Assembly (NCBI GenBank): GCA_023205875.1 | Contig: CP060759.1 | Coordinates: forward strand, 868,001-932,000 | Source: Chloropicon primus | Taxonomy: Eukaryota | Reading direction: 5' to 3' | DNA length: 64,000 bases | Part shown: in pieces, positions 1 to 64,000 of the stretch | Layout of the letters: each line of letters starts with the position of its first letter | How positions within the stretch are numbered: position 1 is the first letter of the stretch | The notes under the pieces: model-generated | Told to the model about the DNA's origin: nothing | Seen by the model: only the letters and a program-made list of their open reading frames with translations | Databases searched by the model: none | Program-made: the position numbers and the translations under genes

Positions 1-7
1 CGACGCG

Positions 8-850
8 ATGCGCGGCGGCCTGGGTTGGAAGGGGAATCGTTATTCCCGGAAAAGGTTACGACCACCCAAAGGGAAAGACATGCTTTTGTCACGTGGTCGC
101 GTGGTGGTCGCCCAGGGGAGGAGGAGGGGGAAGAGGGCGGGGGAGAGGGCGACCGCTGTGGCGGGGGAGGCCGCGGGGAGACTCGCGGAGCGTCCAACGG
201 TGTCGTGTGGGGGGGGCGAGGACCCCAATGCGGGATCGACGGTGTCGTGCTGCATCGTGCTGCAACGGCCGGAAGGCACGAGGTACCACATCCGCCTGGC
301 GAGGGACTTGAGCGAGCTGTACCAGGTGGCGATGCTCAGGGCCGAGTGCTACTACGAGGATCGCCCTTTCACTCGCTTCGTGGAGAACTTCAAGATAGAG
401 TACGCCAGGGCCGAGTTCAGGCGCTTGAAGAGCCAGAAGGTAGCGACTTGCCTCGTGTGCGTGGACTTGGACAGCGAAGCGGGGGGGCTGAACGTCGTGG
501 GGACGATAGACGTGTCGGATCTCTCCCAAGTCTCCGGGAAGGTGGGCGTCTCGAGCGTTCAGAGCGGCGACGCGGTCTTCGGCAGCTACCTCTCCAACTT
601 TTGCGTGAGGCCGGGCCGGCGCCGGCGCGGGTTGGGGAGCCTGCTGCTGGCTTGCGCTTCCCACGTCCACCTCGCGTGCGACCGAGCAGTTGCGCACAAC
701 GTTTACGCTCACGTCAATCGGGACAACGCCAAGGCCCTGCTGTTCTACGCGACCGAGGGGTTCAGCGAGGTCCAGGGGGCCAACTCGTCGTCGTCGTCGT
801 CGTCCGCTCTGGTCGGGGATTCAAAGCTGTTGATGAAACATTATTATTGA
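8..850 (+). CDS. GNAT-family N-acetyltransferase
   Basis: ORF with GNAT motif A (YLSNFCVRPGRRRRGLGSLLL) and C-terminal HVNRDNAKALLFYATEGF; TGTAA after the stop; start uncertain. Confidence 0.75.
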   Translation: MRGGLGWKGNRYSRKRLRPPKGKDMLLSRGRVVVAQGRRRGKRAGERATAVAGEAAGRLAERPTVSCGGGEDPNAGSTVSCCIVLQRPEGTRYHIRLARDLSELYQVAMLRAECYYEDRPFTRFVENFKIEYARAEFRRLKSQKVATCLVCVDLDSEAGGLNVVGTIDVSDLSQVSGKVGVSSVQSGDAVFGSYLSNFCVRPGRRRRGLGSLLLACASHVHLACDRAVAHNVYAHVNRDNAKALLFYATEGFSEVQGANSSSSSSSALVGDSKLLMKHYY

Positions 851-1198
851 CTTTTGTTTTTTTGTACTTTTGTTTGTAAGCATATGATTTGTTTTTTTTT
901 CGTGTCTTTCTTCGTTCTTGCTGAGGATTGCCTCGTGGCACTGGCGCTCCCCTCCTTTCCCGAGGAGGAGGAGGAGTTTTCCTTTTCCATGTCCCCCCCC
1001 TTTCGTCTCCACTTCTGTCTCCGCCCCAGCCAAGATCTGGAGCCCCAAGGTCCCCAGTCTGTGGTCCCACAAAGGATTGGGCGGCCAAGTTCGAGTCTTT
1101 CCCCTCGTTCGACCCAAGGGGGCACCTTGCTTTGGCTTGCATTGGGGGGACTTTGCAAACTCGCCTTGCGCCTAACACAGCCCGCCTGTTCAGGAACG

Positions 1199-3187
1199 AT
1201 GCCCTTGTTGAACAACTTTAGAAAGAAGTCGAGACCCGCGGTCCACTCAGGTCTACTGGTACGTGAAAGGGACACACTCCTCGCTGCGAGTTCCTTGGTC
1301 ACCTTTCTAGGCCCGAGTCTTTCTGACACGGTTCTCTTTCTCTGCACCTTTCTTGTGGCCTGACCTCTCTGCGCCCCACGCCCACGCAACAGGGCAGCGA
1401 AAGCCCCAGCAGTGCTTCGGCAGATGTCTTTTCGCCTCCACCTCCACCCGTGAGAGCGGAGAGTCCACCGACGACAGAGCACCACGTCTCGGGACCGGCT
1501 TCCACGGACTCTTACCTGCAGTTAGGAAACCACGTGAGGGCACTGGTAAGTCGCTGTCGCACTGGCCCTGCAGCCCGAAGAGGCTTTTTGTTCTTGGGCC
1601 CCGTGCAATGTGGAGACAGACTTTCCACCACGTTGTTCACGGCCCTGCTGCTGGGTGTTCCCTGCTGACTGAGCGCGAACTTGTTTGTTGACTCTTTCTG
1701 TCCAGGTTCGGGAGGCCACGAGGAAAAAGCTCAAGGACGTGGACCATGACGCGAGCACGCGAGTGGTCAATTTCGTTAAGCACAACCAATGCCCCGTCGT
1801 CCTGGAGGAGATGGCAAAAATTTTGTGCGAGAAGCTGAGCTCCAACTGGGCCAACAAGCAGTGGCTAGCGGTCAAACTCACGGATAGACTGTACTCGTCC
1901 GACGCCAAAAACTTTGACGGCACGCAAGACATGGTGGTGCAGGAGCTCACCATGTTGTTCCAGAAGCACACGCAGCTGCACCATCCGACGAGCGACAAGT
2001 GCAGGATAGAGGCATCGAGACTGCTTCAGAAGATGACCGGCCTGGCTCCCCAGGTGCAGGTGAACCAGATGATGGGCGGGCACCTCGTGTTCGCGCCCGC
2101 GGGAGGAAGCGTGCCTCCCCAACTCAGCATGAATTTTCCACACCAAGCCGCTGCTGGCCAACCCGGGGGCGCGCTGGAGGGCGATCAATTCTTCCAGACT
2201 TTGGTGGGGAACGGGCGGAGCGTCCACGCGCGGCCCTCCCCGATGACCGTGACCCCGGCCGCCTTTGTGGATCCCAACGCCCTCAAGAGGGAAGTCTTGG
2301 AGAAGGCCGGGATGACCAACCAGCACGCTGACATCTTGCAGGAACTCCTGTGCAACTTCAGCACGAGCGATTCCTCGGAGCAGGGGGAAGAAGCCGACAC
2401 TCTGGAGATGTTGAGCGAGCTCTCCGAACAGTCCAAGGCCCTTCTGTCGGACATCAACGGCCTGGTTCTGAAATGTCAGGAGCACATCGAGTCCCGAGGC
2501 ATCGCCCAAGCCGTGGAAGAGTCCACCATGGCGATCGACAAGCTGAAAGACGCGCTGGACTTGTACGAAGACGTGAAGCACACGAGGCAGATGATGCTAA
2601 GGCGGACGGGTGGGTCGCAGGGGGCGTTGGCGGCGGGATCCAGCCAAGCGTCGAGGGGCGTGGTCGACGGCGTCCCGGTGTACGGCGACCACGACCCGGG
2701 GTCCTCTCGAGGCGTGGCCCCGACACCTCCTCCCGCCTCGGCGGCGCGGGCGAGCACTCGGGTAGACACGAACCCATTCAGGCGTCTGACTCGGGACAAC
2801 GACTCGGACGGTCACCAGGCAGTCGGTAGGCAAAACCAGGGGAGGCCCAGAGGCAGCTCACAAGAAACCTCCACCGCGAAGGGACCAGGACCCGCAACAA
2901 AGTCGTCTCCACCACTGATTGACGTCAACCAAGATGCCGGGAGCAGCAGCCAGCGATCGATGGGGGAGGCCAGTCAGCCGGCTTTCGCGGCCTCGGGCAG
3001 CCAGGACCAATCCAAGGAGATGCAGCAGCTCATGGGACTTTTTGACACATCGATGGACTTGCTAAGCAGCAGCGGCAGCGCCGGTGGTGATGGAGGCGAA
3101 AAGCTCGAAAGCAAAAGCAGAGGGAGCAACGTCGGGGCCATTGCAATGCCACCCGGTCCCTCGAATCCCTTCGACAGGGTCGAATGA
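1199..3187 (+). CDS. Putative VHS/GAT-like (TOM1-like) trafficking adaptor; probably intron-containing 5' part
   Basis: Main exon ~1706-3187: helical N-terminus, GAT-like helical bundle, low-complexity tail with two NPF motifs (TNPF, SNPF). Upstream GT..AG intron-like segments; exon structure and start not resolved. Confidence 0.4.
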
Positions 3188-3415
3188 AAGATTGATGCGG
3201 CTTCAATTAATCCAGTTTCACCAAGATCTTCTTCTTGCCAATTCTCCGCCCCAGTGTTGGAGGTTTTCCCCTGTTGGTGGGATTCCAGTGTATACCAGTT
3301 TGGTCACACCCAAAGGACAACCCCCTAAGCGTTTTCTCGTGTTCTCACTTGCTGGACAAGGCCAATCTATAGTTACGAGGAGTTACGAGCAGCGAGTGAA
3401 ACCCTAATAACCGTC

Positions 3416-5584
3416 ATGGCGCGATCAGGGAAGCGCCGTAAGAAAAAGGAGAAGCAGGGGAGTGGCTCGACGAGTTCCACAAGGAGGTCGCACTCTGGCG
3501 AGAGTCATGCTCAGGGCGCTTCGAAGTCGGGGCAGGAGTCTCCGACGACGGAGCCGTTACGTCGGTTCTGGAATCAGGCGTTGAAGTGGCTCTACGAGAA
3601 GTGCATGCTTCCTATCGCGGACGACCCCGCCTCTGCGGGTGAGGGTTCGAGCACGCCTCGCAAGAAGCGGGGGGGGAAGCGGAAGGAGAAGCCGCTGGAC
3701 GACCCCGCCTCTGCTTTCGAGGAGGGTTCGAGCACGCCTCGCAAGAAGCGGGGGGGGAAGCGGAAGGGGAAGCCGCCGGAGGCGGCTTCCTCTGCGGGTG
3801 AGAGTTCGAGCTCGTCAGGCAAGCCTCGCAAGAAGCCTCGCAAGAAGGGCAAGAAGAAGAACAAGAAGAAGGGTAAGAAGAAGAAGAACAAGAGGGGGAA
3901 GAAAGCAGGGAAGCAGCCGGGTGGCTTGGCGGACGACAGCGTGAAGAAGACCTGGTTCTCATCGATGAAGAGAGAACTTGAAGAGGTAAAGTGTCCGAAG
4001 ACGGGATGGAGGTCGTGCTTGAACCTTCCAGAAGATTCTGTGGTATCCGTCGAGACATTGCAGCCGCCCGCCAAAAGGAAGAGGGGGCAGAAACTGAAGA
4101 CCTCCAAGCTATTGTCGGAGCGAACGGTGATACGGACGAGGAAGCTGAGGATGCGCTTGAACCCTGAGCAGGCGAAGTGCCTTTGCAACTGGATGGGAGC
4201 TGCGCGTTTCACATACAACAAGTGTTTGGAGGCGGTCAAGAAGGAGCGTTTTCCGCTGGTTTGGACCGTCCTGCTGGACAGATTTGTGACGGCCAAACCT
4301 CGAGGCCCTGAGGTCTTTGAGGGCCTGGAGAAAGAGCTGAAAGAAATCCAATGCTCTCCACGGCCATGGACAAAACAGGAGGCAGAGCTTTTCGCGGCCA
4401 GAGAGAAGAGACTCGAGAGCCAAATTGGAGGCAGACGATTTCGCGCCGAAGTGGCCAAGGACCGGGACTACGTTAGCGGGGCCTTTGTAAATCAGAAGCA
4501 TCCTTGGCTGAAGGATACCCCCTGTGCCATCAGACAAGCTGCCGTGCGAAGTCTCATCAAGGCATGGGATTCGAACATCGCGAAGCAGGAAGCGATGAAG
4601 GAGCGCGGCGAGGAGAAGGGGCACCGCTTCGTTCTCAAGTATCGTCAACGTCAGCAACCGAGTTCTTGGACCATTGAAATTGATGCAAGAGAGTTAAAGA
4701 ACGTGGAGACGATCGAAAGGCCAAACACGAGACACAAGGATGACACCAAGCACAAGAAACGACGCAAGTGGACCAAGCTGGAGGTGTTCAAGGAGAAGAT
4801 GGCCGGCGGGCCCCTGTACTTGACGGAGGAGATCCCCGGGGGCAAGATCGAGGGTGCCGTGAAGATCACAAGAAATCGCCTTGGGCAGTTCCACATGCAC
4901 ATTCCCATCGCGACGCCATGGGATCGCCTGCCACCCCTGAAGCCTGAGAACAAGCGGAAGGTTGTCGCCCTGGATCCGGGAGTCAGGACCTTTCAGACGT
5001 CGTACTCGCCGCAAGAAGGCGTCGGGGAGTATGCCACGGGCGAGCGAGGCTTCGCGAGGCTGTTCAACCTCTGCTGGAGGATTGATGAGATCATTTCCGA
5101 GCGCGAAGACCCAAAGGTGAAGCTCCCTTACCTCGACCGCCGCGACTTGAAGAGACAGCAATACGCCTGCATGGAGAAACTTCGAGGTCTGACGAACGAG
5201 CTTCACAAAAAGGTAGCCAACGATCTATGCAGGAGGTTCGACACAATCCTCCTCCCGGAGTTCAAGTCCCAAGACATGGTGAAGAAGAACAACAACGGGA
5301 GACGCCGAGTGATCAGGAAGAAGACGGCTCGCACGCTCTTGACGTTGAGGCACTATGCGTTCAGAACGTTCTTGGCTTCCAAGGTGCTCTTGCACGGCAG
5401 TGAGCTGGCGATCGTGACGGAGGAGTACACCTCCAAGACCTGTGGCAAGTGCGGACACATCAAGGACAACCTGGGTGGAGCAGAGGTGTACAAGTGCCAG
5501 AAGTGTGGCTTCAAGTGCGGTCGGGATGTGAACGGGGCACGCAACGTCCTCCTGAAGCACTTGCGTCAACCAAAAAGTGTGTAA
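3416..5584 (+). CDS. Fanzor2 (eukaryotic TnpB-like RNA-guided endonuclease)
   Basis: HTH_OrfB-like RTRKLRMRLNPEQ..WMGAARFTYN; RuvC-I VVALDPG (D at 4973); RuvC-II region ILLPEF plus alternative glutamate VTEEYTSKTC (5420); Zn finger CGKC..CQKC; RuvC-III RDVNGARN (D at 5525); Lys/Arg-rich N-terminus. Confidence 0.9.
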   Translation: MARSGKRRKKKEKQGSGSTSSTRRSHSGESHAQGASKSGQESPTTEPLRRFWNQALKWLYEKCMLPIADDPASAGEGSSTPRKKRGGKRKEKPLDDPASAFEEGSSTPRKKRGGKRKGKPPEAASSAGESSSSSGKPRKKPRKKGKKKNKKKGKKKKNKRGKKAGKQPGGLADDSVKKTWFSSMKRELEEVKCPKTGWRSCLNLPEDSVVSVETLQPPAKRKRGQKLKTSKLLSERTVIRTRKLRMRLNPEQAKCLCNWMGAARFTYNKCLEAVKKERFPLVWTVLLDRFVTAKPRGPEVFEGLEKELKEIQCSPRPWTKQEAELFAAREKRLESQIGGRRFRAEVAKDRDYVSGAFVNQKHPWLKDTPCAIRQAAVRSLIKAWDSNIAKQEAMKERGEEKGHRFVLKYRQRQQPSSWTIEIDARELKNVETIERPNTRHKDDTKHKKRRKWTKLEVFKEKMAGGPLYLTEEIPGGKIEGAVKITRNRLGQFHMHIPIATPWDRLPPLKPENKRKVVALDPGVRTFQTSYSPQEGVGEYATGERGFARLFNLCWRIDEIISEREDPKVKLPYLDRRDLKRQQYACMEKLRGLTNELHKKVANDLCRRFDTILLPEFKSQDMVKKNNNGRRRVIRKKTARTLLTLRHYAFRTFLASKVLLHGSELAIVTEEYTSKTCGKCGHIKDNLGGAEVYKCQKCGFKCGRDVNGARNVLLKHLRQPKSV
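3620..3815 (+). repeat. ~78-81 bp in-frame tandem repeat (about 2.5 copies) in the Fanzor N-terminus
   Basis: GACGACCCCGCCTCTGC...TTCGAGCACGCCTCGCAAGAAGCGGGGGGGGAAGCGGAAGG at 3620 and 3698, partial copy ~3790; encodes DDPASA..EGSSTPRKKRGGKRK. Confidence 0.9.
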
Positions 5585-5745
5585 CTCCTCAGGGTTGCAC
5601 ATACGTTTGTTAGTACGGGCTGCCGTGCGCTAAGTGGGCGGAAGTATTCGTTCATGTACGGTGGAATGGTCGTGGTAGGGCCGAATTACCCTGCCGAGAA
5701 ACTTACAAACTCGGTGAAACGACCTTTGCAGAAAACTAACAGGTA
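5585..5745 (+). ncRNA. Candidate Fanzor omegaRNA scaffold
   Basis: Directly 3' of the Fanzor stop; hairpin TTAG-TACGG/CCGTG-CTAA (~5610-5633); nested stems GGTCGT(5668)/ACGACC(5719), GGTAGGG(5674)/CCCTGCC(5689), CCGAG(5694)/CTCGG(5710). Confidence 0.6.
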
Positions 5746-5929
5746 AGTTGTGGCCGGTCTTCTTCTCTCCGTGTTTCTCTCTTTCAGTGGAAAGGAGAAC
5801 TTGCCTTTGTGCTTCCAGTATTGACTGTGAATTCCCTACCGTCCTTTCGTGACTTTTCTGTGTGCTGTTTTGATCTGATGTCTGAACACCATAACACCCA
5901 GGGTAAACGGCAAACAAATCCTGCGACAG

Positions 5930-6157
5930 AGTCTCTCTCTCGCTCGCTCTCGCTCTCGCTCTTTCAAAGCCTCTCTCTGCCTCGCTCTCTGTCTCCTTCT
6001 CTCTCTCACTCTGTCTGAAACTTCATTGAGAAAGCGTCCGAGGGGGTGGGAAAGTCACGAGAGAGCGAACCGAGGAGGGAGAGAGGGAGAGAGCCTCGTC
6101 TTCCCCTCGCCCCAGACGTCACACACACACACACACACACACGCTCACACACACATA
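5930..6157. repeat. CT-rich and (CA)n microsatellites
   Basis: Imperfect (CT)n at 5930-6015, (AC)n at 6119-6157. Confidence 0.9.
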
Positions 6158-6224
6158 CCTTCACGGTCTGTCAACAACAGGAGTGATGCTGACCTACTAG
6201 ACGGGCACCTCCTTTGCAGGCAGG

Positions 6225-8927
6225 ATGTTGTCGCAGGGGTACTGGTTTTTGGAAAGGGATTGCGTGAGGGCCGTGAAGTTATTCTTGTCGAGTGCGTCTT
6301 GCGTTCTCTCCGTCGCAGCAGCGGCTTTGGCGTACACCTTCCTCGCCGGAGCGAATGAGGCGCCCCCTGCCTTCAGAGGCCTCGCTTTCCCTGGGTACAC
6401 ACACACTCCTTTCAGTCTGCTGTTGATATGCGTGAGCGTCGCGGCGAGCTATCCTCAGCCGTGGCCCTGGAGGGAGAGGAGGGTGAAGGTCCTCTTCCTG
6501 CTGCACTTGTTTCTTTGTGCGATAACAACTTTCTTTTCCATTGAGCTCGCCAGGAACATCTTCCACTACGTCAACGACACGAGGGTGTTTCGAGAGCCGC
6601 ACGGGGCACTCGTGGAAAGGACAAGCTGGATAGCACAGAAGCTCTTCGAATTGGCTGGGCTGCTGATCGGCCAGTCGATGGCTGTGCTGCTGCTGGCTCT
6701 CCTCCAAGTCTTCGAGTGCTGCCGAGAGACCATCTGGAAGGGCAAACGGACCGAGTCATCGCCATCTTTGCCGAGAAGGAAGTCGAACAAGAACGACTAC
6801 AACAGAGTTTACAGCGAAGTCAGCCCAGTGCCAGACGGCGAGAAGCTCGACGACGATGATGAGGACGAGGAAGACGAGGACGAGGACGACGACGATGCCG
6901 GGGGTGCAGGGGAGGGAGGTGGCAAGGAGGGCGTGCTCGCGCTGGAGATCGAACAACCGGGGTCAGAGGAGTCAGAGGAGAAAGAGGTGCCGTTCAAATA
7001 TCTCAACTGGCTCTCCCGATGCATCAAGTGGCTCTCTTTGGGTGTGGGCTTGGGCTTTTTCGTCTATGGTTTGGTGATCGCCACGATGACCTTCGCCCCC
7101 ATCGCATCTTCAACGTCATGGGATCAGTCCGCGGAACACCGGTGCAACCCAGGCTCGTCGCGGTGCATGCTTCCGTTTCCCAGCCTGCACCTTCTGAGCC
7201 AGAGCAATGAGACGGCGACTGGGTGGCGGTTCGACGTTCGAGATCCGGGCGTGGGCGTCTATCTGAGGACCTTCAAGTTCCTCACTTTCGAAAGCACGAG
7301 AGATCTGGATGGCTTCAGCCCCATGTCGGCGGTCGTGTTCGAGATGCCTGAGGCGGCCGAAGTGTCTCCGTATCCAGGCAACTACTTTTCGCCCGAGGAA
7401 TCCTCGGAAACAATTCTCATTGACACCACCGTCAACAAAACAATTCCTCACTTCCTTTACAAGAAGGACGGCCTCGTGTACATGCAGCCCAGGGAGCCGT
7501 TCGGCTTCGACCGGCGAATCGTGGCAGGCGTGAGGCAGTTGAAAAACGCGGCCGGAAGCGTCATCTCGCGAAAGCCAAACCCCGCTCTGGCCGGGGAGGC
7601 CGTCGTGAAAGCCCTCGAATCCTTCGGTTGGAGATCGGATGATGAGCTTCAGCTCTGCTGGGAATTCCACACCGCCAGCTGCAGCTCAACGCTTGTTCCA
7701 GGCATGGAGCTGAGGAGGTTCGCTCTCGAAAAGCACAGGGAAGGAAAAGTCAGAAACAAGGTCATCAAAGCGATTGACGAGAGAGACCTCTGCTCGAGTG
7801 ACGACGAGAACCAGACGGCGTACACAATTCACGGCAAGATCGAAAGCCCGAGCTTCCTCCCGATATTGAGCAATACCGCAAACCATGTCCGCGACGGGGA
7901 GAACTACTCGTGGACGGAGTACACCGTGCGAGTTCCGTGCTCGATTGCCACGAACGCGAGCGGGAATGTGACGATAGTCCAGTACGGTCACGGCTTCCTC
8001 GGGGACAGATCCGAAGTCTTGGGGCACTACCTCGGAGAGCTTTCGAACTTACACCGATGGATTTTAGTTGCGGTGGACACCCAAGGATTGACGCGCCACG
8101 ATTTGTTGTTCCTGCTGCAGCTCTGCCTGAACCAAGCTTCGTTAGCGGCGCCTCTGACGGAAATGGTGTGGGAGAGCCACATCAACAGAATGCTTTCTGA
8201 GATGATACTGGTGAAAGAGCTCAGGGAGGAGGTCGCCCCAATTTTGGACGTGTTGAACGGGAGCGTGGACGTCAAGTACGCTTACTATGGCAACAGCCTC
8301 GGAGCGATCACTGGACTTTCGTACGTATCCATGCAAGAGACGACCAAGCGAGCCGTCCTGGGTGTGGGTGGCCTTCCCTACAACTTGATTCTCAGGTTCT
8401 CGGACCAATTCTCGTTCTTCAAAACTCTGCTCCGGGCTCAATTCTTTGACTCGACGAGCGTGGAGCTCTTCGCGCTGATTTCTCAGAGCTTCTGGGATCA
8501 GATAGGAAGCGGTTGGCTTGGGTGCTATTCGCAGGGCGAAGACTTTCAGTGCGGGGGCGCGGGTTACGACTGGGACCATTATCAGAACAAGAACTTTTTC
8601 CTGCAAGACGGCGTGGTGGATGACTCTGTGCCAGCGATCTCGGGCCACCTTGTGGCCAACGCGGTCAACGCCTCGGTGGTCAATCCGGTCCGAGGGATTC
8701 CACTGCTCCGCAACGAAACCGAAGCCAGGTCGCCGAATTCATTTCTGGTGGAGTGGCTGCCAGAACGCAACCTGCACCGCTGCTTGCGTTTGCAACCGGC
8801 AGCAAAGGCGCAGATAGGAAATTTTATCACCAATGGCTGGATCACGGGAGACGAGTGCGGAGCCAACAGCACTTGCGTGGCCGACACCAGCATCGATTCG
8901 TCGTGCGACGTCGACATTGGTCAATGA
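6225..8927 (+). CDS. Membrane-anchored alpha/beta-hydrolase (bacterial lipase-like)
   Basis: Several N-terminal TM segments, acidic loop, then CMLPFPS / LDGFSP motifs, YGHGFLG oxyanion-type motif and YYGNSLG nucleophile elbow. Confidence 0.6.
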   Translation: MLSQGYWFLERDCVRAVKLFLSSASCVLSVAAAALAYTFLAGANEAPPAFRGLAFPGYTHTPFSLLLICVSVAASYPQPWPWRERRVKVLFLLHLFLCAITTFFSIELARNIFHYVNDTRVFREPHGALVERTSWIAQKLFELAGLLIGQSMAVLLLALLQVFECCRETIWKGKRTESSPSLPRRKSNKNDYNRVYSEVSPVPDGEKLDDDDEDEEDEDEDDDDAGGAGEGGGKEGVLALEIEQPGSEESEEKEVPFKYLNWLSRCIKWLSLGVGLGFFVYGLVIATMTFAPIASSTSWDQSAEHRCNPGSSRCMLPFPSLHLLSQSNETATGWRFDVRDPGVGVYLRTFKFLTFESTRDLDGFSPMSAVVFEMPEAAEVSPYPGNYFSPEESSETILIDTTVNKTIPHFLYKKDGLVYMQPREPFGFDRRIVAGVRQLKNAAGSVISRKPNPALAGEAVVKALESFGWRSDDELQLCWEFHTASCSSTLVPGMELRRFALEKHREGKVRNKVIKAIDERDLCSSDDENQTAYTIHGKIESPSFLPILSNTANHVRDGENYSWTEYTVRVPCSIATNASGNVTIVQYGHGFLGDRSEVLGHYLGELSNLHRWILVAVDTQGLTRHDLLFLLQLCLNQASLAAPLTEMVWESHINRMLSEMILVKELREEVAPILDVLNGSVDVKYAYYGNSLGAITGLSYVSMQETTKRAVLGVGGLPYNLILRFSDQFSFFKTLLRAQFFDSTSVELFALISQSFWDQIGSGWLGCYSQGEDFQCGGAGYDWDHYQNKNFFLQDGVVDDSVPAISGHLVANAVNASVVNPVRGIPLLRNETEARSPNSFLVEWLPERNLHRCLRLQPAAKAQIGNFITNGWITGDECGANSTCVADTSIDSSCDVDIGQ

Positions 8928-8995
8928 TGAATGTGTACAACATAAGTACGATGATGTGTAACAATATCAATATATTAACCACGCTTTTCCTCGGT

Positions 8996-10126
8996 TCACT
9001 GGGTCCCAGACTGAATCGGATCCCCCCCTTCCCACTCTTGGCTCTTCCCCCCGGGAGTGAGGAGGTCGGCGCGGGGACCGAGGACAGAAACGTCCTGGTC
9101 CCACTCCACCAGGCTCCTCTCCTGCCACTGGCTCACTGCCTTCTGCAGATACATTTGGCTCTCGAGGTGAGTCCACCGGTTGACACGCATGAGCTGCTGC
9201 GTCACCAGCTTCAGTTCCCCGGAGAGGATGCACCTCCCAGCGTGCTTCACCTTGTGGCAGGCAGGGCAAAGAGCGACAAAGCCTTTGAGGGTCTGCCTGT
9301 GCCTCGAAAGCGACTCCACATCGTAGTGATACTCCTCCTGGCACTCCACGGGCCACTTGTCTCCCTGGTCACCGCAGACCTCGCACCTGTACCCGGCTTT
9401 CTCGTACACGTCCGTCCTGAGCTCGTCCCAAACCTCCACCGGGAGCTCGGCCTTCATGTTGGTTCTCCTGACGCTCTTGGGGACCAAGTCGATCGTGAGG
9501 GCGGGCAGACTCGGCTTCACCGTGACGCACAAATACCACAAGTTCTCACTCTCCATCTCCTCCAAGCCCGTATTATCTTCCGGGCCTTCCAGTCCACCCC
9601 CCTCCGACTCCAGCGCCACGGGCCCGACTGACTCCACAACTCCCAGAGCATACCTCTGCTGCCTCAGCAGATGGGTCATCGTCCTCGGCACGTACCCCAG
9701 CTTCTCTCCGGACAACGTGTAAACCGCCACCGCCAGAGGGTCGAACCTGTTCAAGGGCTCCTGCTCCAGCAGAACAGCATTGCCCACTCGCATCATCTTG
9801 ACCAAGTCTTGCCGCTGCTCGAAAGAAACCCCAGCAACGTTTATGGAAAGCGTTCTCGCGGCTTGTATCATCTCCCTCCTCGGCTTGTACGCCGTCAAGC
9901 GCGGCACGTTGAACGTGGTCCGCTCCAGCTCGTCGCCAGGCTTCCCCGCTGGAGATGGCCCTGCACTCAAGCTGCTCGACAACCGCGACGACGACGAGGA
10001 GGAGGAGGAGGAGGGAGAGAGGCACAAGCATGGCACGACCGTCTTCCTCCAGCCCAACCGAGTCCCCCACCTCCGTCCGGGGCCCCTCAGAGCTCCCATG
10101 GTGACCTTCCCCACGCAGCGCTGCAT
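8996..10126 (-). CDS. HIRAN domain + HNH-like Zn-finger protein with putative organellar transit peptide
   Basis: HIRAN signature VAGVSF..LEQEPLNRFDPLAVAV..KLGYVPR; C-terminal WDELR..YRCEVCG..ECQE..ALCPACHKVKH; Ser/Arg-rich N-terminus; start uncertain. Confidence 0.7.
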   Translation of the reverse strand: MQRCVGKVTMGALRGPGRRWGTRLGWRKTVVPCLCLSPSSSSSSSSSRLSSSLSAGPSPAGKPGDELERTTFNVPRLTAYKPRREMIQAARTLSINVAGVSFEQRQDLVKMMRVGNAVLLEQEPLNRFDPLAVAVYTLSGEKLGYVPRTMTHLLRQQRYALGVVESVGPVALESEGGGLEGPEDNTGLEEMESENLWYLCVTVKPSLPALTIDLVPKSVRRTNMKAELPVEVWDELRTDVYEKAGYRCEVCGDQGDKWPVECQEEYHYDVESLSRHRQTLKGFVALCPACHKVKHAGRCILSGELKLVTQQLMRVNRWTHLESQMYLQKAVSQWQERSLVEWDQDVSVLGPRADLLTPGGKSQEWEGGDPIQSGTQ

Positions 10127-10162
10127 CCTCCTGAACTGAATTATGAACCACCCCAGAGCTGT

Positions 10163-10166
<4 letters not shown>

Positions 10167-10198
<32 letters not shown>
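10167..10198. repeat. (GA)n microsatellite
   Basis: Pure AG repeat in the region between divergent genes. Confidence 0.95.
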
Positions 10199-10201
<3 letters not shown>

Positions 10202-10282
10202 AGGGAAGGCAGTGGGGAGGGAGTCCAAGTCTGGTGGATCGTGTCGTGATGCATCTCTCGGGTCCAGCCAAGTCCGTCCTCG

Positions 10283-11677
10283 GTGGAAAGTGATGGCGGA
10301 CTGTTGAGAGGAAGTTTTGGTGAAAGTCAGACGCGTCGTTTTTTGCAGAGGACGATGGGGGCGATGGGGATGGCCAGGGGGACCAAGCCGCCATCGTGCG
10401 GGTTGAAGGGGGTCCCATCAATGGTGGCAAGGGCCGTTGCAGTGGGACGGTGGGGGAGGAGCCATCGACGGTGGGAGAGGAGCGCGGTCGAACGGATTGG
10501 GGGGGGGGTTGTGCCAAGGCTGTGCGAGGCGAGGCGAAGGCGGGTTCACCGGCACAGCGGAGAGAGCCCGGGACCGGTGGGATCCCAGGGGGGTTCTTCA
10601 GCGGATGTGTTGGTCTCCAGGATGCTGTCGAGGTACGGCATCGCTGTGCTCTTGGGGCTGTGCTTGCTCGCCGGCGGGGGGCGGATGCAGCTTCCAGCAC
10701 TCGAGTGCTTCCTCGCTTCTTGGTCTCTCGTCGCGGTGGTTGGCGGGTGGGCTGTGCCCAAGATGGGCCGGCTAAAGCAGACCTTCCAAGAAGACGGGCC
10801 GGAGCACGCGAGGAAGGAGGGAACTCCCACCGCCGGAGGAGCGTTCTTCGTCCCCATTGGGGTTTTGGTTGGCTTGTGCTTTGCGTGGCCTCTGGTGGCC
10901 CGAGTCCAAGCGCAGAGGACGGTGGCGCTGGCCGTGGCCTGCTGCACATTTTCCTGCGGCCTTGTTGGGCTCGCGGATGATTTGCTGATCATTGCAAAGA
11001 GAACAAACAAAGGCGTCTCGCCGAGACTCAAACTGTCTCTCCAACTGGTTGCGAGCTTCGCCTTCTGTGCCGTGGCTTTACTATCGAATTACAGGCAGAT
11101 TAGTCTTGCTCTCCCTTTACTTGCTGGCCAAGCGATGGGAGTTTTGTACAGCGCGTCTAGTGTTGTTGTCATCGCGGGGGAGAGCAACGCCGTGAACCTC
11201 ACGGACGGCATCGATGGCTTGGCGTCGGGGCTGTTTGCCATCGCCGCCGTTGGTTTGGGAGCCACGCTCGCCTCCCCCCGATATTCTAGCCCAGGCCTGG
11301 CCCTCATGTGCTGGAGCATGGCAGGAGCAGCTTGCGGCTTCCTCGCGCACAATGGAAACCCCGCCAAGATCTTCATGGGTGACACCGGCTCGCTCGCCTT
11401 GGGAGCGTTTCTGGCCTCCACCGCGGTAGGCACAGGCTGCGTCGTCCCCTTCCTGTTGTTGACAATGGTGTTCAACCTGGAAATGCTCTCTGTCATGCTG
11501 CAAGTCGGCTACTACAAGTGGACAAGAGCTAGGTGTGGTGAGGGCAGGAGAATATTCAAAATGGCTCCGTTCCACCACCACCTGGAGCAGTGCAACTGGA
11601 GCGAGGGCGGTATCGTTCTCGCATTTTACGCCTCAGGGATCTGTCTACTCGCTGGAAATTTTTTTCTGCCTCTCTAG
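10283..11677 (+). CDS. mraY: Phospho-N-acetylmuramoyl-pentapeptide transferase (plastid MraY homologue)
   Basis: EDGPEHARKEGTPTAGG, GLADD, NAVNLTDGIDGLA, KIFMGDTGSLALG, FKMAPFHHHLE motifs; true start probably a downstream ATG (e.g. 10354). Confidence 0.9.
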   Translation: MESDGGLLRGSFGESQTRRFLQRTMGAMGMARGTKPPSCGLKGVPSMVARAVAVGRWGRSHRRWERSAVERIGGGVVPRLCEARRRRVHRHSGESPGPVGSQGGSSADVLVSRMLSRYGIAVLLGLCLLAGGGRMQLPALECFLASWSLVAVVGGWAVPKMGRLKQTFQEDGPEHARKEGTPTAGGAFFVPIGVLVGLCFAWPLVARVQAQRTVALAVACCTFSCGLVGLADDLLIIAKRTNKGVSPRLKLSLQLVASFAFCAVALLSNYRQISLALPLLAGQAMGVLYSASSVVVIAGESNAVNLTDGIDGLASGLFAIAAVGLGATLASPRYSSPGLALMCWSMAGAACGFLAHNGNPAKIFMGDTGSLALGAFLASTAVGTGCVVPFLLLTMVFNLEMLSVMLQVGYYKWTRARCGEGRRIFKMAPFHHHLEQCNWSEGGIVLAFYASGICLLAGNFFLPL

Positions 11678-11889
11678 TACCCTCTCCTTGGACTCCTCGA
11701 GCCACTTGACGTCGCTGACGTGCCTGAAGTCCGTCATCCTCCTGTGGTTCAAAAGAAAGGGCGACGCATCCATCGTTAGTTTTGGGGATCCTTAAACAAC
11801 AACTGTAAAACAACAATACTTCGTGTACCAACCAAGCCAGACACGCCGGACGCTGGCGAGCGACGCTCGTCGGCGAAGCTTCGCTCGAC

Positions 11890-12696
11890 TTACCTTCTCC
11901 CCTCCTCCTTCTTCCTTCTCTCTCGCAACCAGTCCTTGATTTTCCGGTCTTGGGCCCACTCGTGGAGCTCGTTGGAGACCGAAGCCTTGGCAGCAGTCCT
12001 CTCGTAGGAGATTGGGCGTCCAATTTTCGTTTTCCGCTTCGGCTCCGTCAAGGCGGAGTGGTTCACGACCTTGTCCAAGTGGTTCAAGTTCGAGCTCTTC
12101 TGCTTCTGTCGCCGTTCCTCCTTTCCTTCCGACCCTCTGGGACTTAAGGAGTCCTTGTGCTGAAGCGCTCGGCTCGTGGAAACCTTTGGACTGATGTGCA
12201 TGTAGCTAGTCCTGTTCGGAGTTATCCTCTTCACGGCCTTCTTCAACAGGGTCGCTTCCTCCGGGTACGCTTTCGGGTACTTGCGGCACAGGTACGACGT
12301 TGCCGTGCACAGCAGTGTCACCGCATCGTCTGCACACAGGGCAAGAAGTTTCTCTATTCCATCTTGAGCATCAATGCTGTTGGAAAGGTCCGTCCAGTGT
12401 GGGGCCTTGTTCTCGTTTTCTGCCTCGGCAGTCGCGGAGTAAAGGTCTTCCATCTCGTCCCCGCCCTCTCTTTCACTCCAAAGACCCTTCACTCTGTCCA
12501 AGTCCGGTACCCAATCCGCCTTTGCTCTCTCGCTCTCTCTCTTGGACACCTTTGACCAGAAGAAAAGTTGGGAAATATCATCTGGGTGGATGATGAACAC
12601 CTTTGCTTTGGCCTCAGCAATGATGATTGCGGTGTTGTCGCCGAAGGAGCCTCTGCTCGCGATGTTTGCCCTCCGCTTCCGATGGTATAGATTCAA
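11890..12696 (-). CDS. Hypothetical protein
   Basis: ORF with coding-like composition filling the space between mraY and bioF; true start likely MEDLYS (~12453); no recognised domain. Confidence 0.45.
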   Translation of the reverse strand: MNLYHRKRRANIASRGSFGDNTAIIIAEAKAKVFIIHPDDISQLFFWSKVSKRESERAKADWVPDLDRVKGLWSEREGGDEMEDLYSATAEAENENKAPHWTDLSNSIDAQDGIEKLLALCADDAVTLLCTATSYLCRKYPKAYPEEATLLKKAVKRITPNRTSYMHISPKVSTSRALQHKDSLSPRGSEGKEERRQKQKSSNLNHLDKVVNHSALTEPKRKTKIGRPISYERTAAKASVSNELHEWAQDRKIKDWLRERRKKEEGRR

Positions 12697-12763
12697 GAGT
12701 CTCCCTCCACGCGCCGCGCTGAATGCGGTATCAGAAAAGACACCCGTTCGGGTCGCTCGGGCG

Positions 12764-14014
12764 CTAAAGTTTGCTGCGAAGACGGTGGTGGCGCTCGAAT
12801 TCGGCCACCGCGTCTGCCAGGCTCAGAAGCTCTTGCTCGGAATGCATTGCACACACCGCGATCCTCAGCCGCGAGGTGGGGACTGTCGGCGGGCGGATTG
12901 CGGGAACGAATATTTTGTGATTCTTTCGCAAATAAAGACTGGCTTCCATCGCGTATCTCTCGGACGGCATGTCAACAGGAACGATGGGGCTCACGAGCTC
13001 GCCATCCATCGCACCGCTCCCGCACAGAAAGCCCCGCTTCGCCAAAGCACGCACCAGCAGAGTCACATTTTTCCTCAGCCGTTGCCTCAGCTTGCGACCC
13101 TCCTTTGACATCCCAAAGCAAATGTTATCGCACGCCTGCTCCACCAAGGCCACGGGCAGAGACGTGGAGTAGATGACTGGCCGCCCCTTGTTCAGCACGA
13201 TGGACCTCAGCAGGGGCGTGTGCGCAACCACGAACCCCCCCAAAGACCCTACAGCCTTGCTGAGCGTGCCCACACTTAAATCAACCTCGCTGGACAAGCC
13301 CAGTGCTTGGGCAAGTCCGCCTCCCTTGTCGCCGAGCACAAGCGTTGCGTGGGCTTCATCCAGCACGAGCAGGAACTTGTGCTCCCTCTTCAATCTCACG
13401 ATGCCTCGCAAATCACAGACGTCCCCGTCCATCGAGAACACGGACTCAGTGAACACGATCTTCAGACCGGACTCATTCTCCTCCTCGAGCTTGGCCCTCA
13501 GGTCCCTGGCGTCGTTGTGCTTGTAGATGTGCAAGACGGACCTCCCCGTCCCTCGCCTCGTCGTCGCTCGGGCGTACCTGATGCCATCGATGATGCTGGC
13601 GTGGTTCAAAGAATCGCTGTAGACATGAATGGTTTGGGACGGATCCTGCCCCTCGTGCACAGTGCAGAGAGCCATTCCCACGGACAGGTTGGCCGCGTAC
13701 CCGCTCGGGAAAAGCAGGGCGCGGGACCCACGGCGCCGGGACAGGCCCTTGAGCTCCAGGATCTTGTCCTCGAGATTCTCGTGGGCTTTACTGTACCCGG
13801 AGACCAGCACCGATCCGCGGTACTCCCTCCCCCCCTCTCCGTTAGCCGCGGCCCTGTCTGGCAATCGCCTTTGCGCAATTCCAAGGTAGTCGTTCGTCCC
13901 AAAGTGCGTCACGATGCCGTTGTCACTCCTTGTGGTCTCCCTCAGCAAGCTCTGTTCCTCCAACCGACCCAACGCCCCCCTCACGTGGCACAGCCACGCC
14001 TCCGACAACGGCAT
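12764..14014 (-). CDS. bioF: 8-amino-7-oxononanoate synthase (biotin synthesis)
   Basis: FGTNDYLG, FPSGYAAN, DSLNHASIIDG, ESVFSMDGD, LDEAHA, GTLSKAVG (PLP Lys), AIRPPTVP; C-terminal SKL peroxisomal signal. Confidence 0.92.
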   Translation of the reverse strand: MPLSEAWLCHVRGALGRLEEQSLLRETTRSDNGIVTHFGTNDYLGIAQRRLPDRAAANGEGGREYRGSVLVSGYSKAHENLEDKILELKGLSRRRGSRALLFPSGYAANLSVGMALCTVHEGQDPSQTIHVYSDSLNHASIIDGIRYARATTRRGTGRSVLHIYKHNDARDLRAKLEEENESGLKIVFTESVFSMDGDVCDLRGIVRLKREHKFLLVLDEAHATLVLGDKGGGLAQALGLSSEVDLSVGTLSKAVGSLGGFVVAHTPLLRSIVLNKGRPVIYSTSLPVALVEQACDNICFGMSKEGRKLRQRLRKNVTLLVRALAKRGFLCGSGAMDGELVSPIVPVDMPSERYAMEASLYLRKNHKIFVPAIRPPTVPTSRLRIAVCAMHSEQELLSLADAVAEFERHHRLRSKL

Positions 14015-14685
14015 GATAAGCAGTCTCCCCCCACCCACGAAGCCAAACGTGGCAGAGGTGGGACGATCGATCGACCACCTATCGCACCTCACTCTCTTGC
14101 CCCACTCCCGTCACACCACCACCATTCCCCCCATATCGACAACGGCAGGCATATAAGACCCCCCGCCCGCCCCTCTCCGAGAGAGAGAGGAGAGGAGAGG
14201 AACACACAAACGAAAGGGCGAGCAAGAGCACGCGAAGAACAGGCGCACGAGAGAACCGTGCGTTTCAACTGCAAGACGAAACACCGTGAGACCCGTAATG
14301 TCCCCTACAGCAGGCAGTGAAGCGGCCTCCCTCCCTCCTGATGCTCCTCCTCCCCTAGCGACTGCCGTTACTCTCGCGCTCTCGCCTCCTCCCGCCTCGA
14401 ATTAAATTCTGGAAACCTAAGAGCTGAAGATTCTGGCCTACCCATACGATCGGGCGGTAAGAGGGAGAAGTTGATCCGGGGCGGCCGAGGGCGAGGCTTT
14501 GTGGTCGGAACAAGGTCCCAGGAGGTGTCTTGGCATCGTCGCTGGTCTCAAAGATTGTTTTCGGTCCAGGCGAGGTGCGAGAAGGAAAGAAAGGGAGAGG
14601 AAAGATGGAAAGGACTTGGGCTTGACCTCTCTCTCGTACACACAAGGTCGGTCGGTCAGCATAGAGTCGAAGGAATACGAGGAGG

Positions 14686-17600
14686 ATGCAGGGGTACCGC
14701 CGGCCGAGTAGCACGCCTCTTTCCACGAGGCGGGCGAACAATTCAAATATGATGTTTGGGGATGAAGCACCGGAAACGAAAGCGAGCCCTCAGCGTGGGA
14801 AGTCTGGTCTCTCGGAGATGGACAAGTCCTTCGGCCCTTTGATAATCAAGTCGTTCACTCCGCCCGTGAGCACAAGCCCTCGATCTTATGGAAGGAGGAA
14901 GCAGGCGAGCAGCTCCCTGGGGATGGGCCCGGACTTTGGGATGTCGCGGAGCCCGCCGAACGCCCAGCAGCTGCAGAGGCCGTCGACGACGGGGTCGTAC
15001 ACCACCACGAGCAGCAGGCTGAGGCAGAAGAACGCGATGCTTGCTTATCAGCAGCAGGTCGGCACGCTTCCGAGGGAGACGGGTGAGTACGGGACGCTGA
15101 GCGAGGAGAGGTCCATCGACATGCTGCCGAGCGAGGAATCGCTTTTGGAAAGAGGGGAAGACGTCACCTTCATCGACAACGCGGACGTCCGGCAGGTGGA
15201 GCACATGGTGGACGCCTGGCTCGAGCAGTTCATCGAGGACATCGGCCCTCAATTCCCCGGAGTGGCGAGGAAGAGGGAGTTCGGCATGAGGCTCTTGAAC
15301 GTCTTTCTCGAGAGGAACCTCGTGAAGGAGGCGAGCAACCAGCCCAACAGGCTCGTTACAATGCAGGACAAGTGCACGGGGACCGAGGGGTTGGAGGCCG
15401 CAGCGGAGCGACCGAAGGAGGCCATCGCCGCGTTTGGGGAGGACCCAGGAACGAGCGACTTTGGCACCCAGACGATCGTCCACAGAAACTTGAGCGAGGC
15501 GAAGATTCTTGAGCAAGGAGACGAAATCAAGGAGCTGAAGTCGAGGCTGCAAAAGGCGAGCGAAGCCGTGAAGAAGCAGACTGGACACATCACCTTGAAG
15601 GAGCTCGAGAAGGTCAAGCTCGAGAAGGAGGTCAAGGATCTCAAAGAAAGGATTGATGGCTGCTGGTGCTGCTCGAATCCCGCGCTTCAGACGCCGCAGA
15701 ACAGGAAGAATCCTCCCGCGAACGGTCCGGCCACGAACCAGAGACCGAACACTTCCATGGGCTTTATCAGGACCATGACGCCGGCACCCTCGGGCGGGGT
15801 GGCGCTTCAACAGCAGAGCCAGCCGGCCAAAAAGAGCGTCCCGGTCAAGCGCCTGGAGAGCAGATTCGAGCAGAGTGGCGACCTCAAGGGCACACCAAGG
15901 GAGACGCCCAGAAAGGATGGCGCCGGGGATGACGCTGGGCGGCAAACCCAAATTGAGAGGACGAGGAGGGAGATCAAGGACAGGCAGTTCCAGGGAGCAG
16001 GATCCCCGATTTTCGATATTCAGTTGAGAGCGGGCCAATCATTGAACAAAAAATTGAGGACGGAGCTCGTCACGCTGAGGGCCAAGGTCCAAGAGATGGC
16101 CGTCCACGTGGAAGACGAGAACTCGAAATCAGTGGCCTCGCTCTCGGAGACCAAGGAGAAATTGCAGTGCAGACTGGAGAAGCTGGAGGTTGGCCTGGAC
16201 AACAAGCACGAGATCAACGACCGGGTGGCCAAAGAAGTGCAGAAGAGGCTCGCTGCTATCGAGGAGGCCGCGACGGTGCTGATGAAACACCAGGAGGAAG
16301 AATTGATCCGGTTGAAGAACCGGGCTCACTCCGAGACGAGGGAAAAGAGGAAGCAGCTCACGAGCGCGAGGAAAGAGTGCGAGAAGAAGGAGGAGATGAT
16401 CATCCAGTCGCAGGACGACAGGATCAAGAAGCTGCGGTACCAGATCCAAAGCAAGGAGCATAACATGATGCAAAAGCAAGTTATGATGGAGCAGGAAAAT
16501 AGAGCTGTGCTGCAGGAACTGGACGAGAAGTGCTCCCAGACGGAGAAGCTGAACAAGGAGAACCACCAACTGAAGCAAAGCATCACGAAGCTGGAGGAGA
16601 GGGTCAAGCAGGAGCAGCACAAGCACAACATCCAGCAAATCGAGCTCGACGACGTGAAGGCAAAGGCAAAGAAGGAGACGAGCACCAGCCACGGCCTGAA
16701 AGACCAGTACGAGTCCTTGAAGGCGGACCTCAAGGAAGCGAGGCTGACGGCAGAGGATTACATCAACAAGTTCAACCTCGCCACGTACCAGATTGAGCAG
16801 CTCGAGAAGAGCAAGTGGTTCATGGACAAGCACATGAAGAGACTGAAGAGGGACATCGACGAGCTCGAGGAGCAGCACAAGTCCACCACGGACGAACTCA
16901 TACAGACGAGATCGCAGTGCTCTTACTTGCTAAGGGATAATTCGCACATGAAGGTGGCGGTGAACGAGGCGACGAAGTCTATCACCGCGTGCACCCAGGC
17001 GTTCGCGCTCATGAACCAGAAAGTCGCTGTCTGCGAAACTTCTGTGGACGATTCCAGTGCCACCCTCGGTGACCTTGGCAGCGTTTTGGACAAGGATCAG
17101 ATCCGCCTCGGCAAAGAATACAAGGCGTTGTGCGAGTCCCTTGGAAAGGAACTCCGAGAGACCAAGAAGGAATTGCTGGGCACCCAATCCTCAAAGAGGA
17201 AGACGAATGAGGCCATAAAGGAGGTCTCTTTGAGTCACGCGAAGAGCCAGTGGCAGGAGGATCACATGAATTACGAGGACTTTGGGGAGGAGTTCAAGCA
17301 GGAAAGGGCGCAGCAGCTCGTGGCCCGAGCGGATGAGATGAAGACGAAGACCTTGGTGGAAGCATCGAACATGGACGCGGATGCCAACTTGGCAGAAATT
17401 CTTGACGTTGTCAGGGATTCCAACGATCTGCGCTTGAATTTGGGCGAAGAGTGCATGAAGGTCTCTACCACAAATCACGTGGGGACTGCCGTGCTGGACA
17501 CCCTGGGCGACTTTTATGGCAAGCTGTTCAAGGGTGTGGACAACCTCCTGTTCAGGACCGAGAAGAAGCTCAAGTCCTTCGAGAGGAAAGAAGTGAATCT

Positions 17601-18198
17601 TCGCAAGCGGGTTGTGAATTATGCGGAGAAGATGAAATCTCTAAGAGTTCGTCACAACCAGGAGCTCCACGAGAGGAACAAGAAGATCAAGGATATCGAC
17701 AAGTCCCTCACGCACGAGAAGATGAAGGTTCAGGACCAGGACCACACGATTTGTGACCTGAAGGAAGACGTGAAGGCCAAGGGCAAGCAGGTGGACAGCC
17801 TGAAAATCAGTTACGACGCCGCTAAGCATTCCAAGGAAAGCCTGTTGAAGGAGCTGACTCTGAGCAAAATCAAGGTCAAGCGCCTGGAAAGCCAAATCGA
17901 GGAGAAGGACACCCTGGTGCACGAGGTGCAGATGACATCTGCCGAGTACCAAGTTCAAGTGAATGTCAACAACAAGAAGTTTGACCAGAGGCTCGAGCAC
18001 TTCAAGGGCTGGCTCGGCTTGGCGAGCGAGAAGTTGAGTCAGAGCATGGTGAGCATCAAGGAGGACTTCAATTGCTTGCAGGACGACGTCCTGCACGACC
18101 TCATGAAGACCAAGGCGTATATTGATTACGAGTTGACCAACGACAACAGCTTCCTGGCGAAAATGAAACTGAAGGACTGGGAGCGCGGCAAGAAGTGA
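14686..18198 (+). CDS. Large coiled-coil protein of unknown function
   Basis: 1170-aa intronless ORF; disordered N-terminus, long E/K/Q heptad-rich region. Confidence 0.8.
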   Translation: MQGYRRPSSTPLSTRRANNSNMMFGDEAPETKASPQRGKSGLSEMDKSFGPLIIKSFTPPVSTSPRSYGRRKQASSSLGMGPDFGMSRSPPNAQQLQRPSTTGSYTTTSSRLRQKNAMLAYQQQVGTLPRETGEYGTLSEERSIDMLPSEESLLERGEDVTFIDNADVRQVEHMVDAWLEQFIEDIGPQFPGVARKREFGMRLLNVFLERNLVKEASNQPNRLVTMQDKCTGTEGLEAAAERPKEAIAAFGEDPGTSDFGTQTIVHRNLSEAKILEQGDEIKELKSRLQKASEAVKKQTGHITLKELEKVKLEKEVKDLKERIDGCWCCSNPALQTPQNRKNPPANGPATNQRPNTSMGFIRTMTPAPSGGVALQQQSQPAKKSVPVKRLESRFEQSGDLKGTPRETPRKDGAGDDAGRQTQIERTRREIKDRQFQGAGSPIFDIQLRAGQSLNKKLRTELVTLRAKVQEMAVHVEDENSKSVASLSETKEKLQCRLEKLEVGLDNKHEINDRVAKEVQKRLAAIEEAATVLMKHQEEELIRLKNRAHSETREKRKQLTSARKECEKKEEMIIQSQDDRIKKLRYQIQSKEHNMMQKQVMMEQENRAVLQELDEKCSQTEKLNKENHQLKQSITKLEERVKQEQHKHNIQQIELDDVKAKAKKETSTSHGLKDQYESLKADLKEARLTAEDYINKFNLATYQIEQLEKSKWFMDKHMKRLKRDIDELEEQHKSTTDELIQTRSQCSYLLRDNSHMKVAVNEATKSITACTQAFALMNQKVAVCETSVDDSSATLGDLGSVLDKDQIRLGKEYKALCESLGKELRETKKELLGTQSSKRKTNEAIKEVSLSHAKSQWQEDHMNYEDFGEEFKQERAQQLVARADEMKTKTLVEASNMDADANLAEILDVVRDSNDLRLNLGEECMKVSTTNHVGTAVLDTLGDFYGKLFKGVDNLLFRTEKKLKSFERKEVNLRKRVVNYAEKMKSLRVRHNQELHERNKKIKDIDKSLTHEKMKVQDQDHTICDLKEDVKAKGKQVDSLKISYDAAKHSKESLLKELTLSKIKVKRLESQIEEKDTLVHEVQMTSAEYQVQVNVNNKKFDQRLEHFKGWLGLASEKLSQSMVSIKEDFNCLQDDVLHDLMKTKAYIDYELTNDNSFLAKMKLKDWERGKK

Positions 18199-18557
18199 GC
18201 GACCATATTACATCAGATTTAGCAAATTTTTAGAATCCTTGTGTGATCGCTGGTGAGAGCGATCACACTCATGACGCACCCGCAGGGCTTCACCAGGGCT
18301 TCGCCCTAGCTTCGGCCTGCGCTGCGTCTACGTTGCTTCTCATCATTTGATTACACGATACCATCACGCAAAAGTTACCCCGGAGGGGTTACTCCCATCA
18401 GGTACCTTCGATTGTATTCTATGCGGCCCGGCACCAGCGAATCGAAACGCCTTGAATGGAGCGGCCATCTCGTGTATTGTATAATTATTAATGCTTTTTA
18501 TAAATACTTTATTTTTACATCTGCATACCACCTAGCACTGGTTAAGCAAAGTTCTTT

Positions 18558-19484
18558 TCACGCCCCGATGCTGCCTATGCTGTCCAGGAAGAAGTACGTC
18601 CCCCCCGCCACGAGCAGCGTCCCACTGACCGGGTTGATCCACTGGGAATAGGCTCTGATCGAAGGTATCTGCTTGAGATTTTCCGTGGCGCTCGCTGCCA
18701 CGAGTAGTGGGGTCACGTACCCCATCGCGTAGAACAAAAGCAGAACCCCCCCGCTGGTGGGACTGTCGACCGTCGACCCCGTGTATGCCAAGAGCGTTGC
18801 GAGGACTGGCGTGCTGCAGGGGGAAGAGACGAAGGCAAAGGCGAGGCCAGCGAGAAAGGAACGAAGGAGTGGGGGCACCTCCAAATTCCTTGGGTCAAAG
18901 TTTTGGAACGCCGAGGGAAACTGAAACTGGACGACCTCGAGCAGGTTCAGCCCCATCGAAACCGCCAGAAGGCTCGCGAGGCAGGGCAGCACCGGGCCCG
19001 TCTGCCCGTACGTCTTCCCCAAGGTCGTGGAGAACACTCCAAGAGCCGCGAAGCTCGACGCGATGCCGAGGGCGAAACCCGCAGCGTTCTTGCTGAGCGC
19101 CTCGCTCCCCTCCACCGCCGTTTTTGAGTAACCCCCGATGTATCCAATGGTTAGGGGCAGAATGCTCAGAACGCACGGGGATAAGCTCGTCAGGAGGCCT
19201 GCCACGGTCGTCAGCGGGTAAACGAACAGCGGGACGGACTTGGAAGCTAAGCTGCAAACGATGAGGTCGTTCAAGTCCTGCGACGCGGTGTAGAGCGCCT
19301 CGTCGAGTCCGGCCTCGCACGGCCCCGCCCGCTCCCGCTTCCGCCGAGGGCGTCCCCCCCTCCCTCCCGTCCTCCCCCCCCTCGGGCCCACAAAGAGCCA
19401 CCCGTGGCCCTCCCTTGCCCTTCGTTCCCCCCTCCCCCTCGCCCTTCCTCCCCTCGCCCTTCCTCCCCACGCCCCTGCTCTCAT
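18558..19484 (-). CDS. ccdA: Cytochrome c biogenesis protein CcdA (plastid)
   Basis: AGLLTSLSPCVLSILP and FVSSPCSTPVL cysteine motifs, 6 TM segments, transit-peptide-like N-terminus. Confidence 0.92.
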   Translation of the reverse strand: MRAGAWGGRARGGRARGRGERRAREGHGWLFVGPRGGRTGGRGGRPRRKRERAGPCEAGLDEALYTASQDLNDLIVCSLASKSVPLFVYPLTTVAGLLTSLSPCVLSILPLTIGYIGGYSKTAVEGSEALSKNAAGFALGIASSFAALGVFSTTLGKTYGQTGPVLPCLASLLAVSMGLNLLEVVQFQFPSAFQNFDPRNLEVPPLLRSFLAGLAFAFVSSPCSTPVLATLLAYTGSTVDSPTSGGVLLLFYAMGYVTPLLVAASATENLKQIPSIRAYSQWINPVSGTLLVAGGTYFFLDSIGSIGA

Positions 19485-19761
19485 TCTCCCTCCCTCCGAG
19501 TCCCAGGTCAGGCCAGGTCAGGTCAGTTTCGCCCTTCGCCCTTCGCTCCTCCCGCCACACGCACAGAGTCTCCTTGCCCGAGGCGTCGAATGGGTCGACC
19601 GACACAACCGACCAAAACCTCGCCGAGGTTGTCGTCGTCGTCGTCGTCGTCGTCGCGGTCCTTCGTTTATTGTTGTCCTCCTCGTCCTCCTCGCTCGCCA
19701 GGAGCACGTGTCATGGTGGACCTGCTCAGCTGCTTGTGTGAGAGGAGGACTACAGGCGTAG

Positions 19762-21612
19762 ATGGATGGTGTGGGGGAGGACTACAGGCGGCGTGCCTTC
19801 GCGGAGGAGCCGGTGGAACTGCGACGAGCGGCGAACGAATTGGCGACGACGTCGACGACAACGCTCCAGGGGGAAGCGGGTTGGTGTGTTCGGTTGTATC
19901 CTCTGCAAGAGCCTCGCACGAAGCAGGACGTGAGCAAGGCGGTCGTCGTGCACCTGGATCTGGACTGCTTTTATGCACAGGTGGAGGAGCTCCTGGATCC
20001 GAGCCTCAAGGGGAAGCCCGTGGGCGTGACGCAGAAGTACCTCGTCGTCACTTGCAACTACGAAGCTAGGAAAGCTGGAATAACCAAGCTGATGAACGTC
20101 AAGGAGGCCATGAGGAAGTGCCCATCATCGCTCGTGTTGCGCAGCGGCGAGGACCTTACCCCTTACCGCTCGTACAGCAGGAAGGCTGAGGCACTTTTGC
20201 AGAAGTTTGGCCCCGTCGAGCGATTGGGTCTCGATGAGTTCTTCGTCGACGTCCAGGCGCTGGTGGACGAGAGGCTCGCGGCCGGGGAGGTTCCTCAGCA
20301 CTTCAGAGGGCACTTGGTGGGAAGCGGAACGTCGGTGAGGGCAGACACTAGGTTCCGGCCGCAAGATCTCAGGTCTGGTGCCTCTTCGGGGACGTTGTTG
20401 GACCTAAACCCGCCAGTAGGGGCAGAGGCCACGGAGGAAGAGCGCAGGCTCGCCGTTGGCTCGGTGATAGCAGCCACGGCCAGGGGCGAACTCCGGCAGC
20501 TGCTCGGGCTCCGGGCCTCAGCAGGCATAACCGTCAACAAGCTTCTCAGCAAGCTCGTGGGGGGACTGCACAAGCCCGACGACCAGACCACAATGCTTTT
20601 CAAAGACGCAGACCTGTTCACCGCGACACTGCCGGTGAGGTGCATCAAGGGCGTGGGCGCACTCACGGAACAAAAGTTCAAGTCGATAGGAGTTCACACA
20701 TGTCTTGATCTGAGGGCGAAGACCGTTGCGGAGATCTCCAAAAGTGTCACAAAGGGGAACCAGGAGTTGGCCAAGTTCTTCCACTTGTGCTCGTGGGGAA
20801 TTGATCTAAGCAGAGTCGTGCCCAAAGGTCCGCCGAAGACCGTTTCCGTTGAGGACAGCTTCAAGTCTCTTGAAGGCTACGAAGCGACCATGAAAGTCCT
20901 CAAATCCGTCTTGGTGCCTGACTTGCTCACCAGGCTTAGGGAAGACTGCGATCAGCACCAAAGGAGGCCGGTGACTCTGACGGTCACGTACCGGACGATG
21001 AGAATGAGGGAGAAGAAGCATTTTGCAAGAAAGAGCCTATCGTGCGCCTTCCCAAGAGCCATGGATACGCCAGAGGTCTCAGAAGCATGCCTCGCACTGC
21101 TTAGGAAGGGGCTGGGAGGCGAGGCGGTCTTCGCCATGACCCTCCTGAATATTGGCGCGAGCCGCTTCACAGATTTCAAGCCGGAAACCGGCAGCAGGAG
21201 GCCCACGACGTCGGTCGCGACCTTCAAGGCTTTCGACGTTCGAGACGGAAGGAGGATTGCAGACGGTTTGACGATGAAACGGAGGAATTACGGAAAGAAT
21301 CCGAGCCTCTTGCTGAGCAAGCAGCAGACTCGGACGCTTGCTTCTACGGGAGAAATCCCAGAGCCAGCAGAATCTCGTGCGACCCCTTCTTCTCTCCCCA
21401 GCATCCAAAGCCACTTCAGGAGTCCAGGAGGCCGACCTTCCCAGCCTGCCGCAGGCCGTAGGAGCGCAGAAGTAGGACTCGGGATCGACATGGAGATCTT
21501 GAAGGAGATGCCCGAGGACGTTCAGAGGGAGTACCGTAATGCCCTAGGATCGCGTAAGAGGGCGAGGGAGGGCCAGGGCGGCTCCATCAGGACGTTCTTC
21601 GCCAAAAAGTAA
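19762..21612 (+). CDS. POLI: Y-family DNA polymerase, iota-like
   Basis: HLDLDCFYAQVE, VTQKYLVVTCNYEAR, GEDLTPYR, ERLGLDEFFVD, KPDDQT; UBM-like GIDMEILKEMPEDVQRE and PIP-like IRTFF. Confidence 0.85.
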   Translation: MDGVGEDYRRRAFAEEPVELRRAANELATTSTTTLQGEAGWCVRLYPLQEPRTKQDVSKAVVVHLDLDCFYAQVEELLDPSLKGKPVGVTQKYLVVTCNYEARKAGITKLMNVKEAMRKCPSSLVLRSGEDLTPYRSYSRKAEALLQKFGPVERLGLDEFFVDVQALVDERLAAGEVPQHFRGHLVGSGTSVRADTRFRPQDLRSGASSGTLLDLNPPVGAEATEEERRLAVGSVIAATARGELRQLLGLRASAGITVNKLLSKLVGGLHKPDDQTTMLFKDADLFTATLPVRCIKGVGALTEQKFKSIGVHTCLDLRAKTVAEISKSVTKGNQELAKFFHLCSWGIDLSRVVPKGPPKTVSVEDSFKSLEGYEATMKVLKSVLVPDLLTRLREDCDQHQRRPVTLTVTYRTMRMREKKHFARKSLSCAFPRAMDTPEVSEACLALLRKGLGGEAVFAMTLLNIGASRFTDFKPETGSRRPTTSVATFKAFDVRDGRRIADGLTMKRRNYGKNPSLLLSKQQTRTLASTGEIPEPAESRATPSSLPSIQSHFRSPGGRPSQPAAGRRSAEVGLGIDMEILKEMPEDVQREYRNALGSRKRAREGQGGSIRTFFAKK

Positions 21613-21656
21613 AGATAAATGGAACTGTTGCGTATCATCATCAGCTGGAGATAAAA

Positions 21657-23644
21657 TTATTGCTTCCATTGCTTCGTTCTTGCTTTTCCTTTTCTTAACA
21701 CGTCGCTGGCCACGTGCTGGAGGGCTCCCGCCAGGGCCCCGAGCACCGCACCAGCTATGATCAATATGAACTCCTCCTCCTGGAAGACTGGGTGGAGAAC
21801 GTTCTCAAACTCGTGCGGAGTCAAGCTCTGAACAGCGAGAGAGACGACAGAGAAGTTAGTTCGTTGTGGACCGTTTAGTGAACTCGAGATTCCAATCAGA
21901 GGACCAAACCTACCTTCAGGCCCTCCTCAAGCATGGGCTGCAAGTCGAGGGTCTGGTCGATGTGGTCATGCAGCACGTGGACGTGCTTCGGCAGCTCCTC
22001 AAGCACTTTCTTCGCGCCCGTGGTTCCCAGACTCCTCACGACGCCATCATCCAGCAAATCTGCCCTTATCCCCATCTGCCCTGCCACTTCATGGATGCGC
22101 TCGACGTTATACTCCGTGAGCAGCTCCTTGAAGCTCTCTTTTTTGGGGCCCGTGAAGAGGTAATTCCAAATCAGCTTTGACTTGAGCAGGTACTTGCAGT
22201 AGAAGTCCGCAAAGGCGGTCGAAACTTCCGCCTGCCTCTGCAAGAATATGCCTTGGATCGTCAGCGGACCGACTTTTACGGGCAGGACAGGCTCGAAGAT
22301 CAACTTCAGGGCCAGCCAGTTTGTCGCGTATCCGACAATCGTGCCACCGATGACCAAGGACCAGATGTTGTCCACGAGGGCCCACACGATAATTTGAGGC
22401 AGGCCCAGCAGGAAGCCAAACCACACGCCGCTGTTGACGAGGAAGGCGAGCTCCTTGTTCCCGCACTCGAGGAAGAACTGGTTAAGGAGTGGCTTGTGCT
22501 TCACGTAGTACTGAGTCACGAACTCGTTCATGTCCAAAATCTTCTCCAAGTTTCCCTGCATGCACCTCACAAAGCCCGCCAAGTAATTGTGCTGGAACTC
22601 CAGAATCGCGTACTTGAGGTCACTCGTGAGCTTTGGGATCACGTGGTTCTCGGCGAACGACACGGACCAGCGGGGGAAGAGAGACCTGCCGACATCCCTC
22701 GCCAAGTCTGGTACCTCGATGGACAGGAGGGTGGCGAGCTTGTTCGGATCCAATTTCATGAAAGTCTCCTGCACGTCCACGAGTTTTGTCGTCACCATGC
22801 TCACCATGGCGAATCCCATCTTCGCCGCCTTGGCCGGGACGATTCCTTGCCATCCCAACAGCCCGTGCGGTTGCATGACGTCGCACCCGTAGATGGACCC
22901 AGTCACAAACCTCTTCGCGTTGATTCCCAAAAAGTCGATGGGATAGAATATCATTTGGACGGCGAGCCAGTTCGTGAGCCAGCCGACGAAAGCGGCCACG
23001 AGCGGAATACAAATTGCTTCCACCTTCTTCTTCTTGATCTTCGCGGTCGCTTTCTTCAACAGGAACACCGAGCGTGACTTCAAGTATTCCCTCTCGTTCT
23101 GTATCCCCTTCACCACCCCAAAGAAGACGAGCAGCCTGACAATCGGGTTCTTGGTAATGAAGCCCGTGCCCTTGTTCGGACTCTCCGAAGCGAGAGCTCT
23201 CAGGACGGTGCCGTCGCTGGCAACCAGGAGAACCAGTCCCAAGGTCACCAGGACGAGGCCTAGCCCCCTCCTCCTCCTCCCTTCTTCCCGAGGAGGAGGA
23301 AGGATCTCTGCCTCACACCCTTCCCCCGTCTCACTCCTCAGGCTCGCGCTCGGCCCATGCCCCCTCGGGCGGACCCTCCCCTCCCCGTGCTCCAAGGGCA
23401 GAGCCCAGCGTCCTCTCCTCAAACGGGATGACGATGATGACGATGATGACGATGATGACGATGTTGACGATGATGATGATGTCGTCGACGAAGCCAATCT
23501 GTTTCCACGTCGCCTCTTCGACAAGCCCCCCCCCTTGCTAACGCACCGACACACCCATCGTCCTTGCGTTCTCCCCGAAGTGGACGTGGACCCAACCATG
23601 CCTCCTCCCCTCCGTCCGCCTTGCCCCACGCTGCTCATCCCCAT
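21657..23644 (-). CDS. DUF445-like membrane protein, one 3' intron (~21829-21913)
   Basis: Duplicated VGWLTNWLAVQMIFYP / VGYATNWLALKLIFEP motifs, GWQGIVPAKA; spliced last exon SLTPHEFENVLHPVFQEEEFILIIAGAVLG ending TAA at 21657. Confidence 0.8.
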
Positions 23645-23862
23645 CAGCTGTCCGCTCGTCCCGTGGACAACTGCAACTGGAACTGGACACCTTTGCTTTT
23701 TGGATGGTGGATGGACAAGGTGGGTGGTTTCGTTAGCGATTGAGGGCGCGGGGGGTGGCTGGAAGGAGAGGGAGGGTTTAGGATCGGAAAGATGGTCTCG
23801 AGATCTTTCGTTTGACATGTCGGTTGACCGTCTTCAACGACGAGAGAACCGGTGAGTTTGGA

Positions 23863-25167
23863 ATGATGAGAAGCCGGAAGGGGAAAGGGAACCGGAGGGT
23901 CCTGGGGCTGAGCACCTTCCTCCTCGCTGTCTTTGCGTGCTTCCTCTTGTACGACGCGTCCCACAAGCTGGCTTCCTTGGGCAGGAGCGAGATTCTTCAG
24001 ACAAGGCAGACGAAGGAGCTCTCCGACCACAGGGCTGCCGTCGGGGCGGCGAGAGATGCGGCGAGACAGAAGAGGGTGTTGGAGAAGTCCCCGCTCTCGC
24101 CAGAGGAACTCGGCTCGCTTCGGCGGAAGTGGGCCAGTGCTGTGAACTTGCCCGACGCCAGTGAGCTCGACGCTTACTCCAAAAAGGTCAGGGTCGAGAA
24201 CCTGTTCTTGCATCAGGGCAACTACAAGCGACTGCTGAGGCATTACCTGGAAGATATGGATGGAGGGGACGGCAACAGCAGCACCTCTGGAAGCGAGGGC
24301 ACGGATTCGGTTGACGGCGTGGACGCCTTTATCACAAACAGGCGGTCGTTCCCTGCGAGTTTGAGGTTCCTTCGCAACTACAATTTCGACACTTGCGCTG
24401 TTGTGGGAAACTCAGGGAGCTTGCTCAACGCGACGTTTGGCAAATGCATCGACAGCCACCACGTCGTATTGAGGTTCAATCAGGCGCCTCGAGGGGACTC
24501 CGGCAACAATCTGAAGCGCCAGGTGGGCTCAAAAACCACTTTCAGGCTCATCAACACAAGATGGACGCACAAGTACGGGGACGGGAGCCCCTCTCTCCAA
24601 GGATTGCCGTTGGAGACGGGGGTCACAATGGTGGCGACAAGGGCCCACCCCCGGTTATACGAGTCACTTGCGGAGATGCTGAAGAAGAAGAGGCCAGATG
24701 TCAAGCTCCTTTATCTTTCCTCGAGGGTAATCAGCTCGGCTAGAAACTTGCTAGTCGCGTTCAGGCGAAAGCTCGTGGAGGATGAAGCGGGGGAGTATGA
24801 AAAGATTCCGGGGGGCAACACGCCTAGCTCCGGGCTCGTTGGGGTTTACGCGTTGCTGCAAGCCTGCCGGACTCTGGACGTGTATGGTTTTGGCCTCGAT
24901 GACAGTGCAGGCGATGCCCAGGGCTATCACTATTTTGACATCCTTTCCCCAGCTCACGGCAAGAGGAAGGACAGCATGAATCCAACCCATAGTTTTGACA
25001 CCGAGAAGCTCCTGCTGAGAAGCTTGCAAGCCGGGGGGGCGCTCAACCTTTGCGAAGCGCGTCGGGGGGACAGGAAGGCAAGGAGGGAGTGTGGCCTCCA
25101 GGTCCAGAACTCACCAAATCGAAGGGCTGCAGACTCTTCTGCGGGCCTCTTCGACATGATTGACTAA
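23863..25167 (+). CDS. Glycosyltransferase family 29 (sialyltransferase-like), type II membrane protein
   Basis: N-terminal TM; sialylmotif L (TCAVVGNSGSL..IDSHHVVLRFN..VGSKTT), S (PSSGLVG..C..VYGF), motif III (YHYF) and VS (HSFDTE). Confidence 0.88.
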   Translation: MMRSRKGKGNRRVLGLSTFLLAVFACFLLYDASHKLASLGRSEILQTRQTKELSDHRAAVGAARDAARQKRVLEKSPLSPEELGSLRRKWASAVNLPDASELDAYSKKVRVENLFLHQGNYKRLLRHYLEDMDGGDGNSSTSGSEGTDSVDGVDAFITNRRSFPASLRFLRNYNFDTCAVVGNSGSLLNATFGKCIDSHHVVLRFNQAPRGDSGNNLKRQVGSKTTFRLINTRWTHKYGDGSPSLQGLPLETGVTMVATRAHPRLYESLAEMLKKKRPDVKLLYLSSRVISSARNLLVAFRRKLVEDEAGEYEKIPGGNTPSSGLVGVYALLQACRTLDVYGFGLDDSAGDAQGYHYFDILSPAHGKRKDSMNPTHSFDTEKLLLRSLQAGGALNLCEARRGDRKARRECGLQVQNSPNRRAADSSAGLFDMID

Positions 25168-25209
25168 ATAAAAGTGTGTGTTCATAAAAAGAAGAAGAGT
25201 GTTTTGTTT

Positions 25210-27228
25210 TTATTTGTACTTGGACAGTTGTTGCATGTAGCGATCGACAGGATACTCGTACCACGGCGCCCTCATTAGTCCCTTCATCCACTCCAAGCGC
25301 TTGTCACTCTCCATGTGAAGCTCTTTCCTGAACTTGTACCGAAGGACAGACATGAGCTTAGACGGGTCCTCCAAGAGGGCGTTCAAGTCATATGCCTCCT
25401 CTACCTGTTCGCCAAAGGCCTGGAGCTCCTCTGTGTATGTCGTGATGAGATCATCCAAATCCTTAACCTCCTTTTCCAGGTGGATCTCGTCCTTCTTCGC
25501 GTAGTCTTCCAGGTACACCGTCAGCAAAAGCTTCTTGTGAAGAAGGTACATCATTCTGTGCACCATGCCAAATGAAACGATCTCCACAACCTTCTTCTTA
25601 TCGTCCTTCGGAACCTTCCCCTTCATTTCCACGAGCTTTTCCTTCATCTTCTCCTCGGGGTATTCCACCTTGAAGGAAGCTTTACGCTTGTGCTCAATAG
25701 CGCGCTTCAAGGGGTGCAGCCACTTGGTCGCGTACTCCTTGAGGCCTGGATCACTATCGCTGCGATTGAACACCTCTATGTGTGCCTGGGACTCCAAGAG
25801 TTTCGTGAACTCCACAGCCGCATAGGCGGTCTTTCCCTGGAATTTCTTCCCTTGCGCCCTTGCCTTCAAGTACATCCCGACCCCGTACACCATCCCGAAA
25901 GTGGAAAGGAGGAACTGGAACATGTATGGCATGCCCACGATCAGCACATCCATGACGAACTTCAAGGTCTGCACGTTTGCCTCGGCTTGCTTCATCATCA
26001 CGGTTTCCTTGCTTCCAGTCTTGAGAAGGTTTGAGTAAGCATCCTTAATCTTCATGAAGAGCTCCTGCGCCTTCGGATCAGGGTTTTTGTCCGGATGAAG
26101 GTTCCTAGAGTGGGTCCTAAAAGCTTTCTTGATCGCGGCAGCGCTAGCGTTCTCCGGTACTCCCAAAATCTGGTAGTAAGACTTTTCGGCGCTGACACCC
26201 CAAATCATCTGGAACATCTTGACTCTCTTGTTTCTGTGCAACTTCATGATCCTCTTATCGTTCCATTCTGTGAACATCAAGGGGGCTCCATACAAGAGGG
26301 GCAAGATCACAGGGAGCATCAGCATCCAGGACAAGATTATCGAAAGGGGCTGCGCGAACCTTCTTCCGGCTTTCTTTGCGAGGAACTGCACCAAGTCAAA
26401 CGCATACTTGAGTCCGAAGCCAATGAACGCCAACATACTCCCGTAGGAAAACCTCCAGTAGAGCACGAATCCCAGCTTTGGGAAAAATCTCAGCCACTTC
26501 TCCATGTGAAGGAGAGCGAGCGATACGTCCAGAGTATGGTAGAGGACATCGCCAGCCGCGTTCTTCACATAAACATCGTCCCCTCGCTCCAAGAGCATAA
26601 CAAAGAAGAGGTACAGGACTCCCCCAACGGCGCCAACCCTCACCCAGGACATGGCGCTCTCCCGGTGCCACGAGGGCTGGGGGAGAACGTCGGTCACAAG
26701 TTGTGTTGCCCCGTCCCTCAGCTGCCCTGCAACCAGCGCCCTCGAGAAGTCAGAGGTCGTTCCACCACCCCCGAGTGAGTACGTGATGCCGAAATACATC
26801 ACCAGCGATATCGCGAAGGACCTTGCCGATTTCACGAACTTCGACCGGACCTGCCCCTTGCCTTTCAGCTTCTTCTTACTGCTTCCAACGTGCTTGGGCA
26901 GGGAGGCCAAGAGCTTCTGTCCAGGCATTGCGCTGACCTGCTCGCCTTCTCCTTTCTCTCCCTCCTTGGCCCTTCCCTTCGAGCTCAGCTTCGAGTAGGC
27001 GAACATCAGCAGCCGGTACACGTAGTACACCAGCGCGCTCACCATGACGAGTTCTCTAGGATTTGGATTCTCGTACAACTTTTGGAAGCTCATGCCCAGG
27101 ATCTGATGCTTGAGCTCCCCCCCGTGGAACACAACTGCGACTCGAACGTCCTCATACACCTTGTCCAGGAGGTACTTGGCATCCCCAAGCGTGGAGTTGG
27201 CGACCGCCAACAACCACGCCACGTCCAT
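25210..27228 (-). CDS. Multi-pass membrane DnaJ-domain protein
   Basis: J domain YYQILGV..IKKAFR..LHPDKNP..FMKIKDAY; flanking TM segments. Confidence 0.85.
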   Translation of the reverse strand: MDVAWLLAVANSTLGDAKYLLDKVYEDVRVAVVFHGGELKHQILGMSFQKLYENPNPRELVMVSALVYYVYRLLMFAYSKLSSKGRAKEGEKGEGEQVSAMPGQKLLASLPKHVGSSKKKLKGKGQVRSKFVKSARSFAISLVMYFGITYSLGGGGTTSDFSRALVAGQLRDGATQLVTDVLPQPSWHRESAMSWVRVGAVGGVLYLFFVMLLERGDDVYVKNAAGDVLYHTLDVSLALLHMEKWLRFFPKLGFVLYWRFSYGSMLAFIGFGLKYAFDLVQFLAKKAGRRFAQPLSIILSWMLMLPVILPLLYGAPLMFTEWNDKRIMKLHRNKRVKMFQMIWGVSAEKSYYQILGVPENASAAAIKKAFRTHSRNLHPDKNPDPKAQELFMKIKDAYSNLLKTGSKETVMMKQAEANVQTLKFVMDVLIVGMPYMFQFLLSTFGMVYGVGMYLKARAQGKKFQGKTAYAAVEFTKLLESQAHIEVFNRSDSDPGLKEYATKWLHPLKRAIEHKRKASFKVEYPEEKMKEKLVEMKGKVPKDDKKKVVEIVSFGMVHRMMYLLHKKLLLTVYLEDYAKKDEIHLEKEVKDLDDLITTYTEELQAFGEQVEEAYDLNALLEDPSKLMSVLRYKFRKELHMESDKRLEWMKGLMRAPWYEYPVDRYMQQLSKYK

Positions 27229-27483
27229 CCTTCGCCGAACAAACCAACCTTCAGACAAAAAAGAAAGAAAACGGGTTTCTCAGTTCCCCGTCCAATCCCC
27301 ACCATTTTGCGTCATTTCTTTCAACTTCGGGGTCGTTCGAGAGATAAAGAGACGACGCTTCCGTCTGCCACTTCAGCGTCCCCCCTCAATACACGCCGAG
27401 CGCGTCCAAACCATCGCAATCCCGAGCGAACTTACCTCTCCCTCCTTCCGCTTGGGTCCTCCCTCTTGACAAAAAATTCACCC

Positions 27484-28732
27484 ATGGCCTTGGGAAATCC
27501 GTTTCCCAAAGGGACCAGGACGACCAGGTCTGCTCCTTGCCAAAGGTCTTGGCCACTGCACCAAGTTCAGTGGTGGTTCCTTGCAAAGGCATCGTGGCAC
27601 CGTCTTAGGCATCCAAGGGTCTGCTCCTGCCAAGGTCTTGCTTCCACGTTGCGAAGAGCGAAGAGGCTCAAAGCAAAGGTAATCATCCATCCATTTGTTG
27701 TGTCTGACTCAAGAGGAGTTTCAGTTTCAAACTCCAGGGAGCTCCACTACAGTATGGACCGCATCAACAGCGATCTTTACGTGGAAGTCCCGGTGAACTC
27801 GAGGCCAAAGGCTGCTGAGGATGTGTCTAGCGCAAGCAAGTCGGCGAAAGCCCAGAAAGCTCGTGGGTTCGACCCAGGGAAAGCTCTTGGTGGCATCGGG
27901 GCAGCGTCGAGCACGAGGAGTGCGTGCCATACCAGGGGGGACGGAAAGTACCAGAACGGGACAAGCTTTCTTCAGGAGGGGAACAAGGTTCACATCGGCC
28001 CAGCAGCATTCTCAGCGGAGAACATCGAGGAGACCATGAGGGAGCTTGACAAGTTCGGTGTTTTCGGTGCGAGGCAGGGGACGGCCGAGGGGAGGGCCGA
28101 GGGGTCCTTGGCGACGGCCAAGGCGGAGAAGCCTGGTGGTCACAGCGGTCCAGCCACTTCGTCGTTAGCTCCGCTGGATACTCAGATGGTTCAGGACCTT
28201 GAAAAATTCCTCAGTCTCAGCGAAAAGGTGCAGAAGTCAAGGACTCTGGACGAGTCACTCAGCGGGTTGTACGACATCTCTGGCGAGGCGGGGCACTCGA
28301 AGGCCGATGGTGGTGCGGGGTCACTCACACTTGGCAGGAGCGAACCGGATCACTCGATCAAGTGGATTCCGGAAGAGGCTAGTCCACGGAAACTCGAGGT
28401 ACGGGTGAAGCTGCCGGAGGTGGACTCGGTGAAGGACGTGACGCTGACATTGGAGGACTCCAAGAAACTGGGGAGAACGTTATCCGTGTCCTCCTGGAAG
28501 CACGAGCTCAAGGTAAGGATCTGCCCCCCCGCTCTCACACACGCGCACACGCACGCACGCCCCTCGCTCGCGATTGACACCTCGGGGATTGGATTCTCTC
28601 TGCCGCTGTTGTTGCGTGTTGGATCTTCCGCAGATCCCCGTCGACCGTTTCCCAGCCGGTGCCGTCGAAGCGTTGAAGCCCAGAGCCAAGTGGAACAAGG
28701 AGAAGAAGACGCTCAAAGTCGTGCTGAGTTAA
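27484..28732 (+). CDS. PIH1/CS-domain co-chaperone-like protein (intron 28513-28632; 5' structure uncertain)
   Basis: LEVRVKLPEVDSVKDVTL in the main exon and spliced C-terminus PRAKWNKEKKTLKVVLS*, typical of a PIH1 C-terminal CS domain. Confidence 0.5.
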
Positions 28733-28850
28733 CAAGGGTTGTGGCGGTGGTGCAGTGTAAACAAGAGGAGTTCTCTCTCTTATTATTGCTGTTTGCCTTT
28801 TTTGTCAATAAAGCTGTAAGTTGAATACAAACCGCAGATTTTATATATGC

Positions 28851-29852
28851 TTATTCATCCTTGGTCTCCTCCTCCTTGGTCTCCTCCTCAGGCCTGTCCA
28901 CCGCGGCGGCGACGATCTCGTCTGAGTAATCGCCGTGAACCTCAAGGAGCTTCTGCAAGTCGAACCTTGGGGTCTTCAAAACCTTGCACTTTCTAATAGC
29001 CACGTTCTGAAGTGGGAAGATGCTGCTGCAAGACTTCTGGATCTCCTTTCCGATCACCTCAGGGATGAACTTGTTCACGAGCTCCTTCAAGTCGCAGCTG
29101 GAGGCGTGCTTCTTCATGATCTCAACCATCTTGGCGCGGATCTGCCTGATTTGGGCAGACTGGGCGTAGCAGCTCCTCTTAATCTGGTTCTGCCTCTTCT
29201 TGGTGAAGGCGATGCAGAAGATTCTAAGGTAGTAGTCGTCGGTGGTCTTGACATCAACGAAGGCCTCGATGAGAGTCTGCCACTTGCGGACCAAGGAGCG
29301 GAGCTTGTCCGTGGTGAAGTCCATACCGTGGAACTGGGTCAAGCAGTTCTTGCCCTGAATGTCATCACACCTCAGCTTGATCTTCCTGAAGGCCTGGTCC
29401 TCGTCCTGGTTCAAGTCCGCCAAGGAAACCTCGTACACTCTTCCCTTGAGTCCGTCGGAGGCAAGCTAAGAGCAAAAGAAAGCAAAAGAAAGGAGTCAGC
29501 ACTCACGAATTCACCAAAGCCGTGAAAGGTTTCTTCCCCTTACCTTGGTACCCTGAGTACGCGTGACAAGAGTCTGCCCGAAAGTTCTGGTGGAGAACAT
29601 CGTTGGGGCCTTGAGGGAGTACCAGTCCTTCTTCGTGAAGGGGTCCACACTGTCGTTGTCGCAGCATCACAACATCAAAGAGAAGAAGAGAAACTCGAGG
29701 GTTAGTGAACCTTTCGTGGACGACCCGCAACGCGCGCGCGCGCCGGGAAAACACACACACACACACGCCAGGTCGAGCGCCTCTGTCACTTACATCTTCT
29801 TCTTTCCACCCTTCTTTCCCTTGGAGATACGCTTGTTCTTTCCAACCGCCAT
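28851..29852 (-). CDS. RPS3A: 40S ribosomal protein S3a (eS1), two introns
   Basis: Exon 1 [19 protein letters not shown]; exon 2 [24 protein letters not shown]; exon 3 [38 protein letters not shown]. Confidence 0.97.
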
Positions 29853-30290
29853 GGTGCCACTTTGTCTTCACGAAGTCGCCCGCACGTCTTGTTCTGTTCT
29901 GTGCCTCCTCTCCTCGCCTTCCCTCCCTTTCCCCATCCCTCCCGAGGGGCGAAGACCAGAAATCTACTTGAGGATCAGTTTGGCGGCCGATTGTCCGCCG
30001 CCACCAAAAAAAAAACTTTTTTCGGATCCCTCCACGGGAAAATGGCTTCGGATTCTTTACACGACTCGTGATATAGGTGTACCACGCGTCATCCCCAACT
30101 TGAGGCTCAGAAGCGTCCAAGCGGAGAGAAGCGACCGGCGGACCGCTGTCTCGTCGCAAACTCGGCCTCTCCGCCGTCGTCGTCGAGTTGGGCGCTCTCC
30201 ATCTCGATCTCGATCTCGAAGGGATTTGGATTTGATCGGGATTCACTTTTTTTTCTTCTTTTTATCGATCGACGACGTCCTCCTCTGAGG

Positions 30291-32024
30291 ATGGTGAAGA
30301 TGAGGATGAGGATGAGGGTGAGCCAATCGCGAGGCTTTGGGCTTCGTGGCGGGGGTTTTCGTGGCCCGAGGCTTCGGTTGGGGTGCGAGGTCGTGGCCAG
30401 CGAGGAACCCGGTCGGAGGATTCGACGGGATGCTTCCGTCGCCCCCCCCGTGCCCTCCGAGGCTGACGTGGTCGTCATAGGGTCGGGGATCGGGGGGCTC
30501 TGCTGCGCCGCGGTTGCCGCCAAGTACGGGTTCTCGGTCGCGGTTCTGGAGAGCCACACGATCCCAGGGGGCTGCGCCCACAGCTTCAAGAGGGAAGGGT
30601 ACGAGTTCGACAGCGGCCCGAGCTTCTTTGCCGGGATAGGGGCGGGGGGCAAGAGCAACAACGCCCTCAAGCAGGTCCTCGACCTCGTCGGGGAGGAGGT
30701 GGAGTGCGCCGAGTACCGGGGGTGGAACGCGCACCTCCCCGAGGGCCTGTTCGCCTGCGAGAACAACGAGGAGTCTTACCTCAGGGAGCTGAGAAAGTAC
30801 GGGGGGGACGACGCCGTTCGAGAGTGGAAGGCCCTCAGCGCGGCCATGGGGCCTCTCGCGAGGTCGGCCGAGGCCCTCTCCTTCGCGAGCCTGAGGAACG
30901 ACGCCTTCGCTGCGCTCACCGTGGGCAGGAGCGGGAAGGCCTTCGCCAAGAGCGGGATTCTGAACGAGGGGCCCTTGGACGCCATGAACCAGCTCAACGG
31001 ACCCTTCTCCTACCTGCTGGAGAAGGCCAACGTCCGCAACGAGTTCCTGCGGAACGTGATCGACCTGGAGTGCTTCGTGCTGTCCGGCATGGTTGCCGAC
31101 GGGACCCTGTCGCCCGAAATGGCGTACATGTACCACGAGCGCCACAAGCCGGACTCCAAGCTGGATTACCCCCTCGGGGGGTGCAGGGCGATCATCGACG
31201 CGCTGATCAGGGGGATCGAAAAGCTCGGAGGGACCGTGCACTGTGGGAAGCACGTGGAGCAGATCGCCTTCAGCGGTGGGAGGGCCACCGGGGTCTTGCT
31301 GAAGAGCGGTCAGAGGGTGAGCGCGAAAAAGAAGGTCGTGAGCAATGCGAGCGTGTGGGACACCTACTCGAAACTGGTTCCAAAGTCCGAGCTCCCGGGG
31401 GAGGCTTCCAAGCTCGCGCACAGCGTTCCGAAACTCAACAGTTTCATGCACTTGCACCTGGGAATCGACGGCGAGGGACTGCCGGATGATCTTGGAATCC
31501 ACCACCTAGTGGTCAACAGCTGGGAGGGCGGCGTGGACGCCGATCAGAACGTCGTTAACATCTCCATTCCGAGCACGCTCGACCCGTCCCTCGCCCCTCG
31601 CGGGAAGCACTTGGTCCACGCTTACACGGCGGCCAACGAGCCCTACGAGGTGTGGGAGGGCGTCGAGCGCGGGACTGAGGAGTACAACGCGATGAAGGAG
31701 GAGAGATCGCAGTGCGTGTGGGCGGCCTTGGAGAGGGTCATTCCGGACGTGCGGGAGAGAACCGAGCTGAAGCTTGTGGGCACTCCACTCACGCACGCCA
31801 GGTTCGTCAGAAGGCAAAGCGGGTCTTACGGGCCAGGCATAGCAGCGGGAAAGCAATCTTGGCCAACGGCCAACACGGCCATTGATGGCCTGCTCCTCTG
31901 CGGAGACTCCACCTTCCCCGGAATCGGCGTGCCTGCTGTGGCGGGATCAGGCTTTATCGCCGCGAATTCGATAGCTTCTCCATTCCAACACCTCAAGCTC
32001 CTGGAGACGCTGGACAATTTGTAG
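30291..32024 (+). CDS. Carotenoid isomerase (CrtISO/CrtH)-like FAD oxidoreductase
   Basis: Transit peptide, VVIGSGIGG, PGGCAHSF..FDSGPS, GTPLTHARF, CGDSTFPGIGVPAVAGSG. Confidence 0.85.
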   Translation: MVKMRMRMRVSQSRGFGLRGGGFRGPRLRLGCEVVASEEPGRRIRRDASVAPPVPSEADVVVIGSGIGGLCCAAVAAKYGFSVAVLESHTIPGGCAHSFKREGYEFDSGPSFFAGIGAGGKSNNALKQVLDLVGEEVECAEYRGWNAHLPEGLFACENNEESYLRELRKYGGDDAVREWKALSAAMGPLARSAEALSFASLRNDAFAALTVGRSGKAFAKSGILNEGPLDAMNQLNGPFSYLLEKANVRNEFLRNVIDLECFVLSGMVADGTLSPEMAYMYHERHKPDSKLDYPLGGCRAIIDALIRGIEKLGGTVHCGKHVEQIAFSGGRATGVLLKSGQRVSAKKKVVSNASVWDTYSKLVPKSELPGEASKLAHSVPKLNSFMHLHLGIDGEGLPDDLGIHHLVVNSWEGGVDADQNVVNISIPSTLDPSLAPRGKHLVHAYTAANEPYEVWEGVERGTEEYNAMKEERSQCVWAALERVIPDVRERTELKLVGTPLTHARFVRRQSGSYGPGIAAGKQSWPTANTAIDGLLLCGDSTFPGIGVPAVAGSGFIAANSIASPFQHLKLLETLDNL

Positions 32025-32099
32025 ATTAGGCAAGCCATAAAGGTACACAAAGGGTTTTTACAAGTATAATATTGAGTATTGTCTTCCGCACTTGAATGC

Positions 32100-34017
32100 T
32101 TAGACGAATTCCGACTCTTCTTCAATGTTCCCTCCATCGGCCTGACCCTCGTCGATCTCGTCGTCGCTCACCATGTCTGGATCGATCCCCTTCATCAGCT
32201 TCTCCAGCCTTTCCAGGCCCGTCTGGGCTTCCTCGTTCCTCTCGTTCAGGCTTAGGGCGATGTGGTAGTGCTCCACGGCCTCCCCGTACTTTTGCGACTC
32301 CACCAGTATTCCCGCGAGACTGGTGTGCAGCTCGTCGTTCACGTTGGATTCCAGGTGCTTGGACAAGATGTGCTCCGCTGCCACGAGGTTCCTGTTGGCG
32401 ATGTGGATGTCCACGATCGCGAGAATCGCTTCCTTGGACCCCGGACTCGACTTCAAGACCTTTTCGAAGATTTTCATACCCCTGTCCCTCGTCTCGCTCT
32501 GCTTGGCGTACACGTTGCCCAGCAGCATGAGAGCCTTTGTCGAGGTGGGCATCAGTCTGACCGCCTCCCTCGCCGTGACCAGGGCCTCCTTGTGCTTCCT
32601 GTACGCCGTGTACGCCTTGCTCAGGCCCTCGAAGGCCGAGATGTTCGGCTCCAGCGTCTGAGCCTTCCTGAAAGAGCTAACAGCACTGTCCGGTCGATTC
32701 AGCTTGAGGCACAAGTTCCCCTTGAGCAGGTGCAGCATGGCAAGCGTGTCGTCGAGCCTCAGTCCCTTCTCGGCGTAGCTCAGAGCCCTGAGCCTGTCCT
32801 CCTTCGCGTCCCAGTAAAGAGAGGCCGCCACCCAGGTCTCCGGCTTCCTGTTGTTGATCCTCATGAGGTCGTGCGTCAGCCTGTTCAGCTCCACCACGTT
32901 GTTCGTGGCGTTGAGCGCCAGGGCGTAGTGATCCATCTTATCCATGCAGGCGTTGTCGACGTTCCTCACGTGCTGGAAGCACGACACGGCTTCCCTGTAG
33001 TTTCCCGCCATGCAGTGCGTCTGGCCCAGCTCCAGCAGAAGGTGCACGTTGTTCGGGAAGACGCGGATGAAGCTGCTCAGGCTCACCGCGGACTTTTCGA
33101 CCTCGTCCGCCCTCTTCAGCTTGTGGCACTTGATGAACCGGGAGATCCACGACTGGAGGTCCCACGAGGAGGCGGCCTCGTGCCCCCCCCCGGGCTTGGC
33201 GGCGTTCTGGTCCCCGTTGGAAAAGTGCTGAGAGAGAATCCCTTGGAGCTCCTCGAGCTTGAGACCCAGCTCCGCGAGGGCGATCCAGGCTTCCACCGCG
33301 TAGGGGCAGAGCCTGAGGCACTCCCGGTACGTGGAGGCGGCCGCTCGCTCGTAGCCATTGACGCGGTACAGCTTGGCAAGCGTCAGGAGGAGGGGGAGGG
33401 TCCGGTACCTCGACGACACCGTCTCCAGCTCGGCAAGAGCGGCCCTCGGGGAGTTGAGGGCCATGTGGCACTTGGCCACCTCGAACTTTATGGCAGCCTC
33501 CGTCTCCTCCAGGTCCCCCCCGCCGCTCTTCTGCTGCCCCTGGAAGGGCAGGGACAGGGAGAACCCCCCCGACCCCGTGAGCTTCCTGGCGTGGATCTCG
33601 CAGTTCTGCAGGGCCTGCCTGTAGTAAGCTATCGCCCTGGCGTGCTCCCCCTTTCCCACCAGAGCCCCGGCGTACGTGACCAGGTACTCCACCCGGCACG
33701 ACGACGACAAGCCGTTCGACGTGCTCATCGTCGAGAGCAGGAAATTCCCCTGGACGGGACACGCAGAGAGGCAGAGGCGCAGAGGCGCAGAGAGAGAGAG
33801 AGAGTCAGCAGACCTCAGTCGTCTCACGCTTGGAAGAGAAGGAGAGCGAGCGAGGTTTGGTCTCTGGTTTCCCCCCTCGTGACGTTCGATTGGGTTCCAA
33901 AACCAAATATCTCACCAGTATCTCTGCCGATTCGTGGACGCCCTGGTCCAGAAGCTCCGTCATGCAGCCGTGCATCTCCCGCATCATCGCCTCGCCCGAA
34001 GCCTTCGCGTCCGCCAT
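32100..34017 (-). CDS. APC7: Anaphase-promoting complex subunit 7-like TPR protein (intron 33750-33915)
   Basis: Exon 1 ..ELLDQGVHESAEIL spliced to GNFLLS; TPR array with ECLRLCPYAVEAWIALAELG; acidic tail GLERLEKLMKGIDPD. Confidence 0.8.
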
Positions 34018-34505
34018 CGCTGCACGAGCGAACGCCGACGACCCAACAAACAACCAAACCTCTGCCGAAGCGGCCTGTCCCTCGCTCCCGCTCGTTCAAA
34101 AAAAGAGAAAAGGAGAACGAGACCCTCGTTCAAAAAGAAGAAGGAGAAGTAGTAGTAGAAAAGAGGGACAGGAGGACGACCTCGACCTCAACCCTTCCCT
34201 CCTCCTGGCCAACAGAAGCGACCGCAAACAACCTCACGGCACCAGGCACCAAAACCACGACAAGGCCCTCCTGTCTGTCGGCTTTCTTTCGAATTTTTGA
34301 ACGAATCCATCATGAATCGATGGTCCTGATTTTTCCTCTCCGGCCCCGTTGATTCGTTCCCCCAGGGGTCACGACCGGGACGGGGAGGTGAGTGAGTGGT
34401 CTTGTGCGATGGAATCGGCCGGGAAGGGGGTCCTTGGGACGAGGGGAGGGGGTGCCGATGGAATCTACGTCTTGAGACCTCTCGTTTGAGCCTTTGCTGG
34501 AAAGA

Positions 34506-34521
34506 TTTGGCGGGCGGGAAA
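34506..34521. promoter_or_regulatory. Paired E2F-like sites in the APC7/cyclin divergent promoter
   Basis: TTTGGCGGGCGGGAAA = TTTGGCGG on + and TTTCCCGC on -. Confidence 0.45.
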
Positions 34522-34856
34522 GGATTTGACTGACTGAAGGGTTGATTGTGGTTTTTTTTTATTTTTTATTATTATTTTTTTCTTGTAGCACTTCTACCTC
34601 GTGGTGTGAACTCACTCCGATCGCCGGGGTAGCGGGAAGGGCGGCGCGAGGGCTCACACTTGGTCGGATCGGGTGGATCGGGTGGTTGAACCCTGAGCGA
34701 CTGGACCACCGGGGGCGTTGGCTGGCTGGGGTAGTAGAGATGTCGTGCCCTTGAGAGGATCCCCAAGGGCTCCGATCGTTGTTTCGTTGTTATCGTTGTT
34801 ATCGTTGTTATTTCCCCCTCCCTCTCCGAGGAAGCGGGGCTCCGCCGTCACACGGG

Positions 34857-35713
34857 ATGGACTACGAGCTTCTTAGGCGGTTCGAGAGGCAGAAGCTCCA
34901 GTTCTACAAGGTAAGCGTGGCCTCCGCTCATCCTCCATGTCCGTCGGCGTGCCCGATCCTGACGCCTGCCTGCCTGTCGCATCGCAATCGCAATTGCAGA
35001 ACGCGGCGCTGCCGCGGAAGAGCTCCCGGGTCCTCGAGTTCGCCAGGAATCTCTGCTCGGACTTGAGCCTGCCCAGCGTCGTGCTTCACTCCGGCTTGCA
35101 GCTGTTGGACCGGGTTGGGCAGTTCATCGACATAGAGGACTCCATGGTGTCGACGATGGCGGCGGTGTGCACCTTCATCGGATCCAAGGTCGAGATGAAT
35201 CCGGAGGAGATCCCTTGCGTCCGGAAATTCTTGCCTGCGGTCGGGAACGGGAACCTGATCGCGGAGGACTTCCGAAGCTTGGAGGTCAACGTGCTGAGAG
35301 TGCTGGAGTGGAGCACGGTGAGCGCAACTCCCGCCCACTTCCTTCCGTCCTTCGTCCGCAAGCAGCCTCTGCTGGACGCCCTCGTCGGCCAGTCCCGGGG
35401 TGCTGGCCGGGGAAGCTTCGTCGACACGACGCTCCTCGTGCTCGCCGAGGAGGTCGGGGGCGCGAGGCTGAACTCCCTTCCGAGCGAGATCTCCTCCGTG
35501 GTGTTCCATCTGATGCTCACCGAGGCGCTGCCCCACTTGAACGCCTCCGAGATCGTCGAGGAGGTCACCGGGTACAGCGTGGAAAGGGACCTGCAGGAAT
35601 GCAGGAGGCAGCTCGTGGACAGGACGAGGGTTTGGGACCTGTTGAAATCGAAGCTGCCGAAGAACATCAGTCCAAGGAGCACCCTGAACCTTGTGCACGA
35701 AGAGCGTAATTAG
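34857..35713 (+). CDS. Cyclin-like protein (intron 34911-34998)
   Basis: MDYELLRRFERQKLQFYK|NAALP; cyclin box features LQLLDR, AVCTFIGSKVE, LEVNVLRVLEWSTVSATPAHFL. Confidence 0.75.
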
Positions 35714-35979
35714 GGGTGCTAGAATCGGGGTGGCACTTCGTGCGCGGGCGGGGTGGGGGCATTCTCCGCCCGGGTCGGTGCCCGGGAAAGGGACAAGGGG
35801 GTAGACGGGTGTGCCGTTGGTTTTTCACACAAACATCTTTAGAAGTAGAACAAGGAGGAGGTCGTTGGGGCATCTCATTTTTCAACAAATAAAACATGCT
35901 ACAACATAATACAATACTGCTCCTTGCTGACGCGCTTGGCCAGGCTGACCGTGGCCGCGGTTTAGGTTTCTGGTGGTTC

Positions 35980-36486
35980 TCAGAATATTCCAAACCTCCG
36001 CGGGGCTGGCTTCCCGCTCCGCCCTTCGAGCTCCTCCAGCCTGCTCAGCATCTCCCTCTGCTTCAGCTCGAGGTTGGCAATGATCGCCATCTGGTGTTCT
36101 TGCAGCCTCATCCTCTTCTCCTCCTTTTCTACCCTCCGCTTCTCTTTGTTCACCCTCTTCAGCTCGTCCCTCCTGTTGCTCCGGTCGTACTCGTACAGCA
36201 GCAGGCCCCCACCAACAGTGTAGATAAAACTTTCGGAGAAGAACTTCCCCGCCAGGTTCAGCGCCCGCTCGTCGTTCAGAGGCGATATCTCTGCGCCCTT
36301 CTTCTTCTCCTGGCCCCTTGCTGCCCTGTTGATCCTCACGTTCCACCTGTGGAGGACTTGAGCCCAATCGATCGCCCGCTGCCTCACCACCGGGTGGGAG
36401 AGCATGTAATCCTGGAAGACGTACGCCAAAGGCTTCGACGCCGTCTTCACCGTCATGGTGAACACTTTGATCGCAAGCTGCGCCAT
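35980..36486 (-). CDS. OPA3: OPA3-like protein
   Basis: VKTASKPLA, PLNDERALNLAGKFFSESFIYTVGGGLLLYEY and a coiled-coil tail. Confidence 0.85.
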   Translation of the reverse strand: MAQLAIKVFTMTVKTASKPLAYVFQDYMLSHPVVRQRAIDWAQVLHRWNVRINRAARGQEKKKGAEISPLNDERALNLAGKFFSESFIYTVGGGLLLYEYDRSNRRDELKRVNKEKRRVEKEEKRMRLQEHQMAIIANLELKQREMLSRLEELEGRSGKPAPRRFGIF

Positions 36487-36822
36487 CACAACCCCCGCAC
36501 CAGCCCCCTCCACACACCGTCCTCAACCAAGGCCACCACCAGGCTCCAATGCAATCCAAACCAAACCAAACCCGTTGCCTCCCTCTCCACCAACCCCCTT
36601 CTCTCTCTCGCCACCTCCGCCACTCCAGACGGCGGCAAACTCGTCGACTCCGAGCCTTGCCCCTCCCTTGCCTCGTCCCCACCGTCCTCCGCTTCGGGAC
36701 CGGGACGACGAACTCCGCTTCGACACGACCACCTTCGCTCCGCTCCTCGACAGACAGAGAGAGAGCGCGCGCGCGAGGGTGGTGGTGGTCGTGGGGAGGC
36801 AAAGGGCGGAAGGGGGGGGAGG

Positions 36823-39800
36823 ATGAAGAGGGAGAGGTATCCGATAGTCCTGAAGGCCCTTTATGGAAACGATGTGCAAACGTTGCGAGAGGCGGTGGAC
36901 TTGTTGGCGCCGTTCGAGACGGAGGACCGTCGGGGTTCGACGGTAGGGGACTGGAGGAGGGAAGATGATCATGTGTCCTCCCTCCCCTCGAGCTCGTACA
37001 ACAGAGTGTCGCAGGACGGGCTGGACATGCTGTTGGACGAGACGTTCGTGGTGTTCGAGCGGAGGGCGCCCGACCTCGCGACGTGGTTCCAGCGGGCAAG
37101 GAACAGGCGAGAGAGCGGTAACGGTCGCTACCTCGAGGCGCGGAACTGCCAGAGGCGCTTGGTGTTGGAGGTCGTGAACGAAAAGTTCAAAGTAGGAAAG
37201 TCTGGGGGATCGGGGAACACGGACGTGTTGTGCATAGGGTACAAGAAGGTCAACGGCGCGAGCGGCAGGGGAAGGTCCATGAACGCCATGGACCTGCCGT
37301 GCTCCAGCAACGGGGGTGGTCATCAGGGCAACATCCAAAGGACGTTTAACTCCTCCGTTCCCGCTGATCTGCTCTCCACCACGGCTTGGCAAGGTCTACT
37401 GACAGTATTAGGGCGAGACATCCTCAAGTACATCTTGATGCACTCCTCAGTCTTTGTCACGCAAACCCAGCCGCGTGGCAGAAAGTACTATTTGCAGGCT
37501 TGTGGGTACCCGGTGAACAGCTACGTGTACAAGAAGGCGTGGCAAGCGAAGCACCTGCCGCCGCCAGCTCCCGGTGTGACCAAGGGCCTTAGCACGGAGC
37601 CGAGCGATCCCGAGGAGAGACTCTTGCAGTTCAGTGATATATCAACGAACCCAGAGCTAGACGAGTCGTACAGGAGAACTGTTAAGGACCAGATGGAGAA
37701 GGGCGCAAGGTGGTGGAACGACTTGGGAGAGTTAGAAGACGTGAGGATGTTAGATTCCGAGGGCAGCTTGCATTTCGGCGACGACGAGGGCGGCCTTGTA
37801 CCGCTCGCGGAGTTGTTCGATCAAGAGCCCTCGCAGCCGCGAAAGAGGAAGGCTGTCCGTCTTCCGGCTTGGAAGAGAAGGAAGGAGGCAAAAATGACTG
37901 AGCGTCAGGACCAAGAGATGGTCGAACCAGCCGCTGCACTCCCCAACCCCACGACGCATGGGAGGACCACAGCCATGAATGCATTCGAAGGGAATGGAAG
38001 TGCTGCCCCAGCCTGGAAGAAACAGCCCAAAAAGGATATTTCAGGATCGTTGAAGGTTCCAAGGCCTTACTTGTTTAATGTGAAGTGGTGCCTAACTTAT
38101 ACAGCTGGTTCAGGTTTGCCACGCAAACACATTTTGTTGGGGCTGACCAGCGACGTTCCCGGCAGCATGCAGCTGCTGCAAGACATATTCTCGAGCGAAC
38201 TGAGGCGGGACTCTGGGAAGGCAGGGATCGCGGCGGTCAGGAGTGGATCTCAAAAGCCGCCAGGTGCAAAGGTTCCCAATTGCGTGAGGCACTTGTGTCC
38301 AATGGCAAGGCACTTGATCAAGGCAGCGCGAGTCTGTCCCTATTTCAGGTTGCTCAAGGAATCTTGCCCAGATCCAGTCGAAATGAAAAGGAAAGGAATT
38401 CTTTTCAGCGAGAGCGAGAATGTCTTGGATTACAGCACGTCCCCGAAACAGTTAGGGGATTTTGTTTGGTCCGTTATCACATTCATCACTCCGAAGATAC
38501 TCTTGGGTAGCAAGTCCAACCGAAGGGCGCTGAGGAATGCGATCCACAAGTTTCTGTGCAAGAAGCGGTACGAGGAGATGACCATGCAGGAGGCCGTGTT
38601 CAATATGAAAGTGAAGGAATTCGACTGGTTCTGCCCGAGCAAACAGAAGGATCAGAAGAAGAGAACAGCAAGTCAGCACAGGGACTATTCCAACTTACTG
38701 AAAAGGTGGATCTTTTGGGTGTTCACTCGACTGGTCAACCCTTTGGTACTGACGAACTTCTATGTGACCCAGGCGGAGGGCCGCGGCTGGAAGGTCTTTT
38801 ACGTTCGCCACAGTTGTTGGAAAAAGGCATGCATGAGCCACATGGATGGCCTATGCAATGGAGGCAAGCGCATGTTGAAAGAGGTCGAGAAGGGTGATCT
38901 GAAGCAAGTGCTGCAAAGGAACCATTTGGGCGTAAGCCACCTCAGATTTCTTCCCAAACGCAGCACGGGCGTGAGACTTATATTAAACCAGAGCAAGCGG
39001 ACAGACCTTAGTTCTCATCTCAGCGAGCTCGACCTTCCCGGGTCCTTGAAGGAGGTCCTAGGACAATTCAAACGGCGGCCTATCAACAGTTTCTTGAGGG
39101 AGGCCCATTGCGCGATCCAGCACGAGGTAAACGCCCTTCCCGGTGTTTTGGGTACGTCGGGCTTGAGCTTGAGCGAGGCCCAGCGGAAGCTCAGCGCGTT
39201 CCTACACAAGCAGGCGGCGAGAGGTGCCAGTCAGAAGTTCTATGTAGTCTCCTGCGATGTGGAAAAAGCCTATGACTCTGTGGACGCAAACCACCTTATC
39301 TCCATGGTCGATGACATATTCCAGCAGGACGAATACGAGTTCTTCAAATTCACACGCACGAATTTCGGGCACGGGACTCCTTTCACAAAGACGACGCAGG
39401 CGTGTGGAGCCTTGCCGCCCAACAGCGATTTCGAGGTCGGTTTTTCCAAGCATGCCAATGAGGTGCTCCTGAACAAGGCCTCCAGCTCGAAGGTGAAAGC
39501 TTCAGCGCTCCAGGCGATTGTGAGAGAGCACTTGCTGTCAAACGTGATTCTTGGGTGGGGGAAATTCTACAAGCAGACGGTGGGGATCCCTCAAGGCTCG
39601 ACCCTGTCAGCCTTGCTGTGTTCCCTTTACTTGGCGAATTTGGAGGTGAACAGAATATTCCCATTGATGGATATTGAGTCGGAGAACGTCGATGCTCTGA
39701 GGTTCCACTTGAGGCACAGCAAGGGCGTGCAAGGCCACGGCGTCGGGGGGGAGGGCGGCCCTCCACCTCTGTCTGCAACCCTGAGCACGGATCCTTCTCA

Positions 39801-40665
39801 CGGCACACTGAGAGCATCAACCCAGGCGAAGGCGACGTCGCACCAGAGCACAATCCTGAGGTATGTGGACGATTTCTTGTACATCACCAGCAGCGAAGAG
39901 GACGCCAGGAAGTTCTTGAAAGTGATGCACCAGGGCTTTCCGGAGTACAACTGTTACATGAACAAGAAGAAGACCAGTTGCAACTTCAGCGTGGACGGAA
40001 GCGATGCGAGCGGGTCAAGGAATTTGTGGATCGACGGAAAAGGTTCTGCGTTCCTGAAGTGGTGCGGCATGCTGATCAACGCGAACACGCTTGAGATTCA
40101 GAGGGACCTCACCCAAGACACGGGGGGTGTCACGAACACTGTTCTGATCCCTCCGCAACCAGGAAATCACCTGAAGGCGAAGCTTTACCGATTCATGCAG
40201 TTCGATCTCAAAAATGCCTCGCTCTTTGACTTCGTCATCAATTCTCCCGAGGTGGTGAGGCTCAACGTGTACCAGGTGTTCCTTGTGGGCGCCACCAAGT
40301 GCGAATACATGTTGAGCCACATGGTCAGCTCCCCGCCGCTCGTAGACATCTTGTACGACGCGATCTCCAGCTCGTTGTCCCACGTGGTCTTTAGGGTCCG
40401 GAAGCACCAGGACGAGCTCAGGCAGCTGATGCGAGACCCGTCCTGCGACGCTTGCAAGAACGGGGTGGTGAAAATAACCCCGGAGAGCCACATCAGGTGG
40501 CTGGGCTACCAGGGTTTCCTGGGGGTCTTGAAAAGGAAGCAGACGAGGCACGCCGCGATCATCGCACGCTTGGAGTGCGACCTGAAGGACCCCGATTTCG
40601 AGTGCCTTCACGCCCGGCTGGCGGGAACCTTGAACCCCGACTTGAGGCGGTTTCGTCAGGTCTGA
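36823..40665 (+). CDS. TERT: Telomerase reverse transcriptase, intronless
   Basis: TEN GQ-like YLQACG, CP motif CPYFRLLKESCP, T motif NFYVTQ, motif 1 LRFLPK, A CDVEKAYDSV, B' GIPQGSTLS, C LRYVDDFL, E WCGMLIN; start set at MKRERYP because the upstream in-frame extension overlaps OPA3. Confidence 0.95.
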   Translation: MKRERYPIVLKALYGNDVQTLREAVDLLAPFETEDRRGSTVGDWRREDDHVSSLPSSSYNRVSQDGLDMLLDETFVVFERRAPDLATWFQRARNRRESGNGRYLEARNCQRRLVLEVVNEKFKVGKSGGSGNTDVLCIGYKKVNGASGRGRSMNAMDLPCSSNGGGHQGNIQRTFNSSVPADLLSTTAWQGLLTVLGRDILKYILMHSSVFVTQTQPRGRKYYLQACGYPVNSYVYKKAWQAKHLPPPAPGVTKGLSTEPSDPEERLLQFSDISTNPELDESYRRTVKDQMEKGARWWNDLGELEDVRMLDSEGSLHFGDDEGGLVPLAELFDQEPSQPRKRKAVRLPAWKRRKEAKMTERQDQEMVEPAAALPNPTTHGRTTAMNAFEGNGSAAPAWKKQPKKDISGSLKVPRPYLFNVKWCLTYTAGSGLPRKHILLGLTSDVPGSMQLLQDIFSSELRRDSGKAGIAAVRSGSQKPPGAKVPNCVRHLCPMARHLIKAARVCPYFRLLKESCPDPVEMKRKGILFSESENVLDYSTSPKQLGDFVWSVITFITPKILLGSKSNRRALRNAIHKFLCKKRYEEMTMQEAVFNMKVKEFDWFCPSKQKDQKKRTASQHRDYSNLLKRWIFWVFTRLVNPLVLTNFYVTQAEGRGWKVFYVRHSCWKKACMSHMDGLCNGGKRMLKEVEKGDLKQVLQRNHLGVSHLRFLPKRSTGVRLILNQSKRTDLSSHLSELDLPGSLKEVLGQFKRRPINSFLREAHCAIQHEVNALPGVLGTSGLSLSEAQRKLSAFLHKQAARGASQKFYVVSCDVEKAYDSVDANHLISMVDDIFQQDEYEFFKFTRTNFGHGTPFTKTTQACGALPPNSDFEVGFSKHANEVLLNKASSSKVKASALQAIVREHLLSNVILGWGKFYKQTVGIPQGSTLSALLCSLYLANLEVNRIFPLMDIESENVDALRFHLRHSKGVQGHGVGGEGGPPPLSATLSTDPSHGTLRASTQAKATSHQSTILRYVDDFLYITSSEEDARKFLKVMHQGFPEYNCYMNKKKTSCNFSVDGSDASGSRNLWIDGKGSAFLKWCGMLINANTLEIQRDLTQDTGGVTNTVLIPPQPGNHLKAKLYRFMQFDLKNASLFDFVINSPEVVRLNVYQVFLVGATKCEYMLSHMVSSPPLVDILYDAISSSLSHVVFRVRKHQDELRQLMRDPSCDACKNGVVKITPESHIRWLGYQGFLGVLKRKQTRHAAIIARLECDLKDPDFECLHARLAGTLNPDLRRFRQV

Positions 40666-41061
40666 AAATGTTTCTTTTTTTTTTTTGCTTGGTGTAGAGA
40701 GAGTCTAGTAAACTGGAGTCACTTTTTCACCCGTCCCCCTTCGAGGCCGTTACGATGGATTCAGGATCAAGGCTGCAGCAAAATGAATCCCGCCTCCTCC
40801 TCGGCTTGGTGACACACGAAGCAGTGGAAGGACCAACCCAAAGCAACGCAATCCAATCACCAGTCCACAGGCGGAGAGATCCCATCCCAAAGTCCATCGA
40901 GCGCATCCATCCCCATCCATCCCCATCCATCCTTGCAGACCTCTTCCTCTTTCTCTTTCTCCCTGGAAAAGTTCAAAGTTTTCCCTTCAAAACCCTAGTC
41001 CGCGCTCAATGTCAATGTAGATTTCGCATGATGAGGAGGGGAGGGAGAGGGAAAGAGCACC

Positions 41062-41823
41062 ATGGCGGCCCTGTTGAGACTGAGCAGAGCAGCATGCGCG
41101 ACCGCGACGAGGACGTTCGCACTCCGGTGCGTGGGAGGGAGTGGACTGAGCTCGACCTCGGCCCACGCCGCCGTGTTCCAGCCAGCGCCAGCGTTCAAGC
41201 AGCCGTTTGCTATGTATTCTCAGGACCCTTTTGAGGGGACCACGGACCTCGAGCCTCCTGTGAAAATGTATGGCACGTCTGCCAAGTACGCTGCGGCTCT
41301 CTGGTCTGCCGCGACGAAGGCGAAGGTTCTCGACGACGTCGCGACGGAGGTCGCCCAGATAATTGAGCTCAAGAACGGGGACGAGAAGTTCTCCGCCTTT
41401 CTTGACGATCCAACAGTTCCAGTAGAAAAGAAAATTGAGGGCTTGCAAAAGGTGTTCGAGGCCGGGAAGTTCACCGACATTACGAAAAACTTCTTCTTCG
41501 TCATGGCGGAGAACGGCAGGCTCGAGGAGCTCCCAATGGTCGCGGAGCAGTACCAGGAGCTCGTCTACGCTTCGAGGGGCGAGGTCCTCGTCACGGTGAC
41601 CTCCGCTATTCCTCTGTCTCCGGCTCAGGAGAACGAATGCAAGAAGGTCTTGACCGAGAAAGTTCTTAAGAAGGGAGAGAAGCTCGTTCTTAACGTGAAG
41701 ATTGACAGGAAGATATTGGGCGGACTCATCTTCGACATTGGTGAGAAGCATATTGATATGTCCATCGAGGCCAGGATAAGGAAAATCGAGAACCTCTTGC
41801 GCGAGGCTGTGGGAAGTGCCTAG
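41062..41823 (+). CDS. ATP5: Mitochondrial ATP synthase OSCP (delta) subunit
   Basis: Presequence; PPVKMYGTSAKYAAAL, NFFFVMAENGRL, VTVTSAIPL, ILGGLIFDIGEKHIDMSI. Confidence 0.95.
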   Translation: MAALLRLSRAACATATRTFALRCVGGSGLSSTSAHAAVFQPAPAFKQPFAMYSQDPFEGTTDLEPPVKMYGTSAKYAAALWSAATKAKVLDDVATEVAQIIELKNGDEKFSAFLDDPTVPVEKKIEGLQKVFEAGKFTDITKNFFFVMAENGRLEELPMVAEQYQELVYASRGEVLVTVTSAIPLSPAQENECKKVLTEKVLKKGEKLVLNVKIDRKILGGLIFDIGEKHIDMSIEARIRKIENLLREAVGSA

Positions 41824-42019
41824 TTGTGTACAGGAAAGCCGTTTCCAAAGCCGCTGGACTCGGCGCAATTTTTCTTGGAACTGCGCGAGCCCAATAGATT
41901 AACTTTATGAGGAAGTCCAAAAAGAAAGAAAAGTATTATACTTCTTTTAGACGAGAAAACGCGATGGGTTCTGTCGCACCATGCCGCCCGTCCTCGGAGT
42001 CCCTCCTTGCTCCCTCCCT

Positions 42020-45000
42020 TCAACTCTCGTACGCTGTCGTCTCGCTCCTCTCCACGTAGGACACGAAGTTCGACAAGATGGGAGCCACGGCCTGCGGAGC
42101 TTCCAAGTGAACGCAGTGGCCCGCCCCGGACACGACGTGGAGCTGAACATCCTGCGGCTGCAGGTGCGGGCTTTCTCTAGCAAGCTCGCACATCTCTTCC
42201 GATATAGAAACGTACTTTGGGTCCAACTCTCCGCACACCACACAAAGCGGGATCTCGAGGTCCCGCAGCTTGGGCCACAACGAGTCCTGCAGACCTGGGC
42301 TGAGGCCGCCCATCGCATCCGCCAGGCCCGAGCTCTCGTGCAGCTTCGCTCGCTTGCTCACGGTCGTCATGAATTGTGGGGACCTGGAAAAGCTCTCGAA
42401 AAGCGGCTGCTTGTACCACGAGTCCAGGAAAGACTCCACCCTCGTCTCCCTGATTTGGGCTGACAGCATGAGGTCTTTGATCGCTCTGTTCTCCCTTTCC
42501 GCCTCGTCCTTGATTCCGGGGCTGCTGGAGATGATCATCAAGCCAGAGTATTTCTCCGGGGAGGAGAGGACCATGTCCAACGCAATGCGTGCTCCCATGC
42601 TGTACGCCACCAGGATGGGTGTGTGCAGCGAGCTCTGATCCAGCAGCTCGGACATGGAGCGAGACGCGAAAGCAAAGGTGTTCTGCAGAGCCATGCTCTT
42701 CACGCACTCGAATGTGCAAGAGGAATGGCCTGGAAGGCTGACCGCGTAGCAATCGTTGGTGCTCGCCGTGCTCGAGATGAGGGGCAGCCAGTCGTGTACA
42801 TCACCCAGGAATCCATGGACAAAAGCAAGAGAGGGCGCAACACCAGCACTGGCGTGGACATGGCCATTCAACGAACCGTTCGTGCACTTGTACAGTTTCA
42901 TGAAACCTTCGTGAATCGACTGGTCGTGATCCAGTTCGCACTTCAGGCTGTCGTACAGAACGATGGAGTTGCTTGAGGAGAAGGGCAGAGCTTTGTGGGG
43001 GCCCGCCTGTTTCTCGACATCAATCACCAGGGACCTGGCCCAGCCTTCAAAGGGCAGTGACGTGGCCTCTTCCAGGAACAATCTGCCTTCGCGTGGCTCG
43101 TGGATGTTCCAAGCGATCGTTCCGAGGCCGTGGAGCAAAGGCGGTCTTCCTTCAAACCTGGCACCGCGCACCGAATCGACGTACAGCGCCAGCTCAGACA
43201 AGGAGCGCAGACCAACGCTGCTGTCGAATGCCGAGCTGACGATTGGCTTCACCCCCAGGTCCACACACAAGTCGACCAGCGACTTGAATTTCTCCACGCT
43301 TCCGAGGACAGAGGGTTTCAGGACGACCGCATCGAGGGAGCCTGAGAGGGGCGACATCAGCTCGGTGGCCCTCTCACGCACATCGGCCGCTGCCGTGTCC
43401 CGCAAGCGATCGCTGAGGTGCTCATCGAGGGCAACTGGAATCGTCTGAGCTCTCGTAAAGGCCTCTAGATCTGCAAGGTCCTTGACAGGCTCTTCGATGA
43501 ACTCGATCTCAAGCCCCTTGACTCCATCTGCAAACGTCAAGGCCTCGTCCAAAGTCCAGGCACGGTTTGCGTCGCATCGAAGGACGAGGTCAGATCCAAA
43601 TCTCTGAGAGATCAATCGAACCATCTCGATGTCTTTCTCGACCTCTGAACGCCCGACTTTGAGCTTGATTCCTCTGTAACCTCTCGACACCAGTCTCTCT
43701 GCGTCTTCCACCACGGTAGCCACATCAGAGGAAAGCAAGGAAAGCAAGCCAATCACGTGAACCAAGCCGCCGCGCTGCTGCAAAGCCCCCTCCACTTCCT
43801 CGCCCTGCCCCGCTCCCCCCATGACAGAGTAGCCAAGAGCAGACGACAGCAAGTCGAGCAGAGCGCTTTCGAGCCCAAACCTGACCGAGGGCAGCAAAGA
43901 ATCCGGCTCGATGCCAATGAGACTGAACCACCGCTCCAAGGAGCCATCCAAGGCCGCTACGGACAGCGGCAACCTCTTTCCTGGCAGAATGCTCGAGACG
44001 CACGCGAGTTGGCTCTGGGCCTCCTTCAGGGTCTCCCTGTGCAAGTTTTCCAGGGGCGAGACCTCCCCAAAGCTCGTGACAACTTTTCCTGCGTCTTTGT
44101 GCGAGGCCTGGATCGACACCTTCACCATTTCTTTGGCCATGCTCGAAGATGTCGTCAGCTCTTTCGCCAAGGGGTAAGACATCTTCTCGCACACCAGCCT
44201 GTCGATTTCGATGCAAGCTGGCCCCAGGCTCCACATGTGAGAGGCAAGAAAGACTTGCTGAGACGTGAAAACGCTGAGATCCTCCTTCACCCTTTCTTTG
44301 ACGAAATTTCTGAACTCTGTGCTCGCTTGAGGATCCACGCTTATCTCGATCACGTTGTGGACTTTTGATCTCCACGACTTCCGCAGAGCCTCGATCATGT
44401 CCTCCTTACTCGATACCAATTGGTGCGGTATCCTGTAAGCTCGGCAAAGGCTCGACACGTCGGCTTCAGGGTCCGTGATGAAGCACGAGTCGAGAACGGA
44501 GCTGTCGATCTGCTGAGCGACGGGGAGCATTTCAAAGATCCTTCCGCCTCGATTGTTGACGACGATGATGGTCAGCGGCGCCCTCTTCGAAGAGGAAGGC
44601 CCGCTCAACAGGTTCAGGCCATTCGAATCGTGCACAAAAGAGACGTCGCCGATCAGCAGGGTCACGGGGCTGCCAAGCGACTCTGCAAATCCAGCGGCGG
44701 AGCTCGTAACGCCATCGATGCCACTGCTTCCGCGGTTGCTGCCAAGAGCTACGAGGCCGCCATCGAATTCCGCATTTCTGTTGGCGCTGGACATCTCCAT
44801 GTCGCGGATCGGCATGCTGTTCCCCAAGAAGAGCGCGTTTGATCTCGGAATGATTTCACTTACCACCCTCGCGATGAGAGGCTCGCTCATCGTGTCCGCG
44901 CGCTCAAAGCAGGAATTCACGGAATTCGACACGATGTGGTCCAGCTCGAGGATGTACTTGCAGTAGATCTTGCATCCGGATGGGTCGAACTCGGGGTGCT

Positions 45001-47866
45001 CAAACGACCACGAGCGCACCATGTCGTTCAGGGCAACGGGGTCGAGCATCAACTGGTAAGAAGCAATGTGGGACGGGTCTCTCTGGCGCAGGTCGTTGCC
45101 GAGGATCACCAGCTTTGAGTTGCCATCCTGGCAGCTCTTTGAGATGAAATTGGAGATCCTTTTGGAGACTGGCTCTCTGCCTACTTGGATGATGCACTCC
45201 GGCTGCAGGTACGTGCTCGCCTCGGCGTCCAAGAGTATGTGGTCCAAGTTGTAAATGACGGTGGCTTTGGAATCCATTTTGCCTGACCCGAGCTTCAGAC
45301 CCGAAGATATGTCCGGTACAAGGGGCCACCCCAGTCTCTGGGCGGTCTCTATCAGCGCCAGGTTCTCTGACGCATTGGTGGAGGTGCCCACAATGATCAG
45401 ACCCTTTTTGCACTTTGAAACCGTGTCCATGAAATCCTCCCACGGCGCGAAATTCGTGCGACCCGACTCTCCCACAATCATGTTCGTCGTGTAAGGGAGG
45501 CCGCCGTCCGCCCACGCCCTGATCTTCCCATCCAGAACCCCCCTGTCCCACTCCTCGACGATCGGCGCGAGAGGCTCCCTGTACTGAAAGTTCAAGTGCA
45601 CCGGGCCAGGCAGGTTGTGAGTCGCGTATCTGTACGCCGTGGAGAGATTCGTCAGCAGCACGTCGCTCAAAGCGAGTTCTGGGGTCGGGGCCGGAAAGTT
45701 TCTGAACCAACGGGGGAACTTGCCGTAAATGTGCATCTGGTCTATCGTTTGGTTTGCCCCCGTGCCTTGGAGCTCAGCAGGCCTATCTGCTGTCAAGACA
45801 AGGAGGGGCACATTGGACTCACTCGCCTCGACGACAGCGGGCAGCAAATTCGCCACAGCGGTGCCCGAGGTCGTGATCACAGCCGCGGGCACCCCCTTCC
45901 CTTTGCCGATTCCGAGGGCGAAGAAGCCCAGGGATCTTTCGTCTATGCACGTGATCACCTCGGCCCTGGGGTGGTTCGCTGCCGCCAACACGAGCGGCGT
46001 GGATCTGCTTCCGGGAGCGATGCAAAAGTACTTCACACCGAGCCTGCAAAGCTCTTCCACGACAAGGAAGGCAGACAGAGCATTCGCGTTCGGGAAGCTC
46101 TCCAAGGCGAGCTTGCCTTGCCGCACGATCTGCGAGAACTGCTGCACCTTCAAGTCAAGCTCCTTCCACTCCAGGTCCGGCTTCGAGCCGTCCACGATCC
46201 CGACCCCAGCGTACATCACCAAATCGTTCTCGTTCCCCCTCTCCGGCTTGTTCTGCACGAGCGCGGATCTGATCGCGACCGCGAATTCTGAGCTCGACCC
46301 GGACATCCACCCAAAAGGCCCCGAATAGAGCCCCCTGTCAAAGCTCTCCATCGAAGCCAAGGCCTCCACGGACTCCTCGCAGGGGTACCCGGCCACTGCG
46401 GGCGTAGGGTGCAGCGCGGAAAGGAAGTGAAAGTCGTTCTTGCCCCTTGCAATCTTCCCAGACAACCTCCCGTACAGGTGCTGCACGTTGACGTGCTTCA
46501 AGACCTGCTTCTCTGCTTCGATCTCAACTTCGGTGCACAGGGACTCCAGGGCCTGCTTGATCGCGTCGCGCACAACAATGAACTCGTTGTGCTCCTTCTC
46601 TGACGTCAGGAGGTCCTTTGTCACCGAGGCGTCCTTTGACACCCGCGTGGTCGCGGCCACCGCCTCGCTGACGAGGCGGCCGCCGGCCCTCGCGTACAGG
46701 CGCTCCGGGGTGTTCCCAAAGAAGGCGCTGCCGCCGTCCAAAAGCATGCAGAACTGGTAGCCTTTCCTGTCCTGGTCTTGCAGGCACGACAGCATGTGCA
46801 AGGCGTCTACGGGCTGCCTGCAGGTGACCTTGGATCTCCTCGCGAGAACGAGCTTGCTCATCCTTCCCAAGACGTCGTTCACCAAGGGGTCCCACTCCTC
46901 CTCCGTCGGGTCGTGGGTGGCCTCGGAGGCCTCCAAGTGCACCGGTGCCCTGCCGCTGGCCTTGACGCCCCTCAGCCTGCTCAGGACCGCCCGCCCTTTC
47001 GACAGAGCGCCGTCGATGGAGTCTATCCTCTCCCCCTCGGTCCTCTGAGGGAGGTTATCCCAAGCGATGTTGCAGGCCAGCGTCGAGTGAGACGGCGTCG
47101 TCCGCAGCTCTACCGATGGAATCACAAAGGTGTACGAGCCGAACTCCTCCCACTCCTCTGAGGGCGTCTGGGTCGGATCGAATCGGATTCCCCCAAAGGC
47201 CCTGACCGCGTCCCCCCCCTCGCTCAGGAACCGGCTTATCCTGTCGTAAGATTCCAGATCGAAGGGTGATCCCGGCCGCCCCTGCCAGAGGCAAGTGGAC
47301 CCCACGCAGCCCACCTCGTGGTCCGCCCCCCCTCCGGCCCCCTCCGCCAAGTCGTCCAGCTTTCCCCCGGCAGTTTGCAGGCCCTCGCCGAACGTCGAAG
47401 TCTTCGGGGAGAAGTAGATCACGGGGTGCCCCTCCTTCAAGCTCTGGCCCCTGAGCCACCCGATCGTGTCCCCCTCGCGAGGAATCGTGACCTCCAGTCG
47501 GATGACGCCGCTCTCTTCCTCCGGCCGACTCTGCGAGATGTCTCTCAGGGCCTCGGAGAGCTTCTTCGCTCCCTGGTCGAAGCTGGACGCCACCCCGAGC
47601 TCCCTGCGAGCCACGGGGACGGGGCGGGACTCCGGCGAGAGCGCCTCGGCCTCCCGAAAGAAGGTATTGTCCTCGAGCACGCCGACATTAGGCGCCGAGG
47701 CCCGCGCGGGCAAGGGCCTCTTCCCAGAGGAGGAGACCAGTCTGCTGCTGCTGGCGAGCGAGCGACACCTCCTCGACGGCGACGAGGCCGGGCCTCGAGG
47801 AGGCGCGAGTCCCTCCTTCCCCCTCGCGGTGCTCGCCCTCAGGTGTGACGCCTTCCGCTCCATCAT
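42020..47866 (-). CDS. PHYLLO: PHYLLO, fused MenF-MenD-MenC-MenH phylloquinone biosynthesis protein
   Basis: ICS (GNTPERL, LHPTPAV, EFAVAIRS); MenD (PGSRSTPL, DERSLGF, TTSGTAVAN, NRGSSGIDG); MenC (KLKVGR, DANRAW, FIEEP, ALDE); MenH (HGFLG, YSMGAR, GHCVHLE). Confidence 0.95.
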   Translation of the reverse strand: MMERKASHLRASTARGKEGLAPPRGPASSPSRRCRSLASSSRLVSSSGKRPLPARASAPNVGVLEDNTFFREAEALSPESRPVPVARRELGVASSFDQGAKKLSEALRDISQSRPEEESGVIRLEVTIPREGDTIGWLRGQSLKEGHPVIYFSPKTSTFGEGLQTAGGKLDDLAEGAGGGADHEVGCVGSTCLWQGRPGSPFDLESYDRISRFLSEGGDAVRAFGGIRFDPTQTPSEEWEEFGSYTFVIPSVELRTTPSHSTLACNIAWDNLPQRTEGERIDSIDGALSKGRAVLSRLRGVKASGRAPVHLEASEATHDPTEEEWDPLVNDVLGRMSKLVLARRSKVTCRQPVDALHMLSCLQDQDRKGYQFCMLLDGGSAFFGNTPERLYARAGGRLVSEAVAATTRVSKDASVTKDLLTSEKEHNEFIVVRDAIKQALESLCTEVEIEAEKQVLKHVNVQHLYGRLSGKIARGKNDFHFLSALHPTPAVAGYPCEESVEALASMESFDRGLYSGPFGWMSGSSSEFAVAIRSALVQNKPERGNENDLVMYAGVGIVDGSKPDLEWKELDLKVQQFSQIVRQGKLALESFPNANALSAFLVVEELCRLGVKYFCIAPGSRSTPLVLAAANHPRAEVITCIDERSLGFFALGIGKGKGVPAAVITTSGTAVANLLPAVVEASESNVPLLVLTADRPAELQGTGANQTIDQMHIYGKFPRWFRNFPAPTPELALSDVLLTNLSTAYRYATHNLPGPVHLNFQYREPLAPIVEEWDRGVLDGKIRAWADGGLPYTTNMIVGESGRTNFAPWEDFMDTVSKCKKGLIIVGTSTNASENLALIETAQRLGWPLVPDISSGLKLGSGKMDSKATVIYNLDHILLDAEASTYLQPECIIQVGREPVSKRISNFISKSCQDGNSKLVILGNDLRQRDPSHIASYQLMLDPVALNDMVRSWSFEHPEFDPSGCKIYCKYILELDHIVSNSVNSCFERADTMSEPLIARVVSEIIPRSNALFLGNSMPIRDMEMSSANRNAEFDGGLVALGSNRGSSGIDGVTSSAAGFAESLGSPVTLLIGDVSFVHDSNGLNLLSGPSSSKRAPLTIIVVNNRGGRIFEMLPVAQQIDSSVLDSCFITDPEADVSSLCRAYRIPHQLVSSKEDMIEALRKSWRSKVHNVIEISVDPQASTEFRNFVKERVKEDLSVFTSQQVFLASHMWSLGPACIEIDRLVCEKMSYPLAKELTTSSSMAKEMVKVSIQASHKDAGKVVTSFGEVSPLENLHRETLKEAQSQLACVSSILPGKRLPLSVAALDGSLERWFSLIGIEPDSLLPSVRFGLESALLDLLSSALGYSVMGGAGQGEEVEGALQQRGGLVHVIGLLSLLSSDVATVVEDAERLVSRGYRGIKLKVGRSEVEKDIEMVRLISQRFGSDLVLRCDANRAWTLDEALTFADGVKGLEIEFIEEPVKDLADLEAFTRAQTIPVALDEHLSDRLRDTAAADVRERATELMSPLSGSLDAVVLKPSVLGSVEKFKSLVDLCVDLGVKPIVSSAFDSSVGLRSLSELALYVDSVRGARFEGRPPLLHGLGTIAWNIHEPREGRLFLEEATSLPFEGWARSLVIDVEKQAGPHKALPFSSSNSIVLYDSLKCELDHDQSIHEGFMKLYKCTNGSLNGHVHASAGVAPSLAFVHGFLGDVHDWLPLISSTASTNDCYAVSLPGHSSCTFECVKSMALQNTFAFASRSMSELLDQSSLHTPILVAYSMGARIALDMVLSSPEKYSGLMIISSSPGIKDEAERENRAIKDLMLSAQIRETRVESFLDSWYKQPLFESFSRSPQFMTTVSKRAKLHESSGLADAMGGLSPGLQDSLWPKLRDLEIPLCVVCGELDPKYVSISEEMCELARESPHLQPQDVQLHVVSGAGHCVHLEAPQAVAPILSNFVSYVERSETTAYES

Positions 47867-48180
47867 CTTAAATGCTCCTCCCTCCTCCTCCTCCTCCTGC
47901 TCCTGCTCCCTGGAGAGAGAGAGAACAAATGCTTGGTTCAGTTTGACGAGTGAGGGTTCAGGCGAAAGGGAAAGGGACGAGAAGGATGCGCTGGTCTCGA
48001 TAACCGAAACGTTTTCCCGCGCCCTCGACTCCCCCTGGTCTGGTGTGCTCGACGCTTACCTCGCAGCAGGGATGCGCGCGAGACTGCTGACGCGTTTTAT
48101 CCTCTGCTTATCCAATGACGAATGAGCAAACTTGAGGCTGAGAGGCCATTGCTCGCGCGCGCGCGCGAGAGAGAGAGGGT

Positions 48181-48906
48181 ATGGTTGAGGTGGAGGACGG
48201 AAGGGTGGAGGGTCCACCGCCGTTGTACGGGCGTCTGATGAAGGCGATACGGAAGGGCCACAGCGTGGGGAACACGATAAGGATGTTCAAGCTCCCGCTC
48301 GTGTTCACCGAGGAGGCCTTGTACGCGGACGCGATCGCGCAGTTCTACCTTGTCACGGCAAAGCTGGAGGAGGTCATGGGGCGGTTCGAAGGTTCCTCGG
48401 GGATGCTCTCGAGGGTGAAGGAGCTGGGACTGAGGTGCGCGCCGGGGTACGCGTCTGACCTGGAGGAGCTCAACGGCGCGGCGTGGCGGGACCAAGCGGA
48501 GCGGAGCATGACAGCGGCGACGCGGGCGTACTGCGACGTCCTCGAGTCCTCGGGCGAGGTTGAGCTCACCGCTGCGGCTTTCATCCTGTACGGTGCTCTG
48601 GTCGTCGGCGGAGGAAAGTCGACGCAGGCCAAGGTGAGGAAGATCTTCCCTCGGTGCAGCCACAAGCTGTACGACGTGGGGGGAGACATGAAGGCTCTGA
48701 GGGCGGACTACAGGAGAACGTTCACGGACATCGGGAAGCGGTGGCCGGAGCACTTTGTCAGACTAGAGGAGCAAGCCGCTCGCTTCATGGCGCTGAACAA
48801 CACGGTTGTGGTGTCCATCAGGTGCTGGGGAAAGTATTGCAACGTGGCGGCCTCTGTCGCCGTGGCCCTCGCGGCCGGAGCCGCCCTCGCTTGGTCGAAG
48901 CGCTGA
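48181..48906 (+). CDS. Heme oxygenase-like protein with C-terminal anchor
   Basis: AIRKGHSVGN (proximal His region), LYGALVVGGG distal helix, hydrophobic C-terminus. Confidence 0.7.
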   Translation: MVEVEDGRVEGPPPLYGRLMKAIRKGHSVGNTIRMFKLPLVFTEEALYADAIAQFYLVTAKLEEVMGRFEGSSGMLSRVKELGLRCAPGYASDLEELNGAAWRDQAERSMTAATRAYCDVLESSGEVELTAAAFILYGALVVGGGKSTQAKVRKIFPRCSHKLYDVGGDMKALRADYRRTFTDIGKRWPEHFVRLEEQAARFMALNNTVVVSIRCWGKYCNVAASVAVALAAGAALAWSKR

Positions 48907-48980
48907 GGGATTTTTCTTGTTTTGGCTTGTAGCATAATGTCACTATAACTTATTGTATATGTTTATATTCTCTCTCTCTC

Positions 48981-51587
48981 TCAGCCTTGTCCCGAGGACG
49001 ACGACCGCCTCAGCTCGGAGGCGGCGGAGACGACCTCCTCAATGCTCTCGAAGGTCGCCCTGCCGATCAGCAGCCTCTTGCCGAACTTGAGGGCTCTCTT
49101 CTCGCAGTCCGCTCGAACCTTCGCGTCCTCGATTCTATCCATGTCTTGTACGTGTGCAACCCCGACGATCCTCCTGATCATCTTGGCCCCCGCAAACCCG
49201 AGGGTGTCCTCGAAGACCTGCCTCATGAAGGTCTCCTGGCAGATCCTCCTCGCGCCGTCGCTGTCCTGGACCTTTGCGCCGAACAAAAGCTCGGGATACG
49301 CGGAGCTATCGCACTTCTCGTTCCACATCTTCAGGAACTTGTTCTGAAACAGGTTCCAGACGTCCCTGCAGCAAGCGATGAGCCAAGCCCTGTGCTCCTC
49401 CCTCTCCCCTTGCCCGGTCTCGTGGCCGTCCGACGCAAAGAAAGCGAGGAAGAGGTTCGAGATGAAGGCCCCGATGTCGAAACCCATCGGCCCGTAAAAG
49501 GCAAACTCCGGGTCGATGACGCTCACCGTGTCTTGGGTGACCATGACGCTCCCGGTGTGAAGGTCTCCGTGCAACAGGGCTTGGGCTTGCGTGCAGAACT
49601 TGGCCTTCAGCTCCGAGATCGCATCCTTCGCTGCGGCGTCCCTTCGAAGGTCGGCGACGTCGGCGTCCAGGTAGGGCGAGTTGTGCCTGTTGTGAAACGC
49701 GTCCCCGTAAGGATCGGTGAAGATGACCTGCTCGGTCAGCTCGCACATCGGGCTGTTGTCGGCGTAGAACGCCAGCTTTTTCCTGTACTCCGCGCTTGGC
49801 AAGGCGAAGAGGGAGCTCTTGAACAGGGTCGCCGCCAGGAACGTGGACATGCAGTCCGCCAGGTGAAGGTAAACGACCCCGTCGATCAGACCGTACCTCA
49901 GGATGATGTTTGGCGGGGCGAGGTACTCCATGAAGATCGCGGAGACCTTCTTGTCGAACTTGTAGACTTGGGGCACGTGGTCGGGGCACATCTCGTGCCC
50001 GTCCACGAGAGCGGTCGTCTCGAACATGGCCCGGTCCGCCGTCAGGGGCCACGACTCGCCGATGCACCTCACGTAGGGCAGAGCCTGCTTCACCACCATT
50101 CCTCGGCCCTCGCCGCCCTCCACGATGAAGACAAAGTTGATGTTCCCGTCGCCGACTTCCTTGACGGACCAGGTGCTGGCGTCCCCGGGAATCTTGGCCT
50201 TGAGGTCAGGGTCCCCCTGGATGTACCTCTTCAGCTCTTCCTCGGTGAAGCCTTTGGCGCCAGACAGGGGCATCGGGAGCTCCGAGCCACCCCGGCCCTC
50301 GCGAGCGCTGTCGATGAAGCCCTTCATGTCGAACTCCCCGGAAGAGTTTGGCCACACCGTCCCGTACTCGGTGATGATGCCAGCGATGAGGGGGGCGGGG
50401 GTCACGTCGAAGGCGGGGTTCCAGACGCCGATGCCGTCGGCGACAACCCGCTTGCCGTCCGGAAGGTGGGTCATCTCCTCGGAGCTCCGCTCCTCGATCG
50501 GAATCCCCGAGCCGTTCGGGAGGGACAGGTCAACGGTCGAAACGGGAGCCGCGACGAAGAAAGGGACGTTGGAATACGAAGCCGAGACGGCCAGGGAGTA
50601 CGTTCCGATCTTGTTGGCCACGTCCCCGTTCGCAGCGATTCGGTCCGCACCCAGGACGACCGCGTCCACTTCCCCCTTGCTCATCAGGTAAGGCGCGGTC
50701 GAGTCCGTCACGAGCGTGGAGGGTATCTTGTCGTGCACCAGCTCGTACGCCGTCAGCCTCGCCCCCTGGTTGTACGGCCGGGTCTCCGTGCAGTACGCCC
50801 TCTCGAGGACCTTGTCGCTGTGCAGGGACCTCACGACGCCGAGCGCGGTTCCGTACGAGGACGTGGCCAGCGCTCCCGTGTTGCAGTGGGTGAGAACCCT
50901 CAAGTTCGTGTCCTTGGACCTGCGCTTCCTGCAGGCCTCCTGGATGGCCTTGGAGCCAAAGCTTCCCATGCTGAGGTTGCCTTCGGTGTCCGTCCTCATG
51001 AGCTCCTCCGACGCGGCGATGACCACCTCGGCGAGGTCCTTCGAGGTCGCGCCGGGCCCGGCTCGTGCCACCCGCTGCTTCAGGTCGCCGCAAGCGATCG
51101 CCAAGTTCACCGCGGTCGGTCTGCTGGTGACCAGGTAGGTCAGCTTCTCGTTGATCCTCGACGCCATCTCCGAGGGGTCTGGGAAAGGAGAACCATAATG
51201 TTGTTAATATATGTAATCCGAAGTCAGTCCGTCGGGTCAGGCCCGGGGGGGGGGGATGCTTACCTTGGGGGAGGTCAGCGTTCGCGAGCTCGACCGCGAG
51301 GGACAGAACTCCCGCAATCGCTATCGCGGGGGCGCCCCTCACCACCATCGAATTGATCATCGTCCAACCATCTAAAGCGCAAATTAGAGAAAGAGAAAGA
51401 GAAACACACTTTTAGTTCGCGAGCGAACGAACACGCGCTTGAGATCTATACCTTTTGAGTCCCTGACGTCGAGGTACGTCTTCTCGTAAGGGATGACCCT
51501 TTGGTCCAGGAGCTTGAGCGTGGCACGACCCGATGCACCGTCCCTCTCGTATATGATCGCCCGCAGGCCGTGGTCCTCTGGCGCCAT
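48981..51587 (-). CDS. Fused methylthioribose-1-phosphate isomerase (MtnA/MRI1) + methylthioribose kinase (MtnK); introns 51372-51451 and 51179-51263
   Basis: LLDQR, MVVRGAPAI, SRPTAVNL, THCNTGALAT, ETRPYNQG, NKIGTY, NPAFDVTP, then in frame EVGDGNINFVF, KQALPY, HGDLHTGS, IDPEFAFYGP, RRIVGVAHV. Confidence 0.93.
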
Positions 51588-51731
51588 CGCGCGCGCGAAG
51601 CGTGTCAAGCTCAGCTCCTCCTCCTTTGTTCCTTTGTTGGTTTTGGTTTTTGTTTTGGTTGCCGCCCGTCCGCGTCCGACCGCGCCCACTCTGAGAAAGG
51701 AAAATAAAATAAAATTAGAAATTAAATTGTA

Positions 51732-51849
51732 TCTAAGTTTGAGTTTCGTCGTTAGTAGGGAGAGGTCCATCCCGTTTCGTCGTTAGTAGGGAGAGGTCCA
51801 TCCCGTTTTCTATTTTTAGAGGTCTCCCTACTAATCGACGAAACTTAGA
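51732..51849. repeat. 31-bp tandem duplication plus inverted copy
   Basis: TTTCGTCGTTAGTAGGGAGAGGTCCATCCCG at 51744 and 51775; inverted TCTCCCTACTAATCGACGAAACTTAGA at 51823-51849. Confidence 0.85.
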
Positions 51850-51892
51850 ATGATTCTAGGGGGAACTTGAAGCGTCACATGACGATGTACGG

Positions 51893-51955
51893 TGGAATTC
51901 TCCCCCTTCTGGAATTCTCCCTTCTGGAATTCTCCCCGTGGAATTCTCCCTTCTG
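51893..51955. repeat. Four tandem ~15-18 bp TGGAATTCTCCC units
   Basis: TGGAATTCTCCC(C)(TTC) x4 upstream of the MYB gene. Confidence 0.9.
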
Positions 51956-52031
51956 TCACTGGGCGTCACGTGCCCAGGAGAGAGAGCGAGAGAGAGCGAG
52001 AGAGAGAGAGAGAGAAAGAGAGAGAGACACC

Positions 52032-53021
52032 ATGGCGCCTCAGTCGTCAAAGACAAAGCACAAAGGCAGATGGAGTGCGGAGGAAGACAGGAAGCTCACC
52101 AGCGTCGTATCATTGTTTGGGAAGGGAAATTGGTCCAAAATCTCGCGCTATTTTAATCGTACTGGCAAGCAGTGTCGAGAGAGATGGCTGAATAAGCTTC
52201 AAATCGGCCTGAAGAAAGGGTGGACGAAGAAAGATGACCTGAGACTGATCGAGTTGCATCGACGATATGGCAACAAATGGGCCCTCATCAGCAAAGGTTT
52301 CGAAGGACAGAAGACGGAGAACATGGTTAAGAACCGATTTAATTCGACCCTGCGTAGGTTACAAGGCCGTAAGTCGAGTCGTCAGCGTAACGACGGACCA
52401 CTTTCCTTGTATACACAGTCACTTCTCACGAAGACTGATGTCAAATCGGAGGAAACCAACGACACAGCTCCAAGCTCAGACATGAGTGACTCAGTTTGCA
52501 CTGCACAAGAGTTTCTTCTTGATGACAACGGTGGCACATCAGCGGAGTGGGACCTTTTCGGTGACTTCTATCACCTTGAAAGCAGTCCTTATCAACCACC
52601 GTTCATGCAATCAGAGCAAGAGTTTTTTGAGTTTGCTACTGAAGGAGAGCTGTTTGGAGAGAAATCAGTCGTTGTATCGCGAAAGAGACACCACAGATAT
52701 GGACAATTCTTCCTGCTCTCTTCACAGTTGGAGTTCAATGAAGCAATTAAGATGTTGTTGAACAGAGGGACTGTGAGCTATTTTGAAGTTGCTTTGGATG
52801 CAGCGGCAGTTTCGGCAGACCCAGACAAAGTCGACGCGATTTTATCTGCAGTCCACAACCTTTTGCCATCAGTTCATCAGCTAAAGACTTGCGATTTAGC
52901 GGCCTTTTTGAGCGAGGCAGTCTTGAAATGTGCCTTGATTACTGATGAGAAGGGAAGCTGCTCCAAAGTTCAAAAGTCTTTTCAGGACTCCGTTGCAGAT
53001 GTTATGACCGCGATGTTATGA
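52032..53021 (+). CDS. R2R3-type MYB transcription factor
   Basis: KGRWSAEEDRKL..GNWSKIS..RTGKQCRERWLNKL and WTKKDDLRLIELHRRYGNKWALIS..TENMVKNRFN; ATG at 52032 after a (GA)n leader. Confidence 0.9.
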   Translation: MAPQSSKTKHKGRWSAEEDRKLTSVVSLFGKGNWSKISRYFNRTGKQCRERWLNKLQIGLKKGWTKKDDLRLIELHRRYGNKWALISKGFEGQKTENMVKNRFNSTLRRLQGRKSSRQRNDGPLSLYTQSLLTKTDVKSEETNDTAPSSDMSDSVCTAQEFLLDDNGGTSAEWDLFGDFYHLESSPYQPPFMQSEQEFFEFATEGELFGEKSVVVSRKRHHRYGQFFLLSSQLEFNEAIKMLLNRGTVSYFEVALDAAAVSADPDKVDAILSAVHNLLPSVHQLKTCDLAAFLSEAVLKCALITDEKGSCSKVQKSFQDSVADVMTAML

Positions 53022-53237
53022 CCGCGACCGCTATGTTGTTTCCTGTTCCTCCCTCCCGCGATTCCCTTAAAGCCATTTGATTTTAAAACGTAAACTAAAA
53101 AAATATTAAGTTACACCCGAAAAAAACCGAAAAAAACGCCTACCCGTTTCCGTTCAATTTTGCTGGAAGGGAAGAAGACTCATACGCTAGGTGGACGGCT
53201 GCGCACACGACGCACAGTATTGTGCGAAGTGTAAGTC

Positions 53238-56200
53238 ATGCCAGAACCAAAGGTTAGGCAAGCTGTCCGTGGCGATGCAATAAATGTTCGCAAAATCGAT
53301 CACCTCACCTGGCCTGAGAATCTGTGGCTTAAAGACAAGGACTTTCAGTTCTACTTCGAATCGTATCTCGAGGGTCAGTTCGTAGTGGAGTGTGGCGACA
53401 GAGTCGTTGGCTGTCTATTCACTCAAAGACTTGACAACGAGTCAACTCTTCTTGATGATGGAAAGACAAGCTCAGACTTTACATCTTTGCACCAGGGCGA
53501 GGGCAAGGTGATTCAGTTGATAAGGATATCTGTCCTCCCCCAGTACGAAGGTTTAGGTTTAAGCCATGCCCTTATCGAAGGATCATTGGAACACTTAAAA
53601 AAACAACAGGGATCAATTGAAAAGGTTGTTGCAGTGACAAGGTGTTCTCAGTTCAAAGCAGCTGGCGCATACCCATACGATGACTACGTCTATAGCGGTC
53701 GCGATCCCACGATAGCTTTCCATGTTGGTAGGGGTGCTGAAGTTGTGAAGATACTTCACAACTTTCGGCTTGAAGACACTCAAAATGATGGACACGGTGT
53801 TCTTATTCGATACAGCTTGAAGACAAACACCGATTCCAACTTTGACCAGTCAACTAGTCAGCTTCAGTTTAGTCGTGATGACGCCGAATCTCGTATCAAA
53901 GACGCCGTTCGGAGAATAGCACAATCTTCTGAAGAGCCTGCTCTAGATGAACCATTGATAGAGTATGGTTTAGATTCCATTGACTTTAGCGGTTTAAAAG
54001 CCAGCTTGGAAAACATCTTTTCCATCAGCTTGGAAGCTACCTTCTTGTTTAGCTATCCAACCGTCCAACAGATCGCGGCCTACGTGGTAGATCAAAATAA
54101 AAATACCGGTAGCAAAGCCAAAGCTTTGGAAGTTGAACTCCCTGATGGATCCTTGACAAAAAGGAGCCCCAATTACTCAGAAGCTATTTGGATAATAGAC
54201 ACTGCTGAAAGACTTCCCGCTGCCATTGAAGTTGGCGGATTTAAAGAGGCAGTTTCTCACGTCCCTTTGAACCGGTGGGACCCCACCGGTTTTGAAGAAG
54301 TCATTGCCCAACAAAGTGGTGTCACTTCTGGTTCTTTTGGTATCTTCCTGCACCTTCATGAGTGTGATATTCATGGGATATCACAGAAAGAGGCTCTTCA
54401 GACCGACCCACAGCAATTGCTCATCATAGAAAATGCTCAGAATCTGAAACGTGCTTCTTGTCCAAAGCACGACGGGGAAATCGGTGTAGCTGCTGCAGTG
54501 TCGAACTTTGACTTTGCAGTACTTCAACAGAAGATCAAGCCGGTTGAGTCGCAGACACATAGCACCCTCATTGGTTCAGACCTGTCTGTCTGCTGCGGGA
54601 AAGTCTCGTACCTTTTGAATTTCAATGGGCCAAGTTATGTGGTGAATACAGCATGCTCCTCTTCTCTTGTGGCTACAAATGCAGCGATGCACTGTCTCAG
54701 GAATTTTGAGTGTCAGCTTCACTTCGTTCTCTCTGCAAGCACTATTCTATCCCCCCACGTAATGGTGGCTTACGCCAAAATGGGAATGCTGTCTATCGAT
54801 GGGAGGTGTCAATCCTTCGACCAGCAAGCGAACGGATACGTGCGAGCAGAAGCAAGCGTTGGTGTAAACCTGGGAATGGCCTCTGGTTCAGGAGTTGCCA
54901 TTGTTGCATCATCCGTACAACAAGATGGAAGGAGCGCAGGACTCACAGCACCAAATGGAATTGCTCAGCAAAAGCTACTGCTTCGCACTTCAATGGATGC
55001 TGATGTGCCTTTGAGTGACATTCAACACCAGGAGATGCACGCAACTGGTACACCGCTCGGCGACCCCATTGAGTACCAAGCATTCAAGCAAGCTCTTAGA
55101 TCGTCGTCACATGAAATGGGCTTTATCATATCAGTGAGTGGCACGAAAGCCATAGCAGGGCACGGGGAGCCATGTGCAGGGCTTTCGAGTACTCTCCGAA
55201 TCATCAAATCATCATTGAAAGCAAAGAAAATAGTCAACAACCGATTGAGATCAATGAACAAACACTTTGGCCCTGATATGATGGGGAGCAACCTCATTTT
55301 TCCTACTGTGAATGGATCAGCAGCACTCAGTAGCTCATACGCAGGTATCAATTCATTTGCATTCCAAGGCACGATCGCCCGCCTTTTGCTCAAATTTGAT
55401 AAAGGCAATGAAAGACCAGCGACACGCAAGGCACTCTGCAAGAAGCTCATCTCCTTCAAATGCGTTTCATATTGTAGCAGCAAAGTATTGGTAAGCAGCG
55501 GATCAAAAAAACTTTGCTTACATCTGAAACCAAAATTTGGACAGTTCACAATAGAAGGAAAAAGAGTCTTAACATTTGCCCAGATGTACTCATATCTTCA
55601 AATCGGCTACAATGATCTTTGCCAAGAGACCACCAAACAGAAAGCTGTAACGGCCGATATGGTTCAAACAAGAGTCATGCACATCGACTACAGGCAACAT
55701 CAAATGATGCAATGTACGGTGGACACAGTGACCGGACAAGTAGAACTCCAATCCCAAGCAGAAGGGAAAAGTCACAAAACCTGGAATCTCCAAGCCATAT
55801 GGAAGAAACCAGTCAAACACTTGCCAGAGCGCCAAACCACACACCAAGATCAAAACGAGTGGAACAAAGGCATCATGGGTATAATGCACCACAATCAAGC
55901 TGCACACACAGCCAATGCAATTGCAACAGTCGCCAAAACATCAAATGACCTCTATGATTACACCGTCAACCCAGCTGTGGGCGACGCAAATCTACAGCTT
56001 GGTGCCGTGGAAAGCGTGATTCGTTTGGCGAGCCAAGACAATGCTAGTCAAGAAACGCAAGTACCAACGGGTTGCCATGCCTATTACATGGGCGACCAGT
56101 CAGATGCTCCAGCAGCATACACGGCAGTCTGTCAGAATGGCTCCCAAGCTGGCATCTCAAGCCATAGACTAAAAAGTCTATGTGAAGAGATCAACTGTGC

Positions 56201-59200
56201 CTCAGTTCTCAATTTGCAAACCAAAGCAGCATTTAAATTGCAAAGTGCTTTGAATGCAGCCAACAGCCAACAGAAAGTGCAAGAAAAGGACATGCTCTTA
56301 TCGGCTTTGGTGTGGTCAGCCTGCTATGCGACCCCTCTGGACTGCGCTGCTCATCAAAATGCAATAATCGCAGGATCAAGGGACGCACAAGAGAATGTGC
56401 TTCTCGTGAAACTTGGAGACGCGCAATCCAATTTGGAGCATCCTCTCAAGATTGCATGCAGAAATGCAGGAGCTCTCTATTCATCATCTCATGTGGATAG
56501 TCCTGAAATGCAAGAGTACCTGACAAACACCTCAAAGTCGGTCCACGTTGTTTGCCTTGTCTCGCACCAAGCAAATGTTGCAAAGCAACTTGTAGGCCTT
56601 GCCAACCTTGTCAAAGCGGTGAACAAGTCAAACATGGAATCACCTAGTATCACTGTGGTTTTCTTGGATTCACAAACGACCATGAACGTCCAACACAACA
56701 CCTCAAAAGCATTGTGGGGAGCATGCAGGACGATGAGAATGGAGTACCCATCCTTGCAATTGACAACCATTCAAATGGATGCACACATGGACAAGAGTCA
56801 GGCAGCTCTTTACCTCTTGTCAGAAATCCAAAACAAACATTCAACTGAAAAGGAAGTCATGTACAAGAATGCGACACGATACATCAATACCATTGTGGAG
56901 AAGTATCCTTCTGCATCACAGCATCTCTCCCTCAATCCACATCTGGAAAAGCTCCAGAGAGGATCATATGTTATCACAGGAGGTCTTGGAGGTCTGGGTC
57001 TTGTGACCGCGCAACTTCTTGCAGATATGGGAGCGACAAGCATATCTCTCCTCTCAAGAAGTGGCATCATTCAGCGCACGGACCAAAACCTTAATGCCAT
57101 TCTCGACAAAGTAAGAGAGAAAGCCAATGTGGAGGTTATCGCATGTGATGTGAGCAAAGAAGATCATGTGCGCAATCTCTACACAAAGCAAAACCATCCT
57201 TGTGTGGGAATTATACATGCTGCCGGTGTCTTACGAGATGGCCTTGCTGCAAATCTCAACCATACTCAGGTCCAACAGGTATTTGACCCAAAGATCAGTG
57301 GCGCTTTGCATTTGCATCACAACACACTCCTGCAGCCATTGCAGGTATGCATCATGTTCTCCTCCATAGTGTCACTCTATGGAAACATTGGTCAGACCTC
57401 CTACAGTGCAGCAAATACCTATCTTGATACTTTGGCTGCTCTAAGGCAAAACCAAGGCCTTCCTGCGGTCAGCATACAATGGCCAGCAATATCTGGCATT
57501 GGCATGTGGGAAGGTCTATCAAGTGTCCACAAGAAAACATTTGAATTCAACCTTCCCGTAAAGGCCGTTATATCGTGCCTTCAAAATCTTGTGTCAAAGA
57601 AATCCTTCACAATCACAACCGTGACGATTTTACCAAGGTGGATGATCTACGGAACCAGGGAAAAGAACAAAGCACACATGGCAGCAAAGGCGGATCCAAA
57701 TGAAATCCAGCGGCAGCCAACAAGCGGAAGAAGCCAGAGCGTCAAATTCACATCTGTAGCTGTGTTGACTTCCCAAGTGCAAAATACAATTGAGCAAGCA
57801 GTCATAGATACTATTGGAGAAACCATTGACACGGAAAGTCCTCTCATGGAAGCAGGAGTCGACTCGCTTGCTTCATCAGAGCTTATCAACAAGATCAATG
57901 ATGACATGGGAACCTCTTTGGGGCCCACAATCTTGTTCGACTATCCAACAATTCAGGATCTCACACAGCACCTTGTGCAGACCCTCAAAGGACCTGACGC
58001 TACAGATCACGCCATTGAGGCTGTGGAGCGCATCCCAAACCATGATCCAATGCATGCTGTGACAACAACAATGCTGTCTTCTGCTATCAGATATCCAAAC
58101 CATACAAATTCAAACCAAAGGTTCTTGAATGTCCTTAACAACCAGTCCGAGCTTTGCTCAGTCACTCCACTTCAACGGTGGGACCGCATGGATTGGTATT
58201 CCTCACAGGGCTATGGGAACGACATCTATGTGCCCTTTGGATACTGGCTTCCAGACCTCTGGACCTTCCAACCTGATGCACTAAGCATGACTTCCGCAGA
58301 ATCCCTTTATGTGGACCCACAAGGAAGGAAGCTCCTGGAGGTCACATGGGAGGCCATGTACAACACTCCTCTATCTTCAAACAAACATGCCAGAACAAAT
58401 ACAGGTGTTTATGTAGGATGTTGTCAACAGGATTTCCAAAAAAATATCCATCACATGACAGACCCAGGGAAACAAATACTGGCATCCATAAGCTTCCTTT
58501 GTGGTCGTGTTTCTTATGTGATGGGCTTCAAAGGACCATGCATCAGCATAGATACTGCATGTTCCTCCTCGCTTGCAGCAACTCACTTGGGCAGGACAGC
58601 CATTATAGCACATGAATGTGATACAGCAACAATAGCAGGAACAAATATAATGATTGCACCACAAACAACGCAAGCTATTTGCAATTTGCAAGCCCTTGCC
58701 GTGGATGGAAGATGCAAAACCCTTGATGCAACTGCAAATGGATATGGCCGTGCCGAAGCTATTGCTGCCGTAATCATTGCAAATGCAAACGATACACACA
58801 CGAACATGCTCAAAATGCCTGTCAACATCGTTGCATCTTTTGTGAACCAAGATGGAAGATCAAGCAGTCTGACTGCACCAAATGGGCCATCACAGTCAAC
58901 ACTCATCTCATCTGCTTTGAGGCAAGCAAATCTGAAGCCAGAACAAATCAACCATGTTGTCATGCATGGAACAGGAACACCTCTGGGTGACCCAATTGAG
59001 GTTGGTGCCCTGGGACAAGCATTCCATTCAGATGACAAAGTTCATATGCTTGCACTTGCTGCAGTCAAGGTTGCTTTCGGACATACAGAAGGAGCAGCAG
59101 GACTCACGGGCCTACTTAGTGCAATGCAGTCGTGTAGCACGTTATGCATTCAACCGGTTACCGCATGCAGAAACATGAATGTTCATGTGCAGGGTGCAAT

Positions 59201-62200
59201 CAAAGATCATAGAGATGGGCACAAAAGAGTCACTTCTGCAAGGATTCAACAAGGTCCTTGGTCATTCACTTGTGATGAAAACAATGACAAAGCAATCGCA
59301 GGGACAAGCTCGTTTGGCATGAGCGGAGTCAACAGTCACGGGGTTGTTGAAGCAAAACTTGCAGGCCATACTTACAATGCGCAGAGTATTGCATGGAACA
59401 ACAAGCAAGTACTCTTCCCAATGGTTGGGTGTGCATTTGTGAAGGCTTCCTACAAAGCATCTACAAAACAACACCAAGTATTTGCGATTCAAATCAAGGA
59501 CCACAACCTGCTCGACCACATGGTCATGGGGAAATCCATTTTACCAGGTGCAGGATTCATGGAACTGTCATCAGCCTCTGCACGAGCTATGCTCAATCCA
59601 AACGTCTTACGTGATCTCAAACCAGTGCTTGCAAAGATATCAATTCCAGCCCCGATGCAGTTGGAACCAAACAAACATCAAATGATGCAATGTACGGTGG
59701 ACACAGTGACCGGACAAGTAGGACTGAAAAGTCACAAAACCTGGAATCTCCAAGCCATATGGAAGAAACCAGTCAAACACTTGCCAGAGCGCCAAACCAC
59801 ACACCAAGATCAAAACGAGTGGAACAAAGGCATCATGGGTATAATGCACCACAATCAAGCTGCACACACAGCCAATGCAATTGCAACAGTCGCCAAAACA
59901 TCAAATGACCTCTATGATTACACCGTCAACCCAGCTGTGGGCGACGCAAATCTACAGCTTGGTGCCGTGGAAAGCGTGATTCGTTTGGCGAGCCAAGACA
60001 ATGCTAGTCAAGAAACGCAAGTACCAACGGGTTGCCATGCCTATTACATGGGCGACCAGTCAGATGCTCCAGCAGCATACACGGCAGTCTGTCAGAATGG
60101 CTCCCAAGCTGGCATCTCAAGCCATAGACTAAAAAGTCTATGTGAAGAGATCAACTGTGCCTCAGTTCTCAATTTGCAAACCAAAGCAGCATTTAAATTG
60201 CAAAGTGCTTTGAATGCAGCCAACAGCCAACAGAAAGTGCAAGAAAAGGACATGCTCTTATCGGCTTTGGTGTGGTCAGCCTGCTATGCGACCCCTCTGG
60301 ACTGCGCTGCTCATCAAAATGCAATAATCGCAGGATCAAGGGACGCACAAGAGAATGTGCTTCTCGTGAAACTTGGAGACGCGCAATCCAATTTGGAGCA
60401 TCCTCTCAAGATTGCATGCAGAAATGCAGGAGCTCTCTATTCATCATCTCATGTGGATAGTCCTGAAATGCAAGAGTACCTGACAAACACCTCAAAGTCG
60501 GTCCACGTTGTTTGCCTTGTCTCGCACCAAGCAAATGTTGCAAAGCAACTTGTAGGCCTTGCCAACCTTGTCAAAGCGGTGAACAAGTCAAACATGGAAT
60601 CACCTAGTATCACTGTGGTTTTCTTGGATTCACAAACGACCATGAACGTCCAACACAACACCTCAAAAGCATTGTGGGGAGCATGCAGGACGATGAGAAT
60701 GGAGTACCCATCCTTGCAATTGACAACCATTCAAATGGATGCACACATGGACAAGAGTCAGGCAGCTCTTTACCTCTTGTCAGAAATCCAAAACAAACAT
60801 TCAACTGAAAAGGAAGTCATGTACAAGAATGCGACACGATACATCAATACCATTGTGGAGAAGTATCCTTCTGCATCACAGCATCTCTCCCTCAATCCAC
60901 ATCTGGAAAAGCTCCAGAGAGGATCATATGTTATCACAGGAGGTCTTGGAGGTCTGGGCCTTGTGACCGCGCAACTTCTTGCAGATATGGGAGCGACAAG
61001 CATATCTCTCCTCTCAAGAAGTGGCATCATTCAGCGCACGGACCAAAACCTTAATGCCATTCTCGACAAAGTAAGAGAGAAAGCCAATGTGGAGGTTATC
61101 GCATGTGATGTGAGCAAAGAAGATCATGTGCGCAATCTCTACACAAAGCAAAACCATCCTTGTGTGGGAATTATACATGCTGCCGGTGTCTTACGAGATG
61201 GCCTTGCTGCAAATCTCAACCATACTCAGGTCCAACAGGTATTTGACCCAAAGATCAGTGGCGCTTTGCATTTGCATCACAACACACTCCTGCAGCCATT
61301 GCAGGTATGCATCATGTTCTCCTCCATAGCTTCACTCTATGGAAACATTGGTCAGACCTCCTACAGTGCAGCAAATACCTATCTTGATACTTTGGCTGCT
61401 CTAAGGCAAAACCAAGGCCTTCCTGCGGTCAGCATACAATGGCCAGCAATATCTGGCATTGGCATGTGGGAAGGTCTATCAAGTGTCCACAAGAAAACAA
61501 CACCGTTCACGCTGTCTGTCGAGGGAGCTATCACATCTCTCAATAAGATTCTGAAGGACCTTTCATCCTTCACAATCACAACCGTGACGATTTTACCAAG
61601 GTGGATGATCTACGGAACCAGGGAAAAGAACAAAGCACACATGGCAGCAAAGGCGGATCCAAATGAAATCCAGCGGCAGCCAACAAGCGGAAGAAGCCAG
61701 AGCGTCAAATTCACATCTGTAGCTGTGTTGACTTCCCAAGTGCAAAATACAATTGAGCAAGCAGTCATAGATACTATTGGAGAAACCATTGACACGGAAA
61801 GTCCTCTCATGGAAGCAGGAGTCGACTCGCTTGCTTCATCAGAGCTTATCAACAAGATCAATGATGACATGGGAACCTCTTTGGGGCCCACAATCTTGTT
61901 CGACTATCCAACAATTCAGGATCTCACACAGCACCTTGTGCAGACCCTCAAAGGACCTGACGCTACAGATCACGCCATTGAGGCTGTGGAGCGCATCCCA
62001 AACCATGATCCAATGCATGCTGTGACAACAACAATGCTGTCTTCTGCTATCAGATATCCAAACCATACAAATTCAAACCAAAGGTTCTTGAATGTCCTTA
62101 ACAACCAGTCCGAGCTTTGCGCAGTCACTCCACTTCAACGGTGGGACCGCATGGATTGGTATTCCTCACAGGGCTATGGGAACGACATCTATGTGCCCTT

Positions 62201-64000
62201 TGGATACTGGCTTCCAGACCTCTGGACCTTCCAACCTGATGCACTAAGCATGACTTCCGCAGAATCCCTTTATGTGGACCCACAAGGAAGGAAGCTCCTG
62301 GAGGTCACATGGGAGGCCATGTACAACACTCCTCTATCTTCAAACAAACATGCCAGAACAAATACAGGCGTTTATGTAGGATGTATGTACACAGAGTACC
62401 CACATATCCTGAAGGGGGCAAACATGGCAAACAATGCTGGTACAGGTACTGGAAGCGGCATTAGCTTCCTTTGTGGTCGTGTTTCTTATGTGATGGGCTT
62501 CAAAGGACCATGCATCAGCATAGATACTGCATGTTCCTCCTCCCTTGCAGCAACTCACTTGGGCAGGACAGCCATTATAGCACATGAATGTGATACAGCA
62601 ACAATAGCAGGAACAAATATAATGATTGCACCACAAACAACCCAAGGTGTTTGCAATTTGCAAGCCCTTGCCGTGGATGGAAGATGCAAAACCCTTGATG
62701 CAACTGCAAATGGATATGGCCGTGCCGAAGCTATTGCTGCCGTAATCATTGCAAATGCAAACGATACACACACGAACATGCTCAAAATGCCTGTCAACAT
62801 CGTTGCATCTTTTGTGAACCAAGATGGAAGATCAAGCAGTCTGACTGCACCAAATGGGCCATCACAGTCAACACTCATCTCATCTGCTTTGAGGCAAGCA
62901 AATCTGAAGCCAGAACAAATCAACCATGTTGTCATGCATGGAACAGGAACACCTCTGGGTGACCCAATTGAGGTTGGTGCCCTGGGACAAGCATTCCATT
63001 CAGATGACAAAGTTCATATGCTTGCACTTGCTGCAGTCAAGGTTGCTTTCGGACATACAGAAGGAGCAGCAGGACTCACGGGCCTACTTAGTGCAATGCA
63101 GTCGTGTAGCACGTTATGCATTCAACCGGTTACCGCATGCAGAAACATGAATGTTCATGTGCAGGGTGCAATCAAAGATCATAGAGATGGGCACAAAAGA
63201 GTCACTTCTGCAAGGATTCAACAAGGTCCTTGGTCATTCACTTGTGATGAAAACAATGACAAAGCAATCGCAGGGACAAGCTCGTTTGGCATGAGCGGAG
63301 TCAACAGTCACGGGGTTGTTGAAGCAAAACTTGCAGGCCATACTTACAATGCGCAGAGTATTGCATGGAACAACAAGCAAGTACTCTTCCCAATGGTTGG
63401 GTGTGCATTTGTGAAGGCTTCCTACAAAGCATCTACAAAACAACACCAAGTATTTGCGATTCAAATCAAGGACCACAACCTTCTGAGCTACATGGTCATG
63501 GGGAAATCCATTTTACCAGGTGCAGGATTCATGGAACTGTCATCAGCCTCTGCACGAGCTATGCTTAATCCAAACGTCTTACGTGATCTCAAACCAGTGC
63601 TTGCAAAGATATCAATTCCAGCCCCGATGCAGTTGGAACCAAACAAACATCAAATGATGCAATGTACGGTGGACACAGTGACCGGACAAGTAGGACTGAA
63701 AAGTCACAAAACCTGGAATCTCCAAGCCATATGGAAGAAACCAGTCAAACACTTGCCAGAGCGCCAAACCACACACCAAGATCAAAACGAGTGGAACAAA
63801 GGCATCATGGGTATAATGCACCACAATCAAGCTGCACACACAGCCAATGCAATTGCAACAGTCGCCAAAACATCAAATGACCTCTATGATTACACCGTCA
63901 ACCCAGCTGTGGGCGACGCAAATCTACAGCTTGGTGCCGTGGAAAGCGTGATTCGTTTGGCGAGCCAAGACAATGCTAGTCAAGAAACGCAAGTACCAAC
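53238..64000 (+). CDS. Giant modular trans-AT type I polyketide synthase, 3'-partial: GNAT-ACP-KS-DH0-KR-ACP-KS-DH-KR-ACP-KS-DH0-...
   Basis: My translation from ATG 53238; all checked motifs lie in one frame: GNAT VVAVTR..AFH; ACP GLDS (53976); KS NTACSSS (54654), HATGT (55038), GHGE (55161); KR TGGLGGLG, LRD (57231), YSAAN (57402); ACP GVDS (57864, 61827); KS DTACSSS (58560, 62532); DH HxxxGxxxxP (59517); no AT domain between KS and DH. Confidence 0.93.
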   Translation, partial: MPEPKVRQAVRGDAINVRKIDHLTWPENLWLKDKDFQFYFESYLEGQFVVECGDRVVGCLFTQRLDNESTLLDDGKTSSDFTSLHQGEGKVIQLIRISVLPQYEGLGLSHALIEGSLEHLKKQQGSIEKVVAVTRCSQFKAAGAYPYDDYVYSGRDPTIAFHVGRGAEVVKILHNFRLEDTQNDGHGVLIRYSLKTNTDSNFDQSTSQLQFSRDDAESRIKDAVRRIAQSSEEPALDEPLIEYGLDSIDFSGLKASLENIFSISLEATFLFSYPTVQQIAAYVVDQNKNTGSKAKALEVELPDGSLTKRSPNYSEAIWIIDTAERLPAAIEVGGFKEAVSHVPLNRWDPTGFEEVIAQQSGVTSGSFGIFLHLHECDIHGISQKEALQTDPQQLLIIENAQNLKRASCPKHDGEIGVAAAVSNFDFAVLQQKIKPVESQTHSTLIGSDLSVCCGKVSYLLNFNGPSYVVNTACSSSLVATNAAMHCLRNFECQLHFVLSASTILSPHVMVAYAKMGMLSIDGRCQSFDQQANGYVRAEASVGVNLGMASGSGVAIVASSVQQDGRSAGLTAPNGIAQQKLLLRTSMDADVPLSDIQHQEMHATGTPLGDPIEYQAFKQALRSSSHEMGFIISVSGTKAIAGHGEPCAGLSSTLRIIKSSLKAKKIVNNRLRSMNKHFGPDMMGSNLIFPTVNGSAALSSSYAGINSFAFQGTIARLLLKFDKGNERPATRKALCKKLISFKCVSYCSSKVLVSSGSKKLCLHLKPKFGQFTIEGKRVLTFAQMYSYLQIGYNDLCQETTKQKAVTADMVQTRVMHIDYRQHQMMQCTVDTVTGQVELQSQAEGKSHKTWNLQAIWKKPVKHLPERQTTHQDQNEWNKGIMGIMHHNQAAHTANAIATVAKTSNDLYDYTVNPAVGDANLQLGAVESVIRLASQDNASQETQVPTGCHAYYMGDQSDAPAAYTAVCQNGSQAGISSHRLKSLCEEINCASVLNLQTKAAFKLQSALNAANSQQKVQEKDMLLSALVWSACYATPLDCAAHQNAIIAGSRDAQENVLLVKLGDAQSNLEHPLKIACRNAGALYSSSHVDSPEMQEYLTNTSKSVHVVCLVSHQANVAKQLVGLANLVKAVNKSNMESPSITVVFLDSQTTMNVQHNTSKALWGACRTMRMEYPSLQLTTIQMDAHMDKSQAALYLLSEIQNKHSTEKEVMYKNATRYINTIVEKYPSASQHLSLNPHLEKLQRGSYVITGGLGGLGLVTAQLLADMGATSISLLSRSGIIQRTDQNLNAILDKVREKANVEVIACDVSKEDHVRNLYTKQNHPCVGIIHAAGVLRDGLAANLNHTQVQQVFDPKISGALHLHHNTLLQPLQVCIMFSSIVSLYGNIGQTSYSAANTYLDTLAALRQNQGLPAVSIQWPAISGIGMWEGLSSVHKKTFEFNLPVKAVISCLQNLVSKKSFTITTVTILPRWMIYGTREKNKAHMAAKADPNEIQRQPTSGRSQSVKFTSVAVLTSQVQNTIEQAVIDTIGETIDTESPLMEAGVDSLASSELINKINDDMGTSLGPTILFDYPTIQDLTQHLVQTLKGPDATDHAIEAVERIPNHDPMHAVTTTMLSSAIRYPNHTNSNQRFLNVLNNQSELCSVTPLQRWDRMDWYSSQGYGNDIYVPFGYWLPDLWTFQPDALSMTSAESLYVDPQGRKLLEVTWEAMYNTPLSSNKHARTNTGVYVGCCQQDFQKNIHHMTDPGKQILASISFLCGRVSYVMGFKGPCISIDTACSSSLAATHLGRTAIIAHECDTATIAGTNIMIAPQTTQAICNLQALAVDGRCKTLDATANGYGRAEAIAAVIIANANDTHTNMLKMPVNIVASFVNQDGRSSSLTAPNGPSQSTLISSALRQANLKPEQINHVVMHGTGTPLGDPIEVGALGQAFHSDDKVHMLALAAVKVAFGHTEGAAGLTGLLSAMQSCSTLCIQPVTACRNMNVHVQGAIKDHRDGHKRVTSARIQQGPWSFTCDENNDKAIAGTSSFGMSGVNSHGVVEAKLAGHTYNAQSIAWNNKQVLFPMVGCAFVKASYKASTKQHQVFAIQIKDHNLLDHMVMGKSILPGAGFMELSSASARAMLNPNVLRDLKPVLAKISIPAPMQLEPNKHQMMQCTVDTVTGQVGLKSHKTWNLQAIWKKPVKHLPERQTTHQDQNEWNKGIMGIMHHNQAAHTANAIATVAKTSNDLYDYTVNPAVGDANLQLGAVESVIRLASQDNASQETQVPTGCHAYYMGDQSDAPAAYTAVCQNGSQAGISSHRLKSLCEEINCASVLNLQTKAAFKLQSALNAANSQQKVQEKDMLLSALVWSACYATPLDCAAHQNAIIAGSRDAQENVLLVKLGDAQSNLEHPLKIACRNAGALYSSSHVDSPEMQEYLTNTSKSVHVVCLVSHQANVAKQLVGLANLVKAVNKSNMESPSITVVFLDSQTTMNVQHNTSKALWGACRTMRMEYPSLQLTTIQMDAHMDKSQAALYLLSEIQNKHSTEKEVMYKNATRYINTIVEKYPSASQHLSLNPHLEKLQRGSYVITGGLGGLGLVTAQLLADMGATSISLLSRSGIIQRTDQNLNAILDKVREKANVEVIACDVSKEDHVRNLYTKQNHPCVGIIHAAGVLRDGLAANLNHTQVQQVFDPKISGALHLHHNTLLQPLQVCIMFSSIASLYGNIGQTSYSAANTYLDTLAALRQNQGLPAVSIQWPAISGIGMWEGLSSVHKKTTPFTLSVEGAITSLNKILKDLSSFTITTVTILPRWMIYGTREKNKAHMAAKADPNEIQRQPTSGRSQSVKFTSVAVLTSQVQNTIEQAVIDTIGETIDTESPLMEAGVDSLASSELINKINDDMGTSLGPTILFDYPTIQDLTQHLVQTLKGPDATDHAIEAVERIPNHDPMHAVTTTMLSSAIRYPNHTNSNQRFLNVLNNQSELCAVTPLQRWDRMDWYSSQGYGNDIYVPFGYWLPDLWTFQPDALSMTSAESLYVDPQGRKLLEVTWEAMYNTPLSSNKHARTNTGVYVGCMYTEYPHILKGANMANNAGTGTGSGISFLCGRVSYVMGFKGPCISIDTACSSSLAATHLGRTAIIAHECDTATIAGTNIMIAPQTTQGVCNLQALAVDGRCKTLDATANGYGRAEAIAAVIIANANDTHTNMLKMPVNIVASFVNQDGRSSSLTAPNGPSQSTLISSALRQANLKPEQINHVVMHGTGTPLGDPIEVGALGQAFHSDDKVHMLALAAVKVAFGHTEGAAGLTGLLSAMQSCSTLCIQPVTACRNMNVHVQGAIKDHRDGHKRVTSARIQQGPWSFTCDENNDKAIAGTSSFGMSGVNSHGVVEAKLAGHTYNAQSIAWNNKQVLFPMVGCAFVKASYKASTKQHQVFAIQIKDHNLLSYMVMGKSILPGAGFMELSSASARAMLNPNVLRDLKPVLAKISIPAPMQLEPNKHQMMQCTVDTVTGQVGLKSHKTWNLQAIWKKPVKHLPERQTTHQDQNEWNKGIMGIMHHNQAAHTANAIATVAKTSNDLYDYTVNPAVGDANLQLGAVESVIRLASQDNASQETQVP
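55696..64000 (+). repeat. Tandem ~3.96-3.97 kb near-identical PKS module repeats (2 full copies plus the start of a 3rd)
   Basis: AACATCAAATGATGCAATGTACGGTGGACACAG recurs at ~55696, ~59674 and ~63646; offsets 3960-3978 bp, all multiples of 3; identical short shadow ORFs recur in the track. Confidence 0.97.

Follow-up and report, generated by a model that had tools for sequence, protein, structure and literature searches.

How can an RNA-guided nuclease keep a reprogrammable guide after its move from an IS607 element into eukaryotic transposons whose ends and variable duplications come between scaffold and flank? This open question is touched by a Fanzor2 gene of the marine green alga Chloropicon primus, which lies in the stretch of 64,000 nucleotides analyzed here (the window: assembly GCA_023205875.1, contig CP060759.1, positions 868,001 to 932,000; coordinates below count from its first letter). 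In our best explanation overall, on which we are evenly divided, the gene is cargo of a multicopy, non-autonomous Fanzor2* element whose transcript is likely spliced into a flank-derived guide for a predicted nuclease.

The setting is eukaryotic: neighbors in the window match TERT, cyclin, Myb and OSCP (Pfam), and proteins 99% identical to the Fanzor carry the name C. primus. As originally predicted, the gene is flanked by two host genes, the upstream one of which we take to be TOM1-like, and its start codon follows a motif that is presumably a telo-box-like putative promoter element. The features of the gene and its neighbors are as follows.

1685..3187, + strand: upstream host gene with a weak GAT-domain match (Pfam, E 0.099); its stop lies 68 nt before the element
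3399..3406, + strand: AAACCCTA motif just 5' of the ATG (sequence)
3416..5584, + strand: Fanzor2 ORF, 722 aa (open frame; Pfam, NCBIfam, PDB sequence and fold matches)
3619..3920, + strand: tandem 78–81-bp units and a Lys-rich tract, splitting a tnpA vestige; the unit number differs among copies
4130..4243, + strand: HTH_OrfB_IS605 match, residues 239–276 (Pfam, E 1.9e-6)
4973..4975, + strand: RuvC-I D520 of DPG (alignment to 9B0L and motif position)
5420..5422, + strand: relocated RuvC-II E669 (aligns with E467 of 9B0L; E in 24/24 alignment rows)
5441..5527, + strand: zinc finger C676/C679/C694/C697 and RuvC-III D704 (Pfam and motif positions)
6225..8927, + strand: downstream host gene, 900 aa, without a Pfam match

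The 722-aa frame was borne out at 3416–5584 (+), and each motif named for it was located: DPG at residue 520, LLPEF at 612, TEEYTSKTC at 668, CxxC at 676 and 694 and RDVNGARN at 703. The RuvC catalytic residues are in place, with D520, E669 and D704 aligned to D324, E467 and D501 of 9B0L (the latter numbers counted by hand off the alignment). A TNB domain covers residues 646–711 (Pfam), and the HTH_OrfB match, placed by the original prediction at the protein start, in fact begins at residue 239. The call of a Fanzor2 held: the ORF passes the published Fanzor/pro-Fanzor regular expression (DPG at RuvC-I plus a Glu before the zinc finger), as do 17/18 fetched C. primus proteins and 104/116 other matches, and the mimivirus Fanzor2 9B0L ranks first among PDB entries both by sequence (E 9e-20) and by fold (E 1.3e-14; AlphaFold model of residues 229–722, pLDDT 80.5). 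The NCBIfam guided_TnpB score of 92.9 bits is below the cut-off of 100, and SpuFz1, a Fanzor1, ranks 40 and lower in the searches led by 9B0L. By this ranking of sequences and folds rather than by a tree, the modeled protein has a compact TnpB-like fold nearer to Fanzor2 than to Fanzor1, and the family is a predicted RNA-guided nuclease. The first 237 residues form a low-complexity extension rich in K/R (29%) with 81-bp tandem units, whose Lys-rich tract (3619–3920) is a likely nuclear-localization region. The description of the gene as intronless stands for the coding region but not beyond it, where a likely intron begins 159 nt past the stop.

The gene had been proposed to be stand-alone; it lies instead in a multicopy element of 2,642 bp that is flanked by a target-site duplication.

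3250..3254, no strand: left target-site duplication CCCAG (same 5-mer after the right end)
3255..5896, + strand: non-autonomous Fanzor2* transposon, 2,642 bp, termini TGTTG...TAACA, 4-bp perfect inverted ends (contig ends, depth, published insertions)
5897..5901, no strand: right target-site duplication CCCAG, predicted 3' splice site (same 5-mer as left)

The pair 3255/5896 ranked fourth by terminal matches among 362 left/right pairs with a 5-bp direct repeat, so the boundary search alone does not choose it; independent evidence does. A single-copy contig of sequencing run X1 enters the element by 30 nt and stops at 3284, foreign flank is seen 5' of 3255 in sequencing-run contigs, and contig depth ends at 5896. 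In addition, three of six insertions >1 kb in Supplementary Data 8 of the genome paper (PMC6731263) share these ends; all three are called heterozygous, and one coincides with a 31.7-kb deletion call. Two cells of that table give 25–26 flank letters before the end, not five. Zygosity was not taken as a sign of homing, because two clean heterozygous insertions against ~25 assembled copies are also expected from low heterozygosity. The terminal 20 bp match at 8/20 positions with 4 bp perfect, both ends fit TGTNR (TGTTG, TGTTA), and no long inverted or long direct repeats were found between the element ends.

The 90% protein cluster of the Fanzor has 46 members; of the 40 members read, 39 are named, and the 14 others listed are C. 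primus proteins on many chromosomes. The top protein matches are named 'putative IS605 transposase [Chloropicon primus]', and the 2019 genome paper annotates 25 such genes with RNA-seq depth (PMC6731263), making the window gene one of about 25 or more copies. Element contigs are ~28–39x deeper than the left-flank contig in X1 and X2, although this depth is no copy-number measure. PMC10711439 and its preprint (10.1101/2023.08.09.552727) describe C. primus Fanzor2* as part of a cut-and-paste element that is non-autonomous, with degenerate TIRs and a variable TSD of 5 nt, for which no autonomous partner was found, and the tables hold proteins nearly identical to ours. We regard 3255–5896 as almost certainly a copy of this transposon. 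The non-autonomous branch of the original prediction is thus supported by the duplication, the short inverted termini and the copy number; the novelty that it implied for the element is not, since the element itself was already known. The check that it proposed for copies and empty sites yielded copies (cluster, annotation, depth) and published heterozygous insertions but no empty-allele joint at the window locus: none from 3254 to 5902 is listed for X1–X4, whose filtered records leave 5903–5924 and 2583–3169 uncovered and are hence uninformative on this point.

A second ancestry is visible within the Fanzor gene itself, where the remains of an IS607 recombinase gene are read in another frame.

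3469..3651, + strand: decayed IS607 tnpA (serine recombinase), piece 1, one stop, other frame over the Fanzor N-terminus (DNA profile E 8e-10)
3919..4077, + strand: decayed tnpA, piece 2, one stop (DNA profile E 1.4e-10)

A profile of the five closest TnpA sequences detects this overlapping frame (3469–3651 and 3919–4077; whole-frame E 3.4e-7), whereas a broad TnpA profile from 57 loci does not (E 3.3). The vestige has two stops and a repeat-tract insertion, and the catalytic-motif end of the profile is unmatched. A tnpA-like match is present in 57/79 related metagenome loci, and in four of these (L001, L002, L004 and L005) the tnpA-like frame overlaps the Fanzor N-terminus out of frame; the three overlapping frames that were scanned all match Resolvase. 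The overlap with the conserved Fanzor frame aids the profile match, which therefore marks descent and not selection. The earlier statement that no recombinase or transposase lies nearby therefore holds for intact genes, none being found by Pfam among 36 window ORFs (a set without shorter ORFs and the PKS frame), but not for decayed ones, given the tnpA that overlaps the Fanzor ORF. The locus also falls outside IS607 and IS607EU elements, as it has no intact TnpA and carries a 5-bp duplication instead of a GG crossover without TSD. A plausible history is that an IS607 element in which tnpA and the Fanzor gene overlapped ended up within a small TG...CA element, that tnpA then decayed, and that the former tnpA DNA now encodes the N-terminal extension of the Fanzor. 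The vestige suggests that this part of Fanzor2 arose by overprinting of a recombinase gene; a literature search for the overlap returned no published report.

A candidate end of the guide-RNA scaffold was identified inside the element, downstream of the stop codon.

5595..5742, + strand: predicted guide-RNA scaffold, 5' boundary approximate, ending in AG at 5741–5742 (covariation, alignment of relatives)

The loop (5609–5614) of a hairpin at 5604–5617 pairs with 5735–5740 to form a pseudoknot, and relatives likewise have a post-stop hairpin whose loop pairs with a segment that has As before it and two bases after it. Over eight loci, picked by eye among 18 printed, 46/48 cells of this 6-bp long-range helix pair and 5/6 pairs show two-sided changes; 0/500 shuffles scored as well and the score also exceeds all slid controls, with the caveat that such covariation scores are inflated by related sequences and by a structure derived from them. 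The 5' strand of the helix is located in the hairpin loop. A blind scan found the helix followed by NG in 19/54 loci (8.0 expected); the window is one of these, as are four of the five closest loci. The helix is followed by GG or CG in relatives and by AG in the window. In ApmFz2 the pseudoknot occupies scaffold positions -4 to 0 ahead of the guide (PMC11832414), and IS607-type IStrons terminate in CGG (PMC13565253). Since the helix ends at 5740 and AG follows, the guide should begin at 5743, 154 nt before the right end. We thus place the predicted scaffold end at 5742, 154 nt inside the element, in a right-end RNA that would be pseudoknotted as in Fanzor2. An Rfam search returned one chance-level match only, and unconstrained folds of 5585–5765 and 5743–5925 were no better than shuffles (z -0.91 and -0.17).

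A consensus splice donor stands exactly at this position.

5743..5748, + strand: 5' splice site GTAAGT at the predicted scaffold/guide border (RNA-like contigs X3, X4, X5 and X6 exit here)

The donor context AG|GTAAGT coincides with the predicted scaffold end to the nucleotide. Contigs of X3, X4, X5 and X6, from four studies, exit the element at 5742 into five different sequences: six loose ends were obtained, five of them distinct and one exit junction common to X4 and X5, and all start at 5742 once G, GT or GTA letters that match by chance are discounted. All evidence from these runs consists of contigs, and the run types are guesses, X4–X6 being called RNA by the tool and X3 being labeled DNA by the tool but taken as RNA for its uneven cover. 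The exit is listed in neither of the DNA-like runs X1 and X2, in listings that begin at a 1% share, a threshold below which single-copy DNA branches could fall; one X1 contig does terminate at 5742. Across the donor, contig depth falls from 3748 to 3477 in X1, from 8050 to 1523–2182 in X3, from 1888 to 105 in X4, from 1280 to 170–586 in X5 and from 28 to 0 in X6, steps that are weak evidence because contig depth cannot rank gene parts. In X4, one diverged copy carries GG ahead of this donor. Taken together, splicing at the scaffold border is very probably real.

The acceptor is likely the first AG of the target-site duplication, a position that we infer from the element end and its flanks.

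5743..5901, + strand: predicted spliceosomal intron, 159 nt, made up of the element's last 154 nt and the duplication through AG (acceptor inferred)
5902..5921, + strand: predicted guide of the window copy after splicing, in host flank matching the empty site

The predicted length of 159 nt compares with a mean intron length of 152 nt in C. primus (PMC6731263). Positions 5819–5899 form the longest AG-free gap of the element (81 nt), which ends at the duplication AG and has a chance of 0.007–0.033 under four controls. No listed contig joint leads from the donor to any of the five internal AGs downstream. An internal acceptor at 5786–5787 (45-nt intron) and a host-like acceptor at 6219–6220 were rejected, with no joints listed for either.

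All five flanking 5-mers contain AG (CCCAG, AGGAG, ACAGA, AGGTG and AGGAT) and none contains CT, with a naive chance of 0.001–0.0015 for a post hoc count at n=5; two of the 5-mers are known from the left side only, three were taken from long-read consensus, which is error-prone, and one partly rests on reference anchor bases at a deletion breakpoint. CCCAG is from the window, AGGAG and ACAGA are from right ends and AGGTG is from a left end in Supplementary Data 8 of PMC6731263, and AGGAT is from an X1 loose end. The two left-side-only 5-mers, AGGAT and AGGTG, predict exon starts GAT and GTG, both of which are among the five junctions (0.0045 on genome background, which makes the match look stronger than it is because G is a common first letter of real exons; we estimate a higher chance at real splice sites). 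None of the junctions was linked to its genomic flank, and the three flanks known at length match none of the five junctions. At the window locus the joint from 5742 to 5902 was not seen, in runs of which none, including the DNA-like X1, covered 5903–5924, and no junction motif was found within the window.

These observations can be joined in a model in which the transcript would be spliced from the donor at the scaffold end to the first AG of the target-site duplication. Capture in the TG...CA element would have placed a 154-nt transposon end between the scaffold and the flank, freezing the guide, and turning this stretch into an intron would have restored guide reprogramming. After splicing, scaffold, AG and flank would follow one another as in an IS607 guide RNA, and each copy would derive its guide from its own flank and aim it at its own empty insertion site. 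Transposition to new sites would be in trans, likely by an integrase-like DDE enzyme, as judged from the 5-bp duplication and the TGTNR ends. An empty allele could then be cut and repaired from the filled allele, so that the element would be kept or spread in the diploid alga, a scheme that corresponds to the established homing model for TnpB (10.1101/2023.11.20.567912).

In this model a genomic AG would always stand immediately before the guide, and we therefore predict a TAM with AG at its end (likely CAG); a length of 3 nt is reported for Fanzor2 TAMs (PMC11832414, PMC13565253). The duplication begins with AG in three of five copies, and in the two where the preceding base is known it yields AAG in the filled allele and CAG in the empty one, which would separate self from target. 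CAG is wholly inside the duplication in two of the five copies, the window copy included, and with a 3-nt TAM such copies would cut themselves, which is the main difficulty of the model. We therefore remain tentative: a role of the spliced RNA as working guide for an active nuclease has a nearly even chance, and that the spliceosome programs the guide, through a right-end intron whose acceptor comes from the duplication and whose 3' splice-site AG doubles as the TAM end, falls a little short of that.

Among the alternatives, a single domesticated host gene, the other branch of the original prediction, is hardly credible and is refuted for the family. An intact ORF between host genes, with a copy probably at the same locus in a published assembly, is compatible with domestication, but this is contradicted by the 46-member cluster, the 25 annotated genes, the duplication, the defined ends, the polymorphic (heterozygous) insertions and a family already described as Fanzor2*. 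It is also unlikely, though not negligibly so, that the working guide comes from the unspliced transcript, with the hairpin loop paired to the true right end and the guide starting in the duplication, an arrangement put forward for other Fanzor2* elements and for Fanzor1; splicing would then compete with guide formation as in IStrons, or only mature the mRNA via host acceptors. Consistent with this, TGTTA at 5608–5612 is complementary to the terminal TAACA at 5892–5896, sequence past the donor is present in X3, X4 and X5, the TIR and TSD are predicted to lie within Fanzor2* scaffolds in PMC10711439, and three of the five junction sequences resemble coding exons in our reading. However, the 5-bp pairing is shorter than the internal one of 6–7 bp and out of register with relatives, and an unspliced guide leaves unexplained both the donor exactly on the ancestral end and the AG in 5/5 flanks.

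The junctions at 5742 might instead be genomic, if a few highly expressed copies end at the ancestral IS607 right end and carry ordinary flank-derived guides, making splicing unneeded. The X1 contig that ends at 5742, the ~7% fall of X1 depth (3748 to 3477), which leaves room for two or three such copies, and the absence of low-share loose ends from the listing would all fit. Yet the break is a consensus donor with five different junctions, tnpA is dead, the window and both published insertions that show a right end (PMC6731263) have the full end, and a variant 30 nt upstream accounts equally well for the X1 contig end, so that we consider this the least probable reading after domestication. 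Somewhat less improbable, but still doubtful, is a guide that is frozen (GTAAGT at 5743) or absent, in which case Fanzor would be a passenger or an RNA-binding helper and the element would spread only by its mover and gene conversion. Here the variation among copies is relevant. Non-synonymous changes exceed synonymous ones (16 versus 8 among 24 coding variants, from 40 rows of 69 after dropping 14 N-terminal variants, one beside indels and one non-coding), so that purifying selection is not demonstrated; copies are mosaic, with 172/300 site pairs failing the four-gamete test (25 sites, 14 proteins), a pattern of either gene conversion or assembly polishing, and mosaicism can keep ORFs intact without selection on catalysis; and self-targeting would favor inactivity. 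Against a frozen guide, the 17 aligned copies show no change at D520, E669, D704 or the four Cys, the catalytic motif is intact in 17/18 C. primus proteins fetched, variable columns are fewer in RuvC and the finger (15/208) than in the N-terminus (39/237), and the pseudoknot is conserved.

The spliced guide that we favor is probably new, in an element that is known. The word stem 'splic' is absent from the main text of PMC10711439, and its text passages make no mention of an internal scaffold end, a donor or a tnpA vestige; the scaffold may be addressed in its figures, including Supplementary Figure S3. The end motifs were not found in the supplement tables of PMC10711439 and PMC10530073 (cells to 400 letters). 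Among titles and abstract starts, a search beyond which most subscription papers lie, we found no published report of a spliceosome-made Fanzor guide. A search of viral contigs with a single Fanzor protein as query found no relative. With IS607-type Fanzor2 systems (ApmFz2, 9B0L; loci L004 and L005) the element shares DPG, the relocated Glu, the zinc finger, the fold, the terminal pseudoknot and descent from an overlapping tnpA/Fanzor pair; it differs in its dead tnpA, its 5-bp duplication and a scaffold that ends in AG, not GG or CG, 154 nt inside the element end.

The ends themselves resemble those of Ginger/Tdd and Gypsy-type LTR elements (PMC2836005), with TGTNR at both and a 5-bp TSD as in TDD-4/5. 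In contrast to those of Ginger/Tdd, the inverted ends measure 4 bp rather than 40–297 bp; no integrase is encoded and there are no long direct end repeats. A solo LTR would call for a full-length partner with PBS, gag-pol and PPT. Retroelement genes were not found among the genome annotation entries searched, part of the full table (PMC6731263), where the matches listed were TERT and one KO-labeled 'integrase'.

In IStrons (10.1101/2023.11.20.567912), the RNA of a TnpB element is likewise spliced at the scaffold/guide border, but the intron there is of group I and covers the entire element, and its removal destroys the guide RNA, whereas here the splicing of a predicted spliceosomal right-end intron would build it. 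If true, this would reverse the IStron logic and give an RNA-guided nuclease a new means of persisting after a transposon with variable target duplications has captured it. Splicing out the end and the duplication would be a second, eukaryote-specific answer, compared with the published one of absorbing both into the scaffold. The model also supplies the scaffold boundary and the TAM prediction that assays of this enzyme require; a construct that takes the true end of the element as its boundary would likely miss both. Introners (10.1101/2022.06.06.494994; PMC12130899) are spliced out whole and the host gene is spared; in the C. primus element the only donor observed in use lies at 5743, none of the joints listed bypasses the element, and the predicted intron takes in 154 of its 2,642 bp, from which the host would gain little.

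The published annotation of the C. primus genome includes both telomerase reverse transcriptase (TERT; A3770_06p45070) and a Fanzor copy (A3770_06p44890)(PMC6731263). TERT also lies in the window:
35896-40665, telomerase reverse transcriptase (TERT)

Based on this pairing in the published annotation, the C. primus protein P0002 is probably the copy at the window Fanzor's own locus. It differs from the window's protein, P0001, at 13 positions and, in contrast, the neighbouring protein of 900 amino acids is identical on two contigs.

There are also signs of copies that depart from the window's element. Loose ends, where assembled contigs leave the element, were located at 4016 and 3362-3408, and these point to a diverged subfamily with a different 5' leader, together with an internally deleted copy in which 4016 is joined to a variant scaffold end. 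A diverged remnant matching 5804-5863 was present in two read sets read as RNA-like (X3, labelled DNA by the tool, and X5) and exits at 5863 via AG into foreign sequence. This remnant is an old copy whose right end has been lost, and the acceptor it uses may be its own. Downstream of the element, positions 5970-6112 are covered in X3 by a 2,931-nt contig, of which 2,756 upstream letters were not placed on window 2400-7000; the contig is perhaps a chimera formed via the CT repeat at 5925-5969.

Supplementary Data 8 of the genome paper lists a 31.7-kb deletion call on chromosome 17 with a breakpoint a few bases off the element's left end (PMC6731263), and the element may cause deletions adjoining its insertion.

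Among related metagenome loci, an extended Fanzor frame in L002 (250-960) spans an entire decayed tnpA, making this locus an intermediate between L004 and L005, where the overlap is intact, and the window. L003 is a viral-looking contig carrying a Fanzor, with features at:
736-838
1319-1421
3301-3660

It contains a duplicated 270-bp block and two reverse-strand copies of the Fanzor's downstream RNA-like segment, both running on into a different sequence; these copies are possible stand-alone guide RNAs.

Several related proteins are predicted Fanzor2 fusions, whether to an XPG/Exo1-type nuclease (P0030 and P0085), to an N-terminal region from another protein (P0029) or with a foreign C-terminal tail (P0005), and all four may reflect gene-model read-through.

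Lastly, an open frame of at least 3,587 codons (53238-64000) continues past the window end. Its GC content is 45-48% versus ~58% elsewhere and, with three ketosynthase-like motifs and with modules nearly identical to one another, it is a predicted giant polyketide synthase.

Follow-up and report, generated by a model that had tools for sequence, protein, structure and literature searches.

The locus described here raises the question of how a Fanzor2 nuclease could obtain a guide from flanking DNA when its predicted omegaRNA scaffold ends 154 nt before the end of the transposon that carries it. The window, i.e. the whole 64,000-nt stretch of contig CP060759.1 of the minute marine green alga Chloropicon primus analysed here (positions 868,001 to 932,000), harbours a Fanzor gene and the trace of a TnpA gene:

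3416-5584, plus strand: Fanzor2 open reading frame (ORF), 722 aa, with a Lys-rich N-terminus and RuvC residues D520 (in DPG), E670 and D704
3922-4092, plus strand: decayed remnant of an IS607 serine-recombinase gene, TnpA, in a frame different from that of the Fanzor N-terminus, detected by tblastn

The product of the ORF matched the Pfam families Cas12f1-like_TNB and HTH_OrfB_IS605, and its best solved relative was ApmFz2 (PDB 9b0l, E 9e-20; the next one, E 9e-8). RuvC-I contains DPG at residues 520-522, which serves as a mark of Fanzor2 (PMC10711439). Likewise in agreement with Fanzor2, RuvC-II E670 is located six residues ahead of zinc-finger C676, and RuvC-III contributes D704. By these motifs the window ORF is an intact Fanzor2, for which nuclease activity is predicted. 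It is 98% identical to a Chloropicon primus 'IS605 transposase' and belongs to a cluster of 46 sequences; among the matches listed, 21 of the 23 C. primus members retained all of the D520, E670 and D704 motifs. Lemieux et al. report 25 such genes in C. primus, most of them with an RNA-seq depth of 19-88. No protein relative of the window Fanzor was found in the viral collection. The copies range from 686 to 746 aa, and imperfect tandem repeats of ~78 nt are present at 3619-3859, in the Lys-rich N-terminus. Three annotated gene models (P0135, P0004 and P0146), which are predictions, fuse the Fanzor coding sequence with downstream host exons, in one instance those of a SET-domain gene.

An IS607 ancestry is indicated by relatives in which Fanzor overlaps TnpA and by the remnant retained in the window. 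For comparison, the nearest among 80 metagenome loci (41-56% identity) were used. These relatives (L001-L005) are IS607-type, with TnpA whole or partial. In L001, L002, L004 and L005 the Fanzor N-terminus overlaps the TnpA gene in another frame, as it does in the window (3416-4092). TnpA is whole in L005, where it comprises Resolvase and MerR domains, partial or broken in L001, L002 and L004, and reduced to a trace in the window (37% identity to L005 TnpA over 57 aa, with one stop; E 0.001 in a five-sequence database). Because of this overlap in the other frame, the long N-terminal extension of Fanzor appears to have been overprinted on TnpA. In L003 (53% identity), which is located on an AT-rich contig, an 83-bp stretch past the stop codon (3311-3393) occurs twice upstream in inverted orientation (749-830 and 1335-1416), possibly representing a further capture by terminal inverted repeats (TIRs). 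In L005, the putative left junction (4-12) and the scaffold end share a 9-mer, and CCG precedes the break; this is a possible IS607 target signature.

The borders of the present element are formed by short termini and a target site duplication (TSD):

3250-3254, plus strand: left TSD CCCAG, identical to 5897-5901
3255-3258, plus strand: left terminus TGTT, a 4-bp exact inverted repeat, degenerate beyond
5893-5896, plus strand: right terminus AACA, the true right end of the element according to DNA depth, contigs and published insertions
5897-5901, plus strand: right TSD CCCAG, which would supply the predicted 3' splice site

The window element (3255-5896, TGTT..AACA, 5-bp TSD CCCAG) is a copy of the Fanzor2* element already published for Chloropicon primus: it possesses TIR and TSD, contains Fanzor as its sole gene and is multicopy. 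Multicopy depth starts in the bin 3201-3301, one metagenome contig exits at 3254, and TGTTGGAGG is the start common to the window element and a published heterozygous insertion on chr17. As for the right end, it had been placed at 5731 or 5743 in the initial annotation. In DNA runs X1 and X2, however, the depth was ~50-80 times that of the left flank throughout bins 3201-3301 to 5827-5927 and did not fall at 5742 (bins of 5625-5927: 9178, 9578 and 8191 in X1, 6931, 5755 and 7675 in X2; left flank 103-126). Metagenome contigs crossed 5742 unbroken to 5760, and one contig exited at 5897. A published indel table lists three heterozygous insertions of 2664-2707 bp; within the 400 characters per entry to which their sequences are known, both insertions with a visible right end (chr3 and chr6) carry the whole of 5743-5896. 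The right end of the element is therefore 5896. As the element continues to this position, the bases after 5742 are not flank, and the 15-20 nt previously taken for the guide are internal to the element, start with the predicted 5' splice site and are largely missing from RNA-type contigs.

The element differs from IS607 elements in that TnpA is only a remnant with a stop and that a TSD and the TGTT..AACA termini are present. No integrase-type transposase, integrase or LTR direct repeats were found in the element or the window (single ORF, no end-to-end repeat). An inverted-repeat scan yielded 344 pairs, the 4-bp TIR not being among them; the inverted pair 3237-3256/5785-5804 was taken as chance. 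A low-GC region at 53-64 kb was rejected as a partner element, since it encodes a polyketide synthase (53235-64000, GC 0.45-0.47, a giant modular ORF of >3588 aa with near-identical repeated modules). The searched supplements of PMC10711439 and PMC12301720 contained no element-end DNA as text. Some contigs enter the element as late as 5413 (X5) or 5595 (X1, at single-copy depth), which suggests truncated, RNA-only 'ghost' copies.

Inside the element, the region adjoining the Fanzor2 ORF folds into the following parts:

5577-5602, plus strand: 11-bp hairpin spanning the stop codon, likely the 5' part of the omegaRNA (pair probability 0.9-1.0)
5604-5617, plus strand: 3-bp stem with an 8-nt loop, of which GTTAG at 5609-5613 is the predicted 5' pseudoknot strand
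5620-5664, plus strand: long peripheral stem in the constrained fold, with a 5-nt bulge at 5629-5633
5668-5724, plus strand: junction and peripheral stems proposed in the initial annotation; a subfamily swaps out 5625-5714
5736-5742, plus strand: CTAAC, the predicted 3' pseudoknot strand, plus AG; predicted scaffold end, which would also form the exonic part of the splice donor

The nearest loci share this layout, with a stop-codon hairpin (at the equal place in L001, L002 and L004), a 3-bp stem with an 8-nt loop 15-19 nt past the stop, and a 3' pseudoknot strand after an A-rich run. The stem-loop and the pseudoknot are kept with compensatory changes in L001, L002, L004 and L005: the loop and 3' strands read GTTAG/CTAAC in the window and L002, GTTGG/CCAAC in L001, GCTGG/CTAGC in L004 and GCTCT/AGAGC in L005. 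In these strands, which were chosen by complementarity in five loci only (L005 being added by eye), all 40 cells over 8 positions were paired (39 Watson-Crick, 1 G-U), both sides had changed in five of the eight pairs, and when the 3' strands were permuted, 2 of the 120 orders kept all pairs, namely the original order and the one in which two identical strands trade places. The table of pairs was made from the motif rather than from an alignment, as MAFFT misaligned the four omegaRNAs. The motif matched 12 of 67 regions, and eight of these matches, among the 63 more distant loci, were at scattered places. The predicted pseudoknot of 5609-5613 with 5736-5740 is thus supported by covariation in a small sample. 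The main claim of the initial annotation, that the region is a Fanzor2 omegaRNA, held.

The pseudoknot C of ApmFz2 occupies position -2, and the same register would put the scaffold end at G5742. We infer that 5575-5742 constitutes the omegaRNA scaffold, ending at CAG 5742. The predicted scaffold end and the element end, which coincide in the canonical IS607/OMEGA architecture, are thus apart in this element (5742 vs 5896). As the relatives are IS607-type and the window retains a decayed trace of TnpA, it can be inferred that an IS607 element once ended on the right at 5742, a position now located 154 nt inside a newer element. CAGG at 5740-5743, formerly a candidate for the element end, is no such end; it does mark the predicted scaffold/guide border.

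The details of the fold proposed earlier fared unevenly. Every word quoted was in place (GGTCGT 5668, ACGACC 5719, GGTAGGG 5674, CCCTGCC 5689, CCGAG 5694, CTCGG 5710, TTTGCAG 5725, TTGCA 5595 and CAGG 5740). The stem GGTAGGG/CCCTGCC was confirmed, with a pair probability of 0.92-0.99 in 5570-5745. The closing stem GGTCGT/ACGACC reached 0.41-0.45 in the ensemble, but forms when the strands of the actual pseudoknot are kept unpaired. CCGAG/CTCGG was weak (0.06-0.25), because 5694-5695 are shared with the GGTAGGG/CCCTGCC stem; 3 bp of it remain. Instead of a hairpin at 5610-5633, absent as such, there are the small stem-loop 5604-5617 and the long stem 5620-5664. A pseudoknot of TTGCA with TGCAG was ruled out (probability 0.0), because TTGCA is the 3' arm of the overlooked 11-bp hairpin, where it is locked. 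The interval 5585-5760 as a fold was chance-like (z -1.22, 27 of 200 shuffles as good); among 11 sub-windows chosen post hoc, 5665-5726 (z -3.1) and 5560-5731 (z -2.9) ranked first and 5668-5760 (z -0.9) last. No Rfam family reached its gathering score in 3000-6300 (seven weak matches), and accordingly no group I intron of the IStron kind matched there at threshold.

The omegaRNA region is covered by assembled contigs. The bulge 5629-5633 is deleted in 3573 of 3703 depth units in X1 and 4904 of 5152 in X2, and also in X4, X5 and X7, so that most copies would form a continuous 18-bp helix. The subfamily mentioned above replaces the middle of the omegaRNA (5625-5714) while keeping both pseudoknot strands; it is seen as a joint from 5624 to 5715 in X3 and as a loose end at 5624 in X5.

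What follows the predicted scaffold resembles an intron:

5743-5901, plus strand: predicted 159-nt spliceosomal intron, with the donor GTAAGT at 5743-5748 and, as putative acceptor, the AG of the TSD
5821, 5870 and 5875, plus strand: branch-site candidates, sequence words
5819-5899, plus strand: AG-free tract of 81 nt, between the final AG within the element (5818) and the next one, in the TSD

Judged against the splice-site consensus, the stretch presents the features of a U2 intron: a GT donor in consensus context, a branch site and an AG-free pyrimidine tract. CAG/GTAAGT is unique in the 64 kb, and CAGGTAAGT occurs once there, both strands considered. The donor falls exactly at the predicted scaffold end, 2 nt past the pseudoknot, within a 3' region of 310 nt; GTAAGT is invariant among copies, and positions 5749 and 5751 (+7 and +9) are variable. 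AG-free windows of 81 nt are rare on the plus strand (305 of 63919, 0.5%), though less so against the tract's own composition (4.5% of shuffles). The length of the predicted intron (156-159 nt) compares with a published genome mean of 152-154 nt, and by eye it resembles four unannotated candidate host introns.

The splicing hypothesis had been set down before the RNA-type contigs were examined. Four runs from four studies were used (X3, X4, X5 and X7); their kinds are guesses ('RNA?' for X4, X5 and X7, 'DNA?' for X3), and the data are assembled contigs without strand or RNA ends. The depth dropped at 5742 in all four runs, 5- to 20-fold (before/after: 1888/~100 in X7, 282/34 in X5, 28/0 in X4 and thousands to ~15000/~2000 in X3). 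Loose ends at 5742-5745 were present in X4, X7 (two) and X3 (two) and led into four different sequences, one of them common to X7 and X3; in X7, five branch contigs among those listed end at 5742-5744. RNA-type contigs hence leave the element at the donor into varied sequences. The profile of X3, despite its label, is like that of X7 and unlike those of X1 and X2. Three of the four junction sequences look like coding exons. Compared with known flanks, the junction start GAT fits AGGAT and GTG fits the 4-nt flank GGTG, over 3 nt only. The four junction starts had no exact match in the 64-kb window and two one-mismatch matches without extension. Among the contigs listed, no joint led to the AGs at 5787 and 5818, inside the element, and none ran from 5742 to 5902, the joint that splicing of the window copy would give; X5 contains an unspliced contig across 5867-5919, the right junction of this copy. 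In X3, one contig exits at 5863, and a contig of 2931 nt is placed at 5970-6100 with 2756 letters unplaced.

We then considered what the predicted acceptor would deliver as a guide:

5902-5921, plus strand: predicted guide of the window copy after splicing, taken from flanking DNA

AG occurs in all four flanks readable over 5 nt, i.e. CCCAG, read on both sides of the window copy, AGGAT, from a left flank, and AGGAG and ACAGA, each from a right flank in error-prone PacBio data; a fifth flank reads only GGTG. With an AG background in 5-mers of 0.24-0.27, this corresponds to ~0.004 for four flanks, calculated post hoc. Yoon et al. (PMC10711439) describe the TSD as highly variable. At all three empty sites that could be rebuilt, C precedes the AG. 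With CCCAG and ACAGA (two of the four TSDs), the predicted 3-nt TAM and the protospacer are also present at the filled allele, and such a copy would therefore cut its own flank, while TSDs starting with AG would escape self-targeting (AAG vs CAG).

From this, the following model can be proposed. CAG/GTAAGT would be spliced to the first usable AG beyond the AG-free right end of the element, mostly within the 5-bp TSD, and the spliced RNA would be trimmed and bound by Fanzor. The AG preceding the protospacer would act as TAM, likely CAG or NAG; since all acceptors have AG as their last bases, an AG would invariably stand before the protospacer at the empty allele. Cutting of the empty allele on the homologue, or of an excision site, might then lead to repair from the filled copy, by analogy with TnpB/IS607 biology, and such repair would keep or spread the element. 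For IS605 and IS607 TnpB, cutting followed by repair from the filled copy has been demonstrated, and repair of an empty allele is plausible in C. primus because this alga is reported to be mostly diploid. Splicing would replace the solution of other Fanzors, a fixed TSD within the scaffold, which is barred here because the TSD is variable and the 3' end is locked by the pseudoknot. We consider splicing at 5742, taken alone, highly probable. That an intron starting at 5743 removes the right end of the element, joining the flank to the predicted scaffold as a guide against the empty allele, is in our opinion probable, and a guide from flanking DNA would most likely arise only after splicing. With slightly less assurance, although still leaning in favour, we propose that this is the first RNA-guided nuclease with a spliceosome-joined guide, in which the acceptor AG equals the TAM and AG-bearing insertions program themselves against their empty allele.

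Several other explanations were weighed. The intron might be real but serve the mRNA (3' end formation, poly(A) signal or reduction of harm to the host), the guide being incidental and having little effect on the empty allele. The exon-like look of three of the four junction sequences, as if splicing went to ordinary host acceptors, would agree with this, and so would the three fused gene models, although they are predictions with the donor upstream of the stop; self-targeting with two of the four TSDs and the persistence of heterozygous empty alleles point the same way. Nevertheless, an intron serving only the mRNA would not need its donor exactly at the scaffold end within the 310-nt 3' region, catalytic motifs retained in 21 of the 23 members listed, or AG in all four TSD-length flanks readable, and we regard this explanation as unlikely. 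Alternatively, there may be no splicing at all: a few genomic copies could end at CAG 5742 in the IS607 manner and be expressed with ordinary flank guides, the long copies being silent or having a fixed guide. The IS607-type relatives with whole or partial TnpA would fit such short copies, as would the junctions in a run labelled 'DNA?', and loose ends in X1 and X2 were judged among those listed, with at least 101 more existing. However, the DNA depth is steady at 5742, X3 shares its profile and one junction with X7 rather than with X1/X2, a perfect donor stands at the break, the element is without an intact TnpA and both published right ends are long, all of which makes this explanation improbable.

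Two further possibilities dispense with splicing of the functional RNA. Fixed-guide TnpB derivatives exist, and the unspliced RNA, some of which is present, could by analogy provide one fixed guide from 5743 in all copies, with a virus, a different element or some locus of the host as its target; 5743-5765 lies within the element and hardly differs between copies. Most of the RNA-type depth nevertheless ends before 5743, +7 and +9 vary, and in the search against viruses suggested by the initial annotation this guide had 19 exact 15-mer matches in IMG/VR, none of them longer than 16 nt and one of the 19 after CAG, which looks like chance. The right end had no match in the viral collection, in which the gapped motif gave one match (L100), without a Fanzor. 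A fixed guide is, if anything, more doubtful than unspliced short copies. Finally, the loop could pair with TAACA at 5892-5896, giving an unspliced scaffold of ~320 nt with the guide past the TSD, since TGTTA at 5608-5612 is complementary to TAACA both at 5737-5741 and at 5892-5896. Such pairing would have one pair fewer, G5613 being left without a partner. In addition, no stable fold (z about 0) and low RNA depth were observed for 5740-5900, and the variable TSD would occupy the border between scaffold and guide; we consider this very improbable.

If the preferred model, i.e. a guide joined to the scaffold by the spliceosome, is true, it would explain how a Fanzor2 whose 3' end is locked by a pseudoknot can remain programmable in a TIR transposon with variable TSDs. 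Capture of a Fanzor2 by a TIR transposon is the step that has been proposed for the origin of Fanzor1. The identity of the TAM would be tied to the splice-site consensus, and the native role of Fanzor could be tested in C. primus, which is diploid and combines ~25 copies with intact nucleases and heterozygous sites. As for tools, Pol II transcripts could serve as a source of guides controlled by splicing, while scaffold prediction from transposon ends and native-locus tests in E. coli would miss such a guide.

The element and its Fanzor2 are already known, and it is the proposed route of guide formation that is probably new to the literature. No spliceosome-made Fanzor or TnpB guide was found in the CC-licensed PMC and bioRxiv literature searched, 'Chloropicon' is absent from the main text of Saito, of Jiang and of a 2026 review, and passages of further sources were compared (10.1101/2023.08.09.552727, PMC11832414, PMC10432273, PMC10530073, PMC13565253, PMC6731263 and PMC12301720). 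Yoon et al. 2023 (PMC10711439) described the C. primus Fanzor2* element with a TIR and a 5-nt TSD of variable sequence, and found no autonomous partner; the window element agrees in protein family (98%), in Fanzor as the only gene and in the TIR and 5-nt TSD, and no autonomous partner was found in the window either. The passages compared of that paper and its preprint mention neither the ends of the omegaRNA nor a scaffold end inside the element nor an intron. The omegaRNAs of ApmFz2 (9B0L), NlovFz2 and IS607 TnpB, as described in the passages compared, go with DPG and a shifted Glu and with 3-nt TAMs. They have, like the window, a 5' hairpin and a pseudoknot between a loop and a 3' strand ending 2 nt before the guide. 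In these systems the scaffold ends at the element end and the guide is read through, whereas in the window the element continues for 154 nt beyond the predicted scaffold end and its TnpA is decayed. Mollusc Fanzor2* (MmeFz2, TAM TAG, TSD TTAN) and the SfAV and Spu Fanzor1 elements resemble the window in being borne by TIR/TSD elements; there, a fixed TSD is part of the scaffold, while here the TSD is variable, and the TIR and part of the TSD are apparently spliced out. TG..CA ends, as found in the window element, are also typical of Ginger2/TDD and LTR-retroelement integrase-type elements. These share the 5-bp TSD with it as well (TSD lengths according to PMC10045372), but contain an integrase or LTRs, of which the window element has none. 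Introners (PMC12130899, in whose available text Fanzor, TnpB and Chloropicon do not occur) likewise are transposons that encode or co-opt spliceosomal signals; in their case the whole element leaves the host mRNA, whereas here only the last 154 nt would leave the element's own transcript. Lastly, IStrons (10.1101/2023.11.20.567912) combine a group I intron with IS605/IS607 and TnpB, and their splice site is located at the border of scaffold and guide, as in the window. However, IStrons are self-splicing, and it is the 3' splice site that lies there, so that the guide is severed, whereas the predicted spliceosomal 5' splice site of the window would join the guide; if true, the C. primus element would mirror IStrons, in which the guide RNA is lost through splicing.

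Follow-up and report, generated by a model that had tools for sequence, protein, structure and literature searches.

The DNA considered here, referred to as the window, is a stretch of 64,000 nucleotides from the green alga Chloropicon primus (contig CP060759.1, positions 868,001 to 932,000 of the forward strand). A polyketide synthase (PKS) gene occupies its 3' end, preceded by genes for telomerase reverse transcriptase (TERT; 35896-40665, + strand) and PHYLLO (42020-47866, - strand), both intronless and recognised by eye, and by a gene at 48981-51452 (- strand) in which domains of methylthioribose-1-phosphate isomerase type (IF-2B family) and kinase type, the kinase fusion being recognised by Pfam, are joined in one gene with two introns according to assembled contigs. 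The published C. primus table lists TERT (06p45070), PHYLLO (06p45090), methylthioribose kinase (06p45110) and a polyketide synthase (A3770_06p45120) in this same order (PMC6731263, Supplementary Data 2 and 3), and the match was made by order, not by sequence. One PKS gene is listed at this locus, followed by an oxidoreductase, and 12 PKS genes are listed for the species, with low GC noted in PKS regions (PMC6731263). For A3770_06p45120 the neighbours and the low GC thus agree with the window, whereas PMC6731263 was found to offer neither a domain map nor a GNAT, a repeat or a product for it and names low GC for chromosomes 3, 5 and 8, not 6. The domains of the reading frame are as follows.

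53238..64000, + strand: trans-AT modular type I PKS reading frame, open at the 3' edge, 3,587 aa within the window
53280..53825, + strand: CurA-type GNAT starter domain with Thr134, Arg135 and His162 (CurA 2REE, E 3.6e-28; GphF 6MFC, E 8.2e-18)
53892..54086, + strand: loading ACP, LDSI with Ser247 (PF00550)
54180..55427, + strand: KS1, divergent, with Cys and both His (TACSSS, HATGT, GHGEP); start approximate
55470..56267, + strand: DH1, predicted dead; degenerate N-half without the His motif, C-half copied from DH2
56961..57617, + strand: catalytic part of KR1, with GGLGGLG, LRD and Lys/Ser/Tyr/Asn (PF08659; alignment to solved KRs)
57795..57974, + strand: ACP1, VDSL (PF00550)
58053..59372, + strand: KS2, loop CCQQ, downstream of the predicted dead DH1
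59463..60227, + strand: DH2, predicted active; His2094 in HxxxGxxxxP, Asp2236 in DANLQ
60921..61577, + strand: KR2 (Pfam; alignment to solved KRs)
61758..61937, + strand: ACP2, identical to ACP1 in protein sequence
62016..63344, + strand: KS3, loop CMYT, downstream of the predicted live DH2
63435..63998, + strand: DH3, predicted dead; Tyr3418 replaces His

An earlier note on this DNA had described a frame without evident introns opening at ATG 53238 and holding KS, DH, KR and ACP motifs to the window edge, with KS running straight into DH and with lower GC than the first 52 kb, and this description stands throughout. The frame at 53238..63998(+) translates into 3,587 codons with 0 stops, and Pfam searches with seven overlapping segments spanning the 3,587 aa found KS three times, KR twice, ACP three times, the DH N-terminal half twice and GNAT once, with no match to the acyltransferase (AT) family. 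A pattern scan of the frame turned up neither a GHSxG motif nor a match to the ER pattern, and the linker between KS2 and DH2 is too short for an AT since the SSFGMSG near the end of KS2 (aa 2024) lies only 70 residues ahead of the DH2 His (aa 2094). No GT-AG junction occurs inside the frame in the assembled contigs of probable RNA runs, and GC is 0.46 in the frame and 0.46-0.47 in the block from ~52 kb, compared with 0.53-0.64 earlier. The resulting order is GNAT-ACP-KS1-DH°-KR-ACP-KS2-DH-KR-ACP-KS3-DH°, that is, multiple KS-(DH)-KR-ACP modules on one chain without an integrated AT in the 3,587 aa visible. TACSS, H(A/G)TGT and GH are present in KS1, KS2 and KS3, as in elongating KSs. The N-terminal GNAT, the near-identical repeats and the lack of the catalytic His in two of the three DHs had gone unmentioned in the earlier note.

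The evidence supports a real green-algal modular type I PKS that lacks an AT and is probably expressed. The note's view that the PKS was hidden does not survive, as the frame simply lacks a stop in the window, a database protein is 99.8% identical to it and the gene stands in the published table. Its expectation of a very large assembly line is borne out to a minimum of 3,587 aa and three modules, and nothing is shown beyond that. This database protein, P0002 (3,391 aa in the protein collection), agrees with the frame over 3,381 aa apart from four residue differences, followed by a frame change at aa 3380; no longer version was found among the best 120 homologues per search, with lengths of 808-5,000 aa. 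A large AT-less PKS is ordinary in a green alga because the class is known: the chlorophyte enzymes OluPKS3, OtaPKS1, MicPKS2 and CrePKS1 are likewise multimodular and AT-less, with modules 89-98% similar (89-98% in OluPKS3) and KS and ACP domains 98-100% similar (PMC4661987). By contrast, the main text of that paper never mentions GNAT, and no description of specificity patches was found in the paper. While the annotated gene and its class are therefore already known, the GNAT starter and the patch-programmed repeats are judged to be new.

PKS residues 15-196 match the GNAT of CurA (E 3.6e-28), 7UCI/7UCL, of which 7UCI is taken here to be SxtA, and GphF. Thr134 and His162 align with the VVAVTLC and FHQIHGA segments of CurA and presumably correspond to Thr355 and His389 in CurA numbering; among relatives, the Thr134 column holds Thr or Ser in 150/151 sequences and the His162 column His in 150/151. 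Both His389 and Thr355 are essential in the CurA GNAT (EryM preprint), and members of this subfamily, which require His together with Thr/Ser, decarboxylate malonyl-type ACPs (EryM preprint; PMC10127204). With its homology to CurA and GphF and its conserved essential residues, the domain belongs to the CurA subfamily and would be expected to decarboxylate malonyl-ACP. CurA, GphF and SxtA share with it the fold family, the conserved Thr and His, and the GNAT-ACP-KS order, whereas the window GNAT starts at residue 15, has no preceding methyltransferase or lid region and sits on algal-type KSs. No methyltransferase lies ahead of the GNAT, and this absence is the reason for proposing acetyl as the starter.

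Two further entries, P0364 and P0365/P0512, begin with the same GNAT-ACP at ~61% identity to the window, and their GNATs form with that of the window a trio with 100% support. KSs are present in 102 of the 150 GNAT matches, and none of the 162 KSs in these matches has its best match in the algal set. A CurA-type GNAT loader was not found reported for green algae in the literature searched, which yielded one cyanobacterial paper on such loaders and, among 25 listed of 163 further papers, none that mentions Chloropicon, and the supplementary domain table of PMC4661987 may bear on this; 'GNAT' has 0 occurrences in the main text of PMC4661987 and in the PKZILLA preprint, and PMC11350588 has no GNAT passage. 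A GNAT starter would carry a priming strategy known mainly from bacteria into chlorophytes.

Downstream of DH1 the gene is built from repeats whose boundary lies in the middle of the DH, and five patches interrupt their near identity.

55698..59675, + strand: repeat unit A (DH C-half, structural KR, KR1, ACP1, KS2, DH2 N-half)
59676..63647, + strand: repeat unit B (DH C-half, KR2, ACP2, KS3, DH3 N-half)
63648..64000, + strand: start of a third copy, 351/351 nt identical to unit B
DH C-half patch: six-codon indel between units A and B
57540..57602 (copy 1) and 61500-61565 (copy 2), + strand: KR C-terminal patch; 16/22 codon columns differ, no known role
58422..58487 (copy 1) and 62385-62459 (copy 2), + strand: KS dimer-interface-loop patch of 25 columns, starting in gatekeeping positions 1-4
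58668..58679 (TQAI) and 62640-62651 (TQGV), + strand: KS micro-patch
63480-63491, + strand: DH His patch of four codons, LLDH versus LLSY, differing by five base changes of which two are silent

The unit of ~3,978 nt is 97.5% identical to the next copy at the nucleotide level over 4,351 columns. Outside the five patches, 1,265/1,267 codon columns encode the same residue with only 5 silent differences, two of which lie near the KS loop patch (one adjoining it, the other six codons upstream); inside the patches, 10/12 same-residue codons carry a silent difference. Because silent changes concentrate inside the patches, these seem to be of old date, whereas the scaffold seems to have been homogenised recently; the patches may be old islands or imported tracts. 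The identical runs between the units measure ~1,230, 830 and 560 nt, and a run of at least 833 nt arose in 0/10,000 random scatterings of the differences. The best KS identity within the protein is 0.945, compared with a median of 0.68 for 351 multi-KS proteins, and modules of other C. primus PKS fragments are 97-99% identical.

Gene conversion in bacterial PKSs, including GRINS, similarly leaves long near-identical tracts across modules (PMC8256042, PMC12391348). GRINS are defined as repeats of >500 bp with >80% identity in which the mean absolute GC and TA skews both exceed 0.15. The window repeats have the length and identity and fail the skew test, with GC skews of 0.098 and 0.094 and TA skews of 0.163 and 0.161 over the whole units. 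A further difference from GRINS is that the kept differences, not the converted tracts, seem to be the functional carriers.

The first of these kept differences concerns dehydration. DH2 has both catalytic residues and scores 38.9 bits with the HMM of the DH N-half, compared with 29.4 for DH3 and -2.3 for DH1, which has no Pfam match. Loss of the DH His usually abolishes activity, with exceptions, and His-to-Phe exchange inactivated just 4/6 monensin DHs. The LLSY form that removes the His from DH3 is known from the window sequence alone. An LRD motif, admitted in place of LDD as a B-type motif, is present in both KRs; this suggests that KR1 and KR2 are B-type and would give a D-hydroxyl, hence a trans-alkene after dehydration.

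The second concerns the KS loop. In alignment, the patch in the KS loop falls on VMYE of 7ZMA, which corresponds to positions 1-4 of the dimer-interface loop. Met at position 2 of this loop selects the dehydrated intermediate, alkene over hydroxyl; this rule was established in cis-AT systems of actinomycetes, in which selectivity fell from 148 to 3 on swapping the four residues but was not reversed (PMC11321453). For a comparison with this rule, 885 KS domains were taken from fetched proteins, and 6 from P0001/P0002, 4 identical and 358 first-in-protein domains were removed. In these counts, which are not independent since the sequences are related and whose classes are HMM and pattern calls, Met occupies position 2 in 110/142 KSs after KR and a His-bearing DH, 3/212 after KR alone, 0/10 after a His-less DH, 1/16 after ER and 30/137 without an upstream KR. 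The corresponding figures for Gln at position 4 are 21/142, 84/212, 4/10, 1/16 and 28/137; the modest share of Gln after KR alone, its occurrence after a live DH and the Met of KSs without an upstream KR count against a programming role of the loop.

KS3, with Met-Tyr at positions 2-3 after a KR and a DH with His and Asp, carries the signature of the enoyl-accepting VMYH type. KS2 falls outside the TNGQ type, as CCQQ has the Gln and the lack of Met in common with it and no Asn at position 2; KS2 may nevertheless work like that type. The pairing of KS2 and KS3 with their upstream DHs agrees with 364 other KSs, although the other C. primus KSs downstream of a Tyr-DH carry IEHM. As in the VMYH/TNGQ pair described around PikKS3 (PMC11321453), the KS behind an active DH has Met at position 2, while the KS behind a hydroxyl-leaving module lacks Met and has Gln at position 4. 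In contrast to that system, KS2 and KS3 are a natural pair with a 94.5% identical scaffold and an exchanged loop of 22-25 residues, CCQQ replaces TNGQ, and the enzyme is trans-AT and eukaryotic.

A FastTree phylogeny with SH-like support, built from 116 hand-picked rows of the 885, places KS2 and KS3 together with KSs of Bathycoccus, Picochlorum and further KSs in a clade with 99% support, while KS1 forms a long branch of unsure placement. The 24 other rows of this clade have Met (21) or Val (3) and never Cys at position 2; 11 of them follow a His-DH, 1 follows a KR alone, 5 lack an upstream KR and 7 are first-in-protein. Against the rule, the clade member P0199 carries Met although no DH was detected alongside the KR upstream of it. 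As Met dominates the clade (21/24), CCQQ is the likely derived state, and KS2 is likely an enoyl-type KS body that has lost its gatekeeping Met.

The same tree separates KS2 and KS3 from all 51 rows labelled bacterial, which argues against reading the low-GC block as bacterial DNA, whether contamination or recent transfer. This idea draws on the GC of 0.46 versus ~0.58, the absence of introns and a GNAT family mainly known in bacteria; yet low GC has been described for PKS regions of C. primus (PMC6731263) and the block contains a eukaryotic Myb reading frame, so that a bacterial origin is largely refuted. A separate, older origin may apply to the GNAT alone.

The observations are best accounted for, with a probability of about 0.6, by a trans-AT PKS whose modules are near-identical except for a few patches that likely program the chemistry of each module, although only two KS/DH pairs are visible. 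In the proposed mechanism, a stand-alone FabD-type AT would load malonyl onto every ACP; three fabD-labelled genes and one PPTase gene are listed elsewhere in the published C. primus table (PMC6731263). The GNAT would decarboxylate malonyl-ACP to provide an acetyl starter. Module 1, with its dead DH, would leave a D-hydroxyl accepted by KS2 through CCQQ, module 2, with its live DH, would make a trans-alkene that KS3 selects through the Met of CMYT, and module 3, with His changed to Tyr, would again leave a hydroxyl. The predicted early chain is CH3-CH(OH)-CH2-CH=CH-CH(OH)-CH2-CO-S-ACP. Recurrent gene conversion or unequal crossing-over would keep the copies uniform, with selection maintaining the old differences in the KS loop and at the catalytic His of the DH.

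A more specific formulation, put forward tentatively and with slightly less than even confidence, sees a natural KS-gatekeeper swap in a eukaryote, in which a >99% uniform scaffold under ongoing conversion carries a four-codon DH switch and a KS loop of ~25 residues by which an enoyl-selecting KS becomes an acceptor of hydroxyls. Priming of the line would fall to a CurA-type GNAT decarboxylase, for which no report in green algae was found. Since KS2 and KS3 differ almost solely in the gatekeeping loop, they provide a ready-made minimal test of how much a KS must change once the upstream DH is lost, which matters for assembly-line engineering. Together, these features predict the first eight carbons of a metabolite of an abundant marine picoalga.

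The same enzyme might also carry patches that do not program anything, having been imported or having drifted after duplication, with promiscuous KSs and a DH2 that may serve several modules. CCQQ fits none of the described motifs, the KR patch lacks a known role, four-residue swaps merely weaken gatekeeping (PMC11321453) and trans-AT lines are often non-colinear (PKZILLA preprint). Against this stand the location of the largest KS difference, which within ~4 kb starts in the four gatekeeping positions, the four-codon patch that strikes the catalytic DH His, and a KS/DH pairing that obeys the rule of 364 other KSs. Patches without a programming role are consequently regarded as unlikely.

The contigs bear on both the integrity and the activity of the patch-programmed gene. 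X1 and X2 are probable RNA runs, as their contigs skip the introns of the neighbouring gene. Over the unique 5' part of the PKS, X1 covers 53475-55440 and X2 54169-55440 with zero differences, and depth was present in 20/30 bins for X1, 20/30 for X2, 11/30 for X3 and 2/30 for X4, which consists of two short pieces and was left out. A contig of X2 joins CCQQ, TQAI and His in the combination found in unit A. The listed RNA contigs carry the CCQQ, TQAI and His forms and none of CMYT, TQGV or Tyr, although contigs drop variants and 23 records lie outside the listing. Contig loose ends, judged by eye and in frame, include a third form of the KR patch, FTLAVTDVV, at 61504, another pre-ACP linker (61729/57766) and a different sequence past the ACP linker (62021), each extending for at least 86 letters. 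They point to a third KR-ACP at the least, with another domain after it, past the window edge or, alternatively, to a paralogue.

The patchwork could partly be an assembly artefact, with collapsed repeats or mixed diploid haplotypes and patches that are unlinked in any one gene. P0002 ends ahead of the Tyr patch and has TQAI in both copies; because it lacks TQGV and is frameshifted, an assembly error or allelic difference affects the locus. Other C. primus PKS records are also fragments (97-99% identical) with unrelated-looking C-termini, and the copy-B forms are missing among the listed RNA contigs. On the other hand, KR patches, CCQQ, His and CMYT follow one another in P0002 as in the window over 3,379 aa, the patches are in frame with silent changes, unlike sequencing errors, and the X2 contig links the three forms of unit A, all of which makes an artefact improbable.

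The frame change in P0002 would also suit a decaying gene with one frameshifted allele, two dead DHs and low expression, the published RNA-seq depth of the PKS being 4.59 against 18-55 for several neighbours (PMC6731263). Decay is quite improbable, however, given that all 3,587 codons are open and the KS, KR, ACP and GNAT motifs are intact; moreover, the X1 and X2 contigs have no gap at the equivalent position, possibly in another copy, and reveal further open variants.

Several minor observations concern the surroundings of the PKS and related records. The fall in GC starts at ~51.7-52.0 kb. Directly upstream of the PKS, inside the low-GC block, lies a two-repeat Myb reading frame (51879-53021, + strand; likely start ATG 52032) for which the published table has nothing between 06p45110 and 06p45120; its nearest Atlas clusters are plant Myb factors, and it is a possible linked regulator of the PKS. 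It had zero coverage in runs X1-X4, which proves nothing. At the edge of the block, 51743-51834 holds a perfect 31-nt tandem duplication, unique within the window, the core of which pairs with an inverted copy at a distance of 28-59 nt and which could be a mobile-element end. Immediately after the PKS, beyond the window, the table places 06p45130, an 'alcohol dehydrogenase' (K07119) with an RNA depth of 5.21, similar to the 4.59 of the PKS, and weak matches to PKSs of Ostreococcus; it is a candidate for an enoyl reductase acting in trans.

Three C. primus PKS records, P0148, P0242 and P0243, hold module fragments that are 97-99% identical, have Tyr in place of the DH His and show frameshifted-looking C-termini, and adjacent annotated PKS genes of this species may be single giant genes split by assembly errors. 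The Bathycoccus entries P0122 and P0175 have back-to-back KS domains with nearly no linkers, six KSs in P0122, and are possibly odd gene models. Far upstream in the window, 3416-5584 (+ strand) encodes a 722-aa TnpB/Fanzor-like protein (Cas12f1-like TNB, E 8.4e-18; HTH_OrfB_IS605), and 25 IS605-like genes are reported for the C. primus genome (PMC6731263).

Follow-up and report, generated by a model that had tools for sequence, protein, structure and literature searches.

The window, by which we mean the whole stretch of 64,000 nucleotides that was analysed, is gene-dense eukaryotic DNA with a GC content of about 0.55–0.63, which drops to 0.46 in the last part, from about 51.9 kb onwards. The low-GC part carries a gene for a two-repeat Myb protein and, 216 nt 3' of it on the same strand, a large PKS gene. 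The PKS open reading frame begins with the ATG at 53238, shortly after an in-frame TAA (53232–53234), extends over 3,587 codons on the plus strand and is still open at the window end. The features of this region are:

52032..53021, plus strand: gene for a Myb-type transcription factor (Pfam Myb, E 4e-29), in the same low-GC stretch as the PKS
53244..53822, plus strand: CurA-subfamily GNAT-like domain, residues 3–195 (phmmer, profile search, AlphaFold with Foldseek, Pfam)
53637..53639, plus strand: Thr134, equivalent to CurA Thr355, catalytic dyad (CurA alignment; Thr or Ser in 171/171 homologous domains)
53721..53723, plus strand: His162, equivalent to CurA His389, catalytic dyad (CurA alignment; His in 171/171)
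53766..53768, plus strand: Arg177, equivalent to CurA Arg404 (His+15 spacing as in CurA; Arg in 167/171)
53811..53813, plus strand: Tyr192, equivalent to CurA Tyr419 (CurA alignment; Tyr in 170/171)
53874..54095, plus strand: loading ACP, about residues 213–286 (Pfam PP-binding; YGLDS; conserved in the orthologue P0177)
54180..55403, plus strand: KS1, diverged, with Cys473, His601 and His642 present and the tail SFAFQGT
55404..57974, plus strand: rest of module 1, with DH-like region, KR and ACP and no AT (Pfam and motifs)
58065..61937, plus strand: module 2, with KS, DH, KR and ACP (DH His2094; near-copy of its neighbours)
62046..63998, plus strand: module 3, truncated at the end of the window, with KS and DH (DH His replaced by Tyr3418)

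A first-pass annotation had proposed a CurA-type GNAT-like loading domain at the N-terminus of this protein, citing the motifs EKVVAVTRC, DPTIAFHVGRGAEVVKILHNFRLEDTQNDGHGVLIRY and YGLDS. All three are present in the translation, and the family assignment was upheld by phmmer, profile search and predicted structure. Against PDB sequences, phmmer returned CurA (2ree, E 2.9e-28), SxtA (3.8e-24) and GphF (6.8e-18), the best match after these being an N-alpha-acetyltransferase at E 0.038. With a seven-sequence profile the same three proteins scored between E 6e-68 and 8e-54 and the next match 1.7e-4. The Pfam match to Acetyltransf_1 was weak (E 1e-5, residues 22–145), and NCBIfam holds no model for the starter GNAT domain. 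AlphaFold, run on the seven-sequence alignment, modelled the domain with a pLDDT of 90; a single-sequence prediction of the GNAT-ACP didomain reached a pLDDT of 33 and was set aside. The comparison with the CurA structure that the annotation had recommended gave a TM-score of 0.90 and an RMSD of 1.9 Å in Foldseek, and the model matched SxtA and GphF with TM-scores of 0.90 and 0.87, while the acetyltransferases listed reached at most 0.69. Thus, by sequence and by predicted structure, the N-terminal domain is a member of the CurA/SxtA/GphF decarboxylase subfamily. Its identification as a canonical GNAT N-acetyltransferase was rejected because the matches to acetyltransferases are far weaker than those to CurA, SxtA and GphF, in structure as in sequence; in addition, His162 occupies the position where canonical members have Tyr. 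The grouping with ordinary N-acetyltransferases, named beforehand as the outcome that would speak against the assignment, was therefore not observed. Since the GNAT domain begins at residue 3 of the reading frame, there is no space upstream of it for a transit peptide, a methyltransferase or a lid, and none was found there; a loading-methyltransferase profile gave no match to the PKS.

The Thr, His and Arg said to be retained were confirmed as Thr134 (codon at 53637), His162 (53721) and Arg177 (53766). Residue frequencies were counted over 171 homologous domains, from which six near-duplicate rows had first been removed. The roles of the CurA residues T355, H389, R404 and Y419 are given in sections of PMC3701320, according to which Y419 positions the His. 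The His and the Thr are described there, and in parts of bioRxiv 2025.03.07.642089, as essential for decarboxylation in the CurA subfamily. The orthologue P0177, encoded on a 1,153-nt metagenome contig from ENA, is 60% identical over 197 residues, shares the start Met and begins with the same GNAT-ACP-KS arrangement. It keeps all four catalytic-site residues (Thr, His, Arg, Tyr), and at 60% identity their retention speaks for selection on them. C136, D156, G166, D180 and N183, which are invariant in the homologues, are likewise kept in both proteins. The phosphate-binding loop (canonical Q-x-x-G-L-G) deviates, with Ser109 where 168/171 homologues have Gly and Glu104 where 159/171 have Gln. Ala160 takes the place of the CoA-binding Arg387 of CurA, an Arg in 110/171 homologues. 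P0177 has Ser109 and Ala160 as well but retains Gln104; Ser109 is common to these two proteins and one bacterial protein. The residue directly after the catalytic Thr is Arg135 (TRC), as in SxtA and GphF, where CurA has Leu (TLC).

The loading ACP carries its serine at position 247 (codon at 53976). KS1 shares 117 identities in 353 columns with KS2 and scores 220 bits, compared with 326 bits for KS2. A decarboxylating KSQ is told apart from a KS by its active-site residues. Because KS1 keeps Cys-His-His, it does not resemble a KSQ and requires a preformed acyl starter. In module 1 the DH-like region is without the catalytic His motif, the KR Tyr motif is kept and the ACP reads GVDSL. Across the 3,587 residues Pfam recognised three KS, three ACP, two KR and two DH stretches; an acyltransferase in cis gave no Pfam match in these residues, the C-terminal part of the protein lying beyond the window.

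The starter domain of this AT-less eukaryotic line is very likely a functional CurA-type domain. We further consider it likely, with good though not full confidence, that it primes the line with an acetyl starter, formed by decarboxylation of the malonyl group on the adjacent ACP. Acetyl from malonyl-ACP is the simplest reading because no methyltransferase or lid precedes the GNAT. As described in parts of bioRxiv 2025.03.07.642089, PKS GNATs of the subfamily decarboxylate malonyl-, methylmalonyl- or dimethylmalonyl-ACP and do so without acyl transfer, and LynB1, which has only the lid of a methyltransferase, is read likewise as converting malonyl-ACP to acetyl-ACP in the relevant part of PMC10127204. 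In the proposed scheme a separate acyltransferase encoded outside the window would load malonyl onto Ser247 of the holo-ACP, His162 and Thr134 would release CO2 from malonyl-ACP, and Cys473 of KS1 would take over the acetyl group and condense it with malonyl on ACP1. Judged from motifs only, module 1 is predicted to leave a hydroxyl group, its DH being dead, and module 2 to introduce a double bond; for module 3, with a dead DH and a KR beyond the window, a hydroxyl group is probable. The GNAT would stand in for the AMP-ligase loading domain of many other algal PKSs.

The substrate of the same decarboxylase could instead be methylmalonyl-ACP, yielding a propionyl starter as in SxtA, with the methyl group added in trans or supplied via methylmalonyl-CoA. 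We regard this as unlikely, though deserving of consideration in view of Arg135, which is found at this site in SxtA and GphF and in 68/80 homologues with a full methyltransferase, compared with 38/90 without. Neither the protein nor P0177 has a methyltransferase in cis, however, and most algal trans-AT PKSs are without methyltransferases (PMC4661987). The methyltransferase profile found no such domain in 53/170 homologues, some of which may be fragments, and 20 of these 53 also carry the Arg. As a marker of methylating modules Arg135 was rejected: the association (Fisher p 6e-9) was lost under control for kinship, which left five independent pairs with a median p of 1.

A second alternative is the original two-step model of CurA, in which free malonyl-CoA is decarboxylated and the same domain moves the acetyl group to the ACP, making a loading AT dispensable. 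It was described for CurA in 2007, as recounted in a section of PMC3701320, and it would agree with the retention of Arg404, for which a role in S-acetyl transfer has been suggested, as Arg177, and with the lack of a cis-AT in the residues seen. Later work cited in bioRxiv 2025.03.07.642089 reports these enzymes to be without acyl transfer, and the positions contacting CoA are altered here (Ala160, Ser109, Glu104), so that this model appears quite improbable.

It is also very improbable that the GNAT is vestigial or has turned into an amine acyltransferase, with the line primed in another way, for instance through decarboxylation that is spontaneous or carried out by a KS. The long branch of the domain in the tree (see below), the altered phosphate loop, the low score of the diverged KS1 and the Pfam acetyltransferase label could all be read in this way; nevertheless, the catalytic and invariant residues are all kept in two organisms 40% apart, and ordinary acetyltransferases are far weaker matches.

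The loading module was compared with known systems. The GNAT of the curacin A PKS (CurA; PDB 2REE/2REF) shares the fold, 32% sequence identity and equivalents of T355, H389, R404 and Y419, and there too a GNAT-ACP precedes the first KS. It differs in having an adaptor or lid domain, which is lacking in the AT-less eukaryotic PKS; the present domain in turn shows the replacements Arg387 to Ala, loop Gly to Ser and TLC to TRC. Cyanobacterial SxtA (MT-GNAT-ACP-aminotransferase) contains a GNAT of the same subfamily (E 4e-24, TM 0.90), but it has a methyltransferase, makes propionyl and is without KS modules, whereas the present domain supplies a KS line of several modules. In dinoflagellates, nuclear sxtA transcripts code for a GNAT with the W/T/H/R residues, which is ascribed to horizontal transfer (PMC3097229); the subfamily is therefore already known in eukaryotes, a precedent that the first-pass annotation had overlooked. 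GphF (PDB 6MFC) is alike in its fold (TM 0.87) and in its S/T-H-R residues and acts on dimethylmalonyl-ACP (bioRxiv 2025.03.07.642089, in part), while no methyltransferase precedes the domain described here. The loading methyltransferase or lid that marks the MT-GNAT-ACP loading modules of SxtA and GphF is accordingly missing.

Outside the loading module the protein resembles the chlorophyte trans-AT PKSs CrePKS1, OluPKS3 and MccPKS (PMC4661987), which likewise lack a cis-AT and have near-identical duplicated modules and the FQGT tail. Of the 57 algal type I PKSs tabulated in that paper, 15 start with an AMP-dependent ligase and none is listed with a GNAT, although the table may have overlooked weak domains. 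The KS1 tail SFAFQGT also ends a Micromonas PKS in its supplement. FQGT was found in 0/195 KS domains of 125 homologous GNAT-PKSs, with 26 giving no motif call, and the window KS is 28–36% identical to the best-scoring KS of 17 other proteins. P0026, P0056 and P0175 are examples, from public collections, of uncharacterised GNAT-ACP-KS PKSs that, like the present one, have the GNAT at or near the N-terminus and no methyltransferase. They differ in being only about 30–35% identical, P0026 being labelled bacterial, and the KS domains of this set end in motifs of the FGxGG/FGxSG type, never FQGT.

Relatives of the domain were sought in several collections. Word-index searches found mostly bacterial-labelled or unnamed proteins at 26–37% identity and one protein from a eukaryote transcriptome, P0010; a plasmid search added 23 bacterial records, also at 26–37%. 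The full profile search yielded 571 representatives with E-values of 1e-30 or below, the best 150 of which were examined; among these, all relatives other than P0177 were at most 37% identical. Other algal GNAT copies could be present among the profile matches beyond the best 150 of the 571. Pattern scans, which detect close relatives only, found none in JGI metagenomes or viral contigs, and none in prokaryote genomes, where a single 19-residue match was taken as chance. P0039 heads the profile search with 408 bits and was rejected as a close relative, being only 25–27% identical over the GNAT-ACP. P0039, P0010 and P0152 are GNAT-ACP proteins, two of them from eukaryote transcriptomes, with no KS match in the two that were scanned; P0039 has the layout GNAT-ACP-MT-GNAT-ACP, and all three resemble short SxtA forms.

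For the tree, 30 rows were chosen from 172. The phylogeny recommended by the first-pass annotation paired the domain with P0177, but the tree is star-like and yielded neither a donor nor a supported bacterial sister: the pair has no supported sister and stands on a very long stem, measuring 1.76 + 0.22 changes per column, along which function could have drifted. P0010, P0152 and P0039 formed a separate clade (support 100/99), and joining it with the pair was not rejected (p-AU 0.416). A horizontal origin of the GNAT, which the annotation had suggested, is plausible in view of the distribution of its homologues, the sources of about 40 proteins having been seen; ultimately the origin is probably bacterial, no donor being named by the tree. 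The GC content at third codon positions is 0.457 in the GNAT, 0.448 in the whole PKS and 0.517 in the Myb gene, compared with 0.70–0.88 in 14 other open reading frames of the window. Low GC was rejected as a signal of transfer because it extends over the Myb gene and the entire PKS, and since the GNAT does not differ from the PKS as a whole there is no domain-specific compositional sign of transfer. The Myb gene could encode a regulator of the PKS cluster.

As a wider scenario we propose tentatively, and with slightly less than even confidence, that a bacterial GNAT-ACP was grafted horizontally onto a native green-algal trans-AT line, independently of SxtA, replacing a ligase loader, and that it has been kept across oceanic picoalgae. 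The protein would then be the first GNAT-primed modular PKS of the green lineage and its altered phosphate loop would be lineage-specific.

The sequencing runs compared bear on the integrity of the locus. In run X1, possibly the origin of the window sequence, one DNA contig spans the Myb gene, the GNAT and KS1 (52049–55440). Run X3, from another study, covers 53241–53451 and 53475–55440 and behaves as RNA, because an upstream gene shows a spliced joint in it. Run X5 covers the PKS from 53837 on and run X7 is patchy. The Myb gene has no cover in three RNA-like runs, although contigs cannot show absence. Four environmental runs contributed only short pieces at a depth of 2–7, which say nothing on habitat or expression in the wild. 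That a bacterial PKS contig was artificially joined to algal sequence is barely credible: there is indeed a step in GC near 51.9 kb, with about 0.58 before it and 0.46 after it, the PKS gene has no introns and the junction is crossed by no single contig, but the low-GC stretch opens with a eukaryotic Myb gene located on one DNA contig with the GNAT and KS1, the FQGT tail of KS1 is shared with Micromonas and with none of the KS domains of homologous GNAT-PKSs, an RNA-like run in which neighbouring genes are spliced covers the PKS gene, a second database record has the gene on a 1.09 Mb contig, and low-GC PKS regions are reported from a compact green alga (PMC6731263, in part).

GNAT loading domains were also sought in the literature. 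They are not mentioned in the main text of PMC4661987 with respect to algal modular PKSs, in the main text of the PKZILLA preprint, in PMC7073580, or in the main text or PKS table of PMC6731263, and no report of one in a green-algal PKS was found in a search that left subscription journals largely outside. An Amphidinium TeCATe transcript carries a GNAT (PMC8283056). What is described here is therefore a known decarboxylase chemistry with eukaryotic precedent, in a host context that we have not found described. Hardly any products of green-algal type I PKSs are known, and starters selected by ligases are unpredictable (PMC7073580). With a GNAT as loader, the choice of starter is reduced to acetyl (or propionyl), which constrains the product of the assembly line, and the GNAT-ACP is a small, assayable didomain. 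The chemistry, characterised in bacteria and found also in the SxtA of dinoflagellates, is extended to a host that, judging from its gene content, is probably a compact marine green alga. This suggests that loading domains are exchanged among algal assembly lines as they are among bacterial ones.

At the DNA level the later modules share 97.6% identity over 4,353 nt. Despite this identity, the differences between modules in 55696–64000 are gathered in a few patches: a patch at the C-terminal helix of the KR (residues 1435–1455 vs 2755–2776), a KS loop (1729–1750 vs 3050–3074) and the catalytic residue of the DH (H2094 vs Y3418). The modules look like homogenised repeats that retain only specificity patches. 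For the module repeats, run X1 gives contig depths of 316 versus 83, which hints at about three to four collapsed repeat copies. A database version of the protein, P0002 (3,391 residues), has four substitutions and loses the frame after KS3, in the 63376 region (residue 3380), where the window remains open; the discrepancy probably reflects how the repeat was assembled or a difference between alleles of it.

The GC boundary itself (51743–51955), just 5' of the Myb gene, carries a GA microsatellite, four TGGAATTCTCCC-like units and a 31-nt tandem duplication that is perfect and has a 12-nt arm in inverted orientation (51823–51834); none of the sequencing runs compared has a single contig across the repeats at 51.7–52.0 kb. 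The PHYLLO-type fusion at 42020–47866 (minus strand) contains chorismate-binding, TPP, enolase-like and hydrolase domains (Pfam); such fusions are typical of photosynthetic eukaryotes. At 48981–51452 (minus strand) an IF-2B-family domain is fused to a kinase-like domain, likely for methionine salvage, in a gene with two GT-AG introns (51179–51263 and 51372–51451) that are supported by spliced joints. A telomerase reverse transcriptase is encoded in one open reading frame at 35896–40665 (Pfam). The 722-residue protein encoded at 3416–5584 has IS605 OrfB helix-turn-helix and Cas12f1-like TNB domains (Pfam) and is a putative eukaryotic TnpB/Fanzor-like protein. A sialyltransferase, an IS605-like gene and a low-GC PKS region are features of the window that resemble the description of Chloropicon in PMC6731263.

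What the first reader, a model, noticed from the sequence alone, without database searches (positions are those of the whole stretch)
55696..64000. Near-identical PKS modules differing only at discrete function-determining cassettes
Seen: kilobases of the repeats match even at synonymous sites, yet short blocks are wholly different. KS region: CQQDFQKNIHHMTDPGKQILASI (58422-58490) vs MYTEYPHILKGANMANNAGTGTGSGI (62385-62462). KS: TQAIC vs TQGVC. KR: FSSIVS vs FSSIAS. KR C-terminus: FEFNLPVKAVISCLQNLVSKK (57540-57602) vs TPFTLSVEGAITSLNKILKDLS (61500-61565). There is also the DH motif change and an 18-bp in-frame indel. Inference: concerted evolution homogenises the scaffold while selection keeps specificity patches. 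This gives a natural map of the minimal residues that reprogram a module.
Basis: partly seen in the sequence, partly recalled or inferred. Interest (0 to 1): 0.85.

Follow-up and report, generated by a model that had tools for sequence, protein, structure and literature searches.

The report
Algal PKS keeps only gatekeeper patches
A giant polyketide-building enzyme of the marine green alga Chloropicon primus repeats a 4-kb module almost letter for letter; its largest internal difference falls on the known substrate-checking loop of the chain-extending domain, so that patch likely marks what tells each module which intermediate to accept.

Summary
Confirmed. The window ends inside an AT-less modular polyketide synthase of Chloropicon primus (ORF 53238 to >64000). 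Two ~3.97-kb module copies differ at 7 of ~937 synonymous sites outside two saturated 63-78-nt blocks and an 18-bp indel. Short-read contigs collapse the scaffold at 3-4.6 times single-copy depth and hold the patches at 1-2 times, so this is not a polishing artefact; about four copies exist. The KS patch starts exactly at gatekeeper positions 1-4. KS3 reads CMYT (VMYH register, enoyl-selecting) behind a His-bearing DH; KS2 reads CCQQ behind a His-less DH and is the only scored member of its clade lacking the Met (33 of 34 others have it). Synonymous differences cluster beside amino-acid islands. Best reading: gene conversion homogenises modules while selection spares gatekeeper sites. No orthologue test was possible and no chemistry is shown. 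'Minimal residues' is overstated, and the KR changes have no known role. Known ingredients (PKS gene conversion, divergence peaks, KS gatekeeping) meet in an unusually clean natural loop swap.

The parts
53238..64000 (+). Type I modular PKS ORF, open at the 3' end (3587 aa in window): GNAT-ACP-KS1-DH(His-less)-KR-ACP-KS2-DH-KR-ACP-KS3-DH(His>Tyr)...; no AT domain
   Evidence: Pfam KS x3, KR x2, ACP x3, GNAT; no acyltransferase family
53301..54092 (+). GNAT domain and loading ACP (approximate bounds)
   Evidence: Acetyltransf_1, residues 22-145; GLDS motif at 53967
54177..55695 (+). KS1 and N-terminal half of DH1, unique and outside the homogenised tract; DH1 lacks the HxxxGxxxxP His (approximate bounds)
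   Evidence: 28.5% identity to the module-2 counterpart; no PKS_DH_N hit at E<=1; single-copy depth
55696..59673 (+). Repeat unit A (DH C-half, KR1, ACP1, KS2, DH2 N-half)
   Evidence: tandem joint 59673->55696 in short-read contigs
59674..63645 (+). Repeat unit B (DH2 C-half, KR2, ACP2, KS3, DH3 N-half)
63646..64000 (+). Start of repeat unit C, identical to unit B
55744..55765 (+). 18-bp in-frame extra sequence in unit A near the tract edge
   Evidence: table 4
57369..57371 (+). KR1 Val (FSSIVS); Ala in KR2 at 61329-61331
   Evidence: both alleles seen in short-read contigs
57540..57602 (+). KR1 C-terminal block: short strand plus last helix after the predicted lid helix
   Evidence: own contig at 1.3x depth in run X5
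61500..61565 (+). KR2 C-terminal block (homologous, synonymous sites saturated)
58419..58490 (+). KS2 gatekeeper (dimer-interface) loop, positions 1-4 = CCQQ; follows the His-less DH1
   Evidence: contig at 0.92x depth in X3
62382..62462 (+). KS3 gatekeeper loop, positions 1-4 = CMYT (VMYH register; Met3050 = Cys-49); follows the His-bearing DH2
58668..58679 (+). KS2 TQAI (Cys+38/+39); TQGV in KS3 at 62640-62651, with an adjacent synonymous change
   Evidence: helix 204-212 of the model
59508..59519 (+). DH2 catalytic His2094 in HxxxGxxxxP; DH3 has Tyr at 63489 with two adjacent synonymous changes (63480-63491)
   Evidence: (aligns with the DH His motif of AmbC, 5o15)

Best explanation
This is an AT-less assembly-line polyketide synthase of Chloropicon primus with about four tandem near-identical modules, likely kept identical by repeated gene conversion while selection likely spares the short stretches that match each ketosynthase to the chemistry done just upstream. 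Shown: the repeat, the saturated patches, their register with the KS gatekeeper motif and the DH His, and the short-read copy numbers. Inferred chemistry: module 1 (His-less DH, B-type KR) would hand on a beta-hydroxyacyl chain, which KS2 would accept because its Met-Tyr gatekeeper pair has been replaced (CCQQ). Module 2 (active DH) would hand on an enoyl chain that KS3 (CMYT) would select. Module 3 (His>Tyr) would again leave a hydroxyl. Inferred evolution: a conversion tract that overwrote one of these sites would mismatch KS and substrate and be purged, so old divergence survives there together with neighbouring silent changes, while everything else, including fast-evolving linkers, is reset to identity.
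For: Scaffold divergence is 7 of ~937 synonymous sites, while 4 of 5 conserved codons differ inside the KR block. 4 of 7 synonymous differences lie within 20 nt of an amino-acid island (expected fraction 0.068, p 6e-4; 3 of 6 after merging two adjacent ones, p 5e-3). CMYT-EY aligns with VMYH-DY of bacterial KSs; Ray et al. (PMC11321453, parts 1-2 of 3 read) show that Met at position 2 selects enoyl over beta-hydroxy chains. Among 380 classified non-first KSs from proteins fetched here, position-2 Met occurs in 65 of 108 after a His-DH, 10 of 136 after KR only, 0 of 17 after ER and 9 of 119 after neither (rows are not phylogenetically independent). In a loop-masked tree, KS2 and KS3 sit in a 36-row clade (SH-aLRT 97, quick tree) where 33 of the 34 other rows have that Met (1 not parsed); KS2 is the only row there classed as following a KR-only module. 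The most variable KS window among 51 homologues (model residues 389-414) and the next-ranked ones at 363-388 and 44-69 are identical between KS2 and KS3. Unitig depths fit 4 KR/ACP copies and 3 KS copies, with CCQQ at 0.9x and CM[Y/S]T at 1.9-2.0x. A second C. primus PKS (P0168, P0382) has 99%-identical modules whose few KS differences again hit this loop and the same Cys+39 residue.
Against: No orthologue was found: apart from P0002 the best of 360 listed hits was at most 50% identical, and the profile search could not be run, so the defining test of concerted evolution is missing. The patch is in the 5% most variable windows of KS homologues, so tolerance contributes. CCQQ matches no known beta-hydroxy motif (TNGQ) and occurs in none of the other 698 KS domains. 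The VMYH experiments are on a cis-AT bacterial KS. Another record of this gene (P0002) has TQAIC behind MYTEY and Tyr at 3178, so small islands are either polymorphic or assembly-sensitive. The KR block and the V/A change have no described function. Other algal and bacterial near-identical pairs (P0004, P0092) keep the loop identical although my pattern search gave P0004's two KSs different upstream classes. No product or activity is known.
Confidence: 0.65

Rival explanations
1. Recent tandem duplication of one enoyl-type module, followed by import of short old patches from a since-lost or unlinked PKS paralogue (cassette exchange), rather than long-standing copies under continuous homogenisation. 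The patches would still be functional.
For: Explains saturated blocks on a 0.75%-divergent scaffold equally well; recent module duplications are described in algal PKSs (PMC4661987, passages); the genome paper counts 12 PKS genes as possible donors (PMC6731263, passages).
Against: No donor among the proteins fetched: best local scores for the four patches were 34-50 against self scores of 105-140, but only three other C. primus PKS proteins were among them. Short-tract import needs flanking identity that paralogues at ~33% identity lack (P0168). Small islands with adjacent silent changes look like remnants rather than imports.
Confidence: 0.18
2. Neutral islands: gene conversion homogenises the modules but stalls at heterologous blocks in tolerant loops, so the patches persist without selection for module-specific function.
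For: The KS patch lies in one of the most variable KS windows and includes a 3-codon indel; conversion can be disrupted by accumulated differences (PMC3924837, passages); the KR block has no known specificity role.
Against: A more variable KS window and several comparably variable ones are fully homogenised; 1-4-nt islands (A/G-I/V, D/S-H/Y) are too small to block conversion (inference); the patch type matches the upstream DH state in both testable cases.
Confidence: 0.12
3. Assembly artefact: consensus or polishing copied one module's bases over the others and left only unalignable blocks.
For: Logan contigs drop minority variants; two records of the gene disagree at TQAIC/TQGVC and residue 3178, and P0002 ends in a frameshift; the second locus is split into frameshifted ORFs.
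Against: Three short-read DNA? runs of one sample give single unitigs across the scaffold at 3.3-4.6x depth with 1-4 other letters each; 14 of 16 contigs laid from X1 are at least 95% alike; low-depth pieces from three other studies (X6, X7, X8) match the scaffold with 0-3 differences.
Confidence: 0.04

Closest known systems
Chlorophyte multimodular trans-AT PKSs with duplicated modules (OluPKS3 and others; Shelest et al. 2015, PMC4661987, passages read)
   Same: Green-algal, AT-less, multimodular; modules 89-98% similar with KS and ACP 98-100% conserved
   Different: Read there as recent duplication; 'gene conversion', 'recombination' and 'concerted' occur 0 times in the main text; no sub-domain patches or gatekeeper mapping in the passages seen
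Mycolactone PKS (mls) locus (Pidot et al. 2008, PMC2569948, passages read)
   Same: Near-identical domains attributed to ongoing gene conversion; active and inactive DH variants
   Different: mls KSs are >99% identical and their small changes do not correlate with substrate (permissive KSs). Here the gatekeeper loop is wholly different and tracks the upstream DH
[quoted passage not shown] 2021, PMC8256042, part 1 of 5 and passages; Kishore and Khosla 2023, PMC10394414, passages)
   Same: Intra-gene repeats of >90% DNA identity explained by gene conversion
   Different: Skews are far below the 25% criterion on average; the tract spans almost a whole module; these papers expect trans-AT PKSs to tolerate conversion poorly because their KSs are selective, and sparing the loop would be a way round that
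VMYH/TNGQ ketosynthase gatekeeping (Ray et al. 2024, PMC11321453; Hirsch et al. 2021 known only through that paper)
   Same: [quoted passage not shown]
   Different: Shown in actinomycete cis-AT KSs; a 4-residue swap only partly switched selectivity there; here a 23-26-residue loop differs on a 99%-identical algal trans-AT KS, with a non-canonical CCQQ alternative
Divergence peaks under gene conversion (human red/green opsins; Fawcett and Innan 2011, PMC3924837, passages)
   Same: High divergence confined to selected sites, low in flanks
   Different: Here between coding repeats inside one open reading frame; not verified with orthologues

Membership tests
Algal multimodular trans-AT type I PKS | Several KS-(DH)-KR-ACP modules in one ORF | tested here: met
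   3 KS, 2 KR, 3 ACP; Cys, His and His motifs intact in KS2 and KS3; KS3 model matches PKS KSs, TM 0.92 to 4na1
Algal multimodular trans-AT type I PKS | No integrated AT domain | tested here: met
   No acyltransferase Pfam family in the 3587 aa inside the window; the rest of the gene was not seen
Algal multimodular trans-AT type I PKS | Free-standing AT supplying the extender | not tested
   No whole genome held
Concerted evolution by gene conversion | Paralogous copies near-identical at synonymous sites beside old divergent segments | tested here: met
Concerted evolution by gene conversion | Paralogues within a species closer to each other than to orthologues of a sister species | tested here: inconclusive
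   No sister-species orthologue among the hits; representative search not run
Concerted evolution by gene conversion | Alleles shared or swapped between copies among isolates | tested here: inconclusive
   KS3 differs between the window and P0002 at 3137-3138 (towards KS2) and 3178 (away from KS2); assembly error not excluded
GRINS | >90% DNA identity to another region of the same PKS | tested here: met
GRINS | GC and TA skews above 25%, correlated | tested here: not met
   Mean absolute GC skew 0.10, TA skew 0.17, correlation 0.08 in 150-nt windows over the repeat (averages only); criterion from PMC10394414
Enoyl-accepting (VMYH-type) ketosynthase, KS3 | Met at position 2 and Tyr at position 3 of the dimer-interface loop | tested here: met
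   CMYT in register with VMYH; Met is Cys-49, as G111/C160 in PMC13347036
Enoyl-accepting (VMYH-type) ketosynthase, KS3 | Upstream DH with catalytic His | tested here: met
   His2094 in HxxxGxxxxP
Enoyl-accepting (VMYH-type) ketosynthase, KS3 | Measured preference for the enoyl thioester | not testable with these tools
   needs an assay
D-beta-hydroxy-accepting (TNGQ-type) ketosynthase, KS2 | TNGQ motif | tested here: not met
   CCQQ, unique among 699 KS domains; KS2 is predicted to work like such a KS but is not a member

The most novel reading that the evidence does not exclude
Nature has reprogrammed an enoyl-selecting trans-AT ketosynthase into a beta-hydroxyacyl acceptor by replacing one 23-26-residue loop plus two helix residues on an otherwise identical domain, and gene conversion in this alga resets every other residue. 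Chloropicon PKS genes would then be self-annotating maps of module-specificity determinants, including a so-far unrecognised one at the KR C-terminal helix, and would show how selective trans-AT assembly lines survive homogenisation.
Probability: 0.4. Interest if true: 0.8.

Novelty: new variant of a known kind. Interest (0 to 1): 0.6.

Why it matters
What makes a ketosynthase accept one processed intermediate and refuse another limits PKS engineering; a four-residue motif swap only partly switched selectivity in the published test. Two natural KSs that are identical except for the gatekeeper loop and three other residues, each behind a different DH state, make that question directly testable with a handful of chimeras. 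The case would also extend gene-conversion-driven PKS evolution to a eukaryotic trans-AT system, where it was expected to be poorly tolerated, and suggests a general way to find specificity residues: look for divergence peaks in homogenised repeats.

Tried and rejected
No whole genome is held, so modules beyond 64000 were inferred only from unitig depths and loose ends. No RNA holder was listed; nothing is concluded on expression. Three homologue searches (120 rows listed each) gave no relative above 50% identity other than P0002. The profile search of representatives was never accepted because the queue was full, so orthologues remain unsearched there. Donor search for the four patches among fetched proteins was negative. 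GRINS rejected. Hirsch 2021, Lohman 2015 and Vander Wood 2018 are not held, so the 32 tunnel positions and the name 'clasping loop' for the Cys+38/+39 region rest on recall and could not be checked. The structure tool returns no coordinates, so distances from patches to the tunnel were not measured; the KR model is weak (mean pLDDT 63, 15 sequences). The careful tree did not finish; the quick tree was used. P0004's N-terminal part looks like a poor gene model and was not used beyond its KS pair. No complex was predicted. Searches that found no description of this gene's repeats: 0 papers with 4 of 5 terms; 4 listed; subscription journals are not covered, and of the genome paper's 20 supplements only Data 3 was read.

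Full report
What the locus is. The window is intron-poor eukaryotic DNA; cluster members of two neighbouring genes are named Chloropicon primus. From 53238 an ORF runs off the window after 3587 residues. Pfam finds a GNAT, three KS, two KR, three ACP and a DH domain, and no acyltransferase. It is therefore an AT-less multimodular type I PKS of the kind described for chlorophytes (PMC4661987, passages). The species' genome paper lists 12 type I PKS genes and notes their low GC, but the passages and the one supplementary table I read contain no analysis of repeats (PMC6731263).

The observation. Outside the two blocks and the 18-bp indel, 4173 nt hold 14 differing codons, 7 of them synonymous at ~937 synonymous sites, with perfect runs up to 1233 nt. 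Inside the KR block the two versions share 5 of 21 residues, and 4 of those 5 use different codons, so the blocks are anciently diverged homologues. Point mutation after one recent duplication cannot give saturated blocks on a 0.75% background; recombination between copies or import must be involved (inference). The tract begins in mid-DH: KS1 and the His-less first half of DH1 are only 28.5% identical to module 2.

Is it an artefact? Eight of the 21 listed runs were laid as short-read contigs. In three DNA? runs of one sample the scaffold is collapsed into unitigs of 1831, 2827 and 2619 nt at 4.6, 3.8 and 3.3 times the depth of the single-copy 5' part, with a joint from 59673 back to 55696. 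The patches are separate contigs: CCQQ at 0.9x, CM[Y/S]T at 1.9-2.0x, and a third KR-end route at 2.1-2.9x. This fits four KR/ACP copies and three KS copies, but depth is a rough measure and contigs drop minority variants. Low-depth pieces from three other studies match the scaffold with 0-3 differences. Block-level identity is therefore real. Single-base islands are less secure: another record of the gene (P0002) has the same blocks in the same order but TQAIC instead of TQGVC in KS3, Tyr at 3178 and a frameshift at 3380, while run X3 does hold the Gly allele of TQGVC at 1.4x.

Where the patches fall. The KS block starts right after GVYVG, in register with GVFAG-VMYH-DY of bacterial KSs. [quoted passage not shown] KS3 reads CMYT with Met at Cys-49, the same offset as G111 to C160 in PMC13347036 (passages), and follows DH2, whose His2094 aligns with the DH His motif of AmbC. 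KS2 reads CCQQ and follows the His-less DH1. Among 699 distinct KS domains cut from fetched proteins, 316 were first in their protein and could not be classed and 3 are the window's; of the rest, position-2 Met occurs in 65 of 108 after a His-DH, 10 of 136 after KR only, 0 of 17 after ER and 9 of 119 after neither (pattern-based classes, related rows). A tree of the 70 closest KSs with the loop left out puts KS2 and KS3 in a 36-row clade (SH-aLRT 97, quick tree); 33 of the other 34 rows have the Met, one was not parsed, and of the 13 others with a scored upstream class 10 follow a His-DH and 3 neither. KS2 is thus an enoyl-clade scaffold that has lost the gatekeeper pair exactly where the upstream DH is dead. 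In the KS3 model (pLDDT 91, TM 0.92 to the bacillaene KS 4na1) the block covers the loop and two helices after strand 115-121, and TQGV lies on helix 204-212; that this helix lines the acyl tunnel is recalled, not measured. The KR block is the short strand and last helix after the predicted lid helix (weak model). Both KRs share the B-type LRD, and neither the block nor V/A is among the fingerprints in PMC5331325 (passages), so their function is open.

Selection or tolerance? The KS patch is among the 5% most variable 26-residue windows in 51 homologues, which favours tolerance. But the most variable window (389-414) and those at 363-388 and 44-69 are identical between KS2 and KS3. Four of 7 synonymous differences lie within 20 nt of an amino-acid island (p 6e-4; 3 of 6 after merging neighbours, p 5e-3), the hitch-hiking expected at divergence peaks kept under gene conversion (PMC3924837, passages). 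Of 538 within-protein KS pairs in 191 proteins, 27 are at least 85% identical downstream of the Cys and 4 at least 99%. Only the window's pair has a fully replaced loop; two pairs have identical loops; the fourth, another C. primus PKS, has 3 of its 4 differences in this loop and at the same Cys+39 residue.

Mechanism. Shown: repeat, saturated islands, their register, approximate copy number. Inferred: conversion between tandem modules resets the scaffold; tracts covering the gatekeeper loop, the Cys+38/+39 residues or the DH His site would mismatch KS and substrate and are purged; the line would alternate beta-hydroxy and enoyl steps after a GNAT-loaded starter. I put this at 0.65, recent duplication with patch import at 0.18, neutral trapped islands at 0.12 and artefact at 0.04. 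The orthologue test that defines concerted evolution could not be done: no relative above 50% identity was listed apart from P0002.

Relation to what is known. Gene conversion in PKSs is established (PMC8256042; PMC2569948; PMC13500794, passages), as are near-identical algal modules (two earlier notes of this scan on Ostreococcus). This repeat fails the GRINS skew criterion. Mycolactone KSs solved homogenisation by being permissive, and trans-AT KSs were expected to tolerate conversion poorly. Sparing a sub-domain gatekeeper loop on a 99%-identical trans-AT KS is the new element; six literature searches listed no paper describing it, within an open-access library.

Verdict. New variant of a known kind, interest 0.6.

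Noticed in passing
P0168, P0381, P0382 (UPR02038.1, UPR02036.1, UPR02035.1; named C. primus): A second C. primus PKS locus has 1270-aa modules ~99% identical; KS differences fall in the same loop and at Cys+39 (Ile/Val/Ala); one copy has a different KR-end-to-ACP linker. The ORFs are short and end in apparent frameshifts, possibly assembly errors.
   Followed up: partly
window 57539->57766 and 58058 (runs X1-X5): Short-read contigs show a third KR-end/linker route at about two copies and an exit after the ACP into different sequence, probably a divergent terminal part of the gene beyond the window.
   Followed up: partly
window 62389, 57922, 58797, 61345: Extra alleles in short-read contigs, not in either window copy: KS loop Tyr3051Ser, ACP Gly1562Ala, KS His1854Tyr, KR Asn2703Ser; likely from modules beyond the window or other isolates.
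   Followed up: partly
P0002 vs window 63375: Another record of this gene ends at 3391 aa by a frameshift after KS3; no indel row appears there in the short-read contigs, so the truncation may be an assembly error.
   Followed up: partly
window 53238-64000: The PKS has GC 46% and GC3 0.45 against GC3 0.70-0.77 for two neighbouring host genes; low GC at PKS loci is mentioned in the genome paper.
   Followed up: no
window 54645-55170: KS1 has variant motifs (NTACSS, HATGT, GHGE) and follows a GNAT-ACP loading unit.
   Followed up: no
window 3416-5584: IS605/TnpB-like (Fanzor-type, label recalled) gene with HTH_OrfB and Cas12f1-like TNB domains; cluster of 46 members in C. primus.
   Followed up: no
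window 35896-40665, 42020-47866, 48981-51167: Single long ORFs for telomerase reverse transcriptase, a fused menaquinone/phylloquinone biosynthesis protein, and an IF-2B plus phosphotransferase fusion.
   Followed up: no
P0004 (Bathycoccus), P0116 and P0027 (Parachlorella), P0087: Other algal or unnamed PKSs also hold modules 90-100% identical, without a swapped KS loop in the pairs examined.
   Followed up: partly

Follow-up and report, generated by a model that had tools for sequence, protein, structure and literature searches.

Positions 53238-64000 of the window, the 64,000-nt stretch of Chloropicon primus DNA analysed here (contig CP060759.1, positions 868,001 to 932,000), hold the start of an acyltransferase-less (AT-less) modular polyketide synthase (PKS). 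Reading motifs, architecture and patch positions directly from the DNA, and inferring from them the activities, the number of modules (about five) and the product, we give a probability of roughly 55% to the following account: the gene specifies a short assembly line of near-identical modules in which small islands set the chemistry, with a dehydratase (DH) that is off in module 1 and on in module 2 and a product of about C12. The islands fall on the catalytic DH histidine and on a ketosynthase (KS) loop that is known to check substrates.

Gene architecture and module repeats

A single ORF runs from 53238 to the window end, with 3,587 aa visible and the 3′ end open. Pfam gives the order GNAT-ACP-KS1-(DH1)-KR-ACP-KS2-DH2-KR-ACP-KS3-DH3, with DH1 in brackets in the Pfam result (Table 1). 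No acyltransferase family was found in Pfam scans of eight segments and of the protein records P0125 and P0130. As expected of a trans-AT modular type I PKS, there is no AT, the KSs carry Cys-His-His, the ACPs carry GxDS, and the line ends in a thioesterase (TE), the last as read from P0125 and P0130, which are presumed parts of the same gene. The GNAT domain matches CurA (E = 3.6e-28) and conserves the VVAVT Thr and the FH His, which we take to be the catalytic residues of CurA/GphF-type GNAT loading decarboxylases; given this match and the retained residues, an acetyl starter made by decarboxylation is likely.

The PKS stretch has a GC content of 46%, compared to 53-64% in the 2-kb bins up to 52000, and the ORF has a GC3 of 0.45, compared to 0.70 and 0.77 for two neighbour genes. 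Low GC at C. primus PKS loci was noted by Lemieux et al. 2019 (PMC6731263). A two-repeat Myb gene (51867-53021; GC3 0.52) lies just 5′ of the PKS in the same low-GC stretch and may be a regulator.

Table 1. Features of the PKS gene within the window (window coordinates).
Feature	Position	Strand	Remarks
5′ part of AT-less modular type I PKS ORF	53238..63998	+	GC 46%, GC3 0.45
GNAT-like loading domain, CurA/GphF type	53289..53822	+	VVAVT and FH residues align with CurA
Loading ACP (GLDS)	53892..54086	+	
KS1, diverged from KS2/KS3	54180..55397	+	Cys-His-His motifs NTAC, EMH, AGH
DH1 degenerate motif FTIEGKRVLT	55545..55574	+	His to Phe, Pro to Thr; Asp motif at 55971 kept
Homogenised tandem tract	55698..64000	+	period ~3960-3972 nt, 97.6% identical
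KR1	56961..57494	+	LRD 57231, YSAAN 57402
KR1 tail patch (FEFNLPVKAVISCLQNLVSKK), unlike that of KR2	57540..57602	+	
ACP1	57795..57974	+	
KS2	58083..59354	+	Cys-His-His intact
KS2 patch A, G-CCQQ-DF	58406..58490	+	gatekeeping positions 1-4, shorter loop
KS2 patch B (TQAI)	58670..58677	+	
DH2	59424..60278	+	His 59517, Asp 59943; predicted double-hotdog fold
KR2	60921..61454	+	LRD 61191, YSAAN 61362
KR2 tail patch (TPFTLSVEGAITSLNKILKDLS)	61500..61564	+	
ACP2	61758..61937	+	
KS3	62046..63323	+	Cys-His-His intact
KS3 patch A, G-CMYT-EY, VMYH-like (Met2, Tyr3)	62369..62462	+	
KS3 patch B (TQGV)	62642..62649	+	
DH3 patch, Asp-His to Ser-Tyr	63482..63491	+	Tyr codon 63489; Asp motif 63903 kept

From 55698 on, the modules are 97.6% identical over 4,353 nt. 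Four places hold clustered differences, namely the KR tail, the two KS patches A and B, and the DH motif; the remainder consists of seven isolated single changes and, in module 1, one short insertion. The His region of DH1 lies upstream of the homogenised tract, and ACP1 and ACP2 lie inside it. The KR-tail segment, which may be a further switch, has three versions (module 1, module 2 and the reductase modules), and a V1378/A difference is located near the KR active site. The likeness of the modules is likely kept by gene conversion or recent duplication, and the small islands likely set the chemistry of each step. Gene conversion has been published for bacterial PKSs in the form of GRINS (PMC8256042), and module duplication for algal PKSs (Shelest et al. 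2015, PMC4661987). As in bacterial GRINS, there are long tracts of more than 80% identity between modules, with duplications longer than 500 bp; GRINS also need both mean absolute skews to exceed 0.15, whereas here the TA skew is 0.172 and the GC skew only 0.099 (0.10 when rounded), so that the tract was rejected as an example.

Dehydratase states and the ketosynthase loop

A preliminary description of this DNA had read an off-on-off dehydratase programme from the HxxxGxxxxP motif, and its motif assignments are borne out at the residue level. Phe770 and Thr779 of DH1 align with the motif His and Pro; His2094 of DH2 is intact; Tyr3418 takes the place of the His of DH3 in nearly identical DNA; and both visible KRs have the LRD and YSAAN motifs. 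LRD presumably marks B-type KRs, which by motif rules give a D-hydroxyl and an E-alkene. The KR-to-alkene rule on which the predicted E-alkene rests is published (PMC7327777).

DH2 has the HxxxGxxxxP His and the DxxxQ/H Asp of active PKS dehydratases and keeps all six columns (His, Gly, Pro, Pro, Asp and Pro) that are invariant in 14 out of 14 aligned DHs. Its structure model, made from a 31-sequence alignment (pLDDT 68.9), has the double-hotdog fold and resembles the CurF and CurK DHs with TM scores of about 0.6 (CurF DH: E = 4.6e-11, TM 0.60); among the matches is an entry titled H996F inactive mutant, which carries the same change as DH1. The YGP helix motif, which is common but not universal in PKS DHs, is absent from DH2 as well as from most of the 14 closest relatives aligned, several algal ones among them. 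All three DHs share one version of the catalytic Asp motif, PAVGDANLQ, while DH1 and DH3 show the loss of the catalytic His that defines a DH0 (Phe770 and Tyr3418).

In module 3, the CTG CTC GAC CAC of module 2 has become CTT CTG AGC TAC, i.e., 5 of 8 nt are changed, two of them synonymously, and a near-invariant Asp and the His are both removed. The chance expectation for such a cluster is 3e-9 to 1.5e-7. DH2 and DH3 are alike at all but two residues over the 183 aa compared (aa 3405-3587). When the fetched proteins were searched with a strict form of the motif, 214 of the 216 matches had His at this site, one had Asn and one Tyr, the latter from the window itself. The sequence thus supports an inactive DH1 followed by an active DH2 well; the third off state is weaker, although DH3, with Ser-Tyr, is likely inactive as a dehydratase. 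As in naturally inactive DHs (PMC7327777), the His is replaced while the Asp and a double-hotdog remnant are kept, but here the on and off copies DH2 and DH3 are almost the same protein.

KS patch A follows GVYVG and lines up with the VMYH and TNGQ motifs, occupying positions 1-4 of the loop at the dimer interface. Mutagenesis has shown that VMYH selects enoyl over hydroxy intermediates, mainly via Met2, and TNGQ marks hydroxy-accepting KSs (Ray et al. 2024, PMC11321453). The loop reads CCQQ in KS2, after the dead DH1; CMYT in KS3, after DH2; and CMST in the KS that follows a reductase-bearing module (in P0130). KS3 has the Met2 and Tyr3 of the VMYH type, with Thr instead of His at position 4. 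KS2 has Gln4 but Cys2 instead of Asn2, and likely acts like a TNGQ-type, hydroxy-accepting KS without being a member of that group. The loop positions are those of the cis-AT VMYH/TNGQ KSs (PMC11321453), and so is the pattern of Met2-Tyr3 after an active DH and of Gln4 without Met2 after a dead one. Unlike these, the C. primus KSs are eukaryotic, trans-AT and otherwise almost identical, CCQQ lacks Asn2, and CMST after the reductase module is a third state.

For the two junctions visible in the window, the hydroxy-versus-enoyl reading is well supported by the loop residues. The earlier proposal that the KS2 and KS3 patches fit hydroxy versus enoyl intermediates therefore stands for patch A at both junctions but not for patch B, and with patch B a strict correlation between DH state and the next KS breaks down: TQGV precedes the Tyr DH in the window and a His DH in P0130, and TQAI is found together with CCQQ as well as with CMYT (window and P0002). 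Patch B was rejected as a marker of DH state, given that the same versions occur across DH states.

As a control, 603 KS junctions of fetched PKSs were classed with home-made profiles, and the motif could be read in 528 junctions from 224 proteins, with the records of this gene excluded. In AT-bearing PKSs, Met2 is present at 72 of 90 junctions after a KR and a His-containing DH, at 7 of 108 without such a DH and at 0 of 8 with an enoylreductase (ER); the corresponding AT-less counts are 25 of 73, 14 of 95 and 0 of 12. Because the proteins are related and the classes rough, these counts indicate a trend only. In AT-less PKSs, the class that is relevant here, the rule for Met2 holds far less well. 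In another C. primus PKS, P0140 (QDZ22813.1), all four KSs read IEHM at the gatekeeping loop, and its three readable junctions follow KR-only modules.

The third module

The one readable junction of a His-less DH with the next KS fits CCQQ. To judge from contig depth, the CCQQ arm represents 0.24-0.31 of the KS depth, i.e., about one copy among approximately 3.5-4 downstream KSs (in run X1 61.9, derived from two bins, where single-copy contigs have 58-66; in run X3 76.3, compared to 283-316 for the KS flanks). Since this copy is used by KS2, those runs are unlikely to have another CCQQ KS behind module 3, an argument that holds if the runs counted carry the Tyr module, as strains may differ. 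On that condition, KS4 is probably CM[Y/S]T and not of the hydroxy type. By the Met2 rule such a KS should resist a hydroxyl, and the correlation between DH state and the next KS would fail at module 3.

This Met2-type KS4 is also what would be expected if the hydroxyl of module 3 is lost in spite of a dead DH3, with a neighbouring or a double-dehydrating downstream DH removing it and giving an off-on-on product (a diene). Such an outcome has perhaps one chance in five. ACP1 and ACP2 lie in the near-identical tract, as would suit service by a neighbouring DH. His-to-Phe changes silenced only four of six monensin DHs and failed in the other two (PMC7327777), and in type B dehydrating bimodules one DH can eliminate twice (PMC8456789), so that a dead DH3 need not leave a hydroxyl. 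However, the type B architecture, KS-KR-ACP-KS//DH-ACP-KR, is not seen here, where the order is KS-DH-KR-ACP; a Tyr without effect would presumably have been erased by conversion; and the runs that were counted may lack the Tyr module altogether.

That last point bears on a second and less probable alternative: the module with Tyr would be a defect confined to some strains or to one haplotype, or else an additional module produced by unequal crossing-over. The gene would then usually be off-on-(on)-reduced-reduced, with a Tyr copy that is neutral or stalls. Deep runs X1-X5 show only His at the DH patch, with no Tyr arm in any of the five. This does not amount to absence of Tyr, because the MYT arm is missing from these contigs as well. 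With a minimum frequency of 0.2, the published variant table has no entry at the DH patch or at patch B, so that no variant of 20% or more is reported there; the module with the KR2-type tail has a non-integer depth (1.2-1.5) in a diploid alga; and the only Tyr among the motif matches is, as above, that of the window. On the other hand, clustered changes that include synonymous ones and hit both conserved residues are not a fresh point mutation; the two synonymous changes would instead fit an older, retained island. In addition, contigs of run X6 (depth 2) end or start at 62368, 62650, 63481 and 63567, each of which flanks one module-2/3 difference of the window, including the Tyr patch, although the variant arms themselves are not displayed. 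X6 contigs break at 63820 as well, where the window has no module difference, and read T across 62121, unlike module 3 of the window, and therefore cannot be copies of that module. Homolog searches (proteins of 728-6278 aa) gave no record spanning module 3 to KS4, and a 20-nt pattern scan of metagenome contigs yielded four loci, none of which matches the PKS. Overall, the Tyr patch is probably real.

Later modules, the late reductase and the predicted product

Two further protein records are presumed to come from the part of the gene beyond the window. P0125 comprises DH end-KR-reductase-ACP-TE, and P0130 (UPR01215.1) comprises reductase end-ACP-KS(CMST)-DH(His)-KR-reductase-ACP-TE; the latter is likely on the same chromosome as the PHYLLO protein of the window. 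P0002 agrees with the window at all but four scattered residues and goes out of frame at K3380. For the two syntenic genes, 9 of the 12 published variant rows fall inside the window, where all nine meet the corresponding base under a single offset, one of them after a shift of +1; one of the nine records the insertion of one base at the K3380 codon, carried by 94.6% of reads. Given these mapped variants, the gene is probably one ORF that was split into separate records by an assembly error.

Depth in run X1 per single copy is ~4.6-5.2 for DH/KR, 3.1-3.7 for the downstream KS and 2.1-2.3 for the reductase junctions. Contig depth is a rough proxy and no true copy number, but these values point to about five modules, two of them with a reductase. 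Only parts with contig cover were counted, and two runs presumed to be RNA that cover the stretch were left aside. At 63777, module 3 shares Gln with modules 1 and 2, and P0130 has Glu in its reductase module; this hints weakly that module 3 may lack a reductase.

The reductase follows the catalytic KR and precedes the ACP (P0125 613-962 and P0130 1422-1771, both beyond the window), an order found for 2 of the 60 ER hits in the fetched PKSs, both from this gene. Canonical PKS enoylreductases lie before the KR and are closest to other PKS ERs, neither of which applies here: the match to human ZADH2/PTGR3 is full length (phmmer, E = 1e-62, 215 bits), whereas the best PKS ER has 30% identity and 90 bits (BLASTP). 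By sequence, the reductase thus resembles stand-alone medium-chain reductases of the PTGR3/ZADH2 kind rather than PKS ERs, and unlike those it is fused into PKS modules. In a published table, seven algae have best reductase hits of E-55 to E-75, and the remaining five have hits of E-12 to E-22, of which three are listed for PKS genes as well. A metagenome fragment with 50% identity (P0237) ends in what is apparently the same KR-to-reductase junction. For the reductase, the ESM Atlas yielded no more than generic quinone-oxidoreductase clusters. Among the matches listed in a search that lay mostly outside subscription papers, none reports a graft of ZADH2 or a prostaglandin reductase into a PKS. 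If correct, a PTGR3-like reductase in PKS modules would represent an independent origin of the ER step.

Taken together, the domains suggest the following course. The GNAT domain likely loads acetyl. Module 1, without its DH His, would leave a hydroxyl that KS2 accepts through its CCQQ loop, and module 2, with His and Asp intact, would form an E-alkene that KS3 selects through the VMYH-like CMYT loop. The Ser-Tyr DH of module 3 is itself likely inactive as a dehydratase. The two later modules with the PTGR3-like reductase likely give saturated carbons, one of them passing its chain to the CMST KS, and the TE would release a chain of about C12 as an acid or a lactone. With five modules, a C12 chain would carry an 11-OH, an 8-ene and either a 7-OH or a 6-ene, followed by saturated carbons; if the hydroxyl of module 3 survives, 7,11-dihydroxy-dodec-8-enoic acid or a lactone of it would result. 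We predict a C10-C12 hydroxy-enoic acid or lactone; the skeleton of the C12 chain is presumably similar to that of recifeiolide, a lactone from fungi. The literature examined names no product of this gene.

The polyol/polyene pattern that had been proposed is not indicated, given that a line of about five modules, two with a reductase, ends in KR-reductase-ACP-thioesterase. This ending also makes it very improbable that the original model holds in full, with a strict off-on-off polyol/polyene programme and every KS patch tracking DH state: patch A does fit at both visible junctions, but patch B does not track DH state and CCQQ is approximately single-copy. An assembly or polishing artefact in the near-identical repeat is the most remote explanation of the Tyr patch, since, despite the split gene records (P0002 out of frame at K3380, P0130 starting inside an ER) and the fact that no run directly displays the Tyr-site letters CTTCTGAGCTAC, the patch keeps the frame within hundreds of bases free of errors, no donor for it was found in the rest of the window, and its first base is where X6 contigs break.

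Known systems and neighbouring genes

Loss of the DH His, copying of modules and KS gatekeeping have all been described before. What is new is that nearly isogenic modules diverge at small islands, and the presence of a grafted reductase. A tentative generalisation, to which we give somewhat less than even odds, is that concerted evolution has erased all differences between the modules except for the switches: a loop code (CCQQ for hydroxy, CMYT for enoyl and CMST for saturated intermediates), a two-residue DH off-switch and a PTGR3/ZADH2-type reductase grafted behind the KR. Gatekeeping rules for KSs derive mainly from actinomycete cis-AT systems, whose KSs differ from one another at many residues. 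The near-identity of the KSs, DHs and ACPs in the present line means that each of the few differences can be tested singly on a natural background. If the generalisation is right, nature would have supplied an isogenic set of modules for the study of PKS gatekeeping, together with a new way to reach full reduction. The line is short enough, with its predicted C10-C12 product, to be expressed and checked.

Among the closest published parallels are the trans-AT PKSs of Ostreococcus and Micromonas (PMC4661987), which are likewise AT-less and non-iterative, with near-identical modules in one gene; unlike in that account, the residual differences are mapped here to the DH His and the KS loop. The available passages of that paper contain no discussion of islands, GNAT loading (0 occurrences) or the KR-then-reductase order. 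Lemieux et al. 2019 (PMC6731263) list a syntenic chromosome 6 PKS gene followed by an "alcohol dehydrogenase", i.e., a split locus with fewer modules, and the parts of their paper seen hold no module-level analysis. PKZILLA is a far larger algal line (10.1101/2024.01.29.577497). Among the matches listed for Chloropicon and polyketides, none concerns the modules of this gene, as judged by titles and the starts of abstracts.

Several other genes in the window deserve mention. A 722-aa ORF (3416-5584) has HTH_OrfB_IS605 and Cas12f1-like TNB domains and is TnpB/Fanzor-like; the published C. primus genome paper lists 25 IS605-like genes. A telomerase reverse transcriptase with RNA-binding and RT domains is located at 35896-40665, and a PHYLLO-type menaquinone/phylloquinone fusion gene at 42020-47866, the protein of which clusters with QDZ21991.1 of C. 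primus. Finally, positions 23812-25167 encode a sialyltransferase-like member of glycosyltransferase family 29, a family that is reported as expanded in C. primus.
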